Source: Candidatus Omnitrophota bacterium (GTDB lineage Bacteria > Omnitrophota > Gorgyraeia > B26-G9). Taken from it: a stretch of 64,000 nucleotides of DNA. Within the stretch, counting starts at the first letter, position 1, and each line of letters begins with the position of its first letter. Shown in pieces: positions 1 to 64,000 of the stretch. Location: positions 8,557-72,556 of the forward strand of contig JAZDHZ010000035.1 of the NCBI GenBank assembly GCA_043805415.1, given 5' to 3'. The notes beneath the pieces were generated by a model, which ran no database searches, had not been told where the DNA came from, and saw only the letters and a program-made list of their open reading frames with translations. The position numbers and the translations under genes were made by a program.

Positions 1-250
1 TTCCTATTTGGTGAAAAATTCCCTTGGAAAAGCTTTGCCCGATGCTAAAAGCAATAAAACTCCAAGCAAAGTTTGAGATTAATCCAGATGCAGCAATTAC
101 GCTTTCCGGAACAAAACCAAGAAAAAATGGACCAATTAATATTCCGATTATAAGATAGGCTGTAATTGCCGGGGTTTTAATTTTTTCAGCTATTTTGGCA
201 GATAAAAGTCCTAAAAGAAGTATTACACTGATGCCGAGAAGGGCATTCAT
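1..250 (-). CDS. Cation:proton antiporter (Na+/H+ exchanger family), N-terminal fragment; gene continues beyond the window edge
   Basis: Reverse-complement of 1..250 translates from ATG (248-250) to MNALLGISVILLLGLLSAKIAEKIKTPAITAYLIIGILIGPFFLG... This is closely parallel to the N-terminus of the 798..1964 antiporter (MNVILAIGIILVCGLLSGKFAEKIKTPAITAYLLLGIVLGPFMLG). Confidence 0.6.
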   Translation of the reverse strand, partial: MNALLGISVILLLGLLSAKIAEKIKTPAITAYLIIGILIGPFFLGFVPESVIAASGLISNFAWSFIAFSIGQSFSKGIFHQIG

Positions 251-724
251 TTATACAAGTCCTTTTTCTTTAAAAATTTTCATCACTATATCAAAAACAC
301 TGATTATTCCAACCAGCTTTTTATCATCATCAACCACAGAAATAGACTCCCGATTATGTAATTGCATAAGATCATATGCTTTTTTAAGATCATCATTTTG
401 ATTTACTTTTACTACTTTTGTATCCATAATATCAGCCATTATAACAAGCAATCCCATACCCTCTTCAATATCTATATTAAATATATCCGTAGGTTCACGA
501 CTGACCATTGATAATGGATTACGCATCAAAAGATCCTGATTATGCGGTTGAAATATTTCAAAAAAACTGCGGATATGCACAACCCCGATTAAAATCCCGT
601 TATTATCAACAACTGGAACTTTCGGAAAACTATGAAAATTTTTGAACATGTTAAGCAGCTGAGTAAGAGTGGTTCCCTGTTTTACAGATAAAATATCTGT
701 TTGCATAATGTTTTTAACCTGCAT
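251..724 (-). CDS. CBS-pair domain protein
   Basis: 157 aa; tandem CBS-like architecture (VKNIMQTD...; VVD...LIGVVHIRS; GIISVFDIV). Paralogous (~75% identity) to 1970..2443. Confidence 0.65.
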   Translation of the reverse strand: MQVKNIMQTDILSVKQGTTLTQLLNMFKNFHSFPKVPVVDNNGILIGVVHIRSFFEIFQPHNQDLLMRNPLSMVSREPTDIFNIDIEEGMGLLVIMADIMDTKVVKVNQNDDLKKAYDLMQLHNRESISVVDDDKKLVGIISVFDIVMKIFKEKGLV

Positions 725-797
725 CCCTACCTCGCATTTTTGGAGACTAAGAAAAGACCAGAATAAAACCCTATAATTTAATTATAGCACAAAACGC

Positions 798-1964
798 TTA
801 ATTATGTATCTGATTAGTTTTATGCAAAGCAAGCTTAACAAAAAAAGGACCAATGATTTCATAGATAACAGTTGTGGCGGCAACGGTTGTAAATATAATA
901 TTGCCAGCTTGCGGAAACTGTTCTTTTGCAATTAGCGCCATACCTAAAGCAACTCCAGCCTGAGGTAAAAGCCCTAGGCTTAAATATTTTTTCACATCAT
1001 CATCTGCTTTAGAAATACGCGCACCAAGGTAGGTCCCGATAAATTTTCCGATTATTCTAAAAATCATATACACAATACCAATGGTTCCAATTTTACCCAG
1101 CAAGTCTATTTCTAAACTAGCGCCGGCTAAAACAAAAAAAATCAAATAAATAGGCCAGTCAATATTATTTAATATATCAAAGAATTTAAAACTCTCATTA
1201 TTAAAATTCACTACAACGGCAGCGAGAAACATTGAAGTAAGTAAAACAGAAAAATGAAAATGCAAAGCAATGCCTGTAGCCACAAAAATAATACCCAATG
1301 TCCAGATTAAAAGATCAGTTTGGTTTTTAAGATACAAACCAATCCGGCTAAGAATAACTCCAAGCACGCCACCCACGACAAAAGACCCGCCGATCTCAAT
1401 CACTGCTCCCATAAGAACACGGCCTAGGCTTGAGGCTAAATGCAAATAAATTGCTTTGGACACAGAAAGGGAAAGAGAAAATATTATTAAGCCCCAGGCA
1501 TCATCAAGAGCAACAACTCCCATTAAAATATCAACAAACTTACCTCTGGCTTTATACTCCCGGACAACCATTATAATCGCCGCCGGCGCGCTGGCTGCGG
1601 CGATTGCCCCAAAGATCAAAGCCATGTATAAAGGAACTTTAAAAAACAATAAACCAACAAGCGTAATCAACCAAGCGCCAACTGCCTCAAGTATAGATAT
1701 CCACATTACTTGCTTACCCACTTGCCTGAAAATTTTGCCTGAAAAATTCTGACCAATGCTGAATGCGATCAAGCTCAAAGCAACATTTGAAATAGTCCCA
1801 GAGACTTTAACTATACTCTCAGAAATAATTCCCAACATAAACGGACCCAAAACAATGCCCAGCAATAAATAAGCCGTGATTGCCGGAGTCTTGATTTTTT
1901 CAGCAAATTTACCTGATAAAAGTCCGCAGACTAGAATTATGCCAATAGCTAAAATAACATTCAT
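798..1964 (-). CDS. Cation:proton antiporter (CPA/Na+-H+ exchanger family) membrane protein
   Basis: 388 aa, ~11 predicted TM segments; N-terminal motif GKFAEKIKTPAITAYLLLGIVLGP typical of Na+/H+ exchanger family. Confidence 0.75.
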   Translation of the reverse strand: MNVILAIGIILVCGLLSGKFAEKIKTPAITAYLLLGIVLGPFMLGIISESIVKVSGTISNVALSLIAFSIGQNFSGKIFRQVGKQVMWISILEAVGAWLITLVGLLFFKVPLYMALIFGAIAAASAPAAIIMVVREYKARGKFVDILMGVVALDDAWGLIIFSLSLSVSKAIYLHLASSLGRVLMGAVIEIGGSFVVGGVLGVILSRIGLYLKNQTDLLIWTLGIIFVATGIALHFHFSVLLTSMFLAAVVVNFNNESFKFFDILNNIDWPIYLIFFVLAGASLEIDLLGKIGTIGIVYMIFRIIGKFIGTYLGARISKADDDVKKYLSLGLLPQAGVALGMALIAKEQFPQAGNIIFTTVAATTVIYEIIGPFFVKLALHKTNQIHN

Positions 1965-1969
1965 TGTAT

Positions 1970-2443
1970 TTAAATCAGTCCTTTTTGATTAAAAATCTTC
2001 ATCACAATATCAAAAACGCTAATAATTCCCACTAGTTTTTTATTTTCATCCACCACTGGAATTGCCATTTTTCCATGCAATTGCATCAAATCATAAGCCT
2101 TTCTAATATCTGCGCTTTGTTCTATTTTTACCAGCTTAGTGTCCATAATATCAGCCATTATCACTAAAAATCCCATGCCTTCTTCAATGTCTATGTTAAA
2201 GATATCGGTAGGTTCGCGGCTGATCATTGACAATGGGTTACGCATCAAAAGATCCTGATTGTGCGGCTGGAATATTTCGAAAAAACTGCGAATATGAACT
2301 GTCCCGACCAAAACCATTTGAGCATCAACAACTGGGACGATCGGGAAACTATGAAAATCCTTAAAGCTAGCAAGCAACTGAGCAAGAGTTGTTCCTCTTT
2401 TAACCGAGCGCACATCAGTTTGCATAATATCCTTAACTTGCAT
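1970..2443 (-). CDS. CBS-pair domain protein (second copy)
   Basis: 157 aa; near-identical architecture to 251..724; sits immediately downstream of the antiporter, as in the first cassette. Confidence 0.65.
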   Translation of the reverse strand: MQVKDIMQTDVRSVKRGTTLAQLLASFKDFHSFPIVPVVDAQMVLVGTVHIRSFFEIFQPHNQDLLMRNPLSMISREPTDIFNIDIEEGMGFLVIMADIMDTKLVKIEQSADIRKAYDLMQLHGKMAIPVVDENKKLVGIISVFDIVMKIFNQKGLI

Positions 2444-2631
2444 ACATTGCTCCTTTGGACTTTTTTTAGGCTAACATATTAAAACAGAATTTTAGCATAT
2501 TTGTTTTGCAAATACAAATAAAACCTGGTTCAAAACACCAGTAATACCCTCACTGATATGGTCACTTAAAGCTGTGAACTAATCTTTTTAAGTATAACTC
2601 TAAACAAACAATCGCTTAAAGCAATTATAGA

Positions 2632-3174
2632 CTAAAGACCTTTAATATTAGTTTCTTTAAGAACGGTTAATAGCTTTTGAGAACTAAAACAGTTCATATA
2701 CCCGACTTGAAGCCCAGTATTGCGCTCGTAAAATCCATAACAATTAGCAAGCGCTGGATCTTGAACAACAGCCACAGAATAGCCCTTCCAATTTGTATGC
2801 TTAATCACTTCTCCAGCAGCGGTCTGATTACCTATCCATAATAAATAAGGCGCGCTCCATAAAACCGCCGCGCTAGGGCCAGGTAAAGATACTCCTTCTT
2901 GATCAATAAAATATTTATCTATAATATAGCTTTTATGATCAGGCAAAAAACCATCCGCTTGAATATCAACTTGATACTGTTTTTTCTCTTTTTTAGTAAA
3001 ACGCAGTTCATGTGTGGTTTTGAGCTGAGCATTTACAGCGTTTAGCGTTGTTTCATATTTCAAATACAATCCATCTTGTAAAGGACTGCCTGATTGCTGA
3101 AAAACCCATAATACCGCAGCTAATACCAGAACAGCTTGCAGAAAAGCAATAAACACAGAGTTAATATTCTTCAT
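2632..3174 (-). CDS. Hypothetical membrane-anchored/secreted protein
   Basis: 180 aa; N-terminal hydrophobic segment (FIAFLQAVLVLAAVLWVF); 4-nt overlap with upstream YkgJ gene suggests co-transcription. Confidence 0.4.
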   Translation of the reverse strand: MKNINSVFIAFLQAVLVLAAVLWVFQQSGSPLQDGLYLKYETTLNAVNAQLKTTHELRFTKKEKKQYQVDIQADGFLPDHKSYIIDKYFIDQEGVSLPGPSAAVLWSAPYLLWIGNQTAAGEVIKHTNWKGYSVAVVQDPALANCYGFYERNTGLQVGYMNCFSSQKLLTVLKETNIKGL

Positions 3175-3581
3175 ATTTTACTTTTCTTATTTCCGCGTTT
3201 TTTTTTACTTTCCAGATAAGCCACTAATTCATCAGGCGTACTAATCAATACTTCGTGATATTCCCCAAAACGCTCACAATTCGGAGCTTTATGCACTTTG
3301 CATTTATCCGGACGCTGTTCGTATATTTTGCACAAATTGTTTTTGCCCAAATACATACACTTGCCCTTAACCCTCAAATACCAATGATGCTGTTTAATAA
3401 ATATGTCGACAGTATCAAAGCGTACCTGCCATTTTAAATCTTCTATTTCCTCTTTAGTCTGAGGTTTGCCAATAGACATCGCAAGATCGCGGCAGCATAT
3501 TGCCGGACACGCCTGACACTCTTTTTGGAAAGTTATTTTATTTGATTTTATCTGCCTCATAATACCCTTTTTTAATTGCAA
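3171..3581 (-). CDS. YkgJ-family Cys-cluster (putative Fe-S/Zn-chelating) protein
   Basis: 136 aa; CQACPAICC motif (CxxCxxCC) plus additional Cys; Lys-rich C-terminus. Confidence 0.55.
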   Translation of the reverse strand: MQLKKGIMRQIKSNKITFQKECQACPAICCRDLAMSIGKPQTKEEIEDLKWQVRFDTVDIFIKQHHWYLRVKGKCMYLGKNNLCKIYEQRPDKCKVHKAPNCERFGEYHEVLISTPDELVAYLESKKKRGNKKSKI

Positions 3582-3636
3582 GCGAATCCGATGATTACAC
3601 CTTAACCGCTTAATGCTTTAAAATAAATATGCATTA

Positions 3637-4326
3637 TTAAACATTAAATCTAATATCCAGCATATCTCCATATTGGATAATATAATCTCGATCAACCAAC
3701 TTTACAAATCCGGCTGCTTTAGCTTCCTGCATATTATGTACAGCTTCAAAATCCTTAAAATTCACTATTTCCGCTTTTATAAATCCGCGGGCAAGGTCTG
3801 AATGAATCTTACCAGCACAAGTCACTGCATCCGAGCCTTTCTTAACCGGCCAGGATCTGACTTCCTGCTTTCCCGCTGTGTAAAAAAACATCATTCCGGC
3901 TTTCTCAAAAGCTTTAGCAATTAAATCATTTATCTCAACCTCGCCATCAACAAACAGCGTCGGTTTTAGACTTAAGGGCGCAAGTTCTTTGATTTTTATA
4001 TATTCTTCAGCGCTAAAATCCATATCACAAGCTGGTACTTCTTTTTCCAAATTCTGCTGACATTTCAACAAAGCCGCTTTTTCTGCCTGATCATTTGAGT
4101 TAGCTATGCGCGTATCAACTTTTTCCATATCCATGATTAAAAAATCAAGGACCTGATCTTTTGCCACCACAATGCAATCAGCATTAATAAAATCTTCTTT
4201 TTTAAATTCCGCGAAAAAAGGGGATATTTTTTTAGGCGTGAATTTTTCTGTAAGCTTAATAATTATTTCATCATTATATTTGATTTTCCCCTCGGGAAGA
4301 TCTAATCCGAAAAAACTAATTTTCAT
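3637..4326 (-). CDS. DUF933 / YchF C-terminal (TGS-like) domain protein lacking the GTPase G-domain
   Basis: 229 aa; C-terminal half resembles the YchF/OLA1 C-terminus (MMFFYTAGKQEVRSWPVKKGSDAVTCAGKIHSDLARGFIKAEIVNFKDF...DYIIQYGDMLDIRFNV). No P-loop (GxxxxGKS) in the N-terminus. Confidence 0.55.
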   Translation of the reverse strand: MKISFFGLDLPEGKIKYNDEIIIKLTEKFTPKKISPFFAEFKKEDFINADCIVVAKDQVLDFLIMDMEKVDTRIANSNDQAEKAALLKCQQNLEKEVPACDMDFSAEEYIKIKELAPLSLKPTLFVDGEVEINDLIAKAFEKAGMMFFYTAGKQEVRSWPVKKGSDAVTCAGKIHSDLARGFIKAEIVNFKDFEAVHNMQEAKAAGFVKLVDRDYIIQYGDMLDIRFNV

Positions 4327-5589
4327 TTATTCAACTCCTTCTTTTTTACTCCATAAAAAAACTTTATCTTTTGGTTTGACAATAAAAGGCAGCTTTATTC
4401 CAACAAGCTCGCCCTTGTTAACAGTATTGACAAATACATGTTTTTGCTGAAGTTCTTGGACAATTGCAAAACTAGCCGGAGTACTTTTCCCGATAAACAA
4501 AAGTTCTTGACCTTTATGTACTGCTTTATTCTGCAAGCGTATTTCAGCAACACTAATTTTTTTAAAAAACTTTACCACTTCCCCTAAAAATTCCTTTTCG
4601 TAAGTATTCCCCAGACCGCTGCTAAATGCTTTCCGCGGCTTGCCAAAATAAAACCCCTTAGAAAACCCGCGATTAAATACTCGGGAAAGCTCTTCTTTTA
4701 ATTTCTTCTTCAAGACTGCAGTAAGCTTACCCGCAAAATACGCGTCAATCGCGGTGCGATAAACACTAGTAACCACTTTAACATATTCCGGAGCTCTGCG
4801 TCTTCCTTCTATTTTAAAACAATCAATCCCCGCTTCGATAAGCTGCTCGATAAAATCAATGCTGCAGAGATCTTTGGCACTAAGCGCATAATCAGTGCCT
4901 AGAATATATTCGCTTTCATTTTCAACATCTTTAATTTGAAATTCTCTGCGGCAATATTGAAAACACTCCCCCCGATTAGCTGATTTAGATGCAGTATAGC
5001 TTGAGAGAAAACATCGGCCTGAGATACTAATACACATCGCGCCATGAATAAAAACTTCAACTTTGCATTTAATATTTTTGCTTTGTTTTTTAGCAATGAT
5101 ATTTTTAATGTCTGCCAAAGTGCATTCCCGCGCCAGAACGATTGTCTTTGCTCCCATTTTGGCAAAAGCTTCAAAAGCACTGCTGTTGGAAATACTTGCT
5201 TGCGTAGATACATGTATCGGAAGCTTTAGTTTTCTAGCAATATTCAGCACTGACAGATCCCAAAGAATCACTCCATCCACGCCAGCTTGTTTTGCCTGGG
5301 TAAGGATTGTCTCTACTTTTTTTAACTCAGACTCCATGATTATAACATTAAGCGCAAGATACCCTTTCTTTTTATGCTTAACTAAAAAAGCCATCACCTT
5401 TTTTAATTCCAGACAATCAAAGTTGCCGGCTAAATTACGCATATTCAAGCCTTTGACTCCAAAATAAACACTGTCCGCTCCATTTTCAACAGCCGTGACA
5501 AGTCCGGACCAATCTCCAGCTGGCGCGACAAGCTCAGGTTTTTTAATTTTTTTTGGAATTCCTATTTGATTGGTTTTTTTAGTTTTCAT
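4327..5589 (-). CDS. Peptidase U32 family protein (collagenase-like; possible Fe-S RNA/quinone hydroxylase type)
   Basis: 420 aa; U32 core (ELVAPAGDW...; GVDGVILWDL); conserved Cys constellation HGAMCISISGRCFLSSYTASKSANRGECFQYC (CX6CX15CX3C). Confidence 0.8.
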   Translation of the reverse strand: MKTKKTNQIGIPKKIKKPELVAPAGDWSGLVTAVENGADSVYFGVKGLNMRNLAGNFDCLELKKVMAFLVKHKKKGYLALNVIIMESELKKVETILTQAKQAGVDGVILWDLSVLNIARKLKLPIHVSTQASISNSSAFEAFAKMGAKTIVLARECTLADIKNIIAKKQSKNIKCKVEVFIHGAMCISISGRCFLSSYTASKSANRGECFQYCRREFQIKDVENESEYILGTDYALSAKDLCSIDFIEQLIEAGIDCFKIEGRRRAPEYVKVVTSVYRTAIDAYFAGKLTAVLKKKLKEELSRVFNRGFSKGFYFGKPRKAFSSGLGNTYEKEFLGEVVKFFKKISVAEIRLQNKAVHKGQELLFIGKSTPASFAIVQELQQKHVFVNTVNKGELVGIKLPFIVKPKDKVFLWSKKEGVE

Positions 5590-5630
5590 TGATTAAAATT
5601 TTTCATGTTGATGGTAAACTAATCCTTGAT

Positions 5631-6350
5631 TTATTTAACTGCACAAAGTGTATTACGAATATTTTCCAGCTTCCCGAAGCAAATTAATTTATCCCCCAGA
5701 GAAATCTTGGTGCGCGCTGGAGGGTTAGGAATAATTGTTCCCTGAGTTTGGACTGCAAGGATTGTTATATCCGCATCCCGCAGTTCTGAATTCATTAAGG
5801 TTTTATCTAATACCGGAGAATCTGGGCAAACTTCAATTTGTGAAATACCATAACCGCCTGTAGCAACAACCAATTCTTCAAAAGAAACTCTTTTAATAAT
5901 CTCATGTTTAATAATCCTCGATCTTAAAAAATTAGTTAATTTCTTGTCAAACCCGCCGTATTTAGCAAGCTTATAACTAGCAAAAATCGCGACAATAATT
6001 ATTCCCAAATTAACCCAAGGAATCAAGCCAGGAGAAAAAATCCCCTGCCATAATGAAATTGTACTTCCTGGTGAAAATAAATTAGGACTTAATGAATTGG
6101 CAAAAGTTGCGACCAAAGTCACAAATCCCGCGTGTCCAATAATAATGAGCACTCCGGCAATCCGCCGCCTTTGCGGATTAGAAGTAATAAGCTCTGATTC
6201 TTTTGTCGTAAAACCTGTACCGGTAAAACAGGACAGAGATTGAAACGTTGCCATGGACCAGTCAAGACCAGTCAGCTCAAACGCTACCGCGCCCAGCCTA
6301 ACAGCAATAAAAGAAACCGCCATCGCGATAATAAACAATAGTACATTCAT
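5631..6350 (-). CDS. Membrane protein with C-terminal TrkA-C/RCK_C domain (putative ion channel/transporter regulatory fusion)
   Basis: 239 aa; N-terminal TM helices and CFTGTGFT pore-like segment; C-terminal RCK_C-like region (ISQIEVCPDSPVLDKTLMNSELRDADITILAVQTQGTIIPNP...GDKLICFG). Confidence 0.45.
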   Translation of the reverse strand: MNVLLFIIAMAVSFIAVRLGAVAFELTGLDWSMATFQSLSCFTGTGFTTKESELITSNPQRRRIAGVLIIIGHAGFVTLVATFANSLSPNLFSPGSTISLWQGIFSPGLIPWVNLGIIIVAIFASYKLAKYGGFDKKLTNFLRSRIIKHEIIKRVSFEELVVATGGYGISQIEVCPDSPVLDKTLMNSELRDADITILAVQTQGTIIPNPPARTKISLGDKLICFGKLENIRNTLCAVK

Positions 6351-6386
6351 ATTTACCTCCGATAAAATTTTTATTATTATATGATC

Positions 6387-6608
6387 CTAAATTTCTTTTC
6401 CAATAACTCCATTTTGTTTTTTATTTAACAACAAAGCTGTTGTCCAGCCAATAATCATCCCCACAGCTAATGTTGAAAATAAAACAATCGCCCGGCTTGT
6501 TGTAAATCCCCAAAATAAAAATTTAATTTCCACTGCTTCATGATTTTGAGCGACAAAAATCACCAATAATAATAATGCAATAATTATAAGCCAAAATTTC
6601 CACTGCAT
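6387..6608 (-). CDS. LapA/DUF1049-like small inner-membrane protein
   Basis: 73 aa; two TM helices; IFVAQNHEAVEIKFLFW resembles the LapA/YciS family motif. Confidence 0.45.
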   Translation of the reverse strand: MQWKFWLIIIALLLLVIFVAQNHEAVEIKFLFWGFTTSRAIVLFSTLAVGMIIGWTTALLLNKKQNGVIGKEI

Positions 6609-6632
6609 ATAAAACTCCTATCAATTTGTACT

Positions 6633-7916
6633 TTAAAACTGCTTTTTAAACTGCAAATAAACTCTATCTTCTTCACTTAGGTTTTCAGCTGTTTTTTCTT
6701 CTGCTGATTTCTGTGTTAATTCTTTTTCCGCGGCAACAGACACTGTATCAGTTATTTTTAGCTGTCCGCCAACAGTCTGGGTAGCCGCAGCTTGTCCAGT
6801 GCCTACTTCCCCAGGCTCAATCTCATAGCTGACCTGGACCTTATCTACTATTGAAGTCTTGACTCCCACACCTTTTGTCTGCCGATTAAAAGACAAGGAA
6901 ATATCACTAAGTCCAATCTGCCGAGCCAGCTGAGTCCCCTTGCCGGCAAAAATAAAATAATCAACAAAATCGCGCACTAAATTTGCTGAGATATTGTCTT
7001 TCCCTAAGCCTAATGATTGACTTCCCCAGCTTCTGCCTGTTGCCAGCATAACCAATAAAAGGTCTTGAGTCAAGGGGGGATAAGAACTTAATATTAGTTT
7101 TGGATTATCGAATGTTCCCTGTAATACAGCACTTATATTTACATCTTCAACCGTTGATCGGCCCCGAATATTAAGTTGCGGCCTTTTTGGATCTGATTCA
7201 AAGACTATTTTACTAGGATCTAGTGTGATAACTGCAGTATTATTACCCGCGGCAATACCTGATTTAAAAACAATTTCTCCGGTTAAAGACATTGCTTCAA
7301 AAAGATCATCGCAGTACATCATTACTGACCCCGCGCATCCGGTAAGATAAAAATTTTCTTTAAAAATCTTATTTATAAAAAACTTGCCTTCCATTGCCAA
7401 ATTTTTCTTTTTCCCGGTTATATGCAAATTAACATCGCTAAACACCCCTGACATTGTGCTAAGAAAACGCTTATTTGTAAACAAATCAATTATTTCACGC
7501 GCGCTGACTTTCTTGGAATAAATATTCAAATCCAATACCCTTTTAGCATAATTACCATAAAAAAGAATCGTATCAGAAAAAGGCAGCTTCAGCCGGCCAT
7601 TATATACATCCAGCGACAAAAGACTCAAGCGGAATTCTTTTAAAGTAATATCAATTCTCTGTACTTTAATCAAAGCTCCGGAAGGAAGTTTTTGGGCATT
7701 TTCAATAAGCACATGATGTAATGATAATTTTGTTCTTAAAGTCCCTTCAGCTTTTTCAAAATTAATATTCCGCGTCTTTAGATACCGGCCTAAAAAAAAA
7801 GTAGCAACAGCCGTAGACCCGTTTGTTGTAAAAAACATGTAATGGCCCACAGCAAGAATAAAAATAGCCGCGATAATAATATTTATCGAAATAAAAGAAA
7901 TATTTTTTATACTCAT
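6633..7916 (-). CDS. Hypothetical N-terminally anchored envelope protein (AsmA/TamB-like?)
   Basis: 427 aa; single N-terminal TM (INIIIAAIFILAVGHYMFF); long predicted periplasmic beta-rich body. Adjacent to the LapA-like gene. Confidence 0.3.
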   Translation of the reverse strand: MSIKNISFISINIIIAAIFILAVGHYMFFTTNGSTAVATFFLGRYLKTRNINFEKAEGTLRTKLSLHHVLIENAQKLPSGALIKVQRIDITLKEFRLSLLSLDVYNGRLKLPFSDTILFYGNYAKRVLDLNIYSKKVSAREIIDLFTNKRFLSTMSGVFSDVNLHITGKKKNLAMEGKFFINKIFKENFYLTGCAGSVMMYCDDLFEAMSLTGEIVFKSGIAAGNNTAVITLDPSKIVFESDPKRPQLNIRGRSTVEDVNISAVLQGTFDNPKLILSSYPPLTQDLLLVMLATGRSWGSQSLGLGKDNISANLVRDFVDYFIFAGKGTQLARQIGLSDISLSFNRQTKGVGVKTSIVDKVQVSYEIEPGEVGTGQAAATQTVGGQLKITDTVSVAAEKELTQKSAEEKTAENLSEEDRVYLQFKKQF

Positions 7917-8279
7917 TATCCCTAAGGTTTTTTAAAAAGCTGTCTATAAGAAAAATTGTCGAAAAATCCGCTTTATTTTATTATACATTAGAGTGGAAAA
8001 AGAAGGCAGGGTTTTTTAATGACAAGATAAACTCAGCGATAATAGCAATCTTTTAATGAGTTAAGCTTTAGACCCGTAGCTTTGCGTCCGCGGATTTCCC
8101 CTGATTTGCCTTTTCGGATATTAAATTTCAAATATAACCCTAAAACAATCTTAATTGCTTTTTAAAACTTATTCAGTAGTGTAGGATTGATTCTAATTTT
8201 TTTCAATATTCGATTTTATAATTTTAAGTATACGCGATTAAATCACTTGAGCTTACGATTATTATTCGCGGTTTATTAC

Positions 8280-8307
8280 TTGACTGTATAAAATAAATCG
8301 ATATACT
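8280..8307 (+). promoter_or_regulatory. Sigma70-like promoter TTGACT-N16-TATACT upstream of pabBC
   Basis: TTGACT at 8280-8285, 16-nt spacer, TATACT at 8302-8307. Confidence 0.35.
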
Positions 8308-8335
8308 GTAATAAGCGCATTATGCATAGGTTCAT

Positions 8336-8368
8336 AACCACCCAGATCCGCGGGGTGGTTTTTTTTAT
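8336..8368 (+). terminator. Intrinsic terminator-like hairpin (AACCACCC / loop / GGGTGGTT) followed by T9, located 23 nt upstream of the pabB ATG
   Basis: 8-bp GC-rich stem 8336-8343 / 8353-8360, then ttttttttattt on the + strand; the upstream gene is on the opposite strand. Confidence 0.5.
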
Positions 8369-8390
8369 TTAACAGCAAAGCACAAAACTA

Positions 8391-10274
8391 ATGTCAAAAA
8401 ATAGTGTTTTTCCTATAAACAATATTCTGAATTTCTTAAATAAAAAGCAAACTTTCATTCTTCTTGAAAGCTCGCTTTATGATCAGCAAAATCATCTTTC
8501 CTATATTTTTACTGATCCGATCAAAATTATCCAAACAAACTCTCTTAATAAAATAGAATCCTGTTTTAATCAAATCGAGCAGGCAAAAAAAAGCGGATAC
8601 TATGTAAGCGGCTTTATCAGCTATGAAACAGGTTATACAATAAGTGATAAATTTAAAAAATTAAAAATACCCCTGCCTGATTTTCCCCTTATCTGGATGG
8701 GCGTGTTTAAAAAACCGATTATTTTTGATCATCAAAAAAATAAATTCACCAGCAATAGTAAAATCCCTTTTTTAAATACTAAAGAAAACTTTCTTGCCCA
8801 TTATCAATTAAAAAACCTAAAACTTGATATTTCGCGAGCTGAGTATATCCGCAATATTAAAAAAATTAAACGTTTAATTGAAGCCGGCGATACCTATCAG
8901 GTAAATTATACAACTAAATACAAGTTTAATTTTAAAGGATCCAGCCTGGCTTTATACAAAAAGCTCCGCAATAATCAGTCAATCGCCTATGGCGCTTTTA
9001 TCAAAAGCCCGGAGTTTGACATACTCTCATTTTCGCCGGAACTGTTTTTCTGCCAAAACAAAAACAAACTTCTGGTAAAGCCAATGAAAGGAACAGCTGC
9101 TCGCGGCATTAATATCCGCGAAGACAGGAAAAATAAAAAAGCCCTTGCCGCTGACATTAAGAATCAGGCAGAAAACCTTATGATCGTTGACTTACTGCGC
9201 AATGACTTAGGAAAAATCTCCAAAACAGGCAGCGTGCGTGTAAACAAACTATTTACTGTGGAAACTTACAAAACATTACTGCAAATGACATCAACCATTA
9301 CAAGCAGATTAAAAACCAACACTTGTTTATGGGAATTATTTTTAAGCATATTCCCCTCAGGATCAGTAACCGGAGCGCCGAAAATCCGCACCATGGAAAT
9401 AATTCATCAGCTGGAACCAGAGCCCCGAGGAATATATACCGGAGCGATTGGGGTTTTTGCGCCAAAAAACAAAGCAGTTTTTAATGTAGCCATTCGAACC
9501 ATTGCCATAAAAAACAATCATGGGCAAATGGGAATCGGCGGAGGGATTACCTATAGCTCTGATCCGATTGCCGAATATAATGAATGCAAGTTAAAAGCTA
9601 AATTTTTAACTATGCCTGATTTTAAATTAATCGAAACAATGCTTTGGAGAAAAAAATGCGGGTTTTATCTTTTAGAGCATCACTTAAATAGACTTAAGCG
9701 CTCAGCTAAATTCTTCGAATATCCTTATTCTGAAAAAGCAATACTGCAGAATCTCAACAAATTAACGCTCACATTAAATAAACAATGGCCCTACAAAATA
9801 AGGCTTTTACTTGATCAATCCGGAGAGATAATTTTAGACCCTGCGGTTATTTTAAACAAAAAAACTGATTTAAAACACAGAATCATGTTATCTGAAAAAC
9901 ATACCGACAGTGCTGATATTTTTCTTTATCATAAAACCACTAATCGCGAACTTTATACTTCAGAATATGAAAAATGTAAACAGCTTGGATTTTTTGATTT
10001 GATCTTTTGCAATGAAAAAAATCAGATTACCGAAGGAGCTGTCTCTAATATATTCATCAAGAAACAGGGGATATATTATACCCCGCCTATTAAATGCGGA
10101 GTTTTACCCGGAGTATTTAGAACTTATTTAATTAATCAGAAAAAACTTAAGCTGCAGGAAAAGATACTCTATCTCCAGGACCTAAAAACAGCAGACGCAA
10201 TATATTGCACTAATGCTGTTCGGGGATTGGTAAAAGTAAAGCTGGAAATGCTTAGGCTGCTTATACCTGCCTGA
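8391..10274 (+). CDS. pabB: Aminodeoxychorismate synthase component I fused to aminodeoxychorismate lyase (PabB-PabC fusion)
   Basis: 627 aa; chorismate-binding domain motifs (SPELFF, KPMKGTAARG, GAIGVF, IGGGITYSSDPIAEYNE); C-terminal ~250 aa resembles class-IV aminotransferase/ADC lyase. Confidence 0.8.
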   Translation: MSKNSVFPINNILNFLNKKQTFILLESSLYDQQNHLSYIFTDPIKIIQTNSLNKIESCFNQIEQAKKSGYYVSGFISYETGYTISDKFKKLKIPLPDFPLIWMGVFKKPIIFDHQKNKFTSNSKIPFLNTKENFLAHYQLKNLKLDISRAEYIRNIKKIKRLIEAGDTYQVNYTTKYKFNFKGSSLALYKKLRNNQSIAYGAFIKSPEFDILSFSPELFFCQNKNKLLVKPMKGTAARGINIREDRKNKKALAADIKNQAENLMIVDLLRNDLGKISKTGSVRVNKLFTVETYKTLLQMTSTITSRLKTNTCLWELFLSIFPSGSVTGAPKIRTMEIIHQLEPEPRGIYTGAIGVFAPKNKAVFNVAIRTIAIKNNHGQMGIGGGITYSSDPIAEYNECKLKAKFLTMPDFKLIETMLWRKKCGFYLLEHHLNRLKRSAKFFEYPYSEKAILQNLNKLTLTLNKQWPYKIRLLLDQSGEIILDPAVILNKKTDLKHRIMLSEKHTDSADIFLYHKTTNRELYTSEYEKCKQLGFFDLIFCNEKNQITEGAVSNIFIKKQGIYYTPPIKCGVLPGVFRTYLINQKKLKLQEKILYLQDLKTADAIYCTNAVRGLVKVKLEMLRLLIPA

Positions 10275-10647
10275 TTTTATAGTTATGCGAGCCTATTTCT
10301 TTATTATCAATATAAAATTTAATCAAATAATCACCAGCAGTTTCATACCGCACATTAACAAACTGGCCAATAAACCCAAAATTGCGCCGCGGGTCTACCT
10401 TTACTTCCTGTGATATGCTAGCTAGCTGCTTTTGACTTTTATCATCAAGAATAAGTTCGCAGGTAAACTTATCCTTGTCATTTACTCCTGAAATATTTGC
10501 CACAATAAACATGAGTGGATGATGAGTTGGAAGCTGCAGAACATTTATATTTTCAAATATGCCGTTCATACTCAGCTTTCCTTCTCTGCTAACAGAAGCA
10601 TAATCACATAAAAAAGAAAAATTTAACTTCGCGTTTAATACACTCAT
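10261..10647 (-). CDS. Hypothetical protein
   Basis: 128 aa ORF with good coding appearance; no recognisable motif. Confidence 0.35.
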   Translation of the reverse strand: MSVLNAKLNFSFLCDYASVSREGKLSMNGIFENINVLQLPTHHPLMFIVANISGVNDKDKFTCELILDDKSQKQLASISQEVKVDPRRNFGFIGQFVNVRYETAGDYLIKFYIDNKEIGSHNYKIRQV

Positions 10648-10721
10648 GATTCCCTCTCTTTTAAATTTATCGGCGCAAGCTCATCAATAACCCTGCCCTC
10701 TATACCCTGTCTGATATCCGA

Positions 10722-11108
10722 CTAATCTTGCTTGTATTTCGCATTCAAAGATTTCTTGCGGCACGCAAAGACATAAGCAGTTATTAAATTTTTCACCTCA
10801 AGCGAAGTTTTGCTGAATTTAAATCTTGTTGCATACAGCATTTCTTCGCCTTTATCCCCAATAACTCCGATTAATTCCGAGTTAATAACTTCTGCTTCCG
10901 CCTTAATCGGCTCTTTATTTTTAGGAAGAACTATTGACATCTGCATTTTATCACCGGAACTTAGTTTATGATTTAAATAAACTTTAATCCCTCCGGCACT
11001 AATGTCGCGTGTTTTTGTCCGAATAATTGTAGTTACCTCTGAAGCGCTGGAGACAAATTCGACTTCTACAAGATCTTCAATCCTTTTATATACTCTTTTC
11101 TGATCCAT
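10722..11108 (-). CDS. PilZ-domain protein (c-di-GMP receptor)
   Basis: 128 aa; RVYKR (RxxxR) and TRDISAGGIKV (DxSxGG) PilZ signature motifs. Confidence 0.55.
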   Translation of the reverse strand: MDQKRVYKRIEDLVEVEFVSSASEVTTIIRTKTRDISAGGIKVYLNHKLSSGDKMQMSIVLPKNKEPIKAEAEVINSELIGVIGDKGEEMLYATRFKFSKTSLEVKNLITAYVFACRKKSLNAKYKQD

Positions 11109-11142
11109 AACACTGCCTTTCTTTGGTCTCTTACAGTTAATA

Positions 11143-11697
11143 TTATTTTATAAGCGCATTCTTTTTAACAGTATCTGCTGTGTCTTGACCGCAAAGCTTT
11201 TTTACGATTGCCAAAGCAAAATCAAAACTCGCTCCAGGCCCGGAGGCAGTAATAATATTTTTATCAATAACCAGATCATCTTTTTTATACATAATATCCG
11301 GAGAAAATAAAGCTTCCTCTCCCGGATAACAAGTCGCGTATTTGCCTTTAAGCACTCCGGCCCGAACAAGCGAATGAGCAGGACTTGCGCAAATAGCCGC
11401 GACAACCGCCCCCTGGTCTGCGGTTTTTTTAATCAACTCAATAACCAGATCTGAAGACTCAAGATTACGAGCCCCCGGCATACCTCCTGGCAAAACCAAA
11501 GCATCAGGAATGAAATTTATATCCGCGAGCTTTACTTGCGCTTGAACTGTTATTTTCCGAGACCCGACAACTTGTAAATCAGCACCAATACAAGCAATCA
11601 TTGCATCAATCCCTGCTCGGCGCAGAATATCAATACTAATAATTGCTTCCATTTCTTCAAAGCCTTGGGCTAATATAATTATTGCTCTGGGTTTCAT
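11143..11697 (-). CDS. DJ-1/PfpI family protein
   Basis: 184 aa; DJ-1 fold motifs (ALVLPGGMPGA; AAICASP nucleophile elbow with Cys). Confidence 0.8.
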   Translation of the reverse strand: MKPRAIIILAQGFEEMEAIISIDILRRAGIDAMIACIGADLQVVGSRKITVQAQVKLADINFIPDALVLPGGMPGARNLESSDLVIELIKKTADQGAVVAAICASPAHSLVRAGVLKGKYATCYPGEEALFSPDIMYKKDDLVIDKNIITASGPGASFDFALAIVKKLCGQDTADTVKKNALIK

Positions 11698-11794
11698 AAG
11701 ATTATTTGAAAATTTTTAAGGTTTAAAAATTTATATTTTACTGCTTATTGAGTATTGTACCCTTTTTTGGTTTAAAAAGTCAAATTCAAACAAA

Positions 11795-12391
11795 CTAATC
11801 AAGAGAAAAGACAATCGCAACATGAATATTTACCATTTGTTGCGACAGTTCATCCGGTATAGGTAAAAACGGGCTGGATCTTTGAATGGTATTAAGTGCT
11901 TCTATATCCAATAGTTCTGATCCTGAACTTTGCACAATATGGATAGGCCCAGTTGTTCCATTAGCAAAAACTGAAAACTTTAAACCAACACTGCCTTTGG
12001 TTTGATTGCGTCGCGCTCTTAGAGGATATTTTCTAAATCTTTCAATTCTTTGCTTAATCATATCCTGATAACGCAGCATTGCTTGTTTGGCTATATCTTC
12101 GGCTTTTATTTCTTCTAATTTTAAAGCTGCAGCCTGCGCATTAAAAACAGCATTACCCTGTTCTTGCACATTCTCTTGCTTTTCTTGCTGAGGCACGATT
12201 TGTTTAATCTCCCCCACAACCCAGATCTCAGGCAATAGGGGAGATTTTTTTTCATCGATTTGCACAACTTGAGTTTTCGGCATGCTCTGCTTAACCGGAA
12301 AATTAAACAATCCTCCCAGAGCGCCGATAAGCGCGATATGCATCGCGCCGGATATAATAAACGCGTAAAAAACAACTTGTTTATCTGTCAT
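11795..12391 (-). CDS. TonB family energy-transducer protein
   Basis: 198 aa; N-terminal TM anchor, Pro/Glu/Gln-rich linker, C-terminal TonB domain (YPLRARRNQTKGSVGLKFSV...GPIHIVQSSGSELLDIEAL). Lies immediately downstream of the TonB-dependent receptor. Confidence 0.7.
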   Translation of the reverse strand: MTDKQVVFYAFIISGAMHIALIGALGGLFNFPVKQSMPKTQVVQIDEKKSPLLPEIWVVGEIKQIVPQQEKQENVQEQGNAVFNAQAAALKLEEIKAEDIAKQAMLRYQDMIKQRIERFRKYPLRARRNQTKGSVGLKFSVFANGTTGPIHIVQSSGSELLDIEALNTIQRSSPFLPIPDELSQQMVNIHVAIVFSLD

Positions 12392-12406
12392 ATTATCTGA
12401 CGATGT

Positions 12407-14350
12407 TTAAAAAACACCTTTTACTCCCACATAAAGCGATCTATCCATGCCGTTATATCCGCGTATCGGCTCATAAGCAATGTCAAAAATATTATCAATC
12501 CGTCCAAATAATTGAATATTTTCCCTTAACTGATACTGGCTGGCAAGATTAGTAATAAAATATTGTTTATTCTTATTATCATTATAAGCCGGCGCGTCCA
12601 TGCGCGAGCCAACATACTGAGCGCTTAACCGAATATCGCCTTTTTCCGAATAAGCCCACTCAAAAAATCCATTAGCTTGATTTTTTGCCCTGCGGCCGAA
12701 TTCCTGGGCTGTATCTGAATCCCGGGTTTTTGTATAAGTATAATTGCCGCCGATTTTTAATGCTTTCAAAACATCAAACTTTGATTCAAGCTCATAGCCT
12801 CTGGCAGTACCGCTTTTAATATTAACATACGCCCAGGTTATGGGATCGCTATCAATTAAATTTTCATATTTATCATAAAAATATGTTGCTGAAAAAAACA
12901 GTTTATTATCCAGACAACGATGCTCTGCTCCAAGATCAAAGCCGCGGCTTTTTTCCGGCTGAAGATTAGCATTCCCATAACTGCCGTCATACAGCTGATA
13001 AATATTCGGCGCTCTGAATGCTGTCCCATAACTTGCTTTTAAACGCGTCATTGTATTGGGAATAAGATATGATGAAGACAGCTTATAGGTCCATTCTGAA
13101 CCAAAAATATCATGCTTATCAACGCGAAATCCCGCGCTGGTAAACAGCTGGTCAGCGAATTCAGCTTGGTTCTGAAAATAAAAAGCCTTATTCTCCAATG
13201 ATCTTCTGTCTGATTGATTATTGCTCCACCAATTAGATCCGGTGGAGTAAGAAGCTCCCCGCTCCTGTTCATATTCACAGCCCAGAGTTTCCGTATCCCA
13301 TTCTGCCAGAGAAATATTATGCTGCCATTCTATTTTTTTGCGGTCTCCCCTGAACCGCGAATACTCATTTTCCGTTGTATCAATGCTGTCCGCCGGATCA
13401 CTGTCATTACGGTCAAAACTAACTCCGGATAAAGTTAATGTATGATCCCAGTTTTCATTTAGCTTTTGCGATAGTCCAAGACTTCCGGAAAATTGCTCTG
13501 ATTCAGTAATCCGATTCGGATCATCCTCATAAGCGCCATCATCAACCGCAACTTCAGCATTTACATAGCGCATATTGGCAAATAGTTTAGTGTTTTCACA
13601 AATTCCCACTCCAATGCGTGAGGAAAATGTGGTATTTGAATATCCATCATCATCCTGTCCGTCGCGGGCTTTAGATATCCCATCGCTGTCAGTTCTCGAT
13701 GCCGCGGCGGAAAAATCAACTTTTTCTTCACTGCCGGATATGGCGATTGATTCCATTAATGTATTATGCGAGCCATACTCTGCCATTACCTCTGTTTTTG
13801 CCGGTCCCTGCCCCTGCTTGGTAATAACATTAATCACTCCGGCCATGGCGTCTGAGCCATACAATGTGCTCTGCGGACCACGCACTATTTCAATGCGTTC
13901 AATATTAGCTGAAGTTAAATGCGCGAAATCAAAATCCTTACTTACTGCCATGGGATCATATACTTCTATTCCATCAATCATGACTAAAGTTTGGCCTCTT
14001 TTCGCGCCGCGGATATTAATTGAAACCGCGCCGCCAAACGAACCGATTGAATCTACCGAAATGCCTGGAACTTCGCTGAGAATCTCATAAACTGGTTTAT
14101 TGGCTTCACTGGCTAAATCTTCCGCGGTAATCACAGTTGTCGAAGCGCCTACTTCAGACTGATAGGTTTGAGTTTTAGTCGCGGAAACAATTACATTGCC
14201 CAGATCATAATCCTGAGCAAATACCTTACAACTATCTATTGCTATTAACATAATCAAACATAATAAAACACATAATATTTTCTTATTCATTTTTTCTTTT
14301 CTCCTCCCGCGAGAATACTCTCCCATTAAAGCAATCGACCGGACTAACAA
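12407..14350 (-). CDS. btuB: TonB-dependent outer-membrane receptor (BtuB-like, vitamin B12/cobalamin uptake)
   Basis: 647 aa; signal peptide, TonB box (DLGNVIVSATKT), plug domain and beta-barrel ending in a C-terminal Phe; sits in the cobalamin uptake locus. Confidence 0.75.
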   Translation of the reverse strand: MLVRSIALMGEYSRGRRKEKMNKKILCVLLCLIMLIAIDSCKVFAQDYDLGNVIVSATKTQTYQSEVGASTTVITAEDLASEANKPVYEILSEVPGISVDSIGSFGGAVSINIRGAKRGQTLVMIDGIEVYDPMAVSKDFDFAHLTSANIERIEIVRGPQSTLYGSDAMAGVINVITKQGQGPAKTEVMAEYGSHNTLMESIAISGSEEKVDFSAAASRTDSDGISKARDGQDDDGYSNTTFSSRIGVGICENTKLFANMRYVNAEVAVDDGAYEDDPNRITESEQFSGSLGLSQKLNENWDHTLTLSGVSFDRNDSDPADSIDTTENEYSRFRGDRKKIEWQHNISLAEWDTETLGCEYEQERGASYSTGSNWWSNNQSDRRSLENKAFYFQNQAEFADQLFTSAGFRVDKHDIFGSEWTYKLSSSYLIPNTMTRLKASYGTAFRAPNIYQLYDGSYGNANLQPEKSRGFDLGAEHRCLDNKLFFSATYFYDKYENLIDSDPITWAYVNIKSGTARGYELESKFDVLKALKIGGNYTYTKTRDSDTAQEFGRRAKNQANGFFEWAYSEKGDIRLSAQYVGSRMDAPAYNDNKNKQYFITNLASQYQLRENIQLFGRIDNIFDIAYEPIRGYNGMDRSLYVGVKGVF

Positions 14351-14709
14351 AATAGCTCTTAGTTCTTAGCTCTTGGCTCTTAGTTTTTTTATTTCTGTTT
14401 TTCCTACGAGCTTAAGAGCTACCAGCTACAAGCTAAATGTATTACCGTTGCGCGGCAGCGCTTTGAATCACACAAAGACTTCCTTTGCTTTTAGGGCAAA
14501 TCTCTTTTTCGGACTTTTAAGTTAATTTAAATTAATTAATATTTACGCCTCTACTCCTAAACCTCCCAGCCTCCTTTCTCCCAATTAATATCCCATCTTC
14601 GTTATTTTCGTCTTATCCTGCAATAGTTGCTTGTCCCGACTTTGTGTGTCGGGGACACGTTTCTACTCTATCCGCTGTACTCAATACTCAAGATGATCAG
14701 CGGATGAAT

Positions 14710-14806
14710 CTCTGATTTTGCCAGTCCTATCAAAATCAGGCTTCAAACCCGCCTAAATAATTATTCCTGCCCTTTATAGTTTATCGCTTTTAGCTTGCAA
14801 CCTTGT
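14710..14806. repeat. Dispersed ~97-bp intergenic element, copy 1 (contains 9-bp inverted repeat CTGATTTTG...CAAAATCAG and promoter-like TTGCAA-N16-TATAAA on the minus strand)
   Basis: ~93% identical to 23657..23753. Located 350-460 nt upstream of btuB. Confidence 0.8.
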
Positions 14807-14854
14807 TACTTTGTGAACTTTAATTAAATTAATAGTTATGAGTTTCAAGCTTTT

Positions 14855-14894
14855 GCTATGAGCCATGACCTATGAGCTAAGCGTTTTGCGCTTC
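14855..14894. repeat. REP-like intergenic repeat family member A (GCTATGAGCCAT...AGCTAAGCG..GCGCTT)
   Basis: Shares GCTATGAGCCAT and AGCTAAGCG-loop-GCGCTT hairpin with 22641..22683 and 30252..30291; immediately 3' of cobO. Confidence 0.65.
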
Positions 14895-14900
14895 CTGTTT

Positions 14901-15437
14901 TTAGTATTCAATTCCTTTTCTTGCCGCAATCCCTTTTTGATAAGGATGTTTTACTTCCTTGATAAAACTTACCAGATCAGCTTTTTTAATCATTTTTTTT
15001 GTTGCCCCGCGTCCGGTAAAAACCAGCTCAAGATTATTTGGCTTTAAATCCATCAAATCAAGCACCTCTTGTTCCTGGATAAAACCATCCCGCACGCAAA
15101 TATTAATTTCATCGGCAATTAAAAGATCAAACTTGTTTTCTCTAAAAACTTTTTTAATATCTTTGATCCCTTTAGCACAGTCATTTTGGAGAGTTTCAAA
15201 ACAAGCCTGCTTTTTTGTAGCACACAAAGGATGGCTTTTAGCAAAACAATGTACTGCTATGCTGATTTTTTTTAATAAATCATAAACTGGCTTGCATTGT
15301 TTTGGATCTTTATGAAAACTAATATAGCAAACCTTCATTTTATGAGCACTGGCCCGCATAGCCAGTCCGCAAGCAGCAGTTGTCTTTCCCTTGCCTGGTC
15401 CGGTATAAATCTGAATTAACCCTCTTTTATTTTTCAT
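14901..15437 (-). CDS. cobO: Cob(I)alamin/cob(I)yrinic acid a,c-diamide adenosyltransferase (CobO/BtuR type)
   Basis: 178 aa; IQIYTGPGKGKTTAACGLAMRA P-loop and overall CobA/CobO family similarity. Confidence 0.8.
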   Translation of the reverse strand: MKNKRGLIQIYTGPGKGKTTAACGLAMRASAHKMKVCYISFHKDPKQCKPVYDLLKKISIAVHCFAKSHPLCATKKQACFETLQNDCAKGIKDIKKVFRENKFDLLIADEINICVRDGFIQEQEVLDLMDLKPNNLELVFTGRGATKKMIKKADLVSFIKEVKHPYQKGIAARKGIEY

Positions 15438-16225
15438 AATTCCTCATTATCTTTTGCAACCAGAAAAACATGCGGCTTTTGCGAAACTGGATTTTTACTA
15501 ACCAAAACATCAGTTTTATAAACAGTCTCAATAGTTGCCTTATTTAAAACCTGTTCCACAGAACCGATTTTATGCACCAATCCTTTATCCATTAAAACCA
15601 GCTGATCGCAATATTCCGCGGCAAAGTTAAGTTCATGCAATACAATGATCACGCTTAAATTATGTTTTTTATTTAAACGCTTTAACAAATCCATAATATA
15701 CATTTGATGGAAAATATCCAAGTGAACTATTGGCTCATCTAATAATAAGAGTTTGGGTTTTTGCGCTAAGGACTTGGCAATAATTGCCATTTGCCTTTCT
15801 CCAGCGCTTAATTCGCAGAGGTTTCTTTTAGCAAAGCCAACCAAGTCTGTCATTTCTAAGGATTGCCGGATAATTTTCTGATCAAGCGCGTTTTCAAAAA
15901 ACTGAAAATTCCCCTGATGCGGAATCCGGCCTAAAGCAACGAAATCCTCCACACTAATATCAAAATTAGCTTCTATATCATTACTCACCACCGCAATATT
16001 TTGGGCAAGTTCCTTATAACTCATCCTGCTAATATTCTTTTGGTTAAATATCGCTGATCCAGCCCGCAGCGGCAATACTCTGGTTATTGCTCTGAGCAAT
16101 GTAGTCTTGCCTGAGCCATTGGGCCCGATTATGCCGACAATCTGCTTTTCCCGAACATTAAAATTAATATCTCTTAAGCAGAATTGTTCTGAATATCCAC
16201 AGCTGATATTTTTAAGTTGCAACAT
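15434..16225 (-). CDS. btuD: ABC transporter ATP-binding protein (BtuD/FecE type)
   Basis: 263 aa; Walker A GPNGSGKTT, signature LSAGERQ, Walker B LLLDEP. Confidence 0.8.
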   Translation of the reverse strand: MLQLKNISCGYSEQFCLRDINFNVREKQIVGIIGPNGSGKTTLLRAITRVLPLRAGSAIFNQKNISRMSYKELAQNIAVVSNDIEANFDISVEDFVALGRIPHQGNFQFFENALDQKIIRQSLEMTDLVGFAKRNLCELSAGERQMAIIAKSLAQKPKLLLLDEPIVHLDIFHQMYIMDLLKRLNKKHNLSVIIVLHELNFAAEYCDQLVLMDKGLVHKIGSVEQVLNKATIETVYKTDVLVSKNPVSQKPHVFLVAKDNEEL

Positions 16226-16227
16226 TT

Positions 16228-17238
16228 CTATCTGCCCCTTTTATGATTTAAAGCATAAATAAAAATTGTCCCGCCGACAATGCCGGTAATAACTCCCACT
16301 GGTAATTCCAAGGGAGAGATGATGCTTCTAGCTATCGCGTCACTGGCAATTAAAAATATTGCTCCGGCAAGATAACTGCATATCAGCAATATTCGGTGAT
16401 CTCCGCCGGTAAACATCCGGACAAAATGCGGCATAACCAGCCCAACAAAGCCAATAATTCCCGCAACCGAAACACTGGCTCCGGTGAGCAAGGAAGTCAA
16501 CAGAAAAAGAATTTTCTGCGTTCTTTGGGTATTAACTCCCAGATGCATCGCATGTTCAGTGCCCAAGGAAAAAGCATTTAACTCTCTGCAGAAGATATAG
16601 GAAACAAATAAACCGAGAATGGAAATTAAAACCATTATTTTTATCAGTATCCAGCTGGACTGTTCCAAACATCCCATTGTCCAGAAAATAATCCCATGCA
16701 GATCTTCTACCCGCATAACCGCCATAATCAGCATAAACAAAGAAGAACAGATAAAACTGATCATCACTCCGGATAAAAGAAGTCCCTGCAGCTTCAAGAC
16801 GCCTTTGCGGTAGCTTAAAAAATAAACAAATAAAATCACCAGACCTGAACCTAAAAATCCGGCCAGGGGCATGGATATAACCCCAAGAGTTTTGTTAAGA
16901 TGAAAAGCAATGTTCAGACAAACCCCTAAAGCCGCGCCGCCGGATATACCCAGAGTATATGGTTCAACCAAAGGATTGCGGAACATGCCTTGCAAAATAA
17001 CCCCGGCAAGGCTCAAGGCGCTGCCCACAGCAAAGCCCAGAATTATTCTCGGCAAACGCACATTAAGCAGGATACTGTAGTTTGTTGAAGTCTTATCAGG
17101 ACTTAGAAAAAATTTCAGCACTTCTTCCAGCGGGATTTTAGTTGCCCCGACAGACAAAGCAAAACCCGCGGTTATAAATAAGATGAGCAGCAGCATCCCG
17201 ATTAAAATCAGCCATGATACAATTTTTTTAAACAGCAT
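16228..17238 (-). CDS. btuC: FecCD-family ABC permease (BtuC type)
   Basis: 336 aa polytopic membrane protein with FecCD family character. Confidence 0.8.
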   Translation of the reverse strand: MLFKKIVSWLILIGMLLLILFITAGFALSVGATKIPLEEVLKFFLSPDKTSTNYSILLNVRLPRIILGFAVGSALSLAGVILQGMFRNPLVEPYTLGISGGAALGVCLNIAFHLNKTLGVISMPLAGFLGSGLVILFVYFLSYRKGVLKLQGLLLSGVMISFICSSLFMLIMAVMRVEDLHGIIFWTMGCLEQSSWILIKIMVLISILGLFVSYIFCRELNAFSLGTEHAMHLGVNTQRTQKILFLLTSLLTGASVSVAGIIGFVGLVMPHFVRMFTGGDHRILLICSYLAGAIFLIASDAIARSIISPLELPVGVITGIVGGTIFIYALNHKRGR

Positions 17239-18082
17239 TTATTTCTTCCTTATATAGAAATTCAATGATCAGCTTAAGCGTATTAGCAAAATTATCCGGA
17301 ATTGGATTGCAAATCACATTCGGATCAATACAATAAACCTTTTTATTTTTTACAGCATTAATTGTTTGATATCTATTCCATATCTGCTTTTCATCATCTG
17401 CCGCGATTCCCATGGAAGCAATAATAATCACATCCGGATTTAGTTCCACAACCTTTTCCCGGGAATATATGCCGGTTGGCGCGTTTTCCGCGATGTTTAT
17501 CCCTCCGGCAAGCTTAATCAAATCATTAACAAAAAACTCCTTATTCATTGTAAACAATGGTTTACTGCCCACTTGAATAAACACTTTTTGCCGAGGTTTG
17601 TTTAAAATTCCCTGATTAAGCGCTTTAACTTTTTTCTGCGCTTGAGCAACAATTTCTTTTGCTTGTGCCTGCTTACGCACTAAGCTTGCCAGTTTTAAAA
17701 ACTGATCGCAAATTTGAGAAAAATCTTTTACCTGCTCAAAATCCACAACATTAAGCTTGATTTGGCGCATTTTAGTTTTCGCCTTGGCATTAGTCAAAGG
17801 AGTTGTTAATACTAAATCCGGGCGCAAAGATATCACCTTTTCCAGATTAACCTCGACAATTGAACCGGCTTTTTCTTTTTTCTGCGCTTCGGGCGGACGA
17901 TTACAATAAGTCGTTACTCCGACAATGTCATCCTCAACGCCTAATAAAAAAAGCCCTTCGGTTAAATATGAACCTAAAGAAACAATCCTTTTCGGGCCGC
18001 TGTCCTGCTCGGTGGCAAAACAATTACCACTAAAAGCAATAATAAAAGAAACAAGCAGTATATAAAATAATCTTTTTATCAT
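17228..18082 (-). CDS. btuF: Periplasmic binding protein of ABC transporter (BtuF-like cobalamin-binding protein)
   Basis: 284 aa; signal peptide; class III PBP (PRIVSLGSYLTEGLFLLG, PDLVL); first gene downstream of the cobalamin riboswitch. Confidence 0.7.
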   Translation of the reverse strand: MIKRLFYILLVSFIIAFSGNCFATEQDSGPKRIVSLGSYLTEGLFLLGVEDDIVGVTTYCNRPPEAQKKEKAGSIVEVNLEKVISLRPDLVLTTPLTNAKAKTKMRQIKLNVVDFEQVKDFSQICDQFLKLASLVRKQAQAKEIVAQAQKKVKALNQGILNKPRQKVFIQVGSKPLFTMNKEFFVNDLIKLAGGINIAENAPTGIYSREKVVELNPDVIIIASMGIAADDEKQIWNRYQTINAVKNKKVYCIDPNVICNPIPDNFANTLKLIIEFLYKEEINAV

Positions 18083-18246
18083 CTTTCTCCTAAATAAAAT
18101 TCATCATCCGCCTAAAACATGGCGAAACCTTCGACCTGTGCTCATTGCGCTTGCCTCGCCGCTTTTCCGGCGGGAGATTGTTACATCCTGTAACCGCCAC
18201 AAAACACACATCGTGTGCTCATGGCGAGATTGTTACATCCTGTAAC

Positions 18247-18286
18247 AAAAAAAATCCTTTATGTCATAAATCATGACTTAAAGGAT
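18247..18286 (-). terminator. Intrinsic terminator of the riboswitch expression platform
   Basis: On the minus strand: 12-bp stem (one mismatch) AUCCUUUAAGUCAUGA..UCAUGACAUAAAGGAU followed by U8 (plus-strand A8 at 18247-18254). Confidence 0.6.
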
Positions 18287-18379
18287 TGCACCCTGTTTCT
18301 TCACCCTTCCGCGAGGTTCAAAATATATTCTTCTCACAACCCAGGCAGATATTCTGACTCTCCTGCTTTTCTGACTGCC

Positions 18380-18515
18380 TTCCCGCTTTAAAGCAGTGGC
18401 AAATAACTCTGTCAAAAAAGTTCCCTGATATTATCAGGGCAGGATTACAGCGGCGGGACCGTAACGGAATCATTGCCGAGCAATTCACCGTTTTCCCTTT
18501 TAAGCTTTGTAAAGC
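18380..18515 (-). promoter_or_regulatory. Cobalamin (B12) riboswitch aptamer
   Basis: Minus-strand RNA contains AGGGAAAACGGUGAAUUGC...CGGUCCCGCCGCUGUAA...GCCACUG (B12 box; plus-strand CAGTGGC at 18394-18400). Located in the 5' leader of btuFCD-cobO. Confidence 0.85.
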
Positions 18516-18540
18516 ACCTGTGTTTATTTAACTATCAGCT

Positions 18541-18568
18541 ATTATAGCAGACCGATTATCATAGTCAA
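18541..18568 (-). promoter_or_regulatory. Sigma70-like promoter TTGACT-N16-TATAAT driving the riboswitch/btu operon
   Basis: Minus strand: TTGACT (18568-18563), 16-nt spacer, TATAAT (18546-18541); ~30 nt upstream of the aptamer 5' end. Confidence 0.5.
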
Positions 18569-18706
18569 GATAAAGTAGAGGGAAATAAGGGGACACAATA
18601 CTTAATTAGTCTGAAAAACGAATAAGAATTAACAGAAATTAACAAGGTCAGACCCGAAAAACGGAAAAGATTAAGAGAATATTTTTCCTTGTGACTTTGT
18701 GACTGT

Positions 18707-19441
18707 CTATCCGCTAATCGCTGAACTTTTTGCCGGATACTTGCCGCAGGAAAATTTTTCACCTTCAGGACAGTATTTCAGTTCTTCGCACTTTGCTCCG
18801 GCGTTTTCAAAAATACAAGGCAGTTTTTCCTGAGCCATGGCCAACATTTGATTGGCTAAAGCGCGGATTTCCCACTGCGCCCGGATACAACAGCGATGTT
18901 TGAAAAAATGCAGCAATTCCCGGCAATTCATGGTTAAAACAATTTTAGTTTCCGCGGCCTGGGGCAAAACAAATCGCGCGTCCTGATTAGCCTGTTCCCC
19001 GGTTTTTCCTATTTGCTTAAACCTGGCCAATAGCGCGTTATAGCTTAACTGAATATCCCGCATGGCCTGGACAAATTCAGCTTTAAGTTCAGCATCTGAT
19101 TCTATTGTTGGCGGAATAATATATTGAAAATTACTTTCCTGCACATAACGCTGGCTTTGCTGCGAATAGCTGGCCATGCGGTGTCTGACCAATTGATGAG
19201 TAAGCGCCCGGGAAACCCCTTCCACGGCAAAAGTAAATTTCACATGTTCCAGCGGGCTGTCATGGCCTGAGGCAACAACTTTCCGCACAAACTCAGTCTT
19301 ATCCTGGAGAGAAACATTATCTTGATTAAATATATCTCCGGCAAATTGCGCGCTATAGCACTGCCGGCATGCGGCATAAATAAGTGAAATCGCATTTTCT
19401 GTTGATTCTAAAAGCTGTACGTTTAACTTTACTTGTCCCAC
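18707..19441 (-). CDS. thyX: FAD-dependent thymidylate synthase ThyX
   Basis: 244 aa; ThyX motif RHRMASYSQQSQRY and upstream SGHDSPLEH. Confidence 0.85.
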   Translation of the reverse strand: MGQVKLNVQLLESTENAISLIYAACRQCYSAQFAGDIFNQDNVSLQDKTEFVRKVVASGHDSPLEHVKFTFAVEGVSRALTHQLVRHRMASYSQQSQRYVQESNFQYIIPPTIESDAELKAEFVQAMRDIQLSYNALLARFKQIGKTGEQANQDARFVLPQAAETKIVLTMNCRELLHFFKHRCCIRAQWEIRALANQMLAMAQEKLPCIFENAGAKCEELKYCPEGEKFSCGKYPAKSSAISG

Positions 19442-19480
19442 AAAATTCTCCGGTTCAAAGATAATTTTTTGCTGTTCTTT

Positions 19481-21730
19481 TTATTCTTTTTCTAATATCC
19501 CCAGAAATAAATCCACAAGCAATGGATCAAACTGAGTACTGGCAACCTCTTTTATCGTCCTCATGGCAACTTTTTTACTACGTGCTTTACGATAACGCCG
19601 ATTGGAAGTCAAAGCCTCATAAGTATCAGCCAGAGCAATGATTCTCGCTCCCAAAGGAATTTCCTCGCCTTTTAAGCCATAAGGGTAGCCCTTACCATCC
19701 CAGCGCTCATGATGATGAAGCATCAGCGGAATAATTGATTGGAAGAAATGAATCGGCCTTAAAATATCCGCTCCGATCTGCGGATGTTTTTTTATTTCTT
19801 CATATTCCAGTGCAGTTAACTTTGACTTTTTCATTAATATTTTTTCACTTATCCCGATTTTTCCCAGATCATGGAGTATTGCAGCTTGCCGAATCCGCTC
19901 TATTTCATCTTTGGGCAGATTTTTTGCTTTTGCCAGCTCAGTGGCATAATGCACGGTTTTTTCAACATGCTCTCCGGTATAATGGTCTTTTATCTCAATT
20001 GTTTTAGCAAAAGCAAAAATCGCTTCGGCCAAGCTTTGATTTGCCCGCTTTGTCAGCTTACCTAATTTATCCTGTAAAGCCACAACATCCGTGCCTTTTT
20101 CTGAATCAAGCGTTGAAACCGGTCTGGTACTGACAATATCCTGATATGAATATACCTTATCTCCCCCGGTTTCTTTGACTTTGTCCAGAATACTATCAGC
20201 GACTTTTATAAAATCACCGGGATTATGAATTCTATCATCCGGGAAACAGGCAACAGCCACGCTTATTTTCAGTTTAACTTTATGCGTTTTATTACCAAAA
20301 GTGTATAATTTAATAATTTCCAGCAGCCTTTGAGCTAAAACCAAAACAATCTCTTTATCCGCCCCGGGAGTAATAATAATAAATTCCTCTCCGCCATAAC
20401 GGATCACAGTATCATATTTACGCACCATTTGGGTTAATTGCTCAGAAAACTGCTTTAAAACCAAATCGCCGAACTGATGGCCGTAAACATCATTTATTGA
20501 TTTAAAATAATCCACATCCAGGAGAATTACTGAAAGCGGCAAGGAATGTCTTTTGGCCCGCATAAATTCAGCTTCAATCGCTTCTTCGAAATAACGATGA
20601 TTATACAGATTAGTTAAAGCATCCCGTAAAGCTAACTGTTTAAGCCGCATATTCATCTTAAGCAGTTCTTTATTTAATGATTTTATATCCCGGTCCATTT
20701 GCCGGCGCCTGATCACATTAGCAAACATGTCCGCGACAAGCCTTAACAGACCCTGAATATCATCAGCCCAGGGTTTTTCCTCTCGCACAGAATCAAAACC
20801 TAAAAAACCGATTACCCCTCCCTGATAAACCATGGGCGCATTTACCAAAGAACGAATACCGGCTAATTCCCATTCTTTTTTTTCCGCTTGCGCCGACTCA
20901 GGTAAATCTGCCAGAGAATAAACATGCACAATCTCCATGGCTTTAATCTGATTAATAATCCAGGGAAAACTGCTTATCGGAACTTGCTTTAATCTTTGAA
21001 TCTGCGGTTCAATACCCAGCGCGCACCATTCATGAGTATTACTCATATTTTTATCATTATCTGAAAAAATAAATATATAACAGCGGTCAATGCCGGCAAA
21101 TTCACCCAACTTGGCAAGAGCTTCATTTATCCCATTATCGAAATTTGCCGCGTTAAGATTAATGAATTTAGCGGATAATGCTGTAATAACATTTTTAAAT
21201 TCATTTTTATAATGCAGCTCTTCTTCTACTTTTTTTCTTTGCGTAATATCCCGCAAAACAATCATAAACGCCACTGGACGGCCCTGGCGATTTTTAATTA
21301 TCGAGCTATTTATTTCAACTGATATCCGCTGCCCGTCGCCTCGGAGTATCTCATACTCAATATTACGCAAAGGAGAACTTAAGGTTTTCTGCAAATTAGT
21401 CCTAGCCCGGTCGCGATCTTCCGACACAATAAGCTCAAAAGCGTTTTTTCCGATCAGGATTTCCAGGTCTTTAATCCCGTATAATTCCAAAGCCTGATCA
21501 TTAAGCATAATGATATTCCCGGATAAATCTAATAAGGCAATTGCTTCCGGCGAGATCTCGACTAAGGTATGGTATAATTCCATACTTTCATGCAGTACTT
21601 CTTCAGCAAGGTTTTTGCCTTTCTTCCCGCTGGTCAGCTGGGAAATCTGGGCTTTAAGATCTTCCATCTCCCGCAATAACTCATCTTTTTCGTTTTTTTT
21701 ATCCATGGAATCCGTTAAGGCTAAAATCAT
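19481..21730 (-). CDS. Multidomain c-di-GMP signalling protein: coiled-coil + PAS + GAF + GGDEF + HD-GYP
   Basis: 749 aa; GGDEF active-site RYGGEEF; HD-GYP motifs (HDLGK ... HHERWDGKGYPYGL); PAS and GAF-like regions N-terminal. Confidence 0.8.
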   Translation of the reverse strand: MILALTDSMDKKNEKDELLREMEDLKAQISQLTSGKKGKNLAEEVLHESMELYHTLVEISPEAIALLDLSGNIIMLNDQALELYGIKDLEILIGKNAFELIVSEDRDRARTNLQKTLSSPLRNIEYEILRGDGQRISVEINSSIIKNRQGRPVAFMIVLRDITQRKKVEEELHYKNEFKNVITALSAKFINLNAANFDNGINEALAKLGEFAGIDRCYIFIFSDNDKNMSNTHEWCALGIEPQIQRLKQVPISSFPWIINQIKAMEIVHVYSLADLPESAQAEKKEWELAGIRSLVNAPMVYQGGVIGFLGFDSVREEKPWADDIQGLLRLVADMFANVIRRRQMDRDIKSLNKELLKMNMRLKQLALRDALTNLYNHRYFEEAIEAEFMRAKRHSLPLSVILLDVDYFKSINDVYGHQFGDLVLKQFSEQLTQMVRKYDTVIRYGGEEFIIITPGADKEIVLVLAQRLLEIIKLYTFGNKTHKVKLKISVAVACFPDDRIHNPGDFIKVADSILDKVKETGGDKVYSYQDIVSTRPVSTLDSEKGTDVVALQDKLGKLTKRANQSLAEAIFAFAKTIEIKDHYTGEHVEKTVHYATELAKAKNLPKDEIERIRQAAILHDLGKIGISEKILMKKSKLTALEYEEIKKHPQIGADILRPIHFFQSIIPLMLHHHERWDGKGYPYGLKGEEIPLGARIIALADTYEALTSNRRYRKARSKKVAMRTIKEVASTQFDPLLVDLFLGILEKE

Positions 21731-21856
21731 ACTGGTTAAAAGGAAAAAACCACATCTAGGAATAGAAAAATTATATCGCTTTTTGCTTGTTTTATCAAGG
21801 GATTATGTTCTCTTCCCGCGGATTTCATGTTATTATAGCTAAAAGGAGAGTTAAAA

Positions 21857-22267
21857 ATGGCTGGGCATAATATCAGTACTGATAAAGAAAAAGCGCTTAA
21901 ACTAAAGATGGAAGTTTTAGGAATAAAAGAAGCGGATATCCAGGAGAAATTTATCCGTGCCAGCGGATCCGGCGGGCAAAAAGTAAATAAAACATCCAGC
22001 TGTGTTTATCTAAAGCATATTCCCAGCAATATTGAGATTAAATGCCAGCAAGAACGTTCACAAGCAATGAACCGGTTTTTTGCCCGGAGAATCCTCGTAG
22101 AAAAAATCGAAGAAAAACTGCTAAACGAACAAAGCGCCAAACAAAAACAAATCGCTAAAATCAGGAAACAAAAACAAAAACGTTCCAAGCGGACAAAAGA
22201 AAAGATGTTAAAAGAAAAAAAGATGAATAGCGAAAAAAAGCAACTCCGCGCAAACATAAAAGTCTAA
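21857..22267 (+). CDS. arfB: ArfB/ICT1-family peptidyl-tRNA hydrolase (alternative ribosome-rescue factor)
   Basis: 136 aa; GGQ motif SGSGGQKVNKTSS; highly basic C-terminal tail. Confidence 0.7.
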   Translation: MAGHNISTDKEKALKLKMEVLGIKEADIQEKFIRASGSGGQKVNKTSSCVYLKHIPSNIEIKCQQERSQAMNRFFARRILVEKIEEKLLNEQSAKQKQIAKIRKQKQKRSKRTKEKMLKEKKMNSEKKQLRANIKV

Positions 22268-22350
22268 GAGTCTAAAAGAAACTAACCGTTTACCCTGAGC
22301 GACCTGTGGTGAGTATAATCGAACCAAGTCGAAGAGCTATACGCTTTTCA

Positions 22351-22380
22351 GTATTGCGTCGTGAGTCGTGCGTATTGCGC
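22351..22380. repeat. GTATTGCGTCGTG-type short intergenic repeat
   Basis: GTATTGCGTCGTGAGTCGTGCGTATTGCGC; related copy GTATTGCGTCGTGTGTATCGCG at 30192..30213. Confidence 0.55.
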
Positions 22381-22640
22381 ATCACCAAGTCAATGGTCAA
22401 TAGCTAATGGTCGATGGTTAAAAACTTCCAGTCACAATAGTCAAAGGTTTATAGTCAATCGCTTTTTGTTTTTTTGTATTTTCGGCTTTCGTCATTTGAG
22501 TTTATTTAGAATCTTAATATCACGCTATTTTCTGCTTTTACTTTATAACCTTATAAACTTAGATCGCTATTCGCTGTTTTTCCTGTCTTCTGTCATCTGT
22601 TTTCTGTCTGCTTTTAGCTTTTGCTCTTACTATCGACCAT

Positions 22641-22683
22641 GAGCTATCAGCCATCAGCTATAAGCTAAGCGCGAAGCGCTTTC
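22641..22683. repeat. REP-like intergenic repeat family member B
   Basis: Contains a 31-nt exact match (22652..22682) to 30261..30291: CATCAGCTATAAGCTAAGCGCGAAGCGCTTT, ending in the AAGCGC-GAA-GCGCTT mini-hairpin. Lies between convergent genes. Confidence 0.8.
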
Positions 22684-22813
22684 TGCTTTTCCTAAACGCT
22701 ACACGCTGTTTTTTAATATTTATTGGCAAAATACCCTTCATATTCAGGGATATGAATTTTAAGATTCTGAAAACTAGTCCCGGCTTGCTGAAAAATGACC
22801 TGCTTTAGATTTT

Positions 22814-23551
22814 TTATAGTTTCATTAAAAAAACCTTATCCTTAAGCAGTTTTTCATACTTTGGTTTATACTCTGGGTAATGTTTTTCTATTGCTTTAAC
22901 CATCAAGCTTTGCTTTGCCATATTAAAATTAATAATCTCAAATTCCGCTTGCTTAACAATTTCTTTGGCTGAATTCACAATCTGTTTAATATCCGAGATC
23001 ATTGGCAAAATCGGGCAAAAATAACTAATCACCTTAAGCTTTTTATTTTGCAGTTTTAGCACTGTTTCCAGACCTGGTTTAAAATCAGGCGCCTGCATAT
23101 TAAATTCACTGTTTAGAACATCCGGCAAAGCATTAATTGTAAAATAAATACTCTGACAATTACCTTTTCCTAAAACATCAAGATAATCAGTAATCAATGT
23201 TGAGCGGCTCATAATTGTAAACTGAATAGCTTGCTCATTGAGTAATTCTAATATCTGCCGGGTAATTCCATATTTTTTTTCAACCGGCTGAAAACACTCA
23301 GTAATTGAACCCAGCAAAACACTTTTCGGCTTAATCAATTCCAGCTCTTTTTTCAGCACTTCAATAGCATTAATTTTAACCTTAACATAAGTTCCCCAGG
23401 CATGATTTTGTTTTTTAGCGGTTTTGCCAAACTGCGCATAACAAAAACAGCAGCCCAGCTGACAGCCCTGATAAGGATTAATCACAAAAGGCGCCAGATT
23501 TATGCCTGTCGGACGCAGGATTGTTTCAACATTTTGCTCAATAATTTTCAT
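22814..23551 (-). CDS. Radical SAM protein (spore-photoproduct-lyase/DNA-repair-like family)
   Basis: 245 aa; CQLGCCFCYA provides a CxxxCxxC cluster motif near the N-terminus. Confidence 0.55.
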   Translation of the reverse strand: MKIIEQNVETILRPTGINLAPFVINPYQGCQLGCCFCYAQFGKTAKKQNHAWGTYVKVKINAIEVLKKELELIKPKSVLLGSITECFQPVEKKYGITRQILELLNEQAIQFTIMSRSTLITDYLDVLGKGNCQSIYFTINALPDVLNSEFNMQAPDFKPGLETVLKLQNKKLKVISYFCPILPMISDIKQIVNSAKEIVKQAEFEIINFNMAKQSLMVKAIEKHYPEYKPKYEKLLKDKVFLMKL

Positions 23552-23656
23552 AATTAACTCTTTTGCTGCAGAACATACTTTATTACAGGGTTCGGTCTAG
23601 AATCAATCATTTTGGCTCATTCTCGCCTTACCTCCTGTAAGGCTCCGAGGATAAAG

Positions 23657-23753
23657 CTCTGATTTTGCCAGTCCTATCAAAATCAGGCTTTAAACCCGCC
23701 TAAATAATTATTCTAGCCCTTTATAGTTTATAGCTTTTAGCTTGCAGCCTTGT
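23657..23753. repeat. Dispersed ~97-bp intergenic element, copy 2
   Basis: ~93% identical to 14710..14806; abuts the stop codon of the B12-binding radical SAM gene and lies ~100-200 nt upstream of the 22814..23551 start. Confidence 0.8.
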
Positions 23754-23757
23754 GTCC

Positions 23758-25062
23758 TTATTTTTCAATAAGATTATTTAAAAAAGCATTAGTCATTTTA
23801 AATTTGTGTTTTTTTAACTGACTGATAAAATACTCGACTTTATCAGCTATTGCTTTATTATTATAAAAATCCTGCTGTTTATCCGCTTCCGTGCCGGAAT
23901 AATACACAAAAGGATTAACCTGCTCGATTTTCGGAATTAAATCCTTATGCTTAATTAAAAACTCCAGACTTTCCGCTAAATCATCCTCCGTCTCATCAGG
24001 ATAGCCGACAATAATACTCACCCCAAAATAAACATCGGCTTTTTTTAATTGTTCAAAAAACCGCGCAGCGATTTGTTTGGTAAATCCCTTGCGCATGTTT
24101 TTTAAGGTATTAGCTGAACCGGATTCAAGCCCGACAAACAAATTATAGCAGCCGCTTTGTTTCAGCTTAGCAAAAAGCTGATCCGACATATCCGGCCTTA
24201 TGCCCATTTGCGCTTCCCAGTTTATGCTGCCGAAATTTTTAATTATCGCGTCGCACAAATTTTCTAAATTAACCAAATCCATGTTCAGCATTGAATCATG
24301 AAAAATAAATGACTGCGCTTTATTTTTCTGATGATAAGCAATTTCCTTAATTATATTATCAATGCTTCTTGTCCGGACATGTTTATACAGCAAACGCTCT
24401 GAGCAGAAAGCGCATTTGCGCCTACAGCCGCGTGAAAACAGCAAGGAAACAGAATGTTTACGCGGATAAGAATCTAAATCGATTTGACTATAGCCTAATA
24501 GCGGATTATACACATTCAGATCTTTTAACTCAGAAAACAAAGCTATTTTATTTTTATTGATTTTTCCCTGCAAATAATCGTCTAGTGCCTGTTCTCCTTC
24601 GCCAACTACCAGCAAATCAATATTAGCAAAAGCGCTGATCGAAAAATTTTCCGGATCATTAAAATACAAACGCGTAATCTGCGGGCCTCCCAGCAATATC
24701 TTTATCTTTGGCTTATTTTGTTTAAGCAAGGCAGCAAAACTGAGAGTTGATTTAAAATTACTTTGATAGCAGGAAAATCCCACGATATCAAATTGCGACA
24801 GCTCCTCAACAGTTTGGTTTGTTTGCGCAGGATATAATTGATTAAGCCAAGAAAAAATATTCTCCTCAAGCTCTGAATCAATACTTTTTAACCACTTAGT
24901 TTTTAAATCATCAGTCGCTAAATTATAAAAACGATTGTTCAGATCAAAGATGCTGACTGAGTAGCTCTTTGCCAAAAGAAACCCTCCCAGACAAACCAAA
25001 CTTAAAGGGGGCATTTTCGGCCAAAAAGCCGGAACCAGGCAAAGCGCTATAGATGGATTCAT
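23758..25062 (-). CDS. B12-binding domain radical SAM protein (class B radical SAM)
   Basis: 434 aa; N-terminal cobalamin-binding-like domain; radical SAM motif FSRGCRRKCAFCSE (CxxxCxxC). Confidence 0.75.
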   Translation of the reverse strand: MNPSIALCLVPAFWPKMPPLSLVCLGGFLLAKSYSVSIFDLNNRFYNLATDDLKTKWLKSIDSELEENIFSWLNQLYPAQTNQTVEELSQFDIVGFSCYQSNFKSTLSFAALLKQNKPKIKILLGGPQITRLYFNDPENFSISAFANIDLLVVGEGEQALDDYLQGKINKNKIALFSELKDLNVYNPLLGYSQIDLDSYPRKHSVSLLFSRGCRRKCAFCSERLLYKHVRTRSIDNIIKEIAYHQKNKAQSFIFHDSMLNMDLVNLENLCDAIIKNFGSINWEAQMGIRPDMSDQLFAKLKQSGCYNLFVGLESGSANTLKNMRKGFTKQIAARFFEQLKKADVYFGVSIIVGYPDETEDDLAESLEFLIKHKDLIPKIEQVNPFVYYSGTEADKQQDFYNNKAIADKVEYFISQLKKHKFKMTNAFLNNLIEK

Positions 25063-25235
25063 AACTAAAAACTTTCAATTAGATAATAAAAATTAAATCC
25101 ATTTTGCTTTTCAGAAGATTTCATATACAGTATCCCGGCACACAGCACTGATAAGGATTATCCCCAAAGGTGCCTGATTAATATTATTCGCAGGACGAAG
25201 AATGGTTTAAATATACAGCTTGATGATTTTCATAA

Positions 25236-25991
25236 TTAATCAAGCTGTCTTTCTAAAATTAATTTCTTATTTTCAGAATCAATCTTAAAGTCAAAGTGCT
25301 TTAAAAAAGACATACCCAGAAGCCCATCCCAATAATCGACTCCCCTTTCTTCGGTGAGAATAACTGCGCTAACATCCTCGGCCTCCATGCACCCGACCTT
25401 AACTTTATCCAGAACAATCCTTTTAGCAGGAGATTTACTCCCGTCAGCAAGAATCACATATGTATCCGAACCGGAAATGCGATCAAATCCTGCTGATTTT
25501 GCGGCTGCTTTATTTATCATTATTGCGGTTGCTCCTGTATCTACCAATAAATTCAAGGTTTTCTTACCATTTAAAATAGCCTCAACACCAATACTATTAC
25601 GCTTGGATATATATTCAATCGCGTCTTTTTCTATTTGTTGTTTTTGATCATCCAATTCTTCAGTCAGTCTTCTCTTTATTATTTTGTTCTTTTCCTCTAT
25701 TTGCTGCTGTTGATGCTTTTGCGCTCTTTGCTGAGCTTCTTGCTCCCAATTATCCTGCATTGTTTGTTTTTCTTGCCCATCAGAATTTTCAATTTTTTTG
25801 ATTTTTGATCTATAAAGTTTAGTTGAACCAAATCCTAAGTTTATTCTTATATATTTATCTGTTTGCTGTTCTATAACCCCTTCGATTACACTGCCATTTT
25901 TAAGATATACAGTGTCGGCATAAGCCAAATTAAAAAATACAAGGCCTAAACAAAAAATAACAAGCAATCTGAAAGTTTTTATCTTATTCAT
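25236..25991 (-). CDS. Retropepsin-like (clan AA) aspartic protease with signal peptide
   Basis: 251 aa; signal peptide; Gln/Glu-rich coiled segment; LLVDTGATAIMIN with DTGA catalytic motif. Confidence 0.6.
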   Translation of the reverse strand: MNKIKTFRLLVIFCLGLVFFNLAYADTVYLKNGSVIEGVIEQQTDKYIRINLGFGSTKLYRSKIKKIENSDGQEKQTMQDNWEQEAQQRAQKHQQQQIEEKNKIIKRRLTEELDDQKQQIEKDAIEYISKRNSIGVEAILNGKKTLNLLVDTGATAIMINKAAAKSAGFDRISGSDTYVILADGSKSPAKRIVLDKVKVGCMEAEDVSAVILTEERGVDYWDGLLGMSFLKHFDFKIDSENKKLILERQLD

Positions 25992-26019
25992 AAATAATAA
26001 TTTGCCTGCTTTGCATGTC

Positions 26020-26964
26020 TTATAATCCTTTTGCTTTTCTCAATATCTCACAAACAGCATCCCAGGATTTTTGCGGATTTTCACAAGTTTCCGAAGTGCC
26101 GATTTGCCCCTGATATGCCCAGGCATAAAGCGCGTCGGGTTTTTCGCTTAACAGAATCCCGCCTTGTTCAATTATCCTCGATTCCCGGCCGCTTTGCACC
26201 CCCCAGGCCTGAAGCCATTGATGATGAAGTTTTTTATTGGCCTTGCACAATCCAGCCATTTCTTTGATCAAAGGACGCGTTTGCTCCACATCAGTCTGCT
26301 CATTAACCCAGTAAATATCAGTACCCAGACTATCCAGAGTATCTATCCGGGCAATATCTTCCCAGGCCTTTTTGTCCTGGGGCATCAGGCAGCACATTGT
26401 CTGCATCCGCGGATAGGTGAGTTTTATATAATCCGCTAAAAGACAGACATAGCGTACAATACTTTTTCTGCGGAAATACTCTTGCTGCTCTGAGTCCGCG
26501 GCGAATAAATTAGCTCGATGCATTGAAGCATAAAGCTCCTGACAAGCCGGACAATAACAATCAATTATTGAAGGCTCATCGATAAAATAGCCGTCAAATC
26601 CCGCGCTAGCGATTTTATCAATCAGACTCTTAATATACACCAGGCTATCCGGATTATTATAACAACCGCTGGGATTATAGGAACCATTTTTATTAACTTG
26701 ATGCGCCTGGGGATGTTCCAGCAGAAATTGGCTGGATTTACCTCCGCCAAAATAATTCAATGCCCCCCAGAAAATCGCCCAGGCAGTTAAGCCATTATCT
26801 TTAGCGATTCGCGGAAAGAAATCTACCTTGCCGCGCATATAAACAAAATCATTCTCCTGGGCCGCGAGAAAAACATCATCACAGCCAAGAGCTTTAATAT
26901 CGCTTAGATCGGTTTGCATATGTTTGGGGTTATGATGCCCCATGTAGGATAGCCCAGTACGCAT
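26020..26964 (-). CDS. Hypothetical protein (possible TIM-barrel glycoside-hydrolase-like)
   Basis: 314 aa; several Cys pairs; no definitive motif recognised. Confidence 0.35.
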   Translation of the reverse strand: MRTGLSYMGHHNPKHMQTDLSDIKALGCDDVFLAAQENDFVYMRGKVDFFPRIAKDNGLTAWAIFWGALNYFGGGKSSQFLLEHPQAHQVNKNGSYNPSGCYNNPDSLVYIKSLIDKIASAGFDGYFIDEPSIIDCYCPACQELYASMHRANLFAADSEQQEYFRRKSIVRYVCLLADYIKLTYPRMQTMCCLMPQDKKAWEDIARIDTLDSLGTDIYWVNEQTDVEQTRPLIKEMAGLCKANKKLHHQWLQAWGVQSGRESRIIEQGGILLSEKPDALYAWAYQGQIGTSETCENPQKSWDAVCEILRKAKGL

Positions 26965-26980
26965 AATACACCTTTTCCGC

Positions 26981-27754
26981 TTAGTTATTTTTGTTCAGGA
27001 TATTAACCATATCTTTATGGATCAGACCATTGCTGGCCACAATATTATTCTTGCCATAATTACTGAATTTACTGCCGTCAGCCTTAGTGACCTTGCCTCC
27101 AGCCTCTCTGACAATCAGCTCTCCCGCGGCTGTATCCCAAGCACAGAGATCAAGCTCCCAGAACCCGTCAAATCTTCCGCAGGCCACATAGCATAAATCA
27201 AGCGTTGCCGCGCCCGCCCTGCGCACAGCCATGGAAGCCATGAGAAAATTAGAAAAATTCTGAATATTATTCTGCTTCGTAGTTTTAAAATCATAGGCAA
27301 AGCCAGTGGCTAAAAAAGACTTTCCCATGTCCTTTACCCGCGAAACTTTGATCCTTTTTTTATTTAAAAAAGCGCCTTTTGCTTTACAGGCAGTAAACAG
27401 CTCCTCACGCATTGGATCATAAACAACTCCGAGAACTGTCTGCCCTTTTTTTTCCAAAGCAATGGACACGCTAAAAAAAGGAAAACCATGGGCAAAATTA
27501 GTTGTACCGTCAATCGGATCAATGATCCACTTAGCCTCGCCTTTTTTTTCTTCCGGTCTTTCTTCGGCCAATATTCCGTATCCCGGAAAAGCTTTGCTCA
27601 GTTTTTTCACAATCAAATCTTCAGCTTTTTCATCAACATCAGTAACAATATTGATTGCCCCTTTATAGCGCACTTTCTTGCGCTTGCCCAAGCAGGACTT
27701 TATCAGTTTTCCGGCTAAAAGCGCGGCATCGGTCGCGACCGCGAGTTCTTTCAT
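26981..27754 (-). CDS. Inositol monophosphatase family protein
   Basis: 257 aa; IMPase motifs EE...WIIDPIDGTTNF and WDTAAG. Confidence 0.85.
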   Translation of the reverse strand: MKELAVATDAALLAGKLIKSCLGKRKKVRYKGAINIVTDVDEKAEDLIVKKLSKAFPGYGILAEERPEEKKGEAKWIIDPIDGTTNFAHGFPFFSVSIALEKKGQTVLGVVYDPMREELFTACKAKGAFLNKKRIKVSRVKDMGKSFLATGFAYDFKTTKQNNIQNFSNFLMASMAVRRAGAATLDLCYVACGRFDGFWELDLCAWDTAAGELIVREAGGKVTKADGSKFSNYGKNNIVASNGLIHKDMVNILNKNN

Positions 27755-27763
27755 GAAAATTAT

Positions 27764-29002
27764 TTACTCCTCTGGGTTTAATCTGCTTATTTCTTTTGTA
27801 AGAATTTCCCGCATATCCGGATGATAGCCCATATACACCGCGCTGATTAAGCCCTGCTTATCCACCACAAATGTCTTGGGAATAGAATCTATAGCCAGCT
27901 GCTGCGCCAATTGCGCCTGAGCGTCAATCAGCACAGGAAAAGAATAGCTGTTTTCCTCAACCAGTTCAAGCGCTTTGTCTTTATTGGTTGTAACTGTCAG
28001 AATCTGAACATTCTGATCAGTATAAATATCTTGATATAAGCTTTCAATCAGCGGTAATTCTTTTAGACAAGGAGCGCACTCGGCTTCCCAAAAATTTACA
28101 ATTAAAACTTTTCCTTTTAAATTAAGATAACTAAATTTATCATTAAAAATATCATTAATTATAAACTCCGGAAATGCCTGCCCGACTTGTTTATTTTCCG
28201 CGCCTTCATATTCCCTAACCCCTGCTTCCTGAGCAGTGATATCAGATATATCCATTACTTGCGCGTCCGCTGGCGGACTGTATACAAAAACCTGATCCTT
28301 GATCCTAGAATTTACCTCTGGATCACTATATTCGCTCAAAGTCCTGAATTCCTGATTTTTGCTCTGGGTTTCAATTTTTGCCGCAAATTCCTTATTCAGA
28401 TCCCAATAAAAAACCACTTTTTCCAAAACCATCAGCTCTGCTTTCTGCTGGCCTTTTGCTTTTAACATCTGGATCATCCGGTCACGCGCGTCCGGCTTTA
28501 TCTCCATATTTAAAATATAGCCGCTGGCGCTTTCATCATTAAGCACTTTTACATCAATCACATTGTATTGTTGGATAAAATTATCAAACTGCTGCTTGGG
28601 ACTGAATTGTTCAAGCAGGTTCTGGATCGAAATTGAATTAGTCTCAAGCTGCGACTTGAATACGCTTATTTTTTTAGTATCCAGATTAGTCTGTTCTTGC
28701 CACAAAACATTGTTGTCATAAATAAGTAAATTTTTCGCGCGGTACTTTCCATTAGCAGATATAATCTCGAAATCCATTTTAAGTTTATCCGGAGCTTTAA
28801 AATACAGCACACCCTGCGCGTTTACCTGCGAATCCTGGCTATGGCTTTCCTGCGTTAAAAAAACCTTTACATCCTTTAACTGCTCATAGCTTTTCTGAAT
28901 TTGCGCCACAATTGCTTGCGGATCAATCTCTTCCGCGGCAGAACAAAATCCGCAAGACACGCTGCAAATAATAATTGAAAATAATACAGTGATTTTACGC
29001 AT
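27764..29002 (-). CDS. Lipoprotein with C-terminal TlpA/ResA-like thioredoxin domain (thiol:disulfide oxidoreductase)
   Basis: 412 aa; lipoprotein-type signal (LFSIIICSVSCG); C-terminal thioredoxin fold with active site FWEAECAPC. Confidence 0.6.
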   Translation of the reverse strand: MRKITVLFSIIICSVSCGFCSAAEEIDPQAIVAQIQKSYEQLKDVKVFLTQESHSQDSQVNAQGVLYFKAPDKLKMDFEIISANGKYRAKNLLIYDNNVLWQEQTNLDTKKISVFKSQLETNSISIQNLLEQFSPKQQFDNFIQQYNVIDVKVLNDESASGYILNMEIKPDARDRMIQMLKAKGQQKAELMVLEKVVFYWDLNKEFAAKIETQSKNQEFRTLSEYSDPEVNSRIKDQVFVYSPPADAQVMDISDITAQEAGVREYEGAENKQVGQAFPEFIINDIFNDKFSYLNLKGKVLIVNFWEAECAPCLKELPLIESLYQDIYTDQNVQILTVTTNKDKALELVEENSYSFPVLIDAQAQLAQQLAIDSIPKTFVVDKQGLISAVYMGYHPDMREILTKEISRLNPEE

Positions 29003-29033
29003 TTACCGCCTTTTTAATTAAATCCGAATCAGC

Positions 29034-29813
29034 TTATACTTCTATCTGCAGTCCATCCCCAGCCGCAAGGCTGTTTAAAAACAGTTTTCTTGCCTGGCCT
29101 TGCGCTGTTTTGCGGGACTTTAAGGTTTGATAATTATCCGCGTCAAAATGGGTCAGGACTAACTGCTTTACCCTGGCTTGCTTGGCAAGCATTGCGGCAT
29201 GTGTTGGATCAAGATGCGGCCAGCCCTGATCATCCTGGCCCTGGCGCAGGGCGCACTCGGTTATCAATAAATCAGCTTTATCCGCTAAATAAAAAGCGTT
29301 TTTACATAAACCCGTATCCGTACAGTAGCTGATTACTTTATGCTTAAAACTAAAGCGATAGCCCAGACAAACACTGGAATGGACTAATTGCCGCGCTTGG
29401 ATTTTTATCGTGCCGAGATTAAAACTAGTCTTAGTCTGAACAATCTTTAATTTAAACCCTAGCCTTTTTATTGGCATAGTAAACGGCTGTTCAAGGTAAT
29501 CAAACAGTGCTTGCTTTAATTGTTTCGGCACAAATAATGTCACGCCTTTAGTAAACTTAAATTTTGCCAAAGCGTGCAGTCCGGCGATATGATCTAAATG
29601 TAAATGACTTAAAAATATATATGTCGGCAAAGCATCATCCATATACTTATCAGCTTTTACCAAACCCATGCCCGCATCCAGAATAATATTGCCGGATTTT
29701 GATTTTATCAATGTGCAAACTGTATCCCCGGTTTTTGTATCAAACCAGCCATTAGTTCCTAAAAATATTATCCGCAAGTTTTTTCCTTTGCTCCTAAATT
29801 TAAAGCATGTCAT
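29034..29813 (-). CDS. MBL-fold metallo-hydrolase (RNase Z/RNase BN-like)
   Basis: 259 aa; HxHxDH motif LSHLHLDHIAGL. Confidence 0.75.
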   Translation of the reverse strand: MTCFKFRSKGKNLRIIFLGTNGWFDTKTGDTVCTLIKSKSGNIILDAGMGLVKADKYMDDALPTYIFLSHLHLDHIAGLHALAKFKFTKGVTLFVPKQLKQALFDYLEQPFTMPIKRLGFKLKIVQTKTSFNLGTIKIQARQLVHSSVCLGYRFSFKHKVISYCTDTGLCKNAFYLADKADLLITECALRQGQDDQGWPHLDPTHAAMLAKQARVKQLVLTHFDADNYQTLKSRKTAQGQARKLFLNSLAAGDGLQIEV

Positions 29814-30171
29814 CTAATTCATCGCCGCGGATTAAAGCCAGTATCGCTGCTTGCGGCACAATAAGATATTTTGTCTTTTCATACTCTATTTCCACTGCCG
29901 AACCGCGTAAAAATATTGCCCGGTCATTAACCTTTGCCTGCAAAGGAAAATACTGAGTTTTATCCCCAGGCTGCTTTCGCCAAGGCTCATCAGCTATATC
30001 CTGAGGTTCAGGCACGGGAATCCCTGGCCCGACTTTAATTATCAGCCCGCTATTCACCTTTTCTTTCTCATAAGTTCCCTGAGGAAGATATAAACCGGAG
30101 CTGGTCATTTCTTTAGAATTATCCGGTTTAATTAAAACCCGGTCACCAATCACAATAAGTTCTCTTGCCAT
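29800..30171 (-). CDS. GroES/Cpn10-family protein with internal insertion
   Basis: 123 aa; Cpn10-like landmarks (GDRVLIKP, SGLYLP, GLIIKVGPG, DRAIFL, KYLIV..AILALI); 14-nt overlap with downstream MBL hydrolase. Confidence 0.45.
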   Translation of the reverse strand: MARELIVIGDRVLIKPDNSKEMTSSGLYLPQGTYEKEKVNSGLIIKVGPGIPVPEPQDIADEPWRKQPGDKTQYFPLQAKVNDRAIFLRGSAVEIEYEKTKYLIVPQAAILALIRGDELDDML

Positions 30172-30251
30172 AATTATCTCTTCTGTTTTCTGTATTGCGT
30201 CGTGTGTATCGCGTAAAAAACTAAAACAGTTCTTAAAGTTTTTTTTCTTTT

Positions 30252-30291
30252 GCTATGAGCCATCAGCTATAAGCTAAGCGCGAAGCGCTTT
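30252..30291. repeat. REP-like intergenic repeat family member C
   Basis: GCTATGAGCCATCAGCTATAAGCTAAGCGCGAAGCGCTTT; abuts the mscS-like stop codon. Confidence 0.8.
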
Positions 30292-31342
30292 AGTCTTTAT
30301 TCACAAACAAAGTCTGCGTGGGATAGGCAAACTCAATCTTTTCTTTTTTAAATTCTTTCATTATCTCAAGATTAATTTGTTGCTGGATATCCATATATTT
30401 ATTATAATCCGGAGTTAAGGCATAATATACAACTTCAATAACTAGACTAAAATCTCCATATGAGCAAAAATGCGCCCGATCAAACCGAGCATCTTTTATA
30501 TTCTCTATAATTTTTTTAATCATCACTGGCGCTTTTTGCATCTGTTCAAGAGAAGTCTGATACGTTACTCCCAGCTTAAAAACAACACGTCTTTCCTGCA
30601 TTCTTTTATAATTACGGACTCTGGAATTGGTCAAATCAGTATTGGAAAATATCAACTGCTCGCCGCCTAAACTGCGCAATCTTGTTGTTTTCATGCCAAT
30701 ATGCTCAACTGATCCTAAGTAATCATTGATAATAATGAAATCGCCGATCTCAAATGGCCGATCAACGATAATCGCAAAAAAACTAAAAACATCACCAAGC
30801 ACCGCCTGAGCCGCAAGCCCAACCGCGATCCCGCCAATCCCTAATCCGGCAATTATGGTTGAAACTTTAAACCCCAGATTATCAAGTAAAAATACAATGC
30901 CGACCCCCCAGACAATAACTTTTATAACCGTAGCTACGCCTTTTAAGCTTTTCTCTCTGGCATCATTAGCCTGCCCCTTAATATGAAAGGACAATAAAAA
31001 AAAGTTTATTACTGCCACCAAAAAGCGAATTGCCATTATCGTAAGAATCGCTGTGACAAAAACATTCATTGCTTTTATAACCCCGAGAGGCAAAGTTAGA
31101 TTTTGCATGCACAAATAAAACACGCCCACATATAAAAGCGGCATAACAGTACGCTGCATGATCCGGATAAAAAAATCATCGATTTTTGTCGCTGTTTTCC
31201 TTGCCAGCATCTTAAGTCTTTTAACAATAATATGCTTTACGATTATCAGCACTAAAATGCTGCCGATAAAGATTCCCAGGCAAATCATATATTCGCGCAG
31301 GGTATTGCCAAAAACCAGCTTATTTAAGATCTCGGTAAACAT
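30290..31342 (-). CDS. Mechanosensitive ion channel (MscS family)
   Basis: 350 aa; N-terminal TM helices and MscS-type C-terminal beta/alpha-beta domains (GDFIIINDYLGSVEHIGMKTTRLRS). Confidence 0.8.
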   Translation of the reverse strand: MFTEILNKLVFGNTLREYMICLGIFIGSILVLIIVKHIIVKRLKMLARKTATKIDDFFIRIMQRTVMPLLYVGVFYLCMQNLTLPLGVIKAMNVFVTAILTIMAIRFLVAVINFFLLSFHIKGQANDAREKSLKGVATVIKVIVWGVGIVFLLDNLGFKVSTIIAGLGIGGIAVGLAAQAVLGDVFSFFAIIVDRPFEIGDFIIINDYLGSVEHIGMKTTRLRSLGGEQLIFSNTDLTNSRVRNYKRMQERRVVFKLGVTYQTSLEQMQKAPVMIKKIIENIKDARFDRAHFCSYGDFSLVIEVVYYALTPDYNKYMDIQQQINLEIMKEFKKEKIEFAYPTQTLFVNKD

Positions 31343-31458
31343 CCTGCCTCCAGTTTTAATTATTCAATAGATTACAGATTATTCTATTTATAAGAACAAA
31401 ATAATTTTATCAAAACCCGCTAACAAAGACAAGGCTTTGTTAGAATGACCCGCTTTTC

Positions 31459-32736
31459 TTATTCTGCTTTTTCGCATTCCTTAAGCATCGCTTCTGCCAT
31501 AGCCTGGGCTACGATCTGACTGCCCTCTTGTCCGAAATGACAAAAAGTATCGATATATAACGGCTGAGCGCAATCTTTAAAAACCATACTCAGATCATAT
31601 AAAGCAACCCCTTGTTCTTTTAAGCTTTGGCCTTGTTCTTTTAAATAAGGATAGCCCTTGACCACTATCGGACGGTGCAAAGCATTGGGATCAAAAGCAA
31701 TGTCTAACTCCGTTTGATTCATGTTTTTTGAATCAGGCAAATATTGGCAGGGCTGAATAAAATGCAGATATTTTATCTTATTTGCCGAACAAAGATCCCG
31801 CATCTGCTTTGAAGACCTTGCCCAAAATTCAGTTAATGCTAGGTATAAAGCTTGCTCATTGTCATAATTAAAATCCGGGCCATGACCAAGAACACTACGC
31901 GTGTCTTTAGTCTGTTCTTTTTGCAAATTAAAAAGCTGCATTCTTTTTTCGGTTATTTTTGAGTTTAAATCCCTTTCTAAGCAATAGTTTATAAGCCGCG
32001 CTGTTGAGGAAAAACGCAAAATTCCACAACTTACAATATTAGCCTGCCTAAGGCTTTTTTGCTTGAGATTTAAGATATCAGCAAGAATTACAATTTGCGT
32101 TTCCATTATTGCCGTATCTACAACTTTCAGATCCCACCTGCGGGGGAAAAATGGATTAACATTGTTGGGGATATTCCGCAGCACTGGTAAAACAAGTTCA
32201 TTAAACCCATCCAAATTAAGCACAAAATCAAATTCCCCGCCCAATGCCAATAAATAGTTTAACACCATTAATTGCTGCGGCTGCTTATAGCTGCCAATTG
32301 CCAGATTAATCACAATAATTTCTTTATCTTTAAAAGCATTAGCCTGGCTCAAAGCGTCTTTTAGGGTATTAGCGCCAAATTGCGCTAAGATCTCCGCTGC
32401 TGATCCGCCAAAAATACCAATGATGATTTTATTATCTGATTTTTTCTGGATAGGAATTTTCGTATCTAAAAAACCAAATTTTGTAATCTCTAGTTCTTGG
32501 GGATTGTAGATAAAACCAAGATATGGATGAATGATAAACCGTCCGACATTTTTTGTCATCCACGGCGGCAGGATAATTTTCAAATCAGCTTTTGGATCAT
32601 TGCATACCGCGCCCGCGTTTATCCTGGATTTGTTACCCCAAAGAAAATGTAATGCCGCAAAAGCAAAAATTTCAATAAGACCGCAGGCAAGTAAAAAAAT
32701 TATCAGGCAAAAAATTACTTTTTTTTGGATTTTCAT
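31459..32736 (-). CDS. Hypothetical N-terminally anchored protein, possibly SGNH-hydrolase/AlgX-AlgJ-like
   Basis: 425 aa; N-terminal TM; loose SGNH-like blocks (IIIGIFGGSAAE; DTFCHFGQEG). Confidence 0.3.
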   Translation of the reverse strand: MKIQKKVIFCLIIFLLACGLIEIFAFAALHFLWGNKSRINAGAVCNDPKADLKIILPPWMTKNVGRFIIHPYLGFIYNPQELEITKFGFLDTKIPIQKKSDNKIIIGIFGGSAAEILAQFGANTLKDALSQANAFKDKEIIVINLAIGSYKQPQQLMVLNYLLALGGEFDFVLNLDGFNELVLPVLRNIPNNVNPFFPRRWDLKVVDTAIMETQIVILADILNLKQKSLRQANIVSCGILRFSSTARLINYCLERDLNSKITEKRMQLFNLQKEQTKDTRSVLGHGPDFNYDNEQALYLALTEFWARSSKQMRDLCSANKIKYLHFIQPCQYLPDSKNMNQTELDIAFDPNALHRPIVVKGYPYLKEQGQSLKEQGVALYDLSMVFKDCAQPLYIDTFCHFGQEGSQIVAQAMAEAMLKECEKAE

Positions 32737-32756
32737 CTATTTAATATTTTCCCGGA

Positions 32757-34268
32757 TTATTTTATTTTTCTCGTTCCCGGCAAACTCAATTCCACAACTT
32801 TTGGATTTTGACCAAATATATTTTTATATATTTCATTGTATTTATCTTTGCCGCCAATACATGCAAACACAAACGGCATTGCCTTTTTCGCCTGTACAGC
32901 CATGGCCCGCGAAACATTCTGGATATCCCATTGAGCATGCGCGTCTTCCCGCAGACGGGAAATATGATACATCTCGCGCGCGTTAACCCGAATCATTACC
33001 CGTTTTCTATGCGCGTTAGTCAAAACATAGGGAGCAGCCAAAGGAATTTCCCGGCTGATAGCGTCATAGACCTGATTGGTTCTATCCACAATCTCCTGGA
33101 AAAAGCCATCCATATTGATTTCCTTTATTGCCTGGGGTATGGTAATTCCCAGACTTGGGTCATAACTTTGCGCCGTAATTGTTGACATCCGATGCCGCTT
33201 TAACTGCCCAAAACAAGCCGACGACAAAACAATATCAAAAGTAAGATTCACATACTCAAATTCTCTAAGCATGGAATCATAAAACTGCATATTCTGCCAG
33301 GCAGTTTTAAATATTTTTTTAACATCTAATTCCGGCAAGTTATCAACTATCTTGCGGCATTGCTTATAAGAATAATTGGACGCGGAATGCAATAAAGCTG
33401 TTGCGACTATCGCGTCGCCGTATTTTGTAAAATCAACCAATTTAACCAGATCAATGTCATAAAAAGTTTCTTTAGCTGCCTTTGACATGATTATATTAGC
33501 CAGCGCTTTAAGTTCCGGATATGTTTTTTGGTCACGGTCATTTGCCTGATGAAAAATTACAATCGAAGGAGCGACTTCGGCAACCTGTTCATAGAGCATC
33601 CTGCCTAAACTTCTAATCTCAGCTAAAGGGTGAGAGGAAAACCTTCTCAGCAAAAGCTCCAGATTGCGGGCATTAATAGTTTGTCCTACCTGAGACTCAG
33701 TAGCTAAGCTTGTGATATAACGCGCGTCTTCTTTTGCCCAACCTTCAAGCAGATTATGATTTTTCGGGTCCAATGCCAGTGCCGCGTTTTGCTGAAAAAC
33801 ATATTTTTTAAGCTTTTCAAACAATTCAAAATATGCCTTATTCTGCACCGCGATCATATCTCGAAACATTTTTTCAAATTTAGTTCCCTGAATCTCGGCT
33901 GGCACAACAACATCATCCTCTAATGTAATATAGCGTTGTGATTTCTCGGTATAAGAACATAATCTGAATTTTTCCAACTCTTCCATCGCAAAACGGGAAA
34001 CTCCTAAAATATCAAAATTGAACACCGCATGCTCAGCCACAGAATGATGCCCCATTTTAAATATAATCGTTGAATTTGATTTGCGCGATTTTTCTACTTC
34101 CTGCCGAGATGTTTGCCTGATTTCATTAATCGGACGGGGGTCTCTACTAATCCGCGCGTAAGCTGCTGAGAGCACCTCAGGGGTAAGATCTTCACGCTTG
34201 CCTGCCTTTGCCTCCATATCACGCAAAACCGTAGAATCCACATTAAAACCAGCTAAATAAACTTTCAT
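32757..34268 (-). CDS. ThyX-like protein with two tandem thymidylate-synthase-complementing domains
   Basis: 503 aa; N-terminal half parallels ThyX (MGHHSVAEHAVFNFDILGVSR...FRLCSYTEKSQRY); second half carries LKRHRMSTITAQSY. Compare canonical thyX at 18707..19441. Confidence 0.5.
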   Translation of the reverse strand: MKVYLAGFNVDSTVLRDMEAKAGKREDLTPEVLSAAYARISRDPRPINEIRQTSRQEVEKSRKSNSTIIFKMGHHSVAEHAVFNFDILGVSRFAMEELEKFRLCSYTEKSQRYITLEDDVVVPAEIQGTKFEKMFRDMIAVQNKAYFELFEKLKKYVFQQNAALALDPKNHNLLEGWAKEDARYITSLATESQVGQTINARNLELLLRRFSSHPLAEIRSLGRMLYEQVAEVAPSIVIFHQANDRDQKTYPELKALANIIMSKAAKETFYDIDLVKLVDFTKYGDAIVATALLHSASNYSYKQCRKIVDNLPELDVKKIFKTAWQNMQFYDSMLREFEYVNLTFDIVLSSACFGQLKRHRMSTITAQSYDPSLGITIPQAIKEINMDGFFQEIVDRTNQVYDAISREIPLAAPYVLTNAHRKRVMIRVNAREMYHISRLREDAHAQWDIQNVSRAMAVQAKKAMPFVFACIGGKDKYNEIYKNIFGQNPKVVELSLPGTRKIK

Positions 34269-34473
34269 TTTTCACCACCCTCATCTTAATTATTCCGAAA
34301 GTTTTATGATATTCGCAGAAAGCTATTCTGCTTAGTATCTATAAATTTTTAATCAGCGACTATTATTTATTATTAGCAGAAATAAGCAGATAGAAACATC
34401 AGGAAGCCCGCCCAGAATAGGGATTGAGTCTGTAAATTTTAGCAGAATTGGAAAACGTGCCGAAAGAAAAAAT

Positions 34474-36819
34474 TTATTCTACCTTATAACTCTCAACAAG
34501 CTCTCGTAGATGCGCGGAAACTCTAGCAAGTTCTGTTGCGCTTACAGTCATCTCTTCCATTGACCCGGTTACTTCCTCAGCAGAAGAAGAAACTGATTCT
34601 GTTGACTCCACGCTTGTATTAGCAACACTAGCTACATCCTTGACAGCCTTCATCACAGAGTTCACCCCTTCAATCTGCTTGGGAATAAGATCAGCGATCT
34701 TCATCATTAATTGCTTTGCCTTTAATGTTGTCTCCGCGATTACTGCCTGGACTTTTCCAGCCATTACCGCGATATCTTTTCCTTCTTGCGCTTTCTGTTT
34801 TTCAGATACCGCGTATTCAACGGCTTTATCAATATCCGCTATAATTTTTTCAATCAAATGTGATATCTTGCTTGCCGCTCTTGAAGAGCCTTCTGCCAAC
34901 TTTCTCACTTCCTCGGCAACAACAGCAAAACCCCGTCCAGCGTCACCAGCCCTTGCTGCTTCAATAGCAGCATTTAAAGCCAGCAAATTTGTTTGATCGG
35001 CAAAACTGGTAATCGTGCCGACAATCTCTCCAACTTCAGTAGAACTGCTTTTCAATTGTTCAATTGCCTCAGCTGAATCTATTGCCGCCTCAGTTAATTT
35101 ATCCATCTTATCAATAAGCTGCAGAACTGATTTCCTGCCTTCATTCGCGTTATTGGTAGATTCAACAACCTGACTTGCCGCTGACTCGGTATCAACCCCT
35201 ACTGAAGTCAAACTTGCCGATAAGTCCTTGAATACCATCTCGATTTCCTGAATTTTTCCTGCTTGAAGATTAGCTCCCTTGGCGATATTTATAACTGATT
35301 GTCCCATTTCCGCGACAGCGGAATTAATTTGCTGCGAAGTTGATGAAAATTGATCTGAAGAATCAGCAACCTTGTTGGACATTTCTAAAATTTTAGATAT
35401 AAGCGAGCGCATTTGCTCAAGAAATAAGTTAAAATATGTGCCCAACTCCCCGATTTCATCAGTAGTGTTAATATCAATCTTCTTGGTTAAATCACCTTTG
35501 CCCATTGCGATATCTTTAAGCATTTTCAGCATTGAAGTAGCAGGCCTTGTTATCGCCCGAATAATTACCAAAGCGATAATTATAAGAATGATCGCGATAA
35601 CAATCATTGTTATGGATATAGTCGTAACCTGCATCCTACCCATACTTTCAACATTTTTCGCTACTTGGCCTACCGCTGTCTTTTTAACAATATCAAGATT
35701 AGAGGACACATCATCTTTGCTTTGCTCCAGCCTAGCTTTTGCTTTATCAATAACTAAAGAAGCATCTTTGACAGTCGCCGCGGTACGCTGGTCAATTTCA
35801 GACTCAGTTTGCGCGGCATACTCTTTAAGTTTTCTCGGCATCTCTGTTTTCATCAAAGCGATTTTTCTACCCAAATTTCCCTGCGTGACTAATGCCTTGC
35901 GGGTTTCCTCCATTTGAACATTAATCAAACTGCCAATCATTGTTTCAAATAACTGATCCATCACCCGTCCACTGATCTTGGCCTCACGCGCCAAGTCCGC
36001 GTCTGTCGCGCTTTGCATTAATTCCATTTCCAAGTTCATCTTATCCGTCAACAGCAATAGCCCTTGTTCAGCCCTTAAAAAGATTTTCTCATTGTTTTTA
36101 ACAATACTCTGTTTTAACGACTCAATCGCCTCTCCGGTTAAATAATCATTAAACTTATCGCTATTAAATTCCGCGCCTGAAGCAGCATCCTGAGAAGCCA
36201 TTATAATTCCAATTGTTTTTTCATCAATAAGCGCAAGAGCTTCATCGGTTGAATTTTGCATATCACTCTTAAATTCTCCCAAAATCTTCTTAATCCGTAT
36301 CACATTCGCGAAGGTAGAATCTGACAAGAAATATAAGCGCAAACTAGCTACATCTTTAAGTATTGTTTGCGAACGAGTGCTTTCCCCTACTAAATTTCCT
36401 ATAGAATCCGCTGCTTTGGCAAACGAGGTATCATAGCCCTGGCTCATTTCTTCCTGCAAAATTCCCAGGGAACTTCCAACTTCTGTTACTACATCATTCA
36501 TTGTTTGTTCACTAAACGCCTGCAAGTTCCTTTGCCCCTTAAGCGCGATCTCCCTAATAACATCCAAAGCAACAAGCCCGCTGGTTTCTCTGACGCTCTG
36601 TTCGGCTAATTCCTTAAATTTTACGAAAATATCCTCAATTTTAGAAAATCCGCCATCAAATCCGGTATTGACTGTCGAGGTTATTTCTCTTTTAAGCACT
36701 CCTTGGGAAACAAGTCCGGTAATAACAGCGCCCATTCCTGATAGCAAAATTGTAAGTATCACCAGAGCCAATATCTTATGGCTTAATCCAAATTTTATAT
36801 TTTTTTTCTCATCCCCCAT
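34474..36819 (-). CDS. Methyl-accepting chemotaxis protein
   Basis: 781 aa; N-terminal TM, large periplasmic region, second TM + HAMP, MA signalling domain ([34 protein letters not shown]). Confidence 0.85.
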
Positions 36820-36833
36820 AAAAGCACCTTTCC

Positions 36834-37793
36834 TTAACGAGAAAATTGATTATCAATAATATCAGCCAAATTAACCGCTGAATCTAAAATACCTAAATCT
36901 AGTGCTTGCTTTTCAACATTCTCAAGATCTTCCTGCTTGATCCGCATATCATCAAATCTTATTTTACTTGCTGAATTGTTTAATGATTTCTGGACAATTT
37001 CAGGATCAATACCCAAAATTTCGAATTGAGAAAAAGCAATTTGCTTTCCACCGGAATTTTTTAAATCTTTTTCAATAATTTGGCCTGATTTTTTGATCGC
37101 GTCAACCAATTGTTTTAATTCTTTGGAATGTCTTTTAATGATTAGCGGATTGACCATTAAAACTACGTCAATAAAATTATCCCTTATAGCCACACCCGGA
37201 ACCGCTGTTTTCACTATTCCTTCAGCTTGCGCCATCGTCCCATAAGGTTCTGACAGTAGAAAGCCCTGGATCTTTTCCGTTCTAAGAAGATCCAAGGCTC
37301 GCGTCTGGGGAATAGCGATATAGCGTACATCAGGGCCCAATTCCAGCCCCTTACTTTTTAAAAATTCTGCCAATAAAAGCAATTGGCCAGTATCATTGCC
37401 CGACACGCCGATCATTGTGCCCCTAAAGCTATCCGCGGAATCCTGGCTAAAATTAGTAACCAGCATATCTCCGTTTCTATGCAAACCCATTATTATTTTA
37501 AGCGGAATATTACGGTTAGCCATTTTTATTACTTTTGGCGCTGTCATTGCCGCGATATCTATAATCCCTGTTCTGTAAGCAGCTTCCAATCCAGTCCAAG
37601 TTGAAAAAACCTCAATCTGCACTGACATGTTTGCATTAGAAACCTCAGCCTGCGTTGCCCCGATAGCTAAAGGTAATGACTCGATTATCGGCAATAAACC
37701 AACCTTAAGAACTACCTTATCTTGAGCAAAAACACACGCAGGTTTAAATGCCAGTAGCATCAGCAAACCCATTATAATAATTTTTCTGGGCAT
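36834..37793 (-). CDS. Periplasmic solute-binding protein, NMT1/SsuA/TauA-like
   Basis: 319 aa; signal peptide; class II PBP fold; no cognate permease or ATPase adjacent. Confidence 0.55.
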
Positions 37794-37836
37794 AGATATG
37801 GCTCCTTGCCTTAAAATAAAATGTTATAAATAATTT

Positions 37837-39087
37837 TTATTTAAAATCTTCTTTCCAAACAACAGGATTTTCAGATTTGGTCATAGCAATTTTTTCACCT
37901 GGCACAATCGCTAAAATATCAAAGAAATCCCATTCATTCTTCATTTGATCAGGCGCTTTCCCCTGCAATACAACACAGCTGGTCACTGCCTGGTGATCAA
38001 ATCCTTTAAAATATTCTTCATCCTTTAATAAAGTGAATTTATGGTCTTCCAGAGCCAGCGCGACCTTTTCTGCTTCAAAAGTACCTGCGCGCTCTACCGC
38101 GTCAGCATACGCGAAAATAGCAACCCACGCTGACGCCGCGGCACTGCCTGGATAACGGCTATAACGTTCCTTAAATTTAGTTACAAACTCCTTTGAACCC
38201 GGGTATTTATCTTCTAACTGCCATTCCCAGATAGATGAACAAAGAACACCCTCCATATATTTGGCGCCCGCGCCTTTAGCCATATTCAGCTCCATTAAAG
38301 GCACAACAATTTTCATATCCGCGCTCAAGCCCATTGCTCCGGCTTGCTGCAGGCAGTTAACCATATCTTTTCCAAACTCAGCCAGGACCAATACATCGGG
38401 TTGGGCTTGCTTTGCTTTTAAAAGATATTTAACAAAACTTTTTTCTCCCAAAGGAGCTAAAACCGTGCCGACTGTTGTTGTTCCCGCGGCTTCTAAAACC
38501 TCGCGGGTAGACTTCTCTACACTCCAGCCCCAAGTATAATCCGCGGTGATATAAAAATATTTTGCTTGTTTTCCATATTTATCCAGCAATGCGCTGGCCA
38601 TTGCCTTTGCCGACTGATGCGCATTATTAAACCAGCGAAAACCATAGCGATTAATTTCCTGCTTGCTGCCTTCAAATCCTGTAGTCGCGTTGGAATGACT
38701 AAGCGCGCACATATAAATTTTCTTGCGTTCTCCAGCCACTTTAATCTGAGCAATCGCTTCAGAACTAGCTGAACCGCCTGTAACCATAACCGCGCCGTGA
38801 ACATCATATAATTCTTCGGCATTTTTTCCTGATAATGCGGCATTAGTTTCACTGTCTTTTGAAATATATACAACTTCCTTACCTAATATTCCGCCTTTTT
38901 TATTTACTTCTTCAATCGCAATTTTATATGCTCTTAATTCATCTTCTCCCTGGTCTTGATATGAACCGGTCAAAGGACAATTTAAACCTATTGTTACAGT
39001 GTCTTGCGCGGCAGCAACAATTTTGACGCTGAAAATAAGACACACCAAAACTAATCCCATTATTACACATACTTTGAATTTAAACAT
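37837..39087 (-). CDS. Periplasmic solute-binding protein, LivJ/LivK (branched-chain amino-acid/amide) type
   Basis: 416 aa; signal peptide; type I PBP. Confidence 0.55.
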   Translation of the reverse strand: MFKFKVCVIMGLVLVCLIFSVKIVAAAQDTVTIGLNCPLTGSYQDQGEDELRAYKIAIEEVNKKGGILGKEVVYISKDSETNAALSGKNAEELYDVHGAVMVTGGSASSEAIAQIKVAGERKKIYMCALSHSNATTGFEGSKQEINRYGFRWFNNAHQSAKAMASALLDKYGKQAKYFYITADYTWGWSVEKSTREVLEAAGTTTVGTVLAPLGEKSFVKYLLKAKQAQPDVLVLAEFGKDMVNCLQQAGAMGLSADMKIVVPLMELNMAKGAGAKYMEGVLCSSIWEWQLEDKYPGSKEFVTKFKERYSRYPGSAAASAWVAIFAYADAVERAGTFEAEKVALALEDHKFTLLKDEEYFKGFDHQAVTSCVVLQGKAPDQMKNEWDFFDILAIVPGEKIAMTKSENPVVWKEDFK

Positions 39088-39491
39088 TACTCACGCCCCC
39101 CCTTCAGGTTAAAAATAAATTACACTCACTTTATTTATTATAATTCCTATGCTTTTATTTTTCAAGTCTTTTTAACTTTTCCAGCCAAAATAAAATTCTT
39201 ATATTCAGCGATGCCTGAGCATTATCCCGCGCATCAGCTTAATTAAAACTCCGGAATAATAAGGGTTTTAATTTATATTTATTATTATATCTTCTCCGCC
39301 CAGATCAGCAAAAACTAGTTTTAGTAATAAAATCAAGTTACTGCGCGTTGGCTAAATGTTTATTTTTCCTGTTTAAATTGCTTTGAACCAAATATATTGA
39401 TTCCGCTATTTCGCATTTCTATAATCTTAAAACAGTAATTAAAAAGTGGACCAATGCGACGCGAAACCAATATTGGCCCACTTCTAATTAA

Positions 39492-40673
39492 TTAAAAAGT
39501 ATAGATCACTGAAGCTTGGATACGAGATGCGTCAGCAGCTGTCTCTACGTCTTTATATTTTGTTTCCATGTTGGAAAGCTCAAGACCAAGTTTAACAGCT
39601 TCGTTTAAATTATACAGCACATTTGCGTACATGATTTCATTCTTCGCTTTGCCAGTGAGAGTAGTCAGATAAACATCATCCGGATCATCCACGCCATAGC
39701 CGACATTAAAACTAAAGTCCTCAAACGGTCCAAAAGCAAATGCTAACCAATAACCAGTAGCATCAATGCTTTCCCCGGCAGTAGTGTTGACCCCCTGGCC
39801 AATACCGCCTAAGAAAGTAGAAACATTGGTGCCTGACCAGAATTCAGTTTTAAGACTGATCTTATCTGCCAAAGGCAGGTCAAAATCTAATGCCAATAAA
39901 GAAACATCATAATCTGTAGATGTTGTTTTAGCGGCGTTTGTATATTCTGTTTGCGAACCGCTTGCCGCGGAAATACCAATTGTTGATTTCTTTTCGGTTA
40001 ATAAAGGAAGGGTCAGTGCTACGCGGCCTTCCCAGATCGGCGAAGCATTATCAACTCCGGTATCTACGGTTGAATAGGCTGCGGTAGCTGCGGCATTTCC
40101 GATATTTCTTGCTGCTGCTAACTGAAACAGCAATTTCATATCATTATCCATTTCTATACCCTTGCTTACCCGAACCTGCGGTCTGCGGTACTGAACATTT
40201 CCCTGCCACCACATTACTGAATAGTTAAGCGTAGTTGGGTTTAAGGGAGCAACAACATCCCAGGTCTGACCAGCAAGTAAACTTAAATCCATATCAGTCC
40301 AGTTTACTTCAACATAAGCATGACGCATATACATCTCTGCTTTGTTTTGACCTACGCTGGTATCAAAAAAGTCAACTTCCAATAAGCCATTGGTAATCAT
40401 ATCTTCATAATCAGGTCCGGCAAATTTCAAGCCCAGGCGGGTTTCTGAAGCAGTAAGATTCATGGCAGATATATCTTTCGCTGTGGCTTCACTGGCAACC
40501 CATTGCCCATAGTTACCATTAACAACCTGTGAATCATCCAGCGAGAGATCAGCTTTTATTTTACCATAAAATGTAACATCGTATTTTGATTCTACGCTTG
40601 AAGCAAAAACAATCCCATTGAATCCGATTATTAATAATAGCATTGCTACTATTAACAATGTGTTTCTTGTCAT
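39492..40673 (-). CDS. Outer-membrane beta-barrel porin
   Basis: 393 aa; signal peptide; alternating amphipathic beta-strand pattern; C-terminal ...ASVIYTF. Confidence 0.55.
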   Translation of the reverse strand: MTRNTLLIVAMLLLIIGFNGIVFASSVESKYDVTFYGKIKADLSLDDSQVVNGNYGQWVASEATAKDISAMNLTASETRLGLKFAGPDYEDMITNGLLEVDFFDTSVGQNKAEMYMRHAYVEVNWTDMDLSLLAGQTWDVVAPLNPTTLNYSVMWWQGNVQYRRPQVRVSKGIEMDNDMKLLFQLAAARNIGNAAATAAYSTVDTGVDNASPIWEGRVALTLPLLTEKKSTIGISAASGSQTEYTNAAKTTSTDYDVSLLALDFDLPLADKISLKTEFWSGTNVSTFLGGIGQGVNTTAGESIDATGYWLAFAFGPFEDFSFNVGYGVDDPDDVYLTTLTGKAKNEIMYANVLYNLNEAVKLGLELSNMETKYKDVETAADASRIQASVIYTF

Positions 40674-40781
40674 TTTATCCTCCTTGATAAGATTATTATT
40701 TCTTATTTCAATATTTAGACTTGAAGCAACACATTAAATAACTGTTAGCGCCAACACTTACTAGCTTGGATATTAATTTTA

Positions 40782-40789
40782 CCCCCCCC
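40782..40789. repeat. Homopolymeric C8 (G8 on gene strand) tract ~110 nt upstream of porin start
   Basis: acccccccct at 40781-40790. Confidence 0.9.
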
Positions 40790-41055
40790 TTCTTAAACAG
40801 ATTAAGGTTGCCATGATAATTAGTTTACTTTTATTCTATTATTTATATAATATCAGCATATAATAATTATTGTCAAGTTTTTTTATCTTTAGTAAAAGTT
40901 TGTACTGAAATATCTAATTATTATTTTACTTTTTGTTCTCCTTTAATAATAGCGGAGGACCGCGCGGTTTTTAAATTTATCCCCATCCCCAAATAGTCTA
41001 ATATTTCCTTTTTAATAATTATTATTATCCAGCTCTGCTGAAAAAACTTTATAAT

Positions 41056-41439
41056 TTATTCATTCAATGCTTTTTGCGCTATTTCCAGTAATTCACCTTC
41101 AAGAAACGGCTTATACAGCTGATATGTCCTTCCCCCGGCATCAACAAATTCCATTTCCTTAAATATGGGATCCTTATCCGTGTTTCCAGTCATAAAGATC
41201 ATTGTCGCGCTTTTATTCATTGCCTTTATCGCTTGACAAGTTTGAATGCCGTCTTTTCCCGGCAAAACAAGATCTATAAAAACAAGATCATATTCATTTT
41301 TATTGATCATTTCCAAAGCTTGATCAGCATCATAAGCACTGTCTACCTGATAGCCATGTTCTCCGAGCTCTTTTTCAAATGCGCGGCAAATAATATGTTC
41401 ATCATCTATAACCAGGACTTTTTTCCCTGTGTTCAGCAC
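41056..41439 (-). CDS. Stand-alone response-regulator receiver (CheY-like)
   Basis: 127 aa; conserved D(D/E) pocket, phospho-acceptor Asp in VFIDLVLPGKDG, T and K signature residues. Confidence 0.8.
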   Translation of the reverse strand: MLNTGKKVLVIDDEHIICRAFEKELGEHGYQVDSAYDADQALEMINKNEYDLVFIDLVLPGKDGIQTCQAIKAMNKSATMIFMTGNTDKDPIFKEMEFVDAGGRTYQLYKPFLEGELLEIAQKALNE

Positions 41440-41840
41440 CCATGCCCCCTTTCAAAAAAATCTGTTGTGATTCTTACGATATCTTCTCCGCCAAAAGGTT
41501 TTTCCATGATTTCCAAACAGCCTCCCAGAGAATCAAACACTACCCGCCTTTCTTTTAGCTTGGATAAATACCCGGACATAAGCACTATTTTCATATCAGC
41601 ATTTTCCGTTTTTAGCTGTTTGCATACTTCCACCCCATCAATCCCCGGTAAAATTAAATCCACCAGAGCCATTTTAAATTTATTTTTTTTCGCTAAGGCC
41701 AAGGCTTCTTCTCCTGTTGCCGCCAAGCCTACTTCATAGCCTTCCATTTCCAGAATTTTCTGTGCCGCACGGCAAACAATTCTTTCATCATCAACAACCA
41801 AAACTTTATTCTCCATACTAGCACCCCTTCCTTTTTTCAA
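41433..41840 (-). CDS. Stand-alone response-regulator receiver (CheY-like)
   Basis: 135 aa; VLVVDDE...ALVDLILPGIDG. Confidence 0.8.
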   Translation of the reverse strand: MKKGRGASMENKVLVVDDERIVCRAAQKILEMEGYEVGLAATGEEALALAKKNKFKMALVDLILPGIDGVEVCKQLKTENADMKIVLMSGYLSKLKERRVVFDSLGGCLEIMEKPFGGEDIVRITTDFFERGHGC

Positions 41841-42207
41841 TAAGAATAGTTGTTATTGTATCTTTTAATTCTCCAGGGCTTAAAGGTTTGCGCAGAAAAA
41901 AATCACGCCCGCCGGCTTTGATAAACTCCATCCAATTCTTCTGCATTTCCTCATGATAGCCGGACATAAGCACCACTTCAGTCCGCTGACTTATTTTTTT
42001 TATTTCTTCACACAATTCAAGGCCGTTTAATCCCGGCATAATAAGATCAGTGAGAATAATATCAAACTGTTCATTATTTGCTTTTTCAATCGCTTCAGCC
42101 GCGGATGAAACAGTGATAACACTATAATCCTGATCTTCTAATTCTTTTTTATAAGCGCGTAAAACGATTTTTTCATCGTCAACTATCATTATTTTGGCCT
42201 TACACAC
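41818..42207 (-). CDS. Stand-alone response-regulator receiver (CheY-like)
   Basis: 129 aa; IMIVDDE...ILTDLIMPGLNG. Confidence 0.8.
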   Translation of the reverse strand: MCKAKIMIVDDEKIVLRAYKKELEDQDYSVITVSSAAEAIEKANNEQFDIILTDLIMPGLNGLELCEEIKKISQRTEVVLMSGYHEEMQKNWMEFIKAGGRDFFLRKPLSPGELKDTITTILIEKRKGC

Positions 42208-42221
42208 ATAAGTTCCTTTCT

Positions 42222-45200
42222 TTAATTTGCTGGAAATCTAATTGTAAAAATCGTACCCTGGCCTTCTTTACTATTAACAGCAATCGTTCCTTTGTGATTT
42301 TCTACGATTTTGTATACAATCGATAAACCCAGTCCCACTCCGCCGCCAGGCCGCTTTGTGGTAAAAAACGGGTCAAATATTTTTTTCAAATTCTCTTGGG
42401 GAATTCCCGTTCCCCTATCTTCAAACAGCATCTCCACATAAGACTTACCCGCAATCTTTATATTATGCGTAGCTATTCTGAACACTCCATTTGCAAAAGA
42501 AGCGTCACAGGCATTACTCATCATATTTATTATAATCTGCTGAATCTGATTTTCATTAGCAGTTATTTTCCATAAATCAGGCTCAAGCGCGGTTTCTATT
42601 CCTACTCCCTTTTGCTTGAGCTGATATGCCGTAAAACTCAGAGTTGTTTGTATCGCTTCATTGCAATCAACCTCTTCTACTTCGCCGGTTGACTGCCGAG
42701 AAAAAGTATTTAGTCCCTTGATTATTTTCGCCATGTGCTCAGAAGCTTTTTCCATTTCCGCCAAGTCCGCGTATTCTACGCTGTTTGGGTCTTTCTCCTT
42801 TTTATATGAGCGAAGCAAGCTTAATATTCCGGCCAAGGGACTGTTTAACTCATGAGCTACTCCTGCGCCAAGCTGTCCAAGGCTGGCCAGTTTTTCCGCC
42901 TGCATCAGCTGTTCCTGGATTAATTTAAGTGTTTGATTGGCTTTTAATAATTCCTCGGCTTTTTGTTTTTCGACTCTAGCCGCGGCTTGGGCGGCAAAAA
43001 TCTCTTTTTCCTGCTGTTCTATTTTTTTATCCTCAGTCACATCGTCATAGACTGAAATAAGTTCGCCACTAGCCACTTTATATACATAATTCCGTCTCCA
43101 GCCCTCAATCCTGCTGTCTTTATAAATTTTATCCGCCAAACGCTCTGGGGTTCCGGTTAGAAATACCCGTTTCAGAACATCTAAAAGCCCAAATTCCCGC
43201 GCCCCGGGAAAAACTTCGGTTACCCGCTTGCCAATCACATCCGCTTTGCTGATCTTTTCAATTATTTCTCCGGCTTTATTAAAATCTTGAAAAATAAAAT
43301 CAGCGCCATTCTCAATCGCTTTAAATATTGCTACACCGCTGCTCATATTATCAACTAATTGCTGAAATTGCTTATTATTTTCAATTAAAGCTGCTTCGGC
43401 TTTTTTCCGTTCGCTGATAAACCGCGCCTGCTGGATATTCTGATAAGCCGCCGAAGACAGCAGATTCGCCATTACAAACAAAGTATCCGCCACATTTTGA
43501 AACTGAGTTTTCGACATTACCGGGACTTCTTCAAAAGCTCTCATAAACTCTTCAGGGTCAGCGCCTATTTCATAAGCATATTTTTTTATTTTATTTTTTT
43601 CCTGCTCTTCATTTCTAACCTGTCCAATCAGCCAATTGGCAATGTGTTTTCCGCCAACTGTAATACTCGCTCCGGCATCCCATAATCCAGCGCTTAAACA
43701 GGCCTGTATAGTTGCGCCTTTCTCACTATACTTGCCAATAACCGCGTCAGAGTGCAAACAATTTATCAAGCCTTTTTCGGTTTTTCGGATAATATCTTTG
43801 CAAAGCCGGCAAAAATTACTCGGCTGGGTTATCGGCATTCCATCAGTTTGCGTAATAATCGAAGCAACATTAGCTGATTTAGCAAAAAGATCCTGCAGCT
43901 CTTGGATTTCTTTAATATTAAATAAAACATCAAAATCAATGCCTTCTGCTTCATTCAGCGGCTGTGCCATGGCAATAATCCGTTTTTCCAAAGCTGTTTC
44001 CAGTAATTTGCGCGGAGTAATATCAAGCCCGTAAATATTAATATAATGCTGTTCTAATATAGGGGTAAGTGTCAGCAAAAATGTTTTTTCCTTGCATTTT
44101 TTTTCCACAGTCTTGATTTTACCAGAAGCGTATGTTTGCGCTATAATATCCAAAAGGTCTTTATCTAATCCTTGTTTAATACTCCATGCTTCTAAACAAT
44201 GTTTTGCGCCTTTATTGGCATACATAATTTCTCCCCGCGCGGAAAACCGCATTACCGGACTGGGGTTTTCCTCGGGAAATTTGGCTAAATTATTTATCAA
44301 CTCTTGTGTTTTTTTGCGATGGGTAATATCAAGAATAAGACATATCCCCTGATCATTGCGCTCATTTAAAGTCGTTACTCCGATAAGAATCGGTATTCTT
44401 GTGTTGTTTTTATGAATATATTCTTTTTCAAACGGGATGATTGTTTCCTGTTTTTGAAGCAATTTCAGCATGCGCTCATCTTGTGCTAAATATTCAGGCG
44501 GAGTTATTGCCCGCCAGTTTATTTTTCCTTCAATCAGCTCTTGCTTTGTATATCCCACCATATCCAGAAAAGCTTTATTCGCGTCGCTTATCCGGCCCTG
44601 GGCATCCCAGAAAAAAATGCCGAACATATTTGAATCAACTATTCTTCTTAACCGCTCCTGGTTTTCCAGTACGGATTCTTCTGCCTTTTTGATTTCAGTA
44701 ATATCCTGAAAAGTGCCTCTTAATTTAATAACTTTTCCGTGTTTTTTTACAACTTCGCCAATCGCTCTGACCCATTTTAAATTACCTTTTTTTGTTTTAA
44801 ACTGAGCATCAAACCGCATCGGCTGCTCAGTTTCAGCCAAGTCCCGCATCTTTTTAGCAATCATCGCTTGGTATTCCGGAGGATACCATTTAACATGTTC
44901 ATTTATATCCGGAATAGGCTCATCATAATCCAGCTCAACTATATCATAAGTTCCTTTTGTCCAGGTTGGTTTGCCGCCTTGCTCAAGATCAAATTCCCAA
45001 CCGCCGATTTTCGCGATCTCCCCTACTTTATTTAATAACCTTTGTCTTTCCTCTAAACTTTCCGCGGTTTTTTTGCTCTCGGTAATATCCGTATGCGCGG
45101 CAACAATAACTTCCCCATACTCCCCATGCGCAAACACTGACACATTAGCATGCGATAAGAAGCGTTCACCATTCTTTTTTATATTTGCTACTTCCCCTTG

Positions 45201-46151
45201 CCATTTTCCGGTTTCTTTTAACGCGGCAATAATCTCTTCCGCTCTTTTTTGCGGGTCAGTATCCGCCGGGTCATTAACAATTGAAACATGCTTGCCGATC
45301 ATCTCCCTGGAATCATATCCAAATAGCCGTTCGAAAGCCTGATTAGTATAAATAATTTCCCCATTATCCATTCGGACCAGATAAACCGCTTCCGTGGTAT
45401 TATTAATTATTGCTGAATTAAGCAGCAGCTGGGTTTCAGTTTGTTTACGTAGATTTATATCTAACAATATGCCTTCCAGATACTTAAGTTCTCCGTCAGG
45501 TAAAAAAATCCCTCTGCCTTGTTCATGAATCCAGCATTCCTCTCCGTTTTTCTTCCGGATGCGATACTCAAAGACATAATCGGTTTTATCTGCCAAGGCT
45601 TGACTGACTTTTTGCCTGACCATATCCCTGTCAAGGGGATAAATCATATTTTTAAAATTGTATTTTTTGCTGATAAAATCATCGGCAGTATAGCCGCAAA
45701 GATTTTCAATCCCCCCGCTGATATATTGCATTGTCCACTCCGCGTCATTATTACAGCGATATACTACTCCGGCGAGATTATCGACTAAAGTTTTAATTTC
45801 AATTTCTGATTCATATTTTTTGTCTTGCAGCTGCTCTTCCCTTGCTCTGTTTTCCAGAATTACCGCGAGCATTTTGATAAGATTCCGGACAACCGCCAAA
45901 AACTCAGGATCTTCTTTTTCCAGATTGCCTTTTATTTGAAAATACCCAAAGTTGCTCTCATAAGTCGATATCGCCGCCAATTCCCCGGTTTTATTTTTAT
46001 TATCCTCAAAATAAACAATCTCCAGGCCAATATCCCGCGAATTAATCGCCTCAACAAATAATTCAATAATCCGCTGCTTTTCTTTTAATTGCCCGAGATT
46101 AAGGAACAGCAGTAAAAACTCATGGATTATAACGGATTTATCTTTTGACAT
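42222..46151 (-). CDS. Multi-PAS sensor histidine kinase with PocR-like sensory domain
   Basis: 1309 aa; several PAS/PAC repeats; Cys-containing PocR-like segment (FCRLCKDIIRKTEKGLINCLHSD); HisKA H-box GAGVAHELNSPLAGI; HATPase_c (G-boxes DRGTGIP, GGGVGLGLSIV). Confidence 0.85.
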   Translation of the reverse strand: MSKDKSVIIHEFLLLFLNLGQLKEKQRIIELFVEAINSRDIGLEIVYFEDNKNKTGELAAISTYESNFGYFQIKGNLEKEDPEFLAVVRNLIKMLAVILENRAREEQLQDKKYESEIEIKTLVDNLAGVVYRCNNDAEWTMQYISGGIENLCGYTADDFISKKYNFKNMIYPLDRDMVRQKVSQALADKTDYVFEYRIRKKNGEECWIHEQGRGIFLPDGELKYLEGILLDINLRKQTETQLLLNSAIINNTTEAVYLVRMDNGEIIYTNQAFERLFGYDSREMIGKHVSIVNDPADTDPQKRAEEIIAALKETGKWQGEVANIKKNGERFLSHANVSVFAHGEYGEVIVAAHTDITESKKTAESLEERQRLLNKVGEIAKIGGWEFDLEQGGKPTWTKGTYDIVELDYDEPIPDINEHVKWYPPEYQAMIAKKMRDLAETEQPMRFDAQFKTKKGNLKWVRAIGEVVKKHGKVIKLRGTFQDITEIKKAEESVLENQERLRRIVDSNMFGIFFWDAQGRISDANKAFLDMVGYTKQELIEGKINWRAITPPEYLAQDERMLKLLQKQETIIPFEKEYIHKNNTRIPILIGVTTLNERNDQGICLILDITHRKKTQELINNLAKFPEENPSPVMRFSARGEIMYANKGAKHCLEAWSIKQGLDKDLLDIIAQTYASGKIKTVEKKCKEKTFLLTLTPILEQHYINIYGLDITPRKLLETALEKRIIAMAQPLNEAEGIDFDVLFNIKEIQELQDLFAKSANVASIITQTDGMPITQPSNFCRLCKDIIRKTEKGLINCLHSDAVIGKYSEKGATIQACLSAGLWDAGASITVGGKHIANWLIGQVRNEEQEKNKIKKYAYEIGADPEEFMRAFEEVPVMSKTQFQNVADTLFVMANLLSSAAYQNIQQARFISERKKAEAALIENNKQFQQLVDNMSSGVAIFKAIENGADFIFQDFNKAGEIIEKISKADVIGKRVTEVFPGAREFGLLDVLKRVFLTGTPERLADKIYKDSRIEGWRRNYVYKVASGELISVYDDVTEDKKIEQQEKEIFAAQAAARVEKQKAEELLKANQTLKLIQEQLMQAEKLASLGQLGAGVAHELNSPLAGILSLLRSYKKEKDPNSVEYADLAEMEKASEHMAKIIKGLNTFSRQSTGEVEEVDCNEAIQTTLSFTAYQLKQKGVGIETALEPDLWKITANENQIQQIIINMMSNACDASFANGVFRIATHNIKIAGKSYVEMLFEDRGTGIPQENLKKIFDPFFTTKRPGGGVGLGLSIVYKIVENHKGTIAVNSKEGQGTIFTIRFPAN

Positions 46152-46173
46152 TGACTGGCTTTCTTGTTTAGTT

Positions 46174-46824
46174 TTATTTTTTTAAAAACTTCGGAGCGTG
46201 TTTTGCTAAATAAATATCCGGGTTTACATAATAAGGGTTTTCCGTGATTACTCTGCCGCTGATTGTGTAAGGATGCGTCCTTAATACACCCATGATTATA
46301 TCACCGGAAAATTTTCTAAGATCATACATGCAGAGACCTATCCAGGGCTTTCCGGAAATAAAATAATTAAGCCTGGATTCATAAGCAAGTAAATTTTCTT
46401 TTCCCTGGACAGCTTCCAGGGCCCAGCTCATCGCCCCTATCGTCCGGAGATTTCTTTTGCCGTTTTTCTGGCTTTGACTGTAAAAAGAATTTAGATTCCT
46501 CTCTATATCCTCCAGCGAAAACTTACCGGCGGGATAATAACAATCTTTCGCGGAAACAAACTTAAATACATCTTTGTTTTTTGTCTTGGCAGCGCAGCAA
46601 GGATATTGCTTGGAAAACTTTGTTTCAAATATATCCTGCGTCATTTCGCAAAAACAGTAAAGCTGCAAATCGCCATCTTCCGCTCCCTGATGTAAAAACC
46701 CAAAGAGAATATCATCTCTTTCTTTTTCAGTCGCGTACAAAGCCGCGATATGCAAGCCCCAATTACAGCTATAGCCGCCAAATCCCAGGTCAACTTTTTC
46801 CTGATTAGACGTCTTAATATACAT
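46174..46824 (-). CDS. MEDS-domain protein (DcmR-like sensory/regulatory domain)
   Basis: 216 aa; overall pattern resembles the MEDS domain; located directly upstream of the large histidine kinase. Confidence 0.45.
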   Translation of the reverse strand: MYIKTSNQEKVDLGFGGYSCNWGLHIAALYATEKERDDILFGFLHQGAEDGDLQLYCFCEMTQDIFETKFSKQYPCCAAKTKNKDVFKFVSAKDCYYPAGKFSLEDIERNLNSFYSQSQKNGKRNLRTIGAMSWALEAVQGKENLLAYESRLNYFISGKPWIGLCMYDLRKFSGDIIMGVLRTHPYTISGRVITENPYYVNPDIYLAKHAPKFLKK

Positions 46825-47113
46825 AGCCCCCCCTAAAAAATAAAAGACAGCCTTTTAAATGCAAAGCTGTCCTTCCTATACCTGCCTGATCCTGCATTCA
46901 AAAAAACATCCTGACAAAATCCATATATTAATCTATTCCTTTGCTTGAGATAAGTCAAGCAAAAAGCAGGGGTAATTAAGCGCTCAATCCTAGTCTCAAT
47001 CATAACTTAACTCTTTAGTCTTGTTATCCTGCTCAGAAAGCCTAGACTTCAAAGCAATAAATCCCACCCTTTTTACAAAGAGTGGGATTTATTATTTACT
47101 TTTTATATTCTGT

Positions 47114-47317
47114 TTAACTTTTATGCGTTAAACAAATCTTATATTCTCCATTAGCTTCTATTTTAACATGCCCTTCGCGAGCAAGCCAGCCAAGACTCAT
47201 CAGAACTATTTGCTTTGGCTGTTTTATACCATCAATAAGTTTAGACAGTTTTATCGTTCCGTTTTCGTCTAAAAAGTGCCAAATATCTCCTGCCACAATT
47301 CCTATCTCTAGTATCAT
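47114..47317 (-). CDS. Small winged-helix-like protein (hypothetical)
   Basis: 67 aa; good coding appearance; predicted helix-turn-wing topology. Confidence 0.35.
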   Translation of the reverse strand: MILEIGIVAGDIWHFLDENGTIKLSKLIDGIKQPKQIVLMSLGWLAREGHVKIEANGEYKICLTHKS

Positions 47318-47339
47318 TCAAGCCTCCTAAGTATTGTTT

Positions 47340-47531
47340 TTAATCCGCATTATCTTCCTCTGAAAACTCAGCATTGTCAGAATTCCAAGAAGAAAGAGAT
47401 TTAAACCGTACCGGATTCAACCTTACAATCTCAAAATCCTCATCACACTCAGAACAATACACAATTTCACCAACGCTAAAGTTATCACTATCGTCAAGAA
47501 AAGCACGACATGAAGGACATTTCACAACCAT
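47340..47531 (-). CDS. LysW/ArgW-like zinc-ribbon protein (amino-group carrier protein family-like)
   Basis: 63 aa; MVVKCPSCRAFL...GEIVYCSECDEDFEIVRLNPV...acidic C-terminal tail (EFSEEDNAD). Parallels Thermus LysW (MVGTCPECGAEL..GELVVCEDCGAELEVVGLDPL..EEEEDWGE). Confidence 0.45.
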   Translation of the reverse strand: MVVKCPSCRAFLDDSDNFSVGEIVYCSECDEDFEIVRLNPVRFKSLSSWNSDNAEFSEEDNAD

Positions 47532-47561
47532 TACCGACTCCTTTCAAATTAATAATTTAAA

Positions 47562-47903
47562 CTATTCTGATTCCACATAGTCAAAATCAACTACAACTTT
47601 TTTACCATCAACTGTTTTTACTGTAAGCTCAACACTGTCTCCAGCTTCGATGTTCATGTAATCTCTTAGCTCTTGATCTATTGTCAGGGTTTCATTATTA
47701 ATAACCAACGTACTTCCGTCCTCAGCAACTTCACTAATTACACCCTTTATTGTGGCTTCAGCTGCTTCCGTATCAGTTAAAACTCCAGTGTCGGATACCG
47801 CCTGAGCCCAAATTAAACTACTTCCGCAAAACCCGAGAACCGCGATCAGACTTAATACCATTAAAATTCTTTTAACCATTGTTTTCTCCTTATGAAAAAG
47901 CAT
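47562..47903 (-). CDS. Small secreted hypothetical protein
   Basis: 113 aa; signal peptide (ILMVLSLIAVLGFCGSSLIWAQA). Confidence 0.4.
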   Translation of the reverse strand: MLFHKEKTMVKRILMVLSLIAVLGFCGSSLIWAQAVSDTGVLTDTEAAEATIKGVISEVAEDGSTLVINNETLTIDQELRDYMNIEAGDSVELTVKTVDGKKVVVDFDYVESE

Positions 47904-48173
47904 TTTTTATTCTATGCTGTTTTTAAAATGCTGGCTGCTTACAAGGAAGCATTTTAGCTATTCTGCTTTTATGTTAATTAATTGTTTCTTTCCTTCGCAA
48001 CTTTTTTCTTCTCCTGCTCATTTTTCTGCTATGTTTGTCACCTCCTTATTCCCTTAAAATTGAACAATAAGCGAATATTCTCATATTGGAATATTAACAC
48101 AAATTAATATATTCCTAAACTATTTTTTTGTCAAGTCTAAAATTATGTTTTGATCTGATTTTTCTCTCTATGA

Positions 48174-48515
48174 TTAAGCTTCTTTTAAAACCTTAGAAAG
48201 CATCTTTTTATCATCTTGAAGTGAAGAAATTTGCTGGCATTGTTCATGAAGAAATAAAGTGACTTTATATTGAAATGAATCAACATTTTTTGTTAAGCGA
48301 TAATACACCAGATTGCCGCAGCGGCGATCAACCACTAGCTTTATAAGCCGCAGCCGGGAAAGATGTTTGGAAGCAACTGACTGGCTTATAGCTAAGGTCT
48401 GGCAGATGACCTTGACCGTCACTTCTTTTGTATCCAGAAGATTTAATATTCTTAAGCGAGTATCTTCAGCACAAGCTTTTAAAACCGATCTTATGCTTTT
48501 TACATTTATGCTCAT
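48174..48515 (-). CDS. ArsR/SmtB-family transcriptional regulator
   Basis: 113 aa; wHTH (RLRILNLL...VCQTLAISQSVASKHLSRL). Confidence 0.75.
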   Translation of the reverse strand: MSINVKSIRSVLKACAEDTRLRILNLLDTKEVTVKVICQTLAISQSVASKHLSRLRLIKLVVDRRCGNLVYYRLTKNVDSFQYKVTLFLHEQCQQISSLQDDKKMLSKVLKEA

Positions 48516-48617
48516 AAGCTCCTTGGGCTGAAATTACATATCTATATGAACATATTAGCATATATCCGCGGTTTTGTCAAATTTGCCGCTAAAGCCAGCT
48601 GCCCGCATTCCTCGAAA

Positions 48618-51600
48618 CTATGTCTTTTTCCCTTGAAAATAGTTTTTTATTCTTTCCAAATACCAGAAAACCAAGGGAATAAAAATCAAAGTATACACAA
48701 TTGATGCCATAATCCCCCCGATCATAACCGCGCCCATGGCCTGCTTTCCTTCCATCATTGCCCACAGCTGCGGAAAAACCCCCAGGACTATGGCCAGTGA
48801 AGTCATAATAATCGCTCTGAATTTTTCCGAAGCGCCCAGCCAAAGCGCTTCTTTAACCGCTACGCCTTCCTTCATCTTCAGCAAGGCATAATCAAGCAAA
48901 AGAATCGCGTTATTTACTACCAATCCCACCAGCATAACCATGCCCATTAAAGACAAAACATTATTTGTATAGCCCAGAAAAAACATCGCGTAATAAACTC
49001 CGACAAAAGATGTAAATACTGTCATCATAATCGCGATCGGATATAATGCTGAATTCATAATCGCGGCTAAAAGAATATAGGTTAAGATCAGTGCCAGAAG
49101 AAAAGCCTTGCCTATTTCCGTATTTGACTCAGATTCATATTCCGCGTCACCGACATATTTATAACCATATCCTTTATCTATGGATAAGGTTTCAAATTGT
49201 TTATCTAAAATCTTGCGGACAAAGCCGGTATTGCTTTTGGATAAATAGCCTTCCAAACGGATAACTCTATCCCGGTCGCGGTGTTTAATTGTCGGCAAAG
49301 CCTTCGCGTCCTGTAAATCACCCAATTCTGTGATTGGAATTAATCCTTTGCTGGATAAAACCATTATTTTATTAAGGTCAGCGAAATTTGAGGCATATTC
49401 AGAATCAAGCTCAATATTTATATCATATTCCTGTCCTTTTTCTTTATAAATATTTGTTGTGTCGCCATAAATACTTGCTCTTAATGTCTGGGCAATATCG
49501 CTGCTGGTCAGGCCATAAGCAATCAGTTTATCCTGATCCGGAATAAATTTTATCTCTTTTTTCGGCGCTTTATAAGAAGAACTTACTGAACGGAAATAAC
49601 CGCTGTCTTCCATTGTTTTCTGCATTGACTGGGAAAGCACAATCGCTTTATCATAATCATCGCCAAAGACATTAATCGATATATCGCCTTCTTCACCGCC
49701 GCCCATACCCAAACGCATTATATTAATCTGCGCGTCCGGGATCGCGGCCATAAACAAGATAAGCTCATCAATTATCCGCAGATCTGAGCGCTGGCGTTTT
49801 TTAGAAGAAATAAGATCCACCGCGATTGTCGCGTTTTCCACGCCATTGTCGCCTAATTTACTTAAGTATGATTTTTGTTCGGGAAGCTGTTTTACTCTGT
49901 CTTCAATGATTTTTACCACTGATAATGTCCGCTCAATAGTCGAGCCTTTGGGCATAACCAGCATTATTTTTATCTTATTCTCATCATCTGAAGGCATAAA
50001 CTCGCTGTCAATATACGGCATTATTCTGGTTAAAGACAAAAATGACAGCAGCACCAGCATAATCATTATCAGAGGATGGCGGAAAGTAAATTCAAAAATC
50101 CTTTTGTATTCCTGCGTGCAAACATCCATTATTTTTTCAGTAAACCGCACCGGGAATAATAATACCGCGCTAAGCTTGTTTTGCTTTGGCGCGGTTTTCT
50201 GTTTCTTAAGCAATAATCCGCAAAGCATCGGAGTCAGGGTAAACGAAGCAATCAAAGAAAACAATGTCGCGTAAACAACGGTTAAGCCGAATGACTGAAA
50301 GAATTTCCCGACTATCCCGCCCATCATCGCGATCGGCAGAAATACCACCAGATTAGTTCCGGTAGAAGCCATGACTGCCCCGGCAACCTCATGGGTAGCG
50401 CTCACAGCCGCGTGCTGCGCGTCTTCATGATGCTGCAGATGCACCAGCACGTTTTCAATAATAACAATCGCGTTGGCAATCAGCGTTCCCAAAGATGTGG
50501 CAATGGCCATAAGCGTCATCATATTAATACTGAATCCTGAGGCGCTTACCGGCCAGAAAGTGGAAATTACTGAAGCGGGAATAACAATTGCCGCGATAAA
50601 AGTAAGCTTCGCTTTGCCGGTAAAAAGATACAGAATAACTACGGTGAGCAAAATCCCGAGAATAATATTAAACTGCGCGTCAGCGGTTTCATTCTTGATA
50701 AAATCCGCTGTGTCCGAGGCAATCTGAATATCCATGCCTTCGGGCAGCTGTTTTCTGAATTCAGCCATCCTTTTGCTGATCTGACCGGCAATCTCCACCG
50801 CGTTTCCGTCTGAAACCTTGTTTATCGAAAGCCCGACAACTTCCTGGGCATTAAACCTGGCCATGGATTCGACTTTTTTAAAACTGTCTTCAATCTCCGC
50901 GATATCTTTTAAATAAAATTTATTCCCGTCTTTTGAACGCAGCTCAAAATTTCTTATTTGCTCAACATCCTGAAACTCACCGACAAACCGCACGCTCAGG
51001 GAGGAAAAACCCTTTTCCAATTCTCCTCCCGGGATATTCCGGTTTTTCATCTTTAGCGCCGTAATCACTTCCTCAATGGAAATGTATTTTTGTTTCATCA
51101 GCTCCGGATTAAGCTCAACATTTATCTGCCTTTCTTTTCCGCCGTAAACATCAACCTTAGCCACGCCCTTAACTGAAGCGAGTTTGGTTTTAAAAGTTTT
51201 ATCCGCGTACTCATAAAGCTGCCGGACATCGATATTTTTACCGGAAAGCACCATCTCAATTACCGGTTCTATCAAAGGATCATATTTTTCAATAATCGGC
51301 GCTTCAATATCATCCGGCAGATCATTCAATATCGCTTCCACCTTGTCTTTTACTTCAATGGATTTCACATTAACATCAGCTGAAAGCAAAAACTTTATAA
51401 AAACAAATCCCAGATTATCATAAGAATCACTGCGGATCTGGTCAATCTGCGATATCTCGGAAACCGCGTCCTCGATCTTATTGACCACCAGCGTCTCCAC
51501 CTCAAGCGAAGTCGCTCCGGGATAAGTCACGGCAACTGTAATAATCGGAAAATCTATTTGCGGGGTTTTTTCCACCAGTAATGTGGAAAAAGAAAATATG

Positions 51601-51668
51601 CCCAGAACCACAAATACAATAATCAGCATGATTGTCGTTATTGGTCTTTTAACAAAAAATTCTATCAT
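48618..51668 (-). CDS. Efflux RND transporter permease (AcrB/HAE family)
   Basis: 1016 aa; 12-TM RND architecture with two large periplasmic loops; N-terminal MIEFFVKRPITT. Confidence 0.9.
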   Translation of the reverse strand: MIEFFVKRPITTIMLIIVFVVLGIFSFSTLLVEKTPQIDFPIITVAVTYPGATSLEVETLVVNKIEDAVSEISQIDQIRSDSYDNLGFVFIKFLLSADVNVKSIEVKDKVEAILNDLPDDIEAPIIEKYDPLIEPVIEMVLSGKNIDVRQLYEYADKTFKTKLASVKGVAKVDVYGGKERQINVELNPELMKQKYISIEEVITALKMKNRNIPGGELEKGFSSLSVRFVGEFQDVEQIRNFELRSKDGNKFYLKDIAEIEDSFKKVESMARFNAQEVVGLSINKVSDGNAVEIAGQISKRMAEFRKQLPEGMDIQIASDTADFIKNETADAQFNIILGILLTVVILYLFTGKAKLTFIAAIVIPASVISTFWPVSASGFSINMMTLMAIATSLGTLIANAIVIIENVLVHLQHHEDAQHAAVSATHEVAGAVMASTGTNLVVFLPIAMMGGIVGKFFQSFGLTVVYATLFSLIASFTLTPMLCGLLLKKQKTAPKQNKLSAVLLFPVRFTEKIMDVCTQEYKRIFEFTFRHPLIMIMLVLLSFLSLTRIMPYIDSEFMPSDDENKIKIMLVMPKGSTIERTLSVVKIIEDRVKQLPEQKSYLSKLGDNGVENATIAVDLISSKKRQRSDLRIIDELILFMAAIPDAQINIMRLGMGGGEEGDISINVFGDDYDKAIVLSQSMQKTMEDSGYFRSVSSSYKAPKKEIKFIPDQDKLIAYGLTSSDIAQTLRASIYGDTTNIYKEKGQEYDINIELDSEYASNFADLNKIMVLSSKGLIPITELGDLQDAKALPTIKHRDRDRVIRLEGYLSKSNTGFVRKILDKQFETLSIDKGYGYKYVGDAEYESESNTEIGKAFLLALILTYILLAAIMNSALYPIAIMMTVFTSFVGVYYAMFFLGYTNNVLSLMGMVMLVGLVVNNAILLLDYALLKMKEGVAVKEALWLGASEKFRAIIMTSLAIVLGVFPQLWAMMEGKQAMGAVMIGGIMASIVYTLIFIPLVFWYLERIKNYFQGKKT

Positions 51669-51695
51669 TGTTTTCTCCTGAAAATTTTTCCAGCC

Positions 51696-52370
51696 TTATA
51701 GTTCACTAATTATCTGAATATGATCTTTGTCCCGCAAAGCTGATTGGCCGCTATAAATTAAAATGTCCCCGGGGTTTATTCCGCTTCGCGCAATCGCGCC
51801 ATAGCCATTGCGCGAACTTATTTTAATCAGCTGCTGCCGGGCAATTCCGTCATTGCCTTTCCAGATATAAAAATCACTGCCTTTTATATCTAAAATATCA
51901 TTCGGCACATTGATCACTTGCTTAAAAGTATTAGTCTGGACAAAAACAATCAGCTTCGCGCTATTTTCCCAAACCAGCTGTTTTAGCTCTACTTTTACTA
52001 AAAACATCCCGGTTTCCAGCGAAATCGCCTCAGAAACCGAAAGAATTGTTCCGATATTCTCCGCGGCGTTTTCCTGCTTATATATCTTTTGTCCGCTGGA
52101 AAGCGCGTCCTTAATATCTTTACTGACAAAACCCTGCCATTGTTTATCTTTATTCAGACTGATAGTCAGGCGCGTATATTCCGCGATATCCTCGAGCGCG
52201 GCTTTTTTTACAGTAACCGGAATTCCTTTTTCCTGCCGCTGGGCAATACTGCTTGCTATGGTTCTCGAGCGCTCAGCTCTAACCTGATTTTGCCTGATTA
52301 ATACCAGCGCGATAAAAACAATTAATAATAAACAGTATCCGCATGTTCTAATATTTAAAAATTTTTTCAT
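51696..52370 (-). CDS. Efflux RND periplasmic adaptor subunit (short form)
   Basis: 224 aa; N-terminal anchor; beta-barrel/MP domains, but the usual coiled-coil hairpin appears reduced. Confidence 0.55.
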   Translation of the reverse strand: MKKFLNIRTCGYCLLLIVFIALVLIRQNQVRAERSRTIASSIAQRQEKGIPVTVKKAALEDIAEYTRLTISLNKDKQWQGFVSKDIKDALSSGQKIYKQENAAENIGTILSVSEAISLETGMFLVKVELKQLVWENSAKLIVFVQTNTFKQVINVPNDILDIKGSDFYIWKGNDGIARQQLIKISSRNGYGAIARSGINPGDILIYSGQSALRDKDHIQIISEL

Positions 52371-52374
52371 CTCT

Positions 52375-53658
52375 CTAGTCCTTTACTGTCAATCTTTCTA
52401 TCTTTGCTTTTGTTACCGCGATATTATACAGCGTCTGCTGCTGCTGCAGTTTTTGGCTGGTAAGCAGCTGTTCAGCATCATTTAAATCAGTTAAACTAAC
52501 CTGTCCGGTTTCAAACATATCTCGGGTTATGGTATATGATTCTTCGGCAAGCCGCACCGCCTGATTATTCGCGTCAAGGGTTTTTAAATATTCAACATAT
52601 TCTTCAATCCCTGTCTTAAGGCTTAATAATAAATTTTTTTCTTCCAGTTTGCGCTCTAGCCGGGCATTATCCCTGTCTGCTTTTGCCTGCTCAATCATTG
52701 CCCATTTTTCTCCGCCGTTCCACAAAGGCACATTAACGCTGATCCCGGCAGAAGCATAAGTATCGATTTCCTCAGAGCCAATATATTTTTTATCATTTGA
52801 GCCGCCATTATAATCCCCTTCGGCGAACAGAGAAACCGTGGCCAGAGTATCAGCGCGCTTGCTGCTAAGCATGGCTTCCGCTGCTTTGATTTGCGCGTCC
52901 AGAGCTTTTAAAGCCGGCTCATTGGCATATAATTTATTTAACTGTTCTTCGTAGGAAATAGTCTGATTATTTACCGGAAATTGATCAATAAGGTTTATCT
53001 TAGTATCCAAGGGAAGATCAACCAGGGTATTTAATGTTTTTAAAGCAGTTTGACACTGCGCCCGGGCCTCACTAAGCTGCGGGATTCGCGCGGCAATATC
53101 CGCGTCCATTTTAATAATATCCCGCTTGGAATTTCTTCCGGACTGAGCGCGAAGCTCTAAAAGTTTCTTATTGGCAACAATGCTATTATACGATTCCTGG
53201 GCAATCAGAAAAACATTCTGAGTAAAAAGCAATGAATAATAACTTAGTTTTGCCGTATAAATAATATCCCGTTTTTTTGCTCTGTCCTGTAGCCGGATCG
53301 CCTCAACTGATTTTCTGGCCGCGTCCACAGCCGCGCTGACCCGTCCGAATGACCATAAAAGCTGCGTAATGCTTATGCCGCTTTTCAGATCATAATCCGT
53401 GGTCTTTTCCGCGCTCACGGGATATTCCGTATTATTTGTCCAGGTAGCATTGGCATTTAAATGCGGCAAAAGCCCGGAGCGGGACTGTTTATAAACTGCC
53501 TGGGATTTTTTAATATTGTTCTCTGATATCTTCACTGCTTCGCTGGTTTTAAGCGCGGCGTCAATCGTGTCTTTTAGCCCAAGCTCTAAACCAGCATAAA
53601 CCGAAGACGCCAGGCTAAGCAGCGCAATCATTAAACCCAGAGTTTTTATTGCCTTCAC
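52375..53658 (-). CDS. TolC-family outer-membrane efflux protein
   Basis: 427 aa; signal peptide; two repeats of TolC-like coiled-coil/beta regions. Confidence 0.8.
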   Translation of the reverse strand: MKAIKTLGLMIALLSLASSVYAGLELGLKDTIDAALKTSEAVKISENNIKKSQAVYKQSRSGLLPHLNANATWTNNTEYPVSAEKTTDYDLKSGISITQLLWSFGRVSAAVDAARKSVEAIRLQDRAKKRDIIYTAKLSYYSLLFTQNVFLIAQESYNSIVANKKLLELRAQSGRNSKRDIIKMDADIAARIPQLSEARAQCQTALKTLNTLVDLPLDTKINLIDQFPVNNQTISYEEQLNKLYANEPALKALDAQIKAAEAMLSSKRADTLATVSLFAEGDYNGGSNDKKYIGSEEIDTYASAGISVNVPLWNGGEKWAMIEQAKADRDNARLERKLEEKNLLLSLKTGIEEYVEYLKTLDANNQAVRLAEESYTITRDMFETGQVSLTDLNDAEQLLTSQKLQQQQTLYNIAVTKAKIERLTVKD

Positions 53659-54317
53659 TTTAAATTCCCTCCTAAACCAATCCAGAGCGTTTTTAATTGC
53701 CTGGCCATCTGCTCTGAAGAAGTATGAAAATTTTTAAATTTAACTGCCAAAGGCGTTCCCACCATAATTGTTTTCAAGGCAACACAGACATTATTAATAT
53801 CAATAATCTTAGGCAGTTCCTTATTGCTGATTGCTTTTTGCAAACACTCTTTAAAAAATAAATCCAGACAATCCCCTGGAGAACCTATCGCCTCTATGCC
53901 TTTAAGTTCCGGATAAGCATAGTATTTTTCCGCGTTGGATATCTCAAATTCATGCGGATCTTCTTTTTCTCCAATCAGCGATGATATCATTTCATAAACC
54001 AGATAAGGATTATTAAACTCTTCAAACAAGGCTTGAAAAGCGCGGCAGATTAAATCATAGGCTTTATTTGTTTTAACTTTATTATAGGCTGTCCAAACAA
54101 CTTTTACCGAGTGCAGCTGCATACAAAAATGAACAATTTCAATTTTTTTCGAAAAATAATTAAAAAAAGTGCCTTCTGAAACTTCCACGCTTGCGCATAC
54201 CTGGCGGATTGAAATATCCTCAAACCGCGTATGTTCCAGGCGATTTATAAACTCACGCATTAAAGCGATTTTGGTTTTGGCGCTTTTTTTTTCTCTTAAA
54301 GAATATTTCTCCGGCAT
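53655..54317 (-). CDS. TetR/AcrR-family transcriptional regulator
   Basis: 220 aa; N-terminal HTH (FEDISIRQVCASVEVSEGTFFNYF). Confidence 0.7.
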   Translation of the reverse strand: MPEKYSLREKKSAKTKIALMREFINRLEHTRFEDISIRQVCASVEVSEGTFFNYFSKKIEIVHFCMQLHSVKVVWTAYNKVKTNKAYDLICRAFQALFEEFNNPYLVYEMISSLIGEKEDPHEFEISNAEKYYAYPELKGIEAIGSPGDCLDLFFKECLQKAISNKELPKIIDINNVCVALKTIMVGTPLAVKFKNFHTSSEQMARQLKTLWIGLGGNLK

Positions 54318-54504
54318 ACTGTCTCCTTTTAGCTTACATTATAATTATAGCACACTATATTTTTAATGTCAAGAGTACTTTTTTTTGATTTATCCAAAAA
54401 AACTTTGCTTGCCGGATAAATTAACCCGGATTAAACAAAAAAGACAATTCTGTTTTAGAATTGTCTTTAAAAGCCATCCTATTTTATTAAAAAACAAAAA
54501 GTGG

Positions 54505-56370
54505 CTATATCGCCTGCTCGATAAATATTGTTTTTTCAAAAGAAACATAACTTAAATCTATGCCCTGCACCGGAATAGCCTGAACATGTTTAGAAGCAGC
54601 CAAATAAGTAATCATTGCTGCCTGACAACTGAATAGCGATAATTCCTCAGGAGCAACCAGCTTTCCTTTTGTTGCCAGCAAAAAAGCTTCGATTTGGTCC
54701 AAACTCGAATCTTTATTAATTCCTTCAAGAAGAGTATTGAGCATCTCCTGGAATCTTTCTTGTTTTTTTTGCATTACCGCTATCGGCATTTTCTCCATGT
54801 CATTATGATTAACCATCGCGGCAAACCAGGCGTCTATTGTCGCGGCAAGATTTTCATATCCTGGTTTTAGATATAAAGCGAAAAACAGGCTGTTTGGTTC
54901 AATTACACCTTCGCTGACATAGTATGCCCGGTTTACCTTTATTTTTTCGCCATTAGTACCGTTTGCCGCGGTTTCGCTGTATTGGACAAAGTTTTGGTTA
55001 GGATGTTCTGAGCCATAATACACTTCTTTTATTCCTAATTCTTTAAAAACCTCCAGACATGCTTTGCAAGGATGCAGTGTAACATAAATAACCGTGTTCT
55101 TAAAAGGCTCGCCGGCTAAAGCAGTGAGTTTTTTTAATAAAGCCATTGCTTCTTTTGATTTATTTATTTTTGAGGTATAGGCAAGAAACTCCAGCCGCAT
55201 AAGTTCCGGCAGATATCTGGACTGCGGATTTTTTACCCGCAATTCCTGATCAAGCACCTTAAGCACTAGATTGATTTCCGCGTGGCGGTGAACTCCGATA
55301 GTATTAGTTGCTGAACAAAACGGCTCTTGGTTCCAGGAGCAAGAAATACCGCAGCTGACTTTAGCAAAAGGATAGCGGTATGGGATATTCTGCGCCTGCT
55401 TATACAAGGAATGAAAAATCCGGCTTTCCCGCAAAGGAATATGATAAAGCTGTTCATAGCGGTTTACTACCTCGCCGCCTTTGACAAGGCTTAAAAAACT
55501 CTGCACCACCCGCGGCCCGTACAAAACATAGCTATTGTTCTGTATGTCAGCAACCGCGCTGGCAAAGGAATGTTTAAGCTGCTGATTGTACGGCCGTATT
55601 CCAAGCATGGCGCTGAACGAATCAGCCACTCGGGCGATCTTTGCTTCCAGCGGAATATCTTGCCGGGTTACTGGATCAGGATAACCGGTACCGTCAGTAT
55701 TAGCGTGATGATAAAAAGCTACTGAAAGAATCAGTTGATCGCTAATACCGCACTCTTTTAAAATATCGTATGATTTTGCCGAATGTTCGACAATCTCATT
55801 ACGAATAGATTCCTGCTGCTCTTTGGAGAACAGAGTAATGTCTGAAAAAACTCGGTCATCGCTGATAACTTTGGGATCAGTATCGCACTTGCCGATATCA
55901 TGGAACCTGCAGCCAATCGCGATCTGCGCGAGCTGCTCTTGCCTGAATCCAAGAACCTTGCCCAGGCAATAAGCAATAAGCATTACTTCTTTTTCATGCT
56001 TGATAACCCATTCGTAATCCGCCGGCCGCTGCGCTTCTTTTGCTTCAAGCCTTTCAATGGCTTTGCCGTACTTATAGCCGTATTCGCTCTGGATACCCCG
56101 CATCAGGTCATCCGCGCTGCCAACCTGTTTAGTCAACTTTCGCATAAAAGACCCATACTCGGGATTTTCCTGCCCCGAGATCCCTGGCTGCGGCATAAGA
56201 CTCACATGCTGGTACATCGCTTGGCAGGTCGAGACCATGCCCAGGGTTTGCAGCTGCAGCTGCGGAGAAAGGCAGGATGGCTTACAATTAAACTCTTGCG
56301 CGCAAAGATAAGTCAATGCTGAAAAAAAGATAACATTAATCATAATAAACGTAATTATTTTTTTTACCAT
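54505..56370 (-). CDS. Signal-peptide protein with HD-GYP phosphohydrolase domain fused to a CDA-fold (TadA/dCMP-deaminase-like) deaminase domain
   Basis: 621 aa; predicted signal peptide MVKKIITFIMINVIFFSALTYLCA|QEF; HD-GYP motifs (CRFHDIGK ... FYHHANTDGTGYPD); deaminase zinc motifs HRHAEI ... VIYVTLHPCKACLEVFKELGIKEVYYG. Confidence 0.55.
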   Translation of the reverse strand: MVKKIITFIMINVIFFSALTYLCAQEFNCKPSCLSPQLQLQTLGMVSTCQAMYQHVSLMPQPGISGQENPEYGSFMRKLTKQVGSADDLMRGIQSEYGYKYGKAIERLEAKEAQRPADYEWVIKHEKEVMLIAYCLGKVLGFRQEQLAQIAIGCRFHDIGKCDTDPKVISDDRVFSDITLFSKEQQESIRNEIVEHSAKSYDILKECGISDQLILSVAFYHHANTDGTGYPDPVTRQDIPLEAKIARVADSFSAMLGIRPYNQQLKHSFASAVADIQNNSYVLYGPRVVQSFLSLVKGGEVVNRYEQLYHIPLRESRIFHSLYKQAQNIPYRYPFAKVSCGISCSWNQEPFCSATNTIGVHRHAEINLVLKVLDQELRVKNPQSRYLPELMRLEFLAYTSKINKSKEAMALLKKLTALAGEPFKNTVIYVTLHPCKACLEVFKELGIKEVYYGSEHPNQNFVQYSETAANGTNGEKIKVNRAYYVSEGVIEPNSLFFALYLKPGYENLAATIDAWFAAMVNHNDMEKMPIAVMQKKQERFQEMLNTLLEGINKDSSLDQIEAFLLATKGKLVAPEELSLFSCQAAMITYLAASKHVQAIPVQGIDLSYVSFEKTIFIEQAI

Positions 56371-56388
56371 ATAGTATCTTATCTTTTT

Positions 56389-58299
56389 TTAAATTGCCTG
56401 TTCAAGTATCCGGCAATTTTCTACTGATAAGCTATGAGTAAGCTTGTCTTGAAATCTATGGTTTGTCGCGGGAAATAAATTAAGTCCCCGCTCTTTAAAA
56501 TATTTATTCAGAAATTCTCTAAAAAGTTTTTTCCGATAACTATCATGCGCCTCATATGGCCGTTTACTAAAAGGAGATTGCCTGAACAACTCCGGATTGC
56601 GGCGGCTTTGTGAGCTAAAATACTCCCATTCCTCATTACTGCCTTCAATCAAAACAAACTCCGGCATATTGTTTTTCTTCAATATAATATTGATTAATGA
56701 TCTGCCGGTATGACCATTATTGTTAAAAAAAGGATGCAGCTCCATCACCAACCGCCAATGCGCCTCCGCGGCCAAATCCACTGGATTCAATTTGTTCGGA
56801 TTATGATTCATAAGCGCGAGGATCTCGTTCATGTTCCGGGAAATCTCATCCTGACTCATTGCCGGGAATATTTTAATAATATCCCCTTGAAGCCCCTCGT
56901 CATTAAGTTTATCTCTCACTCTTACCATCTCAGTCCTGTATTTCCCCGCTTCCTCTAGGGGCAATCCAGCCGCGCGATAATGCAGATAATTAATCCTGCG
57001 AACATCGTGTTCTGATATCAATCTGCCCGGGACCGCAAAGTGATTGATTAACCTTGCGATTTCTTCTTGCAAGGCTGTATCTTTTTCTGAACCCAAGGGC
57101 ATTTTACGGTATTCAATGATCACCGCGACTTGACCCGCGTCTTGATCATCTTCCCGTCCGCCTTCAATGATCCGGACAACTTTAACGTCATTCTTAAGAT
57201 GCAGATTAACTGCCTGGGATAATAATTTCCGGCCGGTGCGTAAGATAAATTTTCCGATAGGCTCACCGCCATAATTTTCCAAAAAATCATTGTAATCGGC
57301 CCACGAAGCTTGCTCAATAGTCAAATTCTTTTCTGACAAAAGCTGGCGAAAAGTAATTCCTTGTTTACCAGGCTTGTCAAAATAAGCTTCTCTGTCTTGA
57401 CTCATTTCTTTTTCATAACTCTTTTTCGTAACAACCTTAGGAAACAGCGCAAGGGCATAATCCGCGTACGCGTAGGGCTGCTTTTGCTTATTCCTCAAGC
57501 TTCGTGAAGCGTCTAATTGCAAAAGATAGCTTAACGGCGACATCTTATTCTGGTACTCCCCATATCCGCTAAGCGGAGTAAGCGTATAACGCCCCATGCC
57601 TTTGGTTAAAGATTCCGTGGCTTTAAGCAATTCAGTGGCAATGTAAGGACGTAATCTCAATTGCTTGTATTTTTCTTCCTGCACAGCCACCGCATAATGA
57701 ATCCAGCAGTTGTCTTTATATCCGCCGCTATTCCGGGGAATACTCATCAGCTGCTGCAAAGAAGCTGGAATAGCCTCGGCATTTTCCGCGTAAACCGAAG
57801 CGCACCAGACCACACCGATGATCTTTTTATCCGGATCATTCATATCCCGGGCAACCAGATGTCCCTTGGGATTATTGTCAAAAATCATTCGCGCTTTATC
57901 TGGTTTTAATTCAAATTTCGCGCCCCAGATTTCATTATGAACCTTAACTGCCTGCTCAAGATCATCTTGTTTTAAGCTCTCGATTTTAAATTTATGTCCT
58001 TTAATCGTCACTTCCTTTTCTACCGAAAGAACCTCGCTCAAACCGCTAAATTCAGGAGCAGGCAGTTTCCCTGGATGTGAAAGCTGCTTATATGCGTCCT
58101 GAAATAATCCATTGTTAACCAAAACCTGCGGGCTTAGACACTCTATTTGTTTTTTCTCAAGCGTGAGGCTGGCGCTAAAACCAAAGGCCTGCGCGCTGAA
58201 TATCTGTGCCAATACCAGAGCGATCATTTTCAGGAGTATTTTATTTGTACTCATATTATTCTCTTGCCCCTTGCTTATGCCAAAAAATAAGCATAGCAT
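56389..58299 (-). CDS. Signal-peptide protein with divergent Fic/Doc-like C-terminal domain
   Basis: 636 aa (alternative start at Met16, 58254, gives signal peptide MSTNKILLKMIALVLAQIFSAQA|FGF); Fic-like core AAEAHWRLVMELHPFFNNNGHTGRSLINIIL (compare HPFx[DE]GNGR). Confidence 0.4.
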   Translation of the reverse strand: MLCLFFGISKGQENNMSTNKILLKMIALVLAQIFSAQAFGFSASLTLEKKQIECLSPQVLVNNGLFQDAYKQLSHPGKLPAPEFSGLSEVLSVEKEVTIKGHKFKIESLKQDDLEQAVKVHNEIWGAKFELKPDKARMIFDNNPKGHLVARDMNDPDKKIIGVVWCASVYAENAEAIPASLQQLMSIPRNSGGYKDNCWIHYAVAVQEEKYKQLRLRPYIATELLKATESLTKGMGRYTLTPLSGYGEYQNKMSPLSYLLQLDASRSLRNKQKQPYAYADYALALFPKVVTKKSYEKEMSQDREAYFDKPGKQGITFRQLLSEKNLTIEQASWADYNDFLENYGGEPIGKFILRTGRKLLSQAVNLHLKNDVKVVRIIEGGREDDQDAGQVAVIIEYRKMPLGSEKDTALQEEIARLINHFAVPGRLISEHDVRRINYLHYRAAGLPLEEAGKYRTEMVRVRDKLNDEGLQGDIIKIFPAMSQDEISRNMNEILALMNHNPNKLNPVDLAAEAHWRLVMELHPFFNNNGHTGRSLINIILKKNNMPEFVLIEGSNEEWEYFSSQSRRNPELFRQSPFSKRPYEAHDSYRKKLFREFLNKYFKERGLNLFPATNHRFQDKLTHSLSVENCRILEQAI

Positions 58300-58678
58300 C
58301 GCCTAGATTAAGAAAAACAAAATTTTTTATTCACAACTTCTTTATTTATATATATTTAAGCCTACTTAGCCATTGAAATGATGTTAAAGTATACCACAAG
58401 ATATGACTCTCTGCAAACCTCGGGAAATAGGCAAGTTAAGCGCTATTTTTAAACATGTAATAAGCGGAAATTTTTTGCGAATTAAGTTTTTTTATCTATG
58501 TGAAATTAAATGGCAGAAAGGCAGGGATTGTTCAAAGCTATTTTTCGCAACTACCTGATACCCGAAAATCGCGGACTAAATCTTTACTTTTCAAGGAATT
58601 ATTGTTTATCCAGGATTATACAATGTATTCACTTTGGATGGGCACGGTTTGAGCATTAGAAAGAATATTTCTTGAGGT

Positions 58679-59071
58679 TCAAGCCTTTTGCTTTTTTTCA
58701 GCTAAAGCATCATTAATTACTGTAACAAGTTCTCTGGGTAGAAACGGTTTCTCAAGATAAATCGCGCTTCCTCCTGCTTTTACAAAATTTGACTTTATCT
58801 TTTCCAGATCTTTTCCAATATAACCTGTCATCAGAATTAATATCGCCTCAGGCAATTCTCTTTTTATCATTTTACACAGTTTAACCCCATCAATATTATC
58901 CAGCAGCAGGTCAATAAACACAATATCGTATTTTTTATTTTTTACCATTTTAAGCGCTGTCTCATATTCTAAAACTATGTCACTTTCATAGCCCATTTCA
59001 GCCAACTCAAATCTGATGGCAACGCATACAATCTTAACATCATCTATAATCAATACTTTATTTTTTTCCAT
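58679..59071 (-). CDS. Stand-alone response-regulator receiver (CheY-like)
   Basis: 130 aa; VLIIDD...VFIDLLLDNIDG. Confidence 0.8.
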   Translation of the reverse strand: MEKNKVLIIDDVKIVCVAIRFELAEMGYESDIVLEYETALKMVKNKKYDIVFIDLLLDNIDGVKLCKMIKRELPEAILILMTGYIGKDLEKIKSNFVKAGGSAIYLEKPFLPRELVTVINDALAEKKQKA

Positions 59072-59078
59072 AGCCCCC

Positions 59079-62000
59079 CTAACTTAGAGACGGAAATATC
59101 ACACTAAACTTTGTGCCTTTGTTTTCTTTGGTTTCTACTGAGATTGTCCCATTGTAGGCGTTAACTAGGGACTTAACTATCGCTAAACCAAGACCTGAAC
59201 CTTTTTTCTTTGTTGTAAAAAAAGGTTCAAATATTTTCGCGATTTTTTCCCGCGGAATACCTTCACCATTATCTATAACCGCAATCTTTATTTTATCGCA
59301 ATTTTTGATATTACTCGTTCTTATTATAAGTTTTCCGTTCTTGGACATACTATCACAAGCATTGCTGACCAGGTTAAGCACAATGTGCTGCAGCCCGCTT
59401 TTATGTCCGGATATATTATGGATATTTTCATCAAAATCTTTGATTATTTTTATTTTCTTTTCCTGTATCTTAGCATACGCGAACTTTAATACATTTTCTA
59501 TTTCTTTATTTACATTAAACTGCTCAATCCGTTCTTTTTTCGGCTTTGCGAAAAAGCTTAAATCACGGATGATCTCCGACATGTACAGACATGCCTCTTT
59601 CATATCATTGAAATTTTCAGCATCTTCAGTCCCCTTCTCTGCTTTTTTCGCGTAAGTATTCACCATCAGCATCAAGCCTGCCAAAGGACTGTTTAGTTCA
59701 TGGGCAACTCCGGCAGCAATAAGTCCCAAGGCCGATATTTTCTCACCCTGGACAAGCCTTTCCTGGAGCATCTTGGTAATATCACGTTCCGTCATGGAAA
59801 TCGCCACAGACCGGCCCCGGTTATCTTTAAGCGCGGTAATTGTCACTCCCACATCTATCAATACGCCGGTTTTTACAATCCGCTTTGTTTCAAAAGAATC
59901 AATTACTTGCCCGTTTTTTATTTTTCGGATAAGCGCCTTTTCTTTTTTTATATTCTCTTTAGGAATAAGATTAAATATAGTCATGGACAGTGCTTCCCTC
60001 TCTGTCCAGCCATAAATCTTTTCCGCGCCTTTATTCCAGGCAGTAATCTTTCCCGCGAAATCAACAATCAAAATCGAATCATTTGAATCACGAATTATCG
60101 TAGCCAGACGCTCCAGTTCCGCGGTACGTCTTACAGTATCAATATCAATTAAGGTTATAACCGCGCCTTCAATCTTGTGTTCCGCGGTCTTATAAGGCCT
60201 TATTTGAATTAAATGCCAGCGGCCTTCTTTATCCTGAATTTCGCGCTCTTGGATTTTTAAATTATCAACTACATCGATTATCATTTTTTCCAAGTCAGAA
60301 ATTTCCAGTTTGGGTTTTATGTCTGTGATCAGCCTGCCGATATCCCGGGGAATCAAGCTCAAGAACTTTTCTGCCATAGGGTTAAATCTGCGGATACACA
60401 GATCTCTTCCCACCATGATAATCGGAATATTTATACAATTAAGCAGATTAAGGATATCATTATTAACTATATTTAATTCCGCGTTGCGATTATTAATTTC
60501 CTCGTTCATTGTTTTTAATTCTTCATTCGTTGACTGTAATTCTTCTTTAGCGGTTTGGAGCTCTTCATTGGTACTGTGCAATTCTTCATTACTCGACTGC
60601 AGCTCTTCTAAAGATGATTTTAACTCTTCGGAAGTAGCTTCAGCTCTTTCAATCACAGTTTGCGTGTATTCTTTGTTTTTTTTCAATGATTCCCTTAAAA
60701 CTATAATTTCTTCATTTTTCGCGTCATTGTTACCCTTGCTGCTTATTTTTCTAACTGCTTTAAGCTCCATGCTTTTTTTATTCTTAGCCAGCTCAGCATC
60801 TTTAAACACTATCAGCAAATAATCGCTGTTTTCATCTTTGCCTTTGACTGGGATAGCTTCAATATCCACACATTTAATTTCAGCATTGCAGAGAAATTGT
60901 ATTTTCTTTATCGAAGTTTTTTGTTTTTTCTTAAATGCCTTTAAAATAAGCGCTCGCAAATCAGCAACAAGTTCTTCACGGATGATCTGTAATATATTCA
61001 GCGTTGCTCTTCCGCTCTTGTGCTGAATACACCACGACACATCACCCCAGCACTGCAGCAGTTCCATGTCAGAATTTATCAGAATAGAGGTACTCACAAA
61101 TCTGTTTAAAAGAATCCGGGAAACTTCCGGAAGCAGATTATCCTCAAACGCGGTTTTATTCACCGGCAATAGCGTATACACGCTCTCTTCCTGAGACAAA
61201 TCTTGACGCGGAACATAGAAGTTTGGCGCTAAATACGCGTCCGCGGTTTTTTTAAAAAATAATTTATGTTTTTTGTCAGCAGAAGCAAAAAGATTTGTAA
61301 AAACCCCGATTCCTTCAGCATCACTTAGGAGCAGCATGCCGCCTGGCTTCAAAGCATAATGGAGCATAGGGATAACTATTTTTTGCAAAGAATTTCCTAA
61401 ATAAATTAAAACATTGCGGCAGCTGATTAAATCCATATTGCAAAATGGCGGATCTCGCGTAATATCATGCCTGGCAAACACGCACATATCCCTGATAAAT
61501 CTTGTTATTTTAAACCCTTCTTCGGTTTTAATAAAATATTGCCGCAGCCTATGCTCTGAAACATCTGCTTTAATATTCTCGCCATATATTCCCCTCCGGG
61601 CATGGGCTAAAGCTTTTTCGCTTATATCTGTGCCGAAAATCTGAATATGCGGCAAAACATTTTTAATTTTACAAACCTCCGCCATTTGAATAGCAATAGA
61701 ATACGCTTCTTCTCCGCTAGCAACCCCGGGAACCCATATTCTAATCGGGTTTTTGGAAGATTTATGTTTTAATATTAAAGGAAAGATTTTTTCCCGCAAT
61801 AAAGCAAAAACCGCGGGATCACGAAAAAAACTTGTTACATTAATCAGCACATCAGCATACAGTTCTTTTAGCTCAAGCTTATTATGTTTTATATAATCCA
61901 GATATTGATTAACTGTATCTAGTTTAAGCAGAATCATCCGGCGCTCAATCCTGCGGATTAAAGTGGGTTTTTTGTAATTAGGAAAATCAACCTCTGAATA

Positions 62001-62765
62001 TTGTTTTAATAACTCAAGAATCACCTTTAGAGGTTCTTCTGTTATCAAATCAATTTTGGTTAATGATTTTTTCCGGGTCTCAGCAAAACCATGGGAAAAT
62101 TTAGAGATTTCCACACATTTTTTCGCTATTTCGTCAGGGCTGCTGATTAAATCCACATTTCCGCTGATAATCGCGTTATGCGGCATATCCGGATATTGCG
62201 CGGTATGCTCATTCTGAGCAAAGGTTATCCCGCCCAAAGCCTTAATTTCTCCTAAACCAACCACCCCGTCTGAACCAGTACCGGATAAAATTATACCCAC
62301 AACCTTATTCTCATAAGCTTGGGCTAAAACTTTAAAAAAAGCATCTATCGGGTGATGCGGCTTACTTTCTGCCTCTAGTTTAGTTAGCTTAAATTCTCCT
62401 TTAAGGACTTTCACCGTCCTGTCAGGCGGAAGAATATAAACATGGTTAGCTAATAAGCCCTGCTTATTTTTGGCAAAACAGACTGGCATTGTAGTATTCC
62501 GCGCTAAGATTTCATCCAATAAACTGCCGCGCGAAGCTTCCATATGCTGGATAATAATAATACTTGCGCCCATATCAGTAGGAAGGTTTTTAAGCAAAGC
62601 AATGATCGCCTCCAGCCCTCCGGCAGAAGCACCCACTCCGATTACGCTTATATTTTTGTTTAGGCAGGGAATATCAGGTGTTTTAGTAGTTAAAGATTTT
62701 GCTTTAAAAATGGGCAATGATTTCTTTTGGCAGCTCTTAGAAAAAGATTTGATGTTTTTTTTCAT
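59079..62765 (-). CDS. CheB methylesterase + CheR methyltransferase + PAS + histidine kinase fusion protein
   Basis: 1228 aa; CheB catalytic domain (VIGVGASAGGLEAIIALL, IIIQHM); CheR SAM-binding domain (IRIWVPGVASGEEAYSIAI); heptad coiled-coil; PAS; HisKA (GVAHELNSPLAGL); HATPase_c (DNGEGIP, GSGLGLAIV). Confidence 0.85.
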   Translation of the reverse strand: MKKNIKSFSKSCQKKSLPIFKAKSLTTKTPDIPCLNKNISVIGVGASAGGLEAIIALLKNLPTDMGASIIIIQHMEASRGSLLDEILARNTTMPVCFAKNKQGLLANHVYILPPDRTVKVLKGEFKLTKLEAESKPHHPIDAFFKVLAQAYENKVVGIILSGTGSDGVVGLGEIKALGGITFAQNEHTAQYPDMPHNAIISGNVDLISSPDEIAKKCVEISKFSHGFAETRKKSLTKIDLITEEPLKVILELLKQYSEVDFPNYKKPTLIRRIERRMILLKLDTVNQYLDYIKHNKLELKELYADVLINVTSFFRDPAVFALLREKIFPLILKHKSSKNPIRIWVPGVASGEEAYSIAIQMAEVCKIKNVLPHIQIFGTDISEKALAHARRGIYGENIKADVSEHRLRQYFIKTEEGFKITRFIRDMCVFARHDITRDPPFCNMDLISCRNVLIYLGNSLQKIVIPMLHYALKPGGMLLLSDAEGIGVFTNLFASADKKHKLFFKKTADAYLAPNFYVPRQDLSQEESVYTLLPVNKTAFEDNLLPEVSRILLNRFVSTSILINSDMELLQCWGDVSWCIQHKSGRATLNILQIIREELVADLRALILKAFKKKQKTSIKKIQFLCNAEIKCVDIEAIPVKGKDENSDYLLIVFKDAELAKNKKSMELKAVRKISSKGNNDAKNEEIIVLRESLKKNKEYTQTVIERAEATSEELKSSLEELQSSNEELHSTNEELQTAKEELQSTNEELKTMNEEINNRNAELNIVNNDILNLLNCINIPIIMVGRDLCIRRFNPMAEKFLSLIPRDIGRLITDIKPKLEISDLEKMIIDVVDNLKIQEREIQDKEGRWHLIQIRPYKTAEHKIEGAVITLIDIDTVRRTAELERLATIIRDSNDSILIVDFAGKITAWNKGAEKIYGWTEREALSMTIFNLIPKENIKKEKALIRKIKNGQVIDSFETKRIVKTGVLIDVGVTITALKDNRGRSVAISMTERDITKMLQERLVQGEKISALGLIAAGVAHELNSPLAGLMLMVNTYAKKAEKGTEDAENFNDMKEACLYMSEIIRDLSFFAKPKKERIEQFNVNKEIENVLKFAYAKIQEKKIKIIKDFDENIHNISGHKSGLQHIVLNLVSNACDSMSKNGKLIIRTSNIKNCDKIKIAVIDNGEGIPREKIAKIFEPFFTTKKKGSGLGLAIVKSLVNAYNGTISVETKENKGTKFSVIFPSLS

Positions 62766-62824
62766 AACTTAAAACCCCTTAAAAGTAGAAGGTGGTTTAT
62801 ATTACTTATTTATCTGAATTTTTA

Positions 62825-62864
62825 GTTTGTTTGTTTGTTTGTTTGTTTGTTTGTTTGTTTGTTT
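62825..62864. repeat. (GTTT)10 tetranucleotide microsatellite
   Basis: Ten perfect GTTT units, 60-100 nt upstream of the CheB-CheR-HK start codon; reads (AAAC)10 on the gene strand. Confidence 0.95.
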
Positions 62865-63095
62865 ATTGATTCATTATCCTGCTGAATGTTTTTATTTGCA
62901 AGAATTTTTAAAAATGCAAAAAGCAAAGCAGCAGGAATTCGTTCTGGTCATTTATCATGACTATTTGTTATGCGCGCATTACAATATAAGTAGTTTATTA
63001 TTCATAAGTTAGCGCTTATCCGGTTTCATCCAAGATCTTACAAGTTTATATACTGTATTTCCTTTAGATTTAGCCTAATGAAAATCATTACCTTT

Positions 63096-63635
63096 TCACT
63101 TTAAATAACCATGCTGTAATTCAGCTTTTAAACCCTCATATACATTGAACACGATTGGGCAAATTGAATAATTTTCGAGTACTTTCTTTAATCTTAAACT
63201 AAAATCTTTTTTTTCTAAATTCGGATAAGCCTTGCACCCAGCTGGGCGAGATAAATACTGCGAACACTTATTCTTTTTTAAAAGCGGACAAGGACTTATT
63301 TTAAACATAAAGCCATTTTCTTTTTTATCTTTTATTAAGTAATTTTTTATACTTTTCTCTGCTTGACCCACCCAAACTTTAGAAAGTTTTTCAATGTCCT
63401 TTTTTCTTAAGACCGGGTCCATGAGTTTGCAGCAATTACCGCAGGCCGTACAATCTATCTCTGGAGCTATTTGTTTATAAAGCCTGTGCGCGATTTTATC
63501 TATTTTCTGAGGATACTGGCTAGCTTGTAAAAAAACACGGAATTTCCTGTTCTCCGCGGCTTTATCTCTTGCCAATTGCGTAATTTTATTTAAATCAGTC
63601 TCAAATTTTTTCATACTTCTCCTGCTTAAAATCAT
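63096..63635 (-). CDS. YkgJ-family Cys-cluster protein (second paralog)
   Basis: 179 aa; IDCTACGNCCKL (CxxCxxCC) and further Cys (CPLLKKNKC; CKAYP). Confidence 0.5.
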   Translation of the reverse strand: MILSRRSMKKFETDLNKITQLARDKAAENRKFRVFLQASQYPQKIDKIAHRLYKQIAPEIDCTACGNCCKLMDPVLRKKDIEKLSKVWVGQAEKSIKNYLIKDKKENGFMFKISPCPLLKKNKCSQYLSRPAGCKAYPNLEKKDFSLRLKKVLENYSICPIVFNVYEGLKAELQHGYLK

Positions 63636-64000
63636 TAAATCATCAGCTCAATTAAGAATACAGTATTTTACCAATTTATACAAGGAATTACCTGTGATAA
63701 GCGCTGTTTTTTTAAGCAAGAAGAATCAGGAATATAAATTCTGGAATCATGCGCGGGTTAATGATACAATAAATGGATTATCCGGCATAATTAAATATTA
63801 TTTTAAGAATAAAATCAAGATCAGTATATATTATCCACCCAGCACGGCTTAAAAAATAGCCTGGAAATATTTTATTCTATTTATGATGAATTTTATTGTT
63901 CCCAAAAAAACTTTTTTTTTTCTCATGCATTGCTCTGCTGCTTTGGGGGATGACAAGCCAAGCCGCGCCCCTGAAGCCCACTCGGTTTAAGGATGTGGTG

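Follow-up and report, generated by a model that had tools for sequence, protein, structure and literature searches.

A structured RNA is carried by a cassette that occurs twice in the window (the whole 64,000-nucleotide stretch of Omnitrophota DNA that was analysed). With a probability of roughly 60%, we read this cassette from its sequence as a proliferated structured-RNA element which, dispersed through an Omnitrophota lineage, would here supply a promoter and a 5′ leader to the genes behind it. It is not a cobalamin-specific regulator. The RNA family to which it belongs is absent from Rfam 15 and spans Omnitrophota, Nitrospirota, and Parcubacteria. The two sites in the window represent one half-deleted copy (copy A) and one intact copy (copy B), and their features are listed in Table 1.

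Table 1. Positions of the cassette copies, their parts, and the neighbouring genes in the window.
Feature	Position	Strand	Basis
TonB-dependent receptor gene, downstream of copy A	12407-14290	-	Pfam Plug and beta-barrel domains
Conserved leader with weak cobalamin-riboswitch similarity, between copy A and receptor gene	14351-14533	-	RF00174
Module GCTGATCATCTTGAGTATTGAGTACAGCGGATAG, brought next to copy A by the deletion	14668-14701	-	Comparison with L048 and L020
Truncated element, copy A	14702-14772	-	Covariance model, 30.5 bits, from the 5′ half alone
P2, copy A	14705-14745 (hairpin 14712-14739)	-	
-10-like hexamer TATAAA, copy A	14773-14778	-	Sequence reading
-35-like hexamer TTGCAA, copy A	14795-14800	-	Sequence reading
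Radical SAM protein gene, downstream of copy B	22814-23551	-	Pfam
Intact structured RNA, ~126 nt, three-way junction, copy B	23594-23719	-	Covariance model, 106 bits, E 2e-27
P1 3′ strand, copy B	23594-23616	-	Minimum-energy fold, pairing
Conserved junction string CGAGAAUGAGC, copy B	23615-23625	-	
P3, copy B	23626-23642	-	Minimum-energy fold, pairing
Conserved junction string UCCUCGGAG, copy B	23643-23651	-	
P2, copy B	23652-23692	-	Minimum-energy fold, pairing
9-bp hairpin CUGAUUUUG-N10-CAAAAUCAG of the sequence-only reading (distal P2), copy B	23659-23686	-	
P1 5′ strand, copy B	23698-23719	-	Minimum-energy fold, pairing
-10-like hexamer TATAAA, copy B, abutting the RNA element	23720-23725	-	Sequence reading
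-35-like hexamer CTGCAA, copy B	23742-23747	-	Sequence reading

Results

Two copies in the window

The stretches 14697-14806 and 23644-23753 were 92% identical over 110 aligned nucleotides, and blastn of copy A against copy B returned 93.3% identity over 105 nt, bearing out the two-copy repeat of ~93% identity described in the sequence-only reading. The 28-mer CTGATTTTG-N10-CAAAATCAG, a 22-mer, and a 31-mer each occurred exactly twice in the window at up to three mismatches, while 0.00 matches were expected by chance for these three sub-blocks from 100 shuffles. No third copy was found in the 64-kb window by sub-block, self-match, and covariance-model searches. The limits of the ~97-bp unit proposed at first had to be revised, as copy B is conserved for ~60 nt farther downstream, to ~23594. 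The likeness between the copies ends at 14701/23648 because of an internal deletion in copy A and not because an element boundary is reached there. The full element measures ~126 nt, or ~165 nt with the promoter-like box counted in. Close by, a separate partial duplication relates 25122-25239 to 23442-23557 at 77% identity.

Copy A, which spans 14702-14806 including its promoter-like box, retains that box and, of the RNA, P2 with the junction AGGCGGGUU and the 5′ strand of P1; the 3′ strand of P1 is gone, as are P3 and the two conserved junction strings. Full-length elements occupy the orthologous loci L014 and L020. Compared to L020, copy A carries a ~106-nt deletion that begins after ...AGAUUCAUCC. 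The GCTGATCATCTTGAGTATTGAGTACAGCGGATAG module beyond it shares 91% identity with a module located 3′ of the full-length element in L048 and has a homologue in L020. Copy A is kept in front of a conserved gene although its RNA core is lost, and the core is therefore dispensable for the expression of that gene.

RNA structure and constraint in the Omnitrophota lineage

The RNA of copy B is closed by P1, a helix of ~21 bp made by both RNA ends, and its three helices meet in the junction sequences AGGCGG, UCCUCGGAG, and CGAGAAUGAGC. Single-sequence folds (z = -4.2 and -4.8) contained P1, P2, and P3; the second value belongs to the minimum-energy fold of copy B, which showed the same helices. Sequence conservation runs on through P3 to ...GAUUCCGGACCG. 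The structured transcript region that had been noted directly after the -35/-10-like pair is present, but the 9-bp stem taken for an isolated operator or leader hairpin is in fact arm P2 of a three-way-junction RNA reaching past the coordinates first given to the unit. Being AT-rich and followed by AGAGAUUCAUCC with no T run, this stem was not recognized as an intrinsic terminator, and a terminator scan inside the element flagged just a different, weak 6-bp alternative. A conserved small ORF, AUGAGCCAAAAUGAUUGA, the sole internal frame, was considered and rejected, as a stop breaks it in L023 and the sequence that continues it covaries as P1.

Beyond the window, 24 further copies were found in two Omnitrophota MAGs (at least 11 and at least 13, counted by exact hairpin matches), most of them located just 5′ of co-oriented, functionally unrelated genes. 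Counting copies in wider genomes, a check suggested with the original description, thus upheld the view of a portable module lying at unrelated loci. Each window copy has a MAG orthologue at the same locus, namely L014 and L020 for copy A and L043 for copy B.

Among the 26 distinct copies of the lineage, 93.2% of helix cells were paired, compared to 30-46% when the partners were slid against each other. The proposed covariation check on aligned copies also came out positive, with compensatory changes in P1 (9 sequences), in P2 (5 and 1), and in five pairs of P3 (in most cases 10 sequences per pair). The complementary ends of the lineage (GGGCWRGAAU... / ...AUUCYRGACC) behave as the covarying helix P1. 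Copies shared a mean identity of 93%, and the constraint extended over the whole length, loops included. The sequence after P1 was not conserved among the lineage copies, and a T-rich run followed P1 in one out of 22. Comparison of the window with L043 showed identity at 128 of 131 positions of the element (97.7%), while identity was 85-86% in the flanking coding sequence and 76.5% at third codon positions. Synonymous sites of the neighbouring genes change about ten times as fast as the intact copy.

The wider RNA family

A scan of metagenomes for the core motif yielded >100 relatives with strong covariation, and the matches were parsed by P1 complementarity and afterwards by the covariance model. 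The search pattern itself imposes part of the invariance of the junction strings among these matches; a few variants with altered cores were recovered by the covariance model. In alignment A3, 92.5% of helix cells were paired compared to 70.9% after shuffling, and double changes occurred in 20 of 23 pairs. In alignment A4, which holds 81 distinct members, pairing amounted to 93.0% and 63.1%, and the covariation score to 0.761 and 0.213, for real and shuffled data respectively. Each helix is held by compensatory changes. A hairpin appeared at the place of P2 in 56 of 79 members although their sequences are unrelated, and arm lengths across the family ranged from 13-34 bp for P1 to ~17-82 nt for P2 and 13-21 nt for P3. 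In the helices of members outside the Omnitrophota lineage, 69 G-U combinations were counted versus 21 A-C combinations. Selection acts on the minus-strand RNA.

Most members outside Omnitrophota carry sequences compatible with a kink-turn-like or tandem sheared G-A motif, in which 5′-GA-3′ faces 5′-GA-3′ beside Watson-Crick pairs, at the top of P1 (..UGAGC / GAGCGA..) and at the base of P3 (GGAG / CGAG), and in the Omnitrophota lineage AGGC / GCCA replaces the G-A-compatible site at the top of P1. Our best guess is that the conserved junction would serve to bind a protein, through a fold that relies on G-A pairs in tandem.

Neighbouring proteins placed members in Thermodesulfovibrionales (Nitrospirota) and Parcubacteria. 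None of the 4227 Rfam 15 models matched the element apart from chance microRNA-type matches, with the window copies scanned at E ≤10, 20 relatives at the gathering score, and 7 relatives at E ≤1. This includes the Rfam 15 models for hammerhead, twister, twister-sister, pistol, hatchet, HDV, 6S, SRP, and HEARO RNAs. Full-text literature searches with the core strings returned unrelated primer sequences only, and no description of the motif was found by keyword.

Outside the lineage, the RNA-sense strand was antisense to co-directional neighbours in 18 cases and in the same sense in one (own tally), and a leader role can therefore not be the general function of the family. T-rich runs followed P1 in ~20% of these members, and together with their near absence within the lineage this speaks against P1 as a general intrinsic terminator. 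All-against-all BLASTP clustering of 336 neighbouring ORFs revealed no recurrent protein family. An associated transposase, TnpB/IscB, or reverse transcriptase was likewise discarded, as none recurred as a family and the neighbours were housekeeping genes. A phage origin was also considered and dropped, the core pattern giving two chance matches in GC-rich coding DNA of viral contigs.

Promoter-like sequences

The minus-strand hexamers TTGCAA or CTGCAA and TATAAA were confirmed at both window copies, as was the 16-nt spacer between them. Where copy B has CTGCAA, its L043 orthologue and most of the copies grouped as class I have TTGCAA; in this class, TTGCAA recurs with a 15-16-nt spacer followed by TATAAA, TATAAT, or GATAAA. 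Most copies have a TA-rich hexamer at the -10 position, mostly TATAAA, regardless of what lies upstream, and the paralogue L056 has TATAAT. In about one third of the MAG copies (class III), a GC-rich hairpin lies upstream and a -35-like hexamer is absent.

A sigma-70-type promoter would have hexamers near TTGACA and TATAAT spaced by 16-18 nt, the -10 hexamer carrying A in second and T in sixth place. The consensus promoter scan made no call at copy A or copy B, and both were rejected because TATAAA has A instead of T at position 6. At the standard distance of 7 nt, the start site would fall inside P1 and the outer P1 pairs would be left untranscribed.

Downstream genes and the cobalamin question

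Pfam agreed with the original assignment of a TonB receptor 3′ of copy A and a radical SAM gene 3′ of copy B. The receptor gene likely starts at the ATG at 14290 and not at the TTG at 14350, given that its L014 orthologue aligns over 14290-12410 with 81% identity. The ATG of the radical SAM gene lies 42 nt past the end of the copy B element, and the protein is 76.6% identical to its orthologue in L043. A search of protein records for identical entries found no match to the window proteins.

Rfam scans gave no RF00174 match over either copy. The leader between copy A and the receptor gene reached 11.3 bits, below the gathering score of 31.5, and is conserved in L014 and L020; the sole true RF00174 match in the window is located at 18327-18536. 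A shared cobalamin-related regulator, which the sequence-only reading had held plausible, finds no confirmation, as MAG copies precede unrelated genes and the receptor gene has a weak cobalamin-like leader of its own downstream of the cassette. A cobalamin-linked regulon or operator was rejected for the same spread of downstream genes and because the real cobalamin riboswitch lies elsewhere in the window. As judged from the sequence, the likely promoter of the B12-related TonB-receptor gene and of the radical SAM gene is the repeat cassette and not a cobalamin-specific control element.

The genes that follow the cassette in the MAGs, read from their N-termini without Pfam, are presumably homologues of tgt, aroE, pfkA, rsmH, and yajC, glycosyltransferases, and others. 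A co-oriented ORF began within 430 nt downstream in 17 of the 23 lineage copies that could be evaluated, in some cases within 7-60 nt, and some copies ended 7-20 nt from the ribosome-binding site of the downstream gene.

Mobility

In one Nitrospirota subfamily, the RNA is located inside a miniature transposon of ~165 bp, whose outer inverted repeats CCCATATTATTCATAAA lie ~160 bp apart and are distinct from P1. Target duplications of 4 bp (TTAA, CTAA, CTAT, and TTAG, of the form YTAR or YTAT) were perfect in four of seven pairs and differed by one mismatch in the other three. The spacer between gyrA and a GTPase gene measures 41 nt in L193, where it is empty, and ~240 nt in L101 and L178, where the element is present; in L191 and L192 the element is missing after gyrA. 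Among the loci examined, no autonomous element sharing these termini was found.

In the window and MAG copies of Omnitrophota, the 4-nt stretches flanking the element, ahead of GGGC and behind GACCG, formed no direct repeat, and no empty site was found in this lineage, both window sites being occupied in related MAGs. With neither a target duplication nor an empty site in Omnitrophota, we infer mobility there from the relatives. The MITE-like alternative of the sequence-only reading is supported as well. The cassette is short (under ~300 bp), non-coding, and dispersed, the MAGs holding 11 and 13 copies besides the two of the window, and inverted termini, 4-bp duplications, and an empty orthologous site back the idea for the Nitrospirota subfamily; the window and MAG copies show no target duplication.

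Discussion

As a working model, the element may have spread by transposition or recombination and then been co-opted by the Omnitrophota lineage. Each cassette would bring a promoter together with a stably folded 5′ leader. Transcription would start just past TATAAA, inside P1 or at its base, and the transcript would pass through the folded RNA into whatever gene lies downstream. We tentatively extend this to the family as a whole, and with clear doubt: the junction RNA might represent a new phylum-spanning functional class, a ribozyme or an RNA-protein scaffold, which travels as cargo of miniature mobile elements, whose fold is needed for the spread or maintenance of the element, and which was domesticated in Omnitrophota as a promoter-leader for housekeeping operons.

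The cassette could instead be an independent multi-copy small RNA gene, whose own promoter would drive a ~126-nt RNA working in trans or within an RNP, its place upstream of genes being incidental or its read-through exploited. The mostly antisense or convergent arrangement outside the lineage would require an expression of its own, some members there do have a T-rich run after P1, the unrelated housekeeping neighbours share no common protein family, and the strong constraint covers the entire length together with the loops. Within the lineage, the evidence runs the other way, as the T-rich run is found in a single copy, most copies closely precede a co-oriented gene, at times almost reaching its ribosome-binding site, and copy A persists without the RNA core. 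We regard a small RNA gene as unlikely.

A riboswitch or other cis-acting sensor, in which the junction binds a metabolite or ion and the downstream genes form one regulon, is improbable. The downstream genes have no common pathway, no terminator, anti-terminator, or partner sequestering the ribosome-binding site is conserved after P1, and the copies average 93% identity, unlike riboswitch paralogues. In L014 and L020, a separate cobalamin-like leader follows the element, in other phyla the element runs antisense to the genes beside it, and no Rfam riboswitch matched. These points outweigh the conserved multi-helix fold with its conserved junction and variable helices, and the 5′ untranslated position in the Omnitrophota lineage, which such a sensor would share.

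The orientation bias outside the lineage, 18 to 1, is also what a self-cleaving ribozyme on a mobile element would account for, since it would explain both the strand-specific constraint and why operons of other phyla tolerate insertions mostly in antisense, where the ribozyme would be inactive; a small three-way junction with conserved junction nucleotides, the multiple copies, and the link to a miniature transposon fit as well. However, in Omnitrophota the sense orientation is usual in operon-like arrays, whose mRNAs would be cut by cleavage, P1 with its 13-34 bp is longer than in known small ribozymes, and none of the hammerhead, twister, twister-sister, pistol, hatchet, and HDV models matched, leaving this reading very improbable.

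Three helices that keep pairing across three phyla with wholly different sequences, the strand-specific excess of G-U over A-C, and an orthologous element conserved at 97.7% where synonymous positions reach 76.5% make it highly improbable that the cassette is a repeat at the DNA level only, i.e., a miniature transposon or recombination scar whose inverted repeats fold on paper but serve no RNA function, with promoter-like hexamers arising by chance in AT-rich DNA, even though terminal inverted repeats and target duplications occur in one subfamily, the promoter scan called nothing at either copy, and the decay of copy A has had no evident ill effect. An origin as the tail of a recent segmental duplication in the locus is refuted, for although both copies lie in one 9-kb stretch with a separate 77% partial duplication nearby, their flanks are unrelated, 24 more copies occur at unrelated loci on many contigs of two related genomes, and copies A and B each have their own same-locus orthologues.

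The favoured reading, a proliferated structured-RNA element that would provide promoter and leader, has parallels among known repeats. Correia elements (CREE/NEMIS) of Neisseria are short multi-copy intergenic sequences with inverted termini and a long RNA stem that are often co-transcribed, and some supply promoter hexamers. Judged from their description and not by sequence comparison, they resemble the present element in being short, multi-copy, and intergenic with inverted termini and a folded stem and, if the favoured reading holds, in being co-transcribed with neighbours and in offering promoter hexamers to the downstream gene. The present family differs from them by a conserved three-way junction, covarying arms, and a range of three phyla, and its Omnitrophota copies have no target duplication, whereas the Nitrospirota subfamily duplicates 4 bp. 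ERIC/IRU, BOX, RUP, and REP/REPIN repeats are dispersed intergenic imperfect palindromes of ~100-170 nt with a presumed action on RNA, through the stability or the processing of mRNA. Families of the ERIC/IRU type are limited to related genera and consist essentially of one long hairpin. The likeness lies in the dispersed intergenic palindromic form, the length, the presumed action on RNA, and the conservation of copies across related species, while the present family is branched, with conserved junction strings and strand-specific G-U tolerance, and reaches three phyla.

Orphan RNA motifs in Rfam and riboswitch aptamers share the multi-helix junction with invariant junction nucleotides, covarying helices, and variable arms, but the present family has no coherent gene association, is multi-copy at 93% identity, and is embedded in a transposon in one subfamily. 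Sibling sRNAs such as the 'cuckoo'-type families of Rhizobiales are short hairpins with their own terminators. The scattering of several near-identical structured RNA genes between the genes of one genome is common to both, yet the Omnitrophota copies have no terminator and abut downstream genes.

Few widespread bacterial RNAs of unknown function are listed so far, and this family is a well-supported structured addition to them, with >100 members in three phyla largely made up of uncultivated lineages and without an Rfam entry. It is directly testable because sequences, a covariance model, and exact boundaries are available. It also ties structured RNAs to miniature mobile elements, with one subfamily being transposon-like and another fixed upstream of housekeeping genes.

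Two related repeats and the full element

The repeat of ~97 bp that the sequence-only reading had described as present twice is real. The segments 14697-14806 and 23644-23753 share 92% identity over 110 nt (93.3% over 105 nt in a second alignment), with unrelated flanking sequence on either side of both copies. With up to three mismatches allowed, the exact 28-mer CTGATTTTG-N10-CAAAATCAG and two other sub-blocks were each present exactly twice in the window, against an expectation of 0.00 in shuffles. The hexamers and their 16-nt spacer are present on the minus strand as had been described for both copies. By Pfam, copy A is followed by a TonB-dependent receptor and then a TonB gene and preceded by a CobO/BtuR adenosyltransferase, while copy B lies between an upstream B12-binding radical SAM protein and a downstream radical SAM protein. 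A covariance model scan of the 64-kb window found no third copy of the element.

Further copies, for which a search had been proposed, were found in two related Omnitrophota MAGs: a hairpin-pattern scan over one genome per species gave 24 specific matches, 11 on JAHITE01 and 13 on JAHITY01 contigs, the other matches being due to chance. In the minus-strand alignment the conserved unit reads ...TATAAA GGGCAGGAAUAAUUAUUUAGGCGGGUUUGAAGCCUGAUUUUGAUAGGACUGGCAAAAUCAGAGAUUCAUCCUCGGAG-(17-nt hairpin)-CGAGAAUGAGCCAAAAUGAUUGAUUCCGGACCG. Copy B (23719-23594) comprises this entire unit, whereas copy A matches it only as far as ...AGAUUCAUCC (14702). The hairpin repeat proposed earlier therefore stands, but its limits do not, as conservation runs well past the hairpin. 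Of the two family members in the window, one is intact and the other truncated.

Coordinates of sequence features in the window
Feature	Position	Strand	Remark
-35-like TTGCAA, copy A	14800-14795	minus	then 16 nt to TATAAA
-10-like TATAAA, copy A	14778-14773	minus	read from sequence
-35-like CTGCAA, copy B	23747-23742	minus	then 16 nt to TATAAA
-10-like TATAAA, copy B	23725-23720	minus	read from sequence
Octamers, copy B	23748-23757		
Conserved leader, weak cobalamin-riboswitch similarity	14533-14351	minus	11.3 bits; downstream of copy A, before receptor ATG
Probable ATG of TonB receptor	14290		
Cobalamin riboswitch RF00174	18327-18536	minus	80.7 bits
c-di-GMP-I riboswitch RF01051	8024-8120	minus	42 bits; gathering score 35
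Three-copy repeat	14855-14901, 22643-22689, 30252-30298		
Radical SAM gene fragment	25122-25239		77% identity to 23442-23557
3' region of radical SAM gene	22716-22832		
Direct repeat, 300 nt	356-655, 2075-2374		79% identity, spacing 1719 nt

The 300-nt direct repeat probably represents paralogous genes.

A three-helix RNA with conserved junctions

Both the consensus and copy B alone were predicted to fold into three helices (z = -4.2 and -4.8). P1 is a long closing helix joining both ends, P2 is the hairpin noted earlier extended by UGAAGC/GAUUCA, and P3 is the third helix. The hairpin, previously taken for an operator or leader on its own, is thus one part of a larger structure. Among 26 distinct copies of the lineage (mean identity 93%), 93.2% of cells were paired compared to 30-46% with the partners slid, and compensatory changes occurred in P1 (G-C to A-U in nine sequences), at two pairs of P2 and at five of P3. 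The suggested covariation analysis accordingly supports a conserved RNA structure.

Metagenomes were scanned with a pattern of two junction strings (TCCTCGGAG, 13-21 nt, CGRGAATGAGC), which occurred at at least 120 loci. Among the matches listed, about 100 had an identical architecture with entirely different helix sequences. The order is P1 (13-34 bp), (U)GAGCGG-NUU, P2, UCCUCGGAG, P3, CGAGAAUGAGC-GA and the return strand of P1, the constancy of the junction strings being partly imposed by the search pattern. The covariance model also found junction variants (e.g., CCCUCGGAG and ACCCCGGAG) as well as a single copy that lacks P3. The P2 arm spans roughly 17-82 nt and is missing in a few members; in 56 of 79 its segment forms a hairpin starting 3-4 nt after GAGCGG and ending at the base before UCCUCGGAG.

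RNAalifold across the family identified compensatory changes at 16 of 16 P1 pairs. In a curated alignment of 18 sequences, 92.5% of cells were paired compared to 70.9% after shuffling and ~40% after sliding, with double changes at 20 of 23 pairs. The corresponding values for 81 distinct model-aligned members were 93.0, 63.1, and 34-48%, with a covariation score of 0.761 versus 0.213, in an alignment biased towards structure because it was fitted to the model.

In 57 members outside the Omnitrophota lineage, the helices contained 69 G-U against 21 A-C on the strand corresponding to the minus strand of the window. In most members, P1 and P3 have 5'-GA-3' facing 5'-GA-3' at the end next to the junction, a sequence compatible with a tandem sheared G-A arrangement, whose complement would be U-C mismatches. 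The G-U excess and the GA/GA ends point to this RNA strand, not the DNA duplex, as the target of selection.

Truncation of copy A

The TonB-receptor loci of the two MAGs, L014 and L020, are orthologues of the window locus (receptors 80-81% identical, the same CobO-like gene likewise upstream) and both carry the full element. Aligned with L020, the window lacks ~106 nt, comprising what remains of the core, all of P3, the 3' strand of P1 plus ~48 nt beyond, and the deletion joins copy A to a module (14701-14668) located further downstream in L020 and L048. The covariance model assigned 106 bits to copy B and 30.5 bits to copy A, the latter from the 5' half alone. On these alignments, copy A is a deletion derivative of the full element. 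The leader preceding the receptor is well conserved in L014 and L020, with a ~75-nt insertion inside it in L020, and may be a divergent cobalamin riboswitch.

Occurrence in other phyla and mobility

Nearest named homologues of the GyrA of L101 (89-91%) and the PNPase of L103 (up to 96%) belong to Thermodesulfovibrionales/Nitrospirota, while the Obg of L140 is 100% identical to a Parcubacteria protein over 78% of its length. No recurrent protein family was found among 336 neighbouring ORFs, the neighbours being unrelated housekeeping genes. Several loci carry two copies within a few kb. Diverged pairs within ~500 nt occur in L100 (4101-4229 and 4581-4711, either side of rplU, encoding ribosomal protein L21) and L184 (3644-3762 on the minus and 3882-3995 on the plus strand).

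An AT-rich Nitrospirota subfamily has outer inverted termini CCCATATTATTCATAAA, ~160 bp apart, flanked by 4-bp direct repeats (TTAA, CTAA, CTAT, TTAG) that were perfect in four of seven pairs and had one mismatch in three. Between gyrA and a convergent GTPase gene, L193 has a spacer of 41 nt, and no element follows gyrA in L191 and L192; in L101 and L178 this spacer is ~240 nt, including an element that begins right after the TAG stop codon. These termini, direct repeats and filled and empty sites are the signature of a miniature transposon, and the MITE-like alternative raised earlier has support from this subfamily. No autonomous partner was found among the loci examined. The family is repeated, strand-specific, structurally constrained and proliferating.

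Gene context and promoter-like box in Omnitrophota

In the lineage of the window, the element is closely linked to gene starts: a co-oriented ORF lies within 430 nt downstream of 17 of 23 evaluable copies, several at 7-60 nt, and the upstream genes are in most cases co-oriented as well. This is the reverse of the pattern outside Omnitrophota, where 18 of 19 members located between co-directional genes had their RNA-sense strand antisense to those genes (manual tally).

Nearly all copies adjoin a TA-rich hexamer, in most cases TATAAA and in L056 TATAAT. Class I upstream sequences, including both window copies, have TTGCAA 15-16 nt upstream of it, class II has weaker candidates, and class III lacks a -35 and has a GC-rich hairpin. 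A consensus promoter scan made no call at copy A or B because TATAAA lacks the terminal T; the box is a plausible putative promoter. One to four octamers (GGACACAA / GGTCACAA) directly precede TTGCAA in class I copies (window, L035, L043, L065), copy B and its orthologue in L043 differing by one 8-nt unit; they could be simple slippage or a putative binding site. The three-copy repeat, read on the minus strand, consists of a short GC hairpin AAGCGCTTCGCGCTT and heptamer-like repeats (AGCTGAT / GGCTGAT / AGCTCAT), and similar runs precede many MAG copies.

Between the window and L043, the copy-B element is identical at 128 of 131 positions, compared to 89.5% with an 8-nt indel for the promoter box, 84.6 and 86.0% for flanking coding sequence and 76.5% for third codon positions. 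Element variants are common to orthologues and absent from paralogues, so that conservation reflects purifying selection on each copy, not homogenisation.

In the window, the B12-binding radical SAM gene is preceded by a fragment that resembles the start of the radical SAM gene, from the ribosome-binding site through ~35 codons, which suggests an old partial duplication or insertion of that gene. The 279-aa L043 orthologue aligns beyond the point where the 245-aa ORF of the window stops, and its last 39 residues align once more in a different frame; the 3' part of the window gene may be frameshifted. A divergent relative of the element (22-24 bits; L004 4899-5018, plus strand; L068 1350-1469, minus strand, equal to L105 364-483) precedes regular MAG copies by at most a few hundred nt. 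In common with them it has UUUGAGCGG, and its P2 (AAUUUUGACAAGGAUGUCAAAAU) and P3 are similar, with different junction strings; it may form a second subfamily.

Interpretation and comparison with known RNAs

The favoured reading, with a probability of roughly 0.6, is a promoter-plus-leader cassette. The TATAAA/TTGCAA box would drive transcription, the element would form the 5' end of the downstream mRNA, and it would have arrived by transposition or recombination and later been retained. An independent small RNA gene is unlikely; a T-rich run follows P1 in only one of 22 lineage copies, so the transcript would run on into the gene. Still less probable is a riboswitch. Pfam identified the downstream gene only for the TonB receptor and the radical SAM protein, and the others, read from their N-termini, are presumably tgt, aroE (twice), pfkA, rsmH, yajC, two glycosyltransferases and others. 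No single pathway unites these functionally unrelated genes, a point against control by a shared metabolite and also against the shared cobalamin regulator suggested previously. A ribozyme, a purely DNA-level repeat, against which the strand bias speaks, and a segmental duplication, with flanks that are unrelated, are improbable too.

The only true Rfam 15 matches in the window were the cobalamin riboswitch, which is full-length, and the c-di-GMP-I riboswitch. Downstream of the former is an operon with a btuF/btuC/btuD-like transporter and cobO, and the end of this operon lies just ahead of copy A. Copies A and B had no meaningful match even at E <= 10, nor had the element in 20 relatives at the gathering score or in seven at E <= 1. 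A full-text literature search on the core strings and related keywords turned up no account of the motif. Repeats that are scattered through intergenic regions, adopt RNA folds and in some cases bear promoters are a known kind, with Correia and ERIC elements as examples. What is new here is a branched, junction-conserved RNA that occurs in three phyla, is absent from Rfam and resides on a miniature transposon in one phylum. The family may represent a new class of functional RNA.

Follow-up and report, generated by a model that had tools for sequence, protein, structure and literature searches.

Published CsrA sites are GGA motifs displayed in hairpin loops. In general form they read AnGGA; the consensus obtained by SELEX for E. 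coli is RUACARGGAUGU, in which ACA and GGA do not vary, and the one derived from RsmE is (A/U)CANGGANG(U/A) (PMC4347634, PMC6692469). The leaders and sponges recognised by the CsrA/RsmA family (CsrB/CsrC, RsmX/Y/Z) carry multiple GGAs in loops or linkers, as does the leader described here. CsrB repeats read CAGGA(U/C/A)G, and Mercante et al. are said to have found in 2009 that one CsrA dimer bridges 10-63 nt. By sequence, the likeness extends to CsrA/RsmA targets that include mRNA-borne antagonists (the Salmonella fim 5'UTR, C. jejuni flaA mRNA), and comprises ACA...GGAUG(U) flanks, tandem-duplication repeats, dimer-spaced pairs and one pair at or near the Shine-Dalgarno sequence. There are also differences. 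The Csr/Rsm sRNAs are driven by GacA, whereas the module reported here lies in an mRNA leader behind a riboswitch terminator; their canonical loops are AnGGA, whereas ours are AGGAN; there is no sequence or CM similarity to the Rfam Csr/Rsm families; and the partner in Omnitrophota is a candidate.

A second precedent is EutX/Rli55, an AdoCbl-riboswitch-gated sRNA that sequesters the ANTAR regulator EutV, its long form being made only without B12 (PMC5821096). There, as in the locus studied here, a cobalamin riboswitch terminator decides whether a downstream protein-binding RNA (putative in our case) is made. EutX/Rli55 is a stand-alone sRNA with one dual-hairpin ANTAR site bearing hexaloops, whereas our locus holds a tandem GGA array that continues into the btuFCD-cobO mRNA. 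ANTAR substrates consist of two adjacent hairpins with hexaloops that have A at position 1 and G at position 4. By eye, no hairpin pair of this type occurs in the window, where the loops are 3-5 nt (GGA/AGGAU) and the hairpins 52 nt apart.

The btu operon leader and its duplicated unit

The window, as we call the whole 64,000-nt stretch of DNA that was analysed, comes from a member of the Omnitrophota, to our knowledge a phylum without cultured members. Most of the locus, on the minus strand, is a standard cobalamin-riboswitch btu operon. A sigma-70-type promoter (TTGACT-16-TATAAT, 18541..18568; 11/12, TG-extended) drives the riboswitch and the btuF operon, with thyX (18707-19441, minus strand) on its upstream side. 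The cobalamin riboswitch and terminator that the original prediction had placed before btuF are both there: the aptamer (RF00174, 18327..18536) scores 80.7 bits against a gathering score of 31.5, and the expression platform is an intrinsic terminator (18247..18287) with a hairpin of interrupted 15-bp stem (18253-18287) followed by U8. A simple terminator scan missed it because the stem has a bulge; in relatives it is kept with compensatory changes (GUCAU/AUGAC to GCCAU/AUGGC). The first gene encodes a btuF-like periplasmic binding protein (PF01497, 17228..18082), its ATG at 18082 preceded by UUUAGGAGAAAG. It is followed by the co-directional, overlapping or abutting genes btuC (FecCD), btuD (ABC ATPase) and cobO/btuR (corrinoid adenosyltransferase) at 14901..17238, and btuB and tonB lie further downstream of cobO. 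What sets this operon apart from ordinary ones is its terminator-to-btuF leader, which comprises 165 nt of repeated, structured RNA, whereas in the related loci L004, L006 and L007 (BtuF 74-77% identical), with the same riboswitch and terminator, the Shine-Dalgarno sequence follows within ~15 nt.

The 21-mer GTTACAGGATGTAACAATCTC is present in exactly two copies, 52 nt apart on the minus strand (18246-18226, 18194-18174), confirming the duplication first noticed. Within each, GTTACA-GGA-TGTAAC forms a perfect 6+3+6 palindrome. Allowing up to three mismatches brought no third copy in the 64 kb, where shuffles gave an expectation of 0; chance does not account for the exact 21-nt duplicate. The repeat also exceeds 21 nt, as a second repeated piece, ATGAGCACA, and alignment to relatives define a tandem unit of ~52 nt. 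Copy A (18195..18246, 52 nt; nhmmer E=1.6e-13 against the unit profile) is intact and consists of the 5' hairpin GUUAC-AGGAU-GUAAC (18246-18232, GGA at 18240-18238), a linker AAUCU and a hairpin CGCCAUGAGCACAC-GAU-GUGUGUUUUGUGGCG (18226-18195). Copy B (18100..18194) is expanded by two insertions; its 5' hairpin GUUAC-AGGAU-GUAAC (18194-18180, GGA at 18188-18186) is followed by the hairpin CCCGCCG-GAAAAG-CGGCG.AGG (18174-18154), with a GGA (18168-18166) partly in the stem, and by a 3' part made up of ATGAGCACA... and then GGCGGAUGAUGAA (GGA at 18109-18107), which runs into the Shine-Dalgarno AGGAG. All of these elements are on the minus strand. Tandem Repeats Finder reported no repeat in the window because it contains fewer than two clean copies. 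The CAGGATG heptamer occurs 12 times in the window against 4.5 expected, an uninformative excess since 10 of the 12 are in coding sequence on the coding strand.

Both ATGAGCACA starts fall inside the repeated unit and open 13-codon mini-ORFs beginning MST (MSTRCVFCGGYRM, MSTGRRFRHVLGG), and L003 has MSTRCAFLDG*, so that the elements could be leader peptides whose translation regulates btuF. The first ORF, however, has no Shine-Dalgarno sequence, conservation of the peptides does not go beyond what nucleotide identity among close relatives would give, L014 offers MDV* alone, and the 52/53-nt periods break any reading frame. We consider such peptides the least credible account of the leader.

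Several other elements of the window were noted in passing. A ~105-nt stretch, ~95% identical, occurs twice on the minus strand, both times in intergenic sequence: at 14704-14808, upstream of btuB after cobO, and at 23651-23755, between the gene for a B12-binding radical SAM protein and the radical SAM gene that comes next. Both copies hold a promoter-like TTGCAA-N17-TATAAA, and the leader they have in common contains a 9-bp hairpin, CUGAUUUUG-AUAGGACUGG-CAAAAUCAG, another GGA loop; the stretch has no Rfam match and is not in the relatives' loci. Directly upstream of btuB, inside the 550-nt cobO-btuB spacer (roughly 400-930 nt in relatives), a sub-threshold cobalamin riboswitch match (14351-14533, minus strand; 11.3 bits, E=2) may represent a second B12 element that has degenerated or diverged. 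A c-di-GMP-I riboswitch (8024-8120, minus strand; 42 bits against a gathering score of 35) is located upstream of an ORF with a TamB domain (6633-7916), and nearby genes encode a PilZ protein (10722-11108) and one of PAS-GAF-GGDEF-HD-GYP type (19481-21730).

Conservation of the unit in related leaders

The exact BtuF and BtuC proteins of the window had no database record, and orthologous leaders were reached through BtuF homologues. In L014 (NCBI GCA_054039915.1; BtuF 64% identical), which shares the GGDEF-thyX-riboswitch-btuF synteny of the window, 477 nt are inserted between terminator and Shine-Dalgarno sequence, as against 165 nt in the window. Between the riboswitch terminator and btuF, it carries 6.9 tandem repeats of a 53-nt unit, CAGGATGCAAyAATCCGCC....AACATGGATGTGTGATTTcaGGCGGATAAA (2531-2898, plus strand; 93% matches). 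The L014 leader contains 27 GGAs, including 13 ACA(N)GGAUG motifs; there are two sites per unit, and the GGA pairs within units are 25-28 nt apart. Substitutions between the copies are patterned, and every ACA(N)GGAUG is kept. In L015, the same gene assembled independently, the sequence starts within the last unit, and assemblers are expected to break at repeats. Since neither 52 nor 53 nt is a multiple of three, the array is non-coding; a 162-aa ORF on the opposite strand of the L014 array has no Pfam match and is probably spurious. The loop of the inner hairpin reads GGAU in L014 and GAU in the window/L003 lineage, which has lost the apical GGA of the longer hairpin. Further upstream, the riboswitch region of L014 begins with a conserved 5' segment (ACAGGTGTTA...), and ~170 nt (2066-2236) lie between this and the Rfam-matched aptamer. 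A short hairpin is all that the window and L016 have at this place; the longer L014 stretch may reflect an insertion into the 5' aptamer region.

The remaining relatives vary. L002 (BtuF 84% identical) has two small hairpins and L009 (71%) three, with the forms CAUUUC-AGGAU-GAAAUG, AAAAC-AGGAU-GUUUU, AUUUC-AGGAA-GAAAU and AAAAU-AGGAC-GUUUU. L017 (68%), of which 71 nt of upstream sequence are covered, has a two-tier hairpin with an apical UUGAC-AGGAG-GUCAA, and L003 (79%) shares the 3' part of the window's leader with a stemless first element. The L016 leader holds no GGA hairpin, and the extended leader is absent from L004, L006 and L007, so the module is dispensable for btu regulation. Module copy number ranges from 1 to 7 among the related Omnitrophota that carry it and is 0 in some relatives.

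A second conserved piece, (A)CCCUGAGC...GUCGAAGGGU, was seen in these leaders. It forms a hairpin in L002 (4417-4461), L016 and L018, and is duplicated in L009, where its loop hosts the AAAAC-AGGAU-GUUUU hairpin; the window (~18128-18139, minus strand) retains only GGUCGAAGGUUU of it. The piece resembles the riboswitch 3' segment CGCGGAAGGGUGAAG. In L004 (279-1559) and L006 (927-1907), a phage-type integrase gene replaces thyX directly upstream of the riboswitch, so synteny upstream of the btu operon is broken there. A metagenome scan with a conserved 19-mer of the riboswitch added only duplicates of L004/L006 and two unrelated loci; the sole match in a genome-collection scan, in a beta-proteobacterial MAG, was judged a chance one, as it falls within coding sequence and has a terminator of its own after it.

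Between the window and L014, the repeat unit is 72% identical and hence as conserved as the riboswitch aptamer (67%), the terminator region (73%), btuF (68.5%) and btuC (72%), whereas the promoter spacer (46%), the cobO-btuB spacer (48%) and the last ~100 nt before the ATG (52%) are close to the baseline of shuffled units (mean 47%, maximum 59%). Matches to a profile of the unit were confined to btuF leaders within 176 kb, comprising the window and related loci. AGGAN pentaloops closed by at least five consecutive pairs were found at 6 of the 18 distinct AGGA sites in the extended leaders, compared with 7/893 AGGA sites elsewhere in these loci (Fisher p=4e-8, ~40-fold enrichment), the six including two orthologous pairs and thus amounting to ~4 independent hairpins. 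Per-leader shuffling tests were modest (p 0.006 to 0.065) next to this stronger, site-based comparison. Comparing orthologous leaders, as had been proposed, showed the AGGAN loop retained with changed stems. In a set of nine elements, AGGA and the closing G never vary, whereas four of five stem pairs change on both sides (GUUAC/GUAAC, CAUUUC/GAAAUG, AAAAC/GUUUU, UUGAC/GUCAA around the AGGAN loop), and 89% of stem cells pair as against 60% in shuffles; this covariation count is descriptive because seven of the nine elements were chosen for their hairpin look. RNAalifold on the units found no both-sided changes, since the L014 copies are near-identical. Taken together, the conservation results suggest that the unit family is under selection and is not drifting DNA.

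A neutral minisatellite would nevertheless accommodate part of this record. Slippage could have duplicated the post-terminator leader, the old Shine-Dalgarno region included, with copy number drifting thereafter (0, 1, 2, 7). Copy number is indeed highly variable, with none in some relatives; the window copies are 100% identical over 21 nt, pointing to a recent event; and insertions interrupt copy B. The 5' element moreover resembles the Shine-Dalgarno region of the short-leader relatives L004 and L006 (CAGGAAGUAAUGAU versus CAGGAUGUAACAAU, 11/14), so its GGA could be a Shine-Dalgarno inheritance rather than the product of protein-driven selection. Neutrality is harder to reconcile with 72% identity of the unit between genomes whose neutral spacers agree no better than random sequence (46-52%), which argues against it. 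AGGAN-loop hairpins also recur with different stems in non-homologous types (L002/L009 versus window/L014/L017), and the L014 copies have been substituted in patterns that keep all ACA(N)GGAUG motifs. Overall, we regard a minisatellite as quite unlikely.

The same comparisons bear on a DNA-level alternative, raised in the original prediction, in which a dimeric transcription factor binds the 15-bp palindrome GTTACAnnnTGTAAC; the bound protein would act as a roadblock from sites five helical turns apart. The perfect 6+3+6 palindrome and a 52-53 bp period close to five turns of B-DNA would suit such an operator. Its arms, however, vary or are lost (CATTTC/GAAATG in L002, non-palindromic AAAC..GCAA in the internal copies of L014, none in L003), whereas the "spacer" CAGGATG is invariant, the reverse of usual operators. 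The sites are located ~300 nt downstream of the promoter and beyond the terminator, the palindrome has no other copy in 64 kb, and no regulator gene adjoins the operon. With arms that change or vanish around a fixed CAGGATG, at sites behind the terminator, a DNA operator is very unlikely, and this part of the prediction is abandoned.

Folding, GGA display and the search for a partner

Folded singly, each palindrome gives a 6-bp stem with a GGA triloop at -2.8 kcal/mol; including the neighbouring UU/AA lowers this to -6.1. The minimum-energy fold instead joins both palindromes in one 71-nt hairpin (-31.4 kcal/mol, versus -27.9 for an alternative with three local hairpins). The local GGA-loop hairpins that had been proposed form when the element is folded alone and give way to joint pairing in the favoured structure, while the GGAs of both repeats are unpaired in either conformation (ensemble P=1.0). 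Small AGGAN stems are weak across the leaders (0 to -3.6 kcal/mol), with one predicted unfolded, and global folds of the tandem arrays were set aside as uninformative because the units cross-pair.

Five GGAs, the two repeat GGAs among them, are found within 167 nt of the window leader. The proposed spacing of 10-60 nt holds for the two hairpins (52 nt) but not for the Shine-Dalgarno GGA, which is 98 nt from the GGA of the second hairpin, with two more GGAs between them. The segment GGCGGAUGAUGA, conserved in L003, stands 19 nt upstream of the btuF Shine-Dalgarno AGGAG (18087..18091, minus strand; P(unpaired) ~0.5), itself 4 nt before the AUG. Both the 52 nt from hairpin 1 to hairpin 2 and the 19 nt from GGAUGA to the Shine-Dalgarno sequence are within the 10-63 nt ascribed to a CsrA dimer; a GGA next to the Shine-Dalgarno is weak evidence because every Shine-Dalgarno sequence contains GGA.

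The window holds seven AGGAN-loop hairpins, of which the intergenic, sense ones are the two unit copies and a third at 23643-23625. The latter is the second loop motif that had been pointed out near a radical SAM gene; it is real, reads GCCUUAC-AGGAG-GUAAGGC and folds at -10.3 kcal/mol. This hairpin (23625-23643, minus strand; z=-3.2) is 74 nt upstream of the radical SAM gene (22814-23551), and the AUG of a 5-codon mini-ORF, MSQND*, follows 9 nt downstream.

In its sequence, the unit comes close to described CsrA sites. The apical ACAUGGAUGU of L014 fits (A/U)CANGGANG(U/A) at 10/10 positions, and UUACAGGAUGU of the window equals RUACARGGAUGU minus one base, with ACA and GGAUGU kept. The L014 linker element AACAGGAUGC likewise retains ACA and GGAUG, the base between them missing, and the window hairpins have AGGA, not the canonical AnGGA. 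In number of sites, L014 (roughly 13-21) is comparable to the 18 of CsrB (PMC4347634). No Rfam family, Csr/Rsm or other, matches the repeat region: CsrB, CsrC, RsmX/Y/Z and TwoAYGGAY gave nothing on it in either the window or L014, although E values up to 10 were admitted, and the only RsmY line (14.9 bits versus 57) fell on the riboswitch platform.

A gene for the partner was also sought. Neither the 64-kb window nor 112 kb of related loci yielded a csrA (PF02599); weak tblastn matches to six CsrA queries at 57817-58312 were spurious, being antisense to a 636-aa ORF. A database search with a consensus CsrA gave no Omnitrophota label among the 120 matches listed. The KO table published by Seymour et al. 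(2023) assigns K03563 (csrA) and K13626 (fliW) to at least two Omnitrophota genomes, and FlgV, a flagellar protein, has been reported in Omnitrophota. The text of two papers on Omnitrophota makes no mention of CsrA or flagella. We know of no study of CsrA biology in this phylum. CsrA is a plausible candidate for the partner of the module.

The module could also be a selected RNA with a partner other than CsrA, whether a Shine-Dalgarno mimic that holds 30S subunits as a standby or decoy site, a site for another RNA-binding protein, or a set of hairpins that stabilise or process the mRNA. Conservation and AGGAN enrichment apply equally to this reading, and AGGA is the core of the Shine-Dalgarno sequence. 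The 11/14 match of the 5' element to the Shine-Dalgarno region of short-leader relatives, in the same post-terminator place, is in keeping with it, as are the retention of the inner hairpin in the window/L003 lineage despite its lost GGA and the 23643-23625 hairpin, with its SD-like AGGAG and an AUG 9 nt later. Set against these points, the flanks ACA...UG(U) match CsrA consensus positions outside the SD/anti-SD pairing, the 13 or more sites in L014 are typical of protein sponges, and an AGGA abutting AUG is unable to act as a productive Shine-Dalgarno sequence. We hold a non-CsrA module to be unlikely, yet it is the rival to be taken most seriously.

A possible B12-gated platform for a GGA-binding protein

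The explanation we prefer, tentatively and at somewhat less than even confidence, is that the unit serves as a B12-gated multivalent binding platform or sponge for a CsrA-type protein. The palindromes are the 5' ends of two tandem ~52-nt structured RNA modules in the btuFCD-cobO leader. The array starts directly 3' of the U-run and is therefore present only on read-through transcripts, and read-through of a cobalamin riboswitch terminator would mean low B12. Each module shows (A)CAGGAUG, in a small hairpin loop or a linker, beside a longer hairpin that in relatives has a second GGA at its apex. A dimeric GGA-binding protein, which we infer to be of the CsrA/RsmA family, could bind the module multivalently, reach the pair formed by GGAUGA and the Shine-Dalgarno sequence, and tune btuF translation in a direction that we can only presume. 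Amplified leaders may also titrate the protein, passing B12 scarcity on to its other targets.

A second regulatory layer on B12 uptake, beyond the riboswitch, had been proposed at the outset. Of its two suggested forms, the operator has fallen away, while display of GGA at the RNA level, with invariant loops and a 40-fold enrichment, has gained ground. That a GGA-presenting layer lies behind the riboswitch is well supported by the comparison of leaders, its function being presumed to act through RNA.

One may go further and suppose that a riboswitch-gated CsrA sponge in an mRNA leader broadcasts B12 status to the whole Csr regulon. From two GGA hairpins in the window to ~13-14 GGA sites in L014, such leaders would titrate CsrA at low B12, their copy number tuned by tandem amplification. 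We think this doubtful, and offer it as speculation. If true, a riboswitch would here be linked to the Csr system for the first time, and the EutX principle would have been invented a second time, independently.

Should the partner prove to be CsrA, synthesis of a multivalent CsrA-binding RNA would depend on a metabolite riboswitch, a new wiring that would join two of the best-known bacterial RNA control systems. The family would also show how a sponge originates and is tuned as a 52-nt unit is amplified in tandem, with copy numbers of 1 to 7 in related genomes. The copy in the window is a modest, two-unit version, and the interest lies in the amplifiable, conserved family to which it belongs and in the possible link between riboswitch and Csr system. 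Whatever its partner, the module is a conserved structured RNA without an Rfam family, one open to modelling and survey.

Follow-up and report, generated by a model that had tools for sequence, protein, structure and literature searches.

The window analysed here is a stretch of 64,000 nucleotides from the genome of a Candidatus Omnitrophota bacterium. On its minus strand, the list of open reading frames contains a gene (54505..56370, with its stop codon at 54505-54507) that encodes a 621-aa fusion of an HD-GYP phosphodiesterase domain and a zinc deaminase. A protein identical to the product is recorded at NCBI as [quoted passage not shown]; a separate exact-protein look-up for the gene found nothing. 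Upstream on the same strand is a gene for a Fic-family protein, also of 621 aa (56389..58254), whose stop codon is separated by 18 nt from the ATG of the fusion gene. An intrinsic-terminator-like hairpin (54440..54468, minus strand), consisting of a 12-bp stem and a T-run, occurs 37 nt past the stop codon of the fusion gene. It is the single terminator 3' of the pair, and beyond it the following gene has its own perfect promoter. The two genes are co-transcribed, with the Fic gene upstream.

An Rfam scan of the 380-nt upstream region detected no element such as a c-di-GMP riboswitch, collections of phage and plasmid sequences gave no match to the fusion locus, and PADLOC reported nothing beyond generic HD, Fic and deaminase similarity. 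We rejected the idea of a horizontally acquired island, because the GC content of 0.40-0.43 is inside the range of the whole window and the family occurs in conserved synteny. The window also encodes a GGDEF-HD-GYP protein (19481..21730), which is part of the organism's own c-di-GMP network.

The fusion protein begins with a signal-peptide-like leader at residues 1-24 (MVKKIITFIMINVIFFSALTYLCA; 56299..56370, minus strand), which has a positive n-region, a hydrophobic core and a small residue at position -1. Its layout is MVKK, then IITFIMINVIFFSAL, then LCA|QE, with the hydrophobic core at residues 5-22; the n-region is net-positive, and the Kyte-Doolittle mean is 2.73 across 12 residues. The leader agrees with heuristics for Sec-type signal peptides (n-region charge, core length, and small residues at -3 and -1), and the assignment was based on these and on conservation. 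Structure prediction models the leader as a helix at residues 2-27. It is kept in all full-length members of the family and in all proteins that share the terminal motifs described below, and is missing from a presumably cytoplasmic paralogue. Nearly all strong relatives of the deaminase module have a hydrophobic N-terminus, which generic deaminases mostly lack. The protein has a single hydrophobic segment. K/R residues precede its core and acidic or neutral residues follow it, so that by the positive-inside rule most of the protein would lie outside the cytoplasm. The original prediction of a Sec-type signal peptide is in keeping with the conservation of the leader and with its charge and hydrophobicity, which are of the kind seen in export signals, but the leader could instead be an uncleaved anchor.

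The HD-GYP domain spans residues ~100-300 (55471..56073, minus strand), with its HD motif at 157-158 and the sequence HHANTDGTGYP at 221-231. It matches the Pfam models HD_5 (PF13487; 57.3 bits against a cut-off of 27.2, E = 2e-15, residues 119-287) and HD (PF01966; 48.5 bits). RFHDIGK (155-161) and HHANTDGTGYP are invariant or nearly so across 17 homologues. When the ligand positions of PmGH, which we take to be H189, H221, D222, H250, H276, H277 and D305, were transferred to the fusion protein through an alignment, seven of eight metal ligands proved to be present as H125, H157, D158, H196, H221, H222 and D250, each of them invariant or at least 90% conserved. The exception is the third-metal ligand of PmGH, E185, which characterizes the trinuclear subclass and aligns with W121, a residue that is nearly invariant in the family. 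With Trp in place of Glu, a binuclear site is expected, as in PA4781. Thus, W121 is compatible with membership in the HD-GYP family and predicts the binuclear subclass, and the HD-GYP half is probably bimetallic.

In the GYP loop, G227, G229, Y230 and P231 never vary in the family, and the conservation of D226 reaches at least 90%. The loop motif HHExxDGxGYP is altered in most family members, in which Ala replaces Glu to give HHANxDG, whereas known HD-GYP enzymes have HHExxDG. These known enzymes (PmGH, 4MCW; PA4781, 4R8Z; DvhD, 9RBZ; V-cGAP3, 5Z7C; and Bd1817, 3TM8) are also cytoplasmic, and usually sit behind REC, PAS, GAF or transmembrane sensor modules, whereas the present domain has a leader resembling a signal peptide in front of it and a deaminase as its fusion partner. 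HD-GYP enzymes are generally seen as intracellular regulators of c-di-GMP or cGAMP, and the literature searched yielded no description of an exported one. The concept of destroying cyclic dinucleotides outside the producer's cytoplasm has a parallel in the secreted or surface phosphodiesterases of pathogens (for example, CdnP-type enzymes). To our knowledge, these have folds unlike HD-GYP, and none is fused to a deaminase or carries the terminal motifs described below.

The zinc deaminase core occupies residues ~330-485 (54916..55383, minus strand) and contains RHAEINL (362-368) and HPCKAC (433-438). The zinc site and catalytic Glu correspond to H363-A-E365 and P434-C435-x-x-C438, with no variation at H363, C435 or C438. 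Only one homologue, P0016, lacks E365 (HAV instead of HAE), so deaminase activity may not be universal in the family. An insertion of ~40 aa had been noted in this domain; the insert is present, and comprises ~45 aa forming two helices (residues ~381-425; 55096-55230, minus strand) that the model places between helix 2 and strand 3. A helical extension follows the core (residues ~486-570; 54661..54915, minus strand), with a conserved EPNxLFF motif at 491-497, in which P492, N493, L495 and F496 do not vary across the family alignment, and with modelled helices at 494-570. This extension accompanies the deaminase module in other proteins, since the profile matched to approximately position 270 in P0122, P0129 and P0136. 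HMM searches and structure prediction thus agree on both folds, and the HD-GYP domain, with its HD and GYP motifs intact, is as originally proposed.

The class of the deaminase differs from that first suggested. The predicted structure has a strand at 449-454, a helix at 459-469 and a strand at 478-481, that is, a helix 4 between strands 4 and 5. Such a helix defines the Helix-4 division of deaminases (Iyer et al. 2011, PMC3239186), and on the model the domain belongs to this division. The zinc-dependent CDA fold with HAE and PCxxC motifs stands, but not the designation as TadA-type: with PRK10860, the TadA model, the protein reaches 12 bits where 150 would be needed, and family profiles rank dCMP/dCTP deaminases (CDADC1, DCTD and T4) above TadA. 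This preference is weak, and structure comparison does not separate the two groups, so the domain is only tentatively placed nearer to the dCMP/dCTP deaminases. In contrast to TadA and ADAT2, the fusion protein lacks EPCxMC and has HPCKAC (family consensus RPCxAC, that is, H/R-P-C-x-A-C), carries the ~45-aa insert, has an exported multidomain context, and is not encoded by a universal single-copy housekeeping gene. Compared with dCMP/dCTP deaminases (human DCTD, 2W4L; T4 Cd, 1VQ2; the cyanophage enzyme, 4P9C; CDADC1, 9HFQ; and ComEB), it has the additional extension with EPNxLFF, and an insert that follows helix 2 and precedes strand 3. Its score with the ComEB model is 19.5 bits (cut-off 219). 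The Asn found two residues after HxE in dCMP deaminase/ComE has an invariant counterpart in N367, although the next residue is L and not A, and in the model strand 352-355 and helix 364-380 are ~8 residues apart, which departs from the dCMP deaminase/ComE definition.

The combination of HD-GYP and deaminase domains is as unfamiliar as it had first appeared. Among 5.8 billion proteins it forms ~18 clusters, all of those with an organism name being from Omnitrophota; it is present in databases under automatic annotation only, and we found no description of it in the literature. Relatives include P0124, in which HD-GYP, a linker and the deaminase are joined, and P0127, which joins a methyltransferase, HD_3 and the deaminase. 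At another locus (L098), a tagged HEAT-HD protein is encoded directly upstream of the tagged deaminase P0122 as a separate gene. HD-type hydrolases are therefore recurrently linked to this deaminase clade, sometimes fused to it and sometimes encoded by a separate gene next to it. A scan of a collection of genome contigs with the full-length alignment was dominated by generic HD-GYP motifs and returned no family members.

In most lineages, the fusion gene occupies a conserved chromosomal synteny (ACT, two T2SSE ATPases and PFOR), directly after a gene for a small leaderless HD-GYP paralogue, and this arrangement looks more like housekeeping than like a mobile effector island. The paralogue, which is presumably cytoplasmic, is the closest relative of the HD-GYP half and is directly upstream in six loci. 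The other conserved partner is a downstream gene for a tagged protein of ~1300 aa, whose family has no relatives in Pfam or PDB.

The Fic-family protein is annotated by NCBI as "Fic family protein", matches Pfam Fic with 30.4 bits (cut-off 24), and has a core that aligns with FICD. Its features, all on the minus strand, are a leader-like N-terminus (58177-58254), the peptide CLSPQVLV (58117-58140), a variant Fic motif, HPFFNNNGHTGR (56701-56736), located by the FICD alignment, and the terminal peptide ILEQAI (56392-56409). Relative to HxFx(D/E)GNGRxxR, the variant motif retains H, N, G and the last R, with D/E changed to N, G to N, and R to H. The protein thus appears to belong to the Fic fold family, and AMPylation activity is uncertain. 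Its N-terminal half has no Pfam match; our impression is that this half may be GNAT-like, and a single-sequence AlphaFold model of the protein had a pLDDT of only 36. A search for homologues of the protein found nothing, and in clustering at 90% its representative is a fragment of 54 aa.

The neighbour had been described as a secreted Fic-like protein starting at 58299. The Fic assignment is supported, but the start is most likely 58254. It was also suggested that the two proteins form an effector-like pair. The genes are indeed linked, by the 18-nt gap, the shared terminator and the terminal tags of both products, but the pairing is not recurrent, in that this genome is the only one among the family loci with a Fic partner.

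The two proteins share short motifs, or tags, at both ends, which the original prediction overlooked. In the fusion protein, the N-terminal tag is CLSPQLQL (residues 33-40; 56251..56274, minus strand), in which L34 and P36 are invariant, and the C-terminal tag is FIEQAI-COOH (residues 616-621; 54508..54525, minus strand), in which I621 is invariant in the family. Both are located in flexible, low-confidence termini of the model, the latter within a tail segment at 572-621 that has no hydrophobic helix. The N-tag has the consensus C-L-S/A-P-x-L/V-x-I/L shortly after the leader in 26 tagged proteins, with a variable Cys. The C-tag has the consensus Φ-I-E/D-Q-A/S-I-COOH in 31 proteins; there is strict conservation at the last residue and at position -1, and a free carboxylate at the end. 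The ending of related giant proteins is Φ-Φ-x-x-A-A.

All members of the fusion family have these tags, as do the adjacent Fic protein and at least eight other unrelated protein families encoded nearby. At 12 family loci, 17 ORFs have both tags, one has only the N-tag, eight have only the C-tag and 142 have neither (Fisher p = 2e-16). The lone ORF with only the N-tag is a frameshift fragment, and most of the eight with only the C-tag carry variant N motifs. At unrelated loci, none of 1944 ORFs has both tags; 12 of the 1944 end in [AS]I, and none of these 12 has an N-tag. According to BLASTP, tagged proteins are dissimilar to one another apart from the tags and leader. Tags shared at both ends with unrelated neighbours suggest an undescribed protein-sorting route, and are the strongest evidence for the idea of an effector-like set.

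Established explanations for such motifs were considered and rejected. A lipoprotein is discounted because the hydrophobic region does not end in a lipobox (L-[AS]-[GA]-C) and the Cys can be dispensed with: it follows the predicted cleavage site by 3-25 residues, comes directly after D, E, S or K, and gives way to T, M, Y, F or N in 8 of the 26 tagged proteins. A class III prepilin signal would require G|F-x-x-x-E, which is absent, and the motif comes after the hydrophobic stretch, not before it. LPXTG, PEP-CTERM, GlyGly-CTERM and T9SS signals were dismissed because their defining features are absent. Ends of recombination cassettes were dismissed because only a short peptide motif is conserved, and any longer stretch of similarity detected by BLASTP is confined to the leader.

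The tags nonetheless resemble the curli CsgA N22, the T9SS CTD and the LPXTG, PEP-CTERM and GlyGly-CTERM signals in being cargo-independent terminal signals on unrelated proteins with Sec leaders, whose genes are often clustered. However, none of these signals is known to pair a post-leader LSPxΦxΦ with a free six-residue C-terminal ΦIEQAI, and the tags lack the C-terminal transmembrane helix, basic tail or ~80-residue β-sandwich domain of those signals. NCBIfam had no sorting-domain match at E-values up to 1. A profile of the leader and motif from 19 sequences, too short for such a search, gave nothing at E ≤ 10 among 5.8 billion proteins. We saw no reader or sorting machinery in either the window or the flanks.

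Our preferred reading, to which we assign a probability of roughly 0.45, is that the fusion protein is a Sec-exported nucleotide-processing enzyme and travels as cargo of a tagged, lineage-specific secretome that may be effector-like. It would combine two enzymes, an HD-GYP phosphodiesterase and a Helix-4 zinc deaminase, and would belong to an Omnitrophota-specific set of unrelated exported proteins that are encoded by neighbouring genes and carry a two-part address tag. That the protein is exported, tagged and bifunctional seems quite probable. After Sec, a dedicated factor would read the flexible tags and route all cargo to a common place beyond the inner membrane. Fic, GNAT and HD enzymes use ATP, acetyl-CoA and cyclic nucleotides. 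Since the co-tagged Fic and GNAT/HD-domain proteins thus use cytoplasmic metabolites, the most likely final site for the set would be the cytoplasm of another cell. There, the HD-GYP half would open cyclic (di)nucleotides and the deaminase half would deaminate a nucleotide base, most likely cytosine. Delivery into another cell fits the predatory or parasitic traits proposed for Omnitrophota (PMC10066038; bioRxiv 10.1101/2023.11.21.568195), and yet we regard this step, taken by itself, as rather unlikely. The GNAT match among the co-tagged cargo is marginal (24 bits), and a Zeta-toxin/P-loop match of 17 bits is below the cut-off. Counting against the preferred reading are the weakness of these matches, the possibility of an uncleaved anchor, the failure to find sorting machinery in the window or flanks or a described exported HD-GYP domain in the literature searched, the housekeeping-like synteny, the confinement of the Fic partner to this genome, the HAV variant, and the weak profile preferences behind the substrate assignment. 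Metal and Cys-Zn sites might also fare less well outside a cytoplasm.

Export need not imply an effector. A periplasmic or surface protein might degrade environmental or necromass-derived (cyclic) nucleotides for uptake, with HD or HD-GYP hydrolysis preceding base deamination and the LOG-type and HD_3-type modules of relatives taking part, and the tags would then only retain or organise the enzymes. The deaminase module does recur with HD_3 (5'-nucleotidase-like), LOG and methyltransferase domains in signal-peptide-bearing proteins, and mononucleotides are the substrates of its nearest relatives. High 18O labelling of Omnitrophota has been interpreted as possible consumption of biomass or necromass, but genes for nucleotide biosynthesis occur in more than 75% of the phylum's genomes (PMC10066038). 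Moreover, the HD-GYP domain is a specialised cyclic-dinucleotide enzyme and not a general nuclease. It is hard to see what the co-tagged Fic and GNAT enzymes would contribute to scavenging, and outside a cytoplasm they would be without ATP or acetyl-CoA. We consider such turnover in the envelope distinctly unlikely. The tags might instead be quality-control or processing signals that set the maturation or lifetime of envelope proteins, the C-terminus (...A-I, or ...A-A in giants) being read by a periplasmic PDZ protease of the Prc/CtpA/HtrA type and LSP marking a propeptide cleavage site. Tail-specific proteases prefer small non-polar C-termini, in accord with the strictly conserved last and -1 residues, the free carboxylate and the Φ-Φ-x-x-A-A ends of giant relatives. 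One locus (L084) has a gene for an HtrA-like Trypsin-PDZ protein within 7 kb, but this is not conserved at other loci, and no PDZ protease is consistently linked to tagged genes. Processing also leaves the strict co-occurrence of the two motifs and the clustering of tagged genes without explanation, which makes it improbable.

The producer's own signalling offers another account: the protein would be a c-di-GMP phosphodiesterase, either cytoplasmic or anchored in the membrane, its deaminase would recycle or inactivate the nucleotide product, and the terminal peptides would be docking motifs that assemble an enzyme complex, much like encapsulation or scaffold peptides. The c-di-GMP network of this genome, including the GGDEF-HD-GYP protein, is consistent with this account, as are GGDEF genes that adjoin the homologues at L096 and L097, the leaderless paralogue as closest relative at six loci, and the small pilZ genes immediately downstream of most Omnitrophota giant genes (West-Roberts et al.). 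However, the positive-inside rule puts most of the protein outside the cytoplasm, there is only one hydrophobic segment, and the leader is on every tagged protein while absent from the cytoplasmic paralogue; we find a role in the producer's own signalling decidedly improbable. The original prediction also allowed for a secreted toxin-type deaminase with an accessory phosphohydrolase. As a polymorphic toxin, such a protein would mutate or damage the nucleic acids of competitors, with the HD domain as an accessory, and an immunity protein would be encoded nearby. The leader and weak matches to MafB19-deam (24.0 bits) and Bd3614-deam (19.9 bits) point in this direction, and HD hydrolases are among the domains associated with deaminases in polytoxins (Iyer et al., PMC3239186). 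[quoted passage not shown] The deaminase domain also stops short of the end of the protein, with ~135 residues following its core; neither a conserved small downstream gene nor a conserved immunity gene was seen at the family loci; the protein has no RHS, filamentous-haemagglutinin or pre-toxin module; and the locus has no PADLOC, phage or plasmid links. A toxin of this kind is thus highly improbable.

Returning to the preferred reading of a tagged secretome, its boldest form is that CLSPxLxL and ΦIEQAI constitute the address label of a new Omnitrophota route that sends a clustered enzyme arsenal into prey or host cells, where the fusion protein dismantles the target's c-di-GMP/cGAMP-type messengers and edits its nucleotide pool. 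We consider this form unlikely, slightly more so than delivery as such. If it is true, the arsenal would comprise the HD-GYP-deaminase, the Fic protein, GNAT-bearing and other giant proteins, and the HEAT-HD protein, and the fusion would be the first exported HD-GYP enzyme. An exported HD-GYP-deaminase would extend cyclic-dinucleotide biology outside the cell or to interactions between cells, and its deaminase represents a compact clade of ~240 residues. With the tags, a whole set of co-exported proteins can be searched for by a simple signature in a phylum that is uncultured and possibly predatory, and the questions of what Omnitrophota export and which machinery they use become directly testable.

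The gene under study (54505..56370, minus strand) is an ORF for a 621-aa protein, and the NCBI record of an identical protein, from a 73.9-kb contig, is named 'MAG: HD domain-containing phosphohydrolase [Candidatus Omnitrophota bacterium]'. The GC content of this region (0.40-0.43) lies inside the range of the window. Both originally predicted domains were recovered. In Pfam, HD_5 matches residues 119-287 with 57.3 bits, and dCMP_cyt_deam_1 matches residues 407-453 with 31.1 bits, covering the PCxxC half only; MafB19-deam and Bd3614-deam score under their cut-offs. An AlphaFold model based on 17 homologues (mean pLDDT 75) contains an all-helical HD-GYP domain (~70-300) and a CDA core. This core comprises strands 339-343 and 352-355, the HAE helix (364-380), an insert of two helices (387-399 and 406-418), strand 427-432, the PCxxC helix (436-445), strand 449-454, helix 459-469, and strand 478-481, with more helices beyond it up to ~570. 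That the protein is a bifunctional HD-GYP/deaminase fusion with an export-type leader is a firm part of our conclusions.

Metal ligands of the HD-GYP domain were assigned by mapping the fusion alignment onto PmGH, with the published ligand numbering. The seven core PmGH ligands align with H125, H157/D158, H196, H221/H222, and D250, each of which shows full or at least 90% conservation in the family, that is, among relatives with the same architecture. Because the third-metal Glu of PmGH is replaced by Trp121 in the alignment, a binuclear metal site is expected. The DGxGYP loop is kept, with four of its five fixed positions invariant and D226 at least 90% conserved. R362, H363, N367, C435, and C438 of the deaminase domain do not vary in the family, and conservation reaches at least 90% at A364, E365, and P434; in one family member (P0016), HAE is replaced by HAV.

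The helix that defines the Helix-4 division of deaminases, between strands 4 and 5 (Iyer et al., PMC3239186), is present, so we assign the fusion deaminase to this division. The original description of the domain as TadA-type was not supported. The domain lacks the EPCxMC motif that defines Tad2, and the TadA model is its last NCBIfam match, with 12 bits against a cut-off of 150. When the family profile is compared with the PDB, CDADC1, human DCTD, and the T4 and cyanophage dCMP deaminases rank at the top, with Tad2 and cytosine deaminase lower. Weak NCBIfam matches are to ComEB, an anti-phage dCTP deaminase, and RibD. dCMP deaminases have a defining zinc-binding insert before helix 2, which is missing from the fusion. 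Since neither this insert nor EPCxMC is present, we treat the domain as a distinct Helix-4 clade, whose marks are the two helices inserted between helix 2 and strand 3 and, C-terminally, a helical extension with EPNxLFF. The substrate is most likely a cytosine nucleotide, although this assignment from sequence comparison is weak.

The expectation that the architecture is unusual was borne out. A search of 5.8 billion clustered proteins revealed ~18 relatives with the fusion architecture (35-71% identity; most 580-610 aa, and a few fragments), and all that are named by organism belong to Omnitrophica/Omnitrophota. Past the family, E-values leap from 1e-65 to 1e-15, and matches from there are HD-GYP only. 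Scanning 241 million metagenome records with the deaminase alone gave 3 loci, and phage and plasmid collections contained no match to the fusion. Literature searches covering the fusion and HD-GYP export turned up no account of the architecture, though one JGI record is auto-annotated 'HD-GYP domain-containing protein…/tRNA(Arg) A34 adenosine deaminase', so the architecture is already visible to pipelines. The fusion is real: it joins two known domains in a rare and undescribed way, in a protein whose cellular location is probably unusual. In two loci (L090, 9621-11395, and L091, 5624-7507), a frameshift or stop divides the fusion gene into two ORFs, with the N- and C-terminal motifs discussed below on separate pieces; these could be pseudogenes or assembly errors.

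Immediately upstream of the fusion gene, after a gap of 18 nt, lies a gene named 'Fic family protein' at NCBI, whose product has a core that aligns to FICD with the motif variant HPFFNNNGHTGR. A 12-bp hairpin and T-run follow the fusion stop codon, and the next gene, which is TetR-like, has its own perfect promoter (TTGACA-17-TATAAT with an extended -10 TG; 54344-54372, minus strand). On the basis of the short gap, the terminator-like hairpin, and the separate promoter, we regard the Fic and fusion genes as a discrete unit; no riboswitch was found upstream of it. The TetR-like gene (53655-54317) heads an RND efflux operon (continuing with 48618-53658). The Fic protein (56389-58254) is invisible to clustered homology search through a database artefact, because a 54-aa fragment is the representative of its 90%-identity cluster.

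The family alignment revealed conserved sequences near both ends of the fusion: CLSPxLQL, 3-25 residues past the hydrophobic leader, and an invariant last residue, Ile, in …I-x-Q-A-I-COOH. In the Fic protein, ECLSPQVLV follows the leader, and the last residues are ILEQAI. These N- and C-tags are located at 56251-56274 and 54508-54525 for the fusion and at 58117-58140 and 56392-56409 for the Fic protein, and only these two ORFs in the 64-kb window have both. In a BLASTP comparison of the two proteins, the leaders alone align, in register. The fusion tags sit in low-confidence termini of the model (21-65 and 572-621), as would be expected for linear recognition peptides on flexible tethers.

Tags were counted in ORFs of at least 150 aa in 12 family loci and in 1944 ORFs of unrelated loci. 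In the family loci, 17 ORFs have both tags, 8 have the C-tag only (mostly with variant N motifs), 1 has the N-tag only (a frameshift fragment), and 142 have neither (Fisher p = 2e-16); the 1944 ORFs of the unrelated loci include 12 that end in [AS]I and none with both tags. The N-tag consensus (n=26) is C(18/26)-L(26/26)-S/A-P(26/26)-x-L/V-x-I/L, and that of the C-tag (n=31) is Φ-I(20/31)-E/D-Q(18/31)-A(25)/S(6)-I(31/31), where Φ is hydrophobic. Lipidation or disulfide chemistry at the N-tag Cys is argued against by its replacement with T, M, Y, F, or N. Such motifs are not mentioned in the Omnitrophota papers checked, and no description was found in the literature searched.

Apart from their tags, the tagged proteins are mutually unrelated and represent at least nine families, all with a positively charged n-region followed by a hydrophobic core. 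In addition to the fusion and the Fic protein, these include a ~1300-aa family with homologous members in L094 (2727-6689; MLAPAVQI … LINSSI) and L095 (11913-15755; MLAPVLHI … QIGQSI). Both giants flanking the fusion in L086 (5973-9644 and 12054-18674) are tagged: a 1223-aa protein with a weak P-loop/Zeta-like match under the Pfam cut-off (CLSPHLSL … DIDSAI) and a 2206-aa protein with a GNAT domain (CLSPKVYL … LIEQAI). L001 encodes a tagged 1294-aa protein (12130-16014; TLSPAVHL … FIQSAI) and a 233-aa ORF that forms its own family (17366-18067; CLSPRLQI … LIELAI). The remaining families are a UPF0146-like protein, a 401-aa protein of L096, and a HEAT-HD protein of L098 (4083-6329). In L096, where tagged proteins are noted at 1-3022, four genes in a row end in …QAI, …AAI, …QAI, and …RAI.

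The Fic partner was found next to the fusion in this genome only; the proposed pairing is supported by the 18-nt spacing and common tags, but not by conservation. Other neighbors recur. In six divergent loci, a leaderless, untagged HD-GYP paralogue of 216-224 aa lies directly upstream of the fusion gene (L001, 9303-9971; L084, 9137-9799; L088, 9294-9950; L090, 8898-9572; L094, 209-859; L095, 9278-9952). Its copies are 60-85% identical to each other and 42-46% identical to the HD-GYP half of the fusion. The backbone in several loci includes ACT, two T2SSE ATPases, and PFOR, and a tagged ~1300-aa protein is downstream of the fusion gene in three. The window contains neither this paralogue nor the ~1300-aa protein.

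A deaminase-only profile, run by HMMER against all of 1.84 billion representative proteins, yielded 80 matches. Outside the family, the deaminase module keeps its insert in other architectures. P0124 consists of a leader, NLSPALQV, HD-GYP, a ~200-aa linker, the deaminase, and the end …VEMAI; P0122 has a leader, NLAPRVYI, the deaminase, a C-terminal domain of unknown kind, and the end …SIEQAI. P0127 combines a leader, methyltransferase, HD_3, and deaminase; P0125, P0129, and P0133 have LOG-type domains with deaminase(s); and the module also occurs in giant proteins of 2,000-6,400 aa. Strong matches with a complete N-terminus, all except P0128, are strongly hydrophobic there, whereas weak generic dCMP-deaminase matches mostly are not. 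Eight large proteins with the same module (P0126, P0130, P0132, P0134, P0135, P0136, P0159, and P0162; ~1,500-6,400 aa, most >3,000 aa) have signal-peptide-like N-termini and a common N-terminal 'IQDAHxNxxAQ' region. Their tails are of the form Φ-Φ-x-x-A-A-COOH (…IKQAA, …LIQQAA, …IIKEAA, …AFAVAA, …ILSAA), which may be a sister version of the C-tag or mere family conservation.

L098, the locus that encodes P0122, shows partial synteny with the window at 26-30 kb (MBL, AhpC, IMPase). Directly upstream of P0122 is the HEAT-HD gene, whose 748-aa product has a leader, STLSPELSI, and …FFERAI, so an HD phosphohydrolase and the deaminase are adjacent, separately tagged proteins in this organism. This Rosetta-stone-type indication suggests that the two activities may work together. 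In a comparison of L098 (4083-8202) with the window (~25200-29800), both loci have the order MBL, AhpC, IMPase; in L098 the tagged HEAT-HD gene and P0122 follow, and the window genes at this position encode a protein of unknown function (314 aa) and one that is aspartyl-protease-like (251 aa). The difference points to a possible insertion or replacement of the tagged gene pair.

The remaining window looks like ordinary chromosome, with PAS histidine kinases, an MCP, a GGDEF-HD-GYP protein (19481..21730), two ThyX genes, and the RND efflux operon. The ThyX (Thy1) genes lie at 18707-19441 and 32757-34268, the second (503 aa) with two tandem Thy1 matches; ThyX uses dUMP, which dCMP deamination produces, and nothing evident links these genes to the putatively exported deaminase. 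A 1228-aa protein (59079-62765, minus strand) is encoded upstream of a gene for a stand-alone receiver (58679-59071); regions resembling CheB and CheR, a long coiled-coil in which EEL(Q/K)S(S/T)NEEL repeats occur, PAS domains, and a histidine kinase are recognizable in it by eye.

We consider it firm that the fusion belongs to a lineage-specific set of co-clustered proteins with a common two-part terminal tag. Given cargo-independent tags on flexible termini of leader-bearing proteins, the most economical explanation would be a common sorting step after Sec export that reads these tags; no sorting machinery for tagged proteins was found in the window or in the flanks. The tags might otherwise be PDZ-protease or processing signals, or the proteins might form a docking-peptide complex facing the cytoplasm.

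Enzymes of the Fic, GNAT, kinase-like, HD, and deaminase types depend on substrates (ATP, acetyl-CoA, or nucleotides) that are scarce outside cells. These needs, together with the predatory or parasitic lifestyle proposed for Omnitrophota (PMC10066038; bioRxiv 10.1101/2023.11.21.568195), lead us to favor, as a further step, a reading in which tagged cargo would be delivered to another cell. The originally suggested effector-like set is supported by the common tags. Conserved chromosomal synteny and the adjacent, presumably cytoplasmic paralogue count against delivery to another cell, as do the weakness of the substrate assignment and the absence, in the literature searched, of a precedent for exported HD-GYP enzymes. 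Rival readings of the cargo are nucleotide scavenging in the envelope and a polymorphic toxin. The tags, which were absent from the original observation, are the most promising lead, and the tag system could prove to be a new sorting route.
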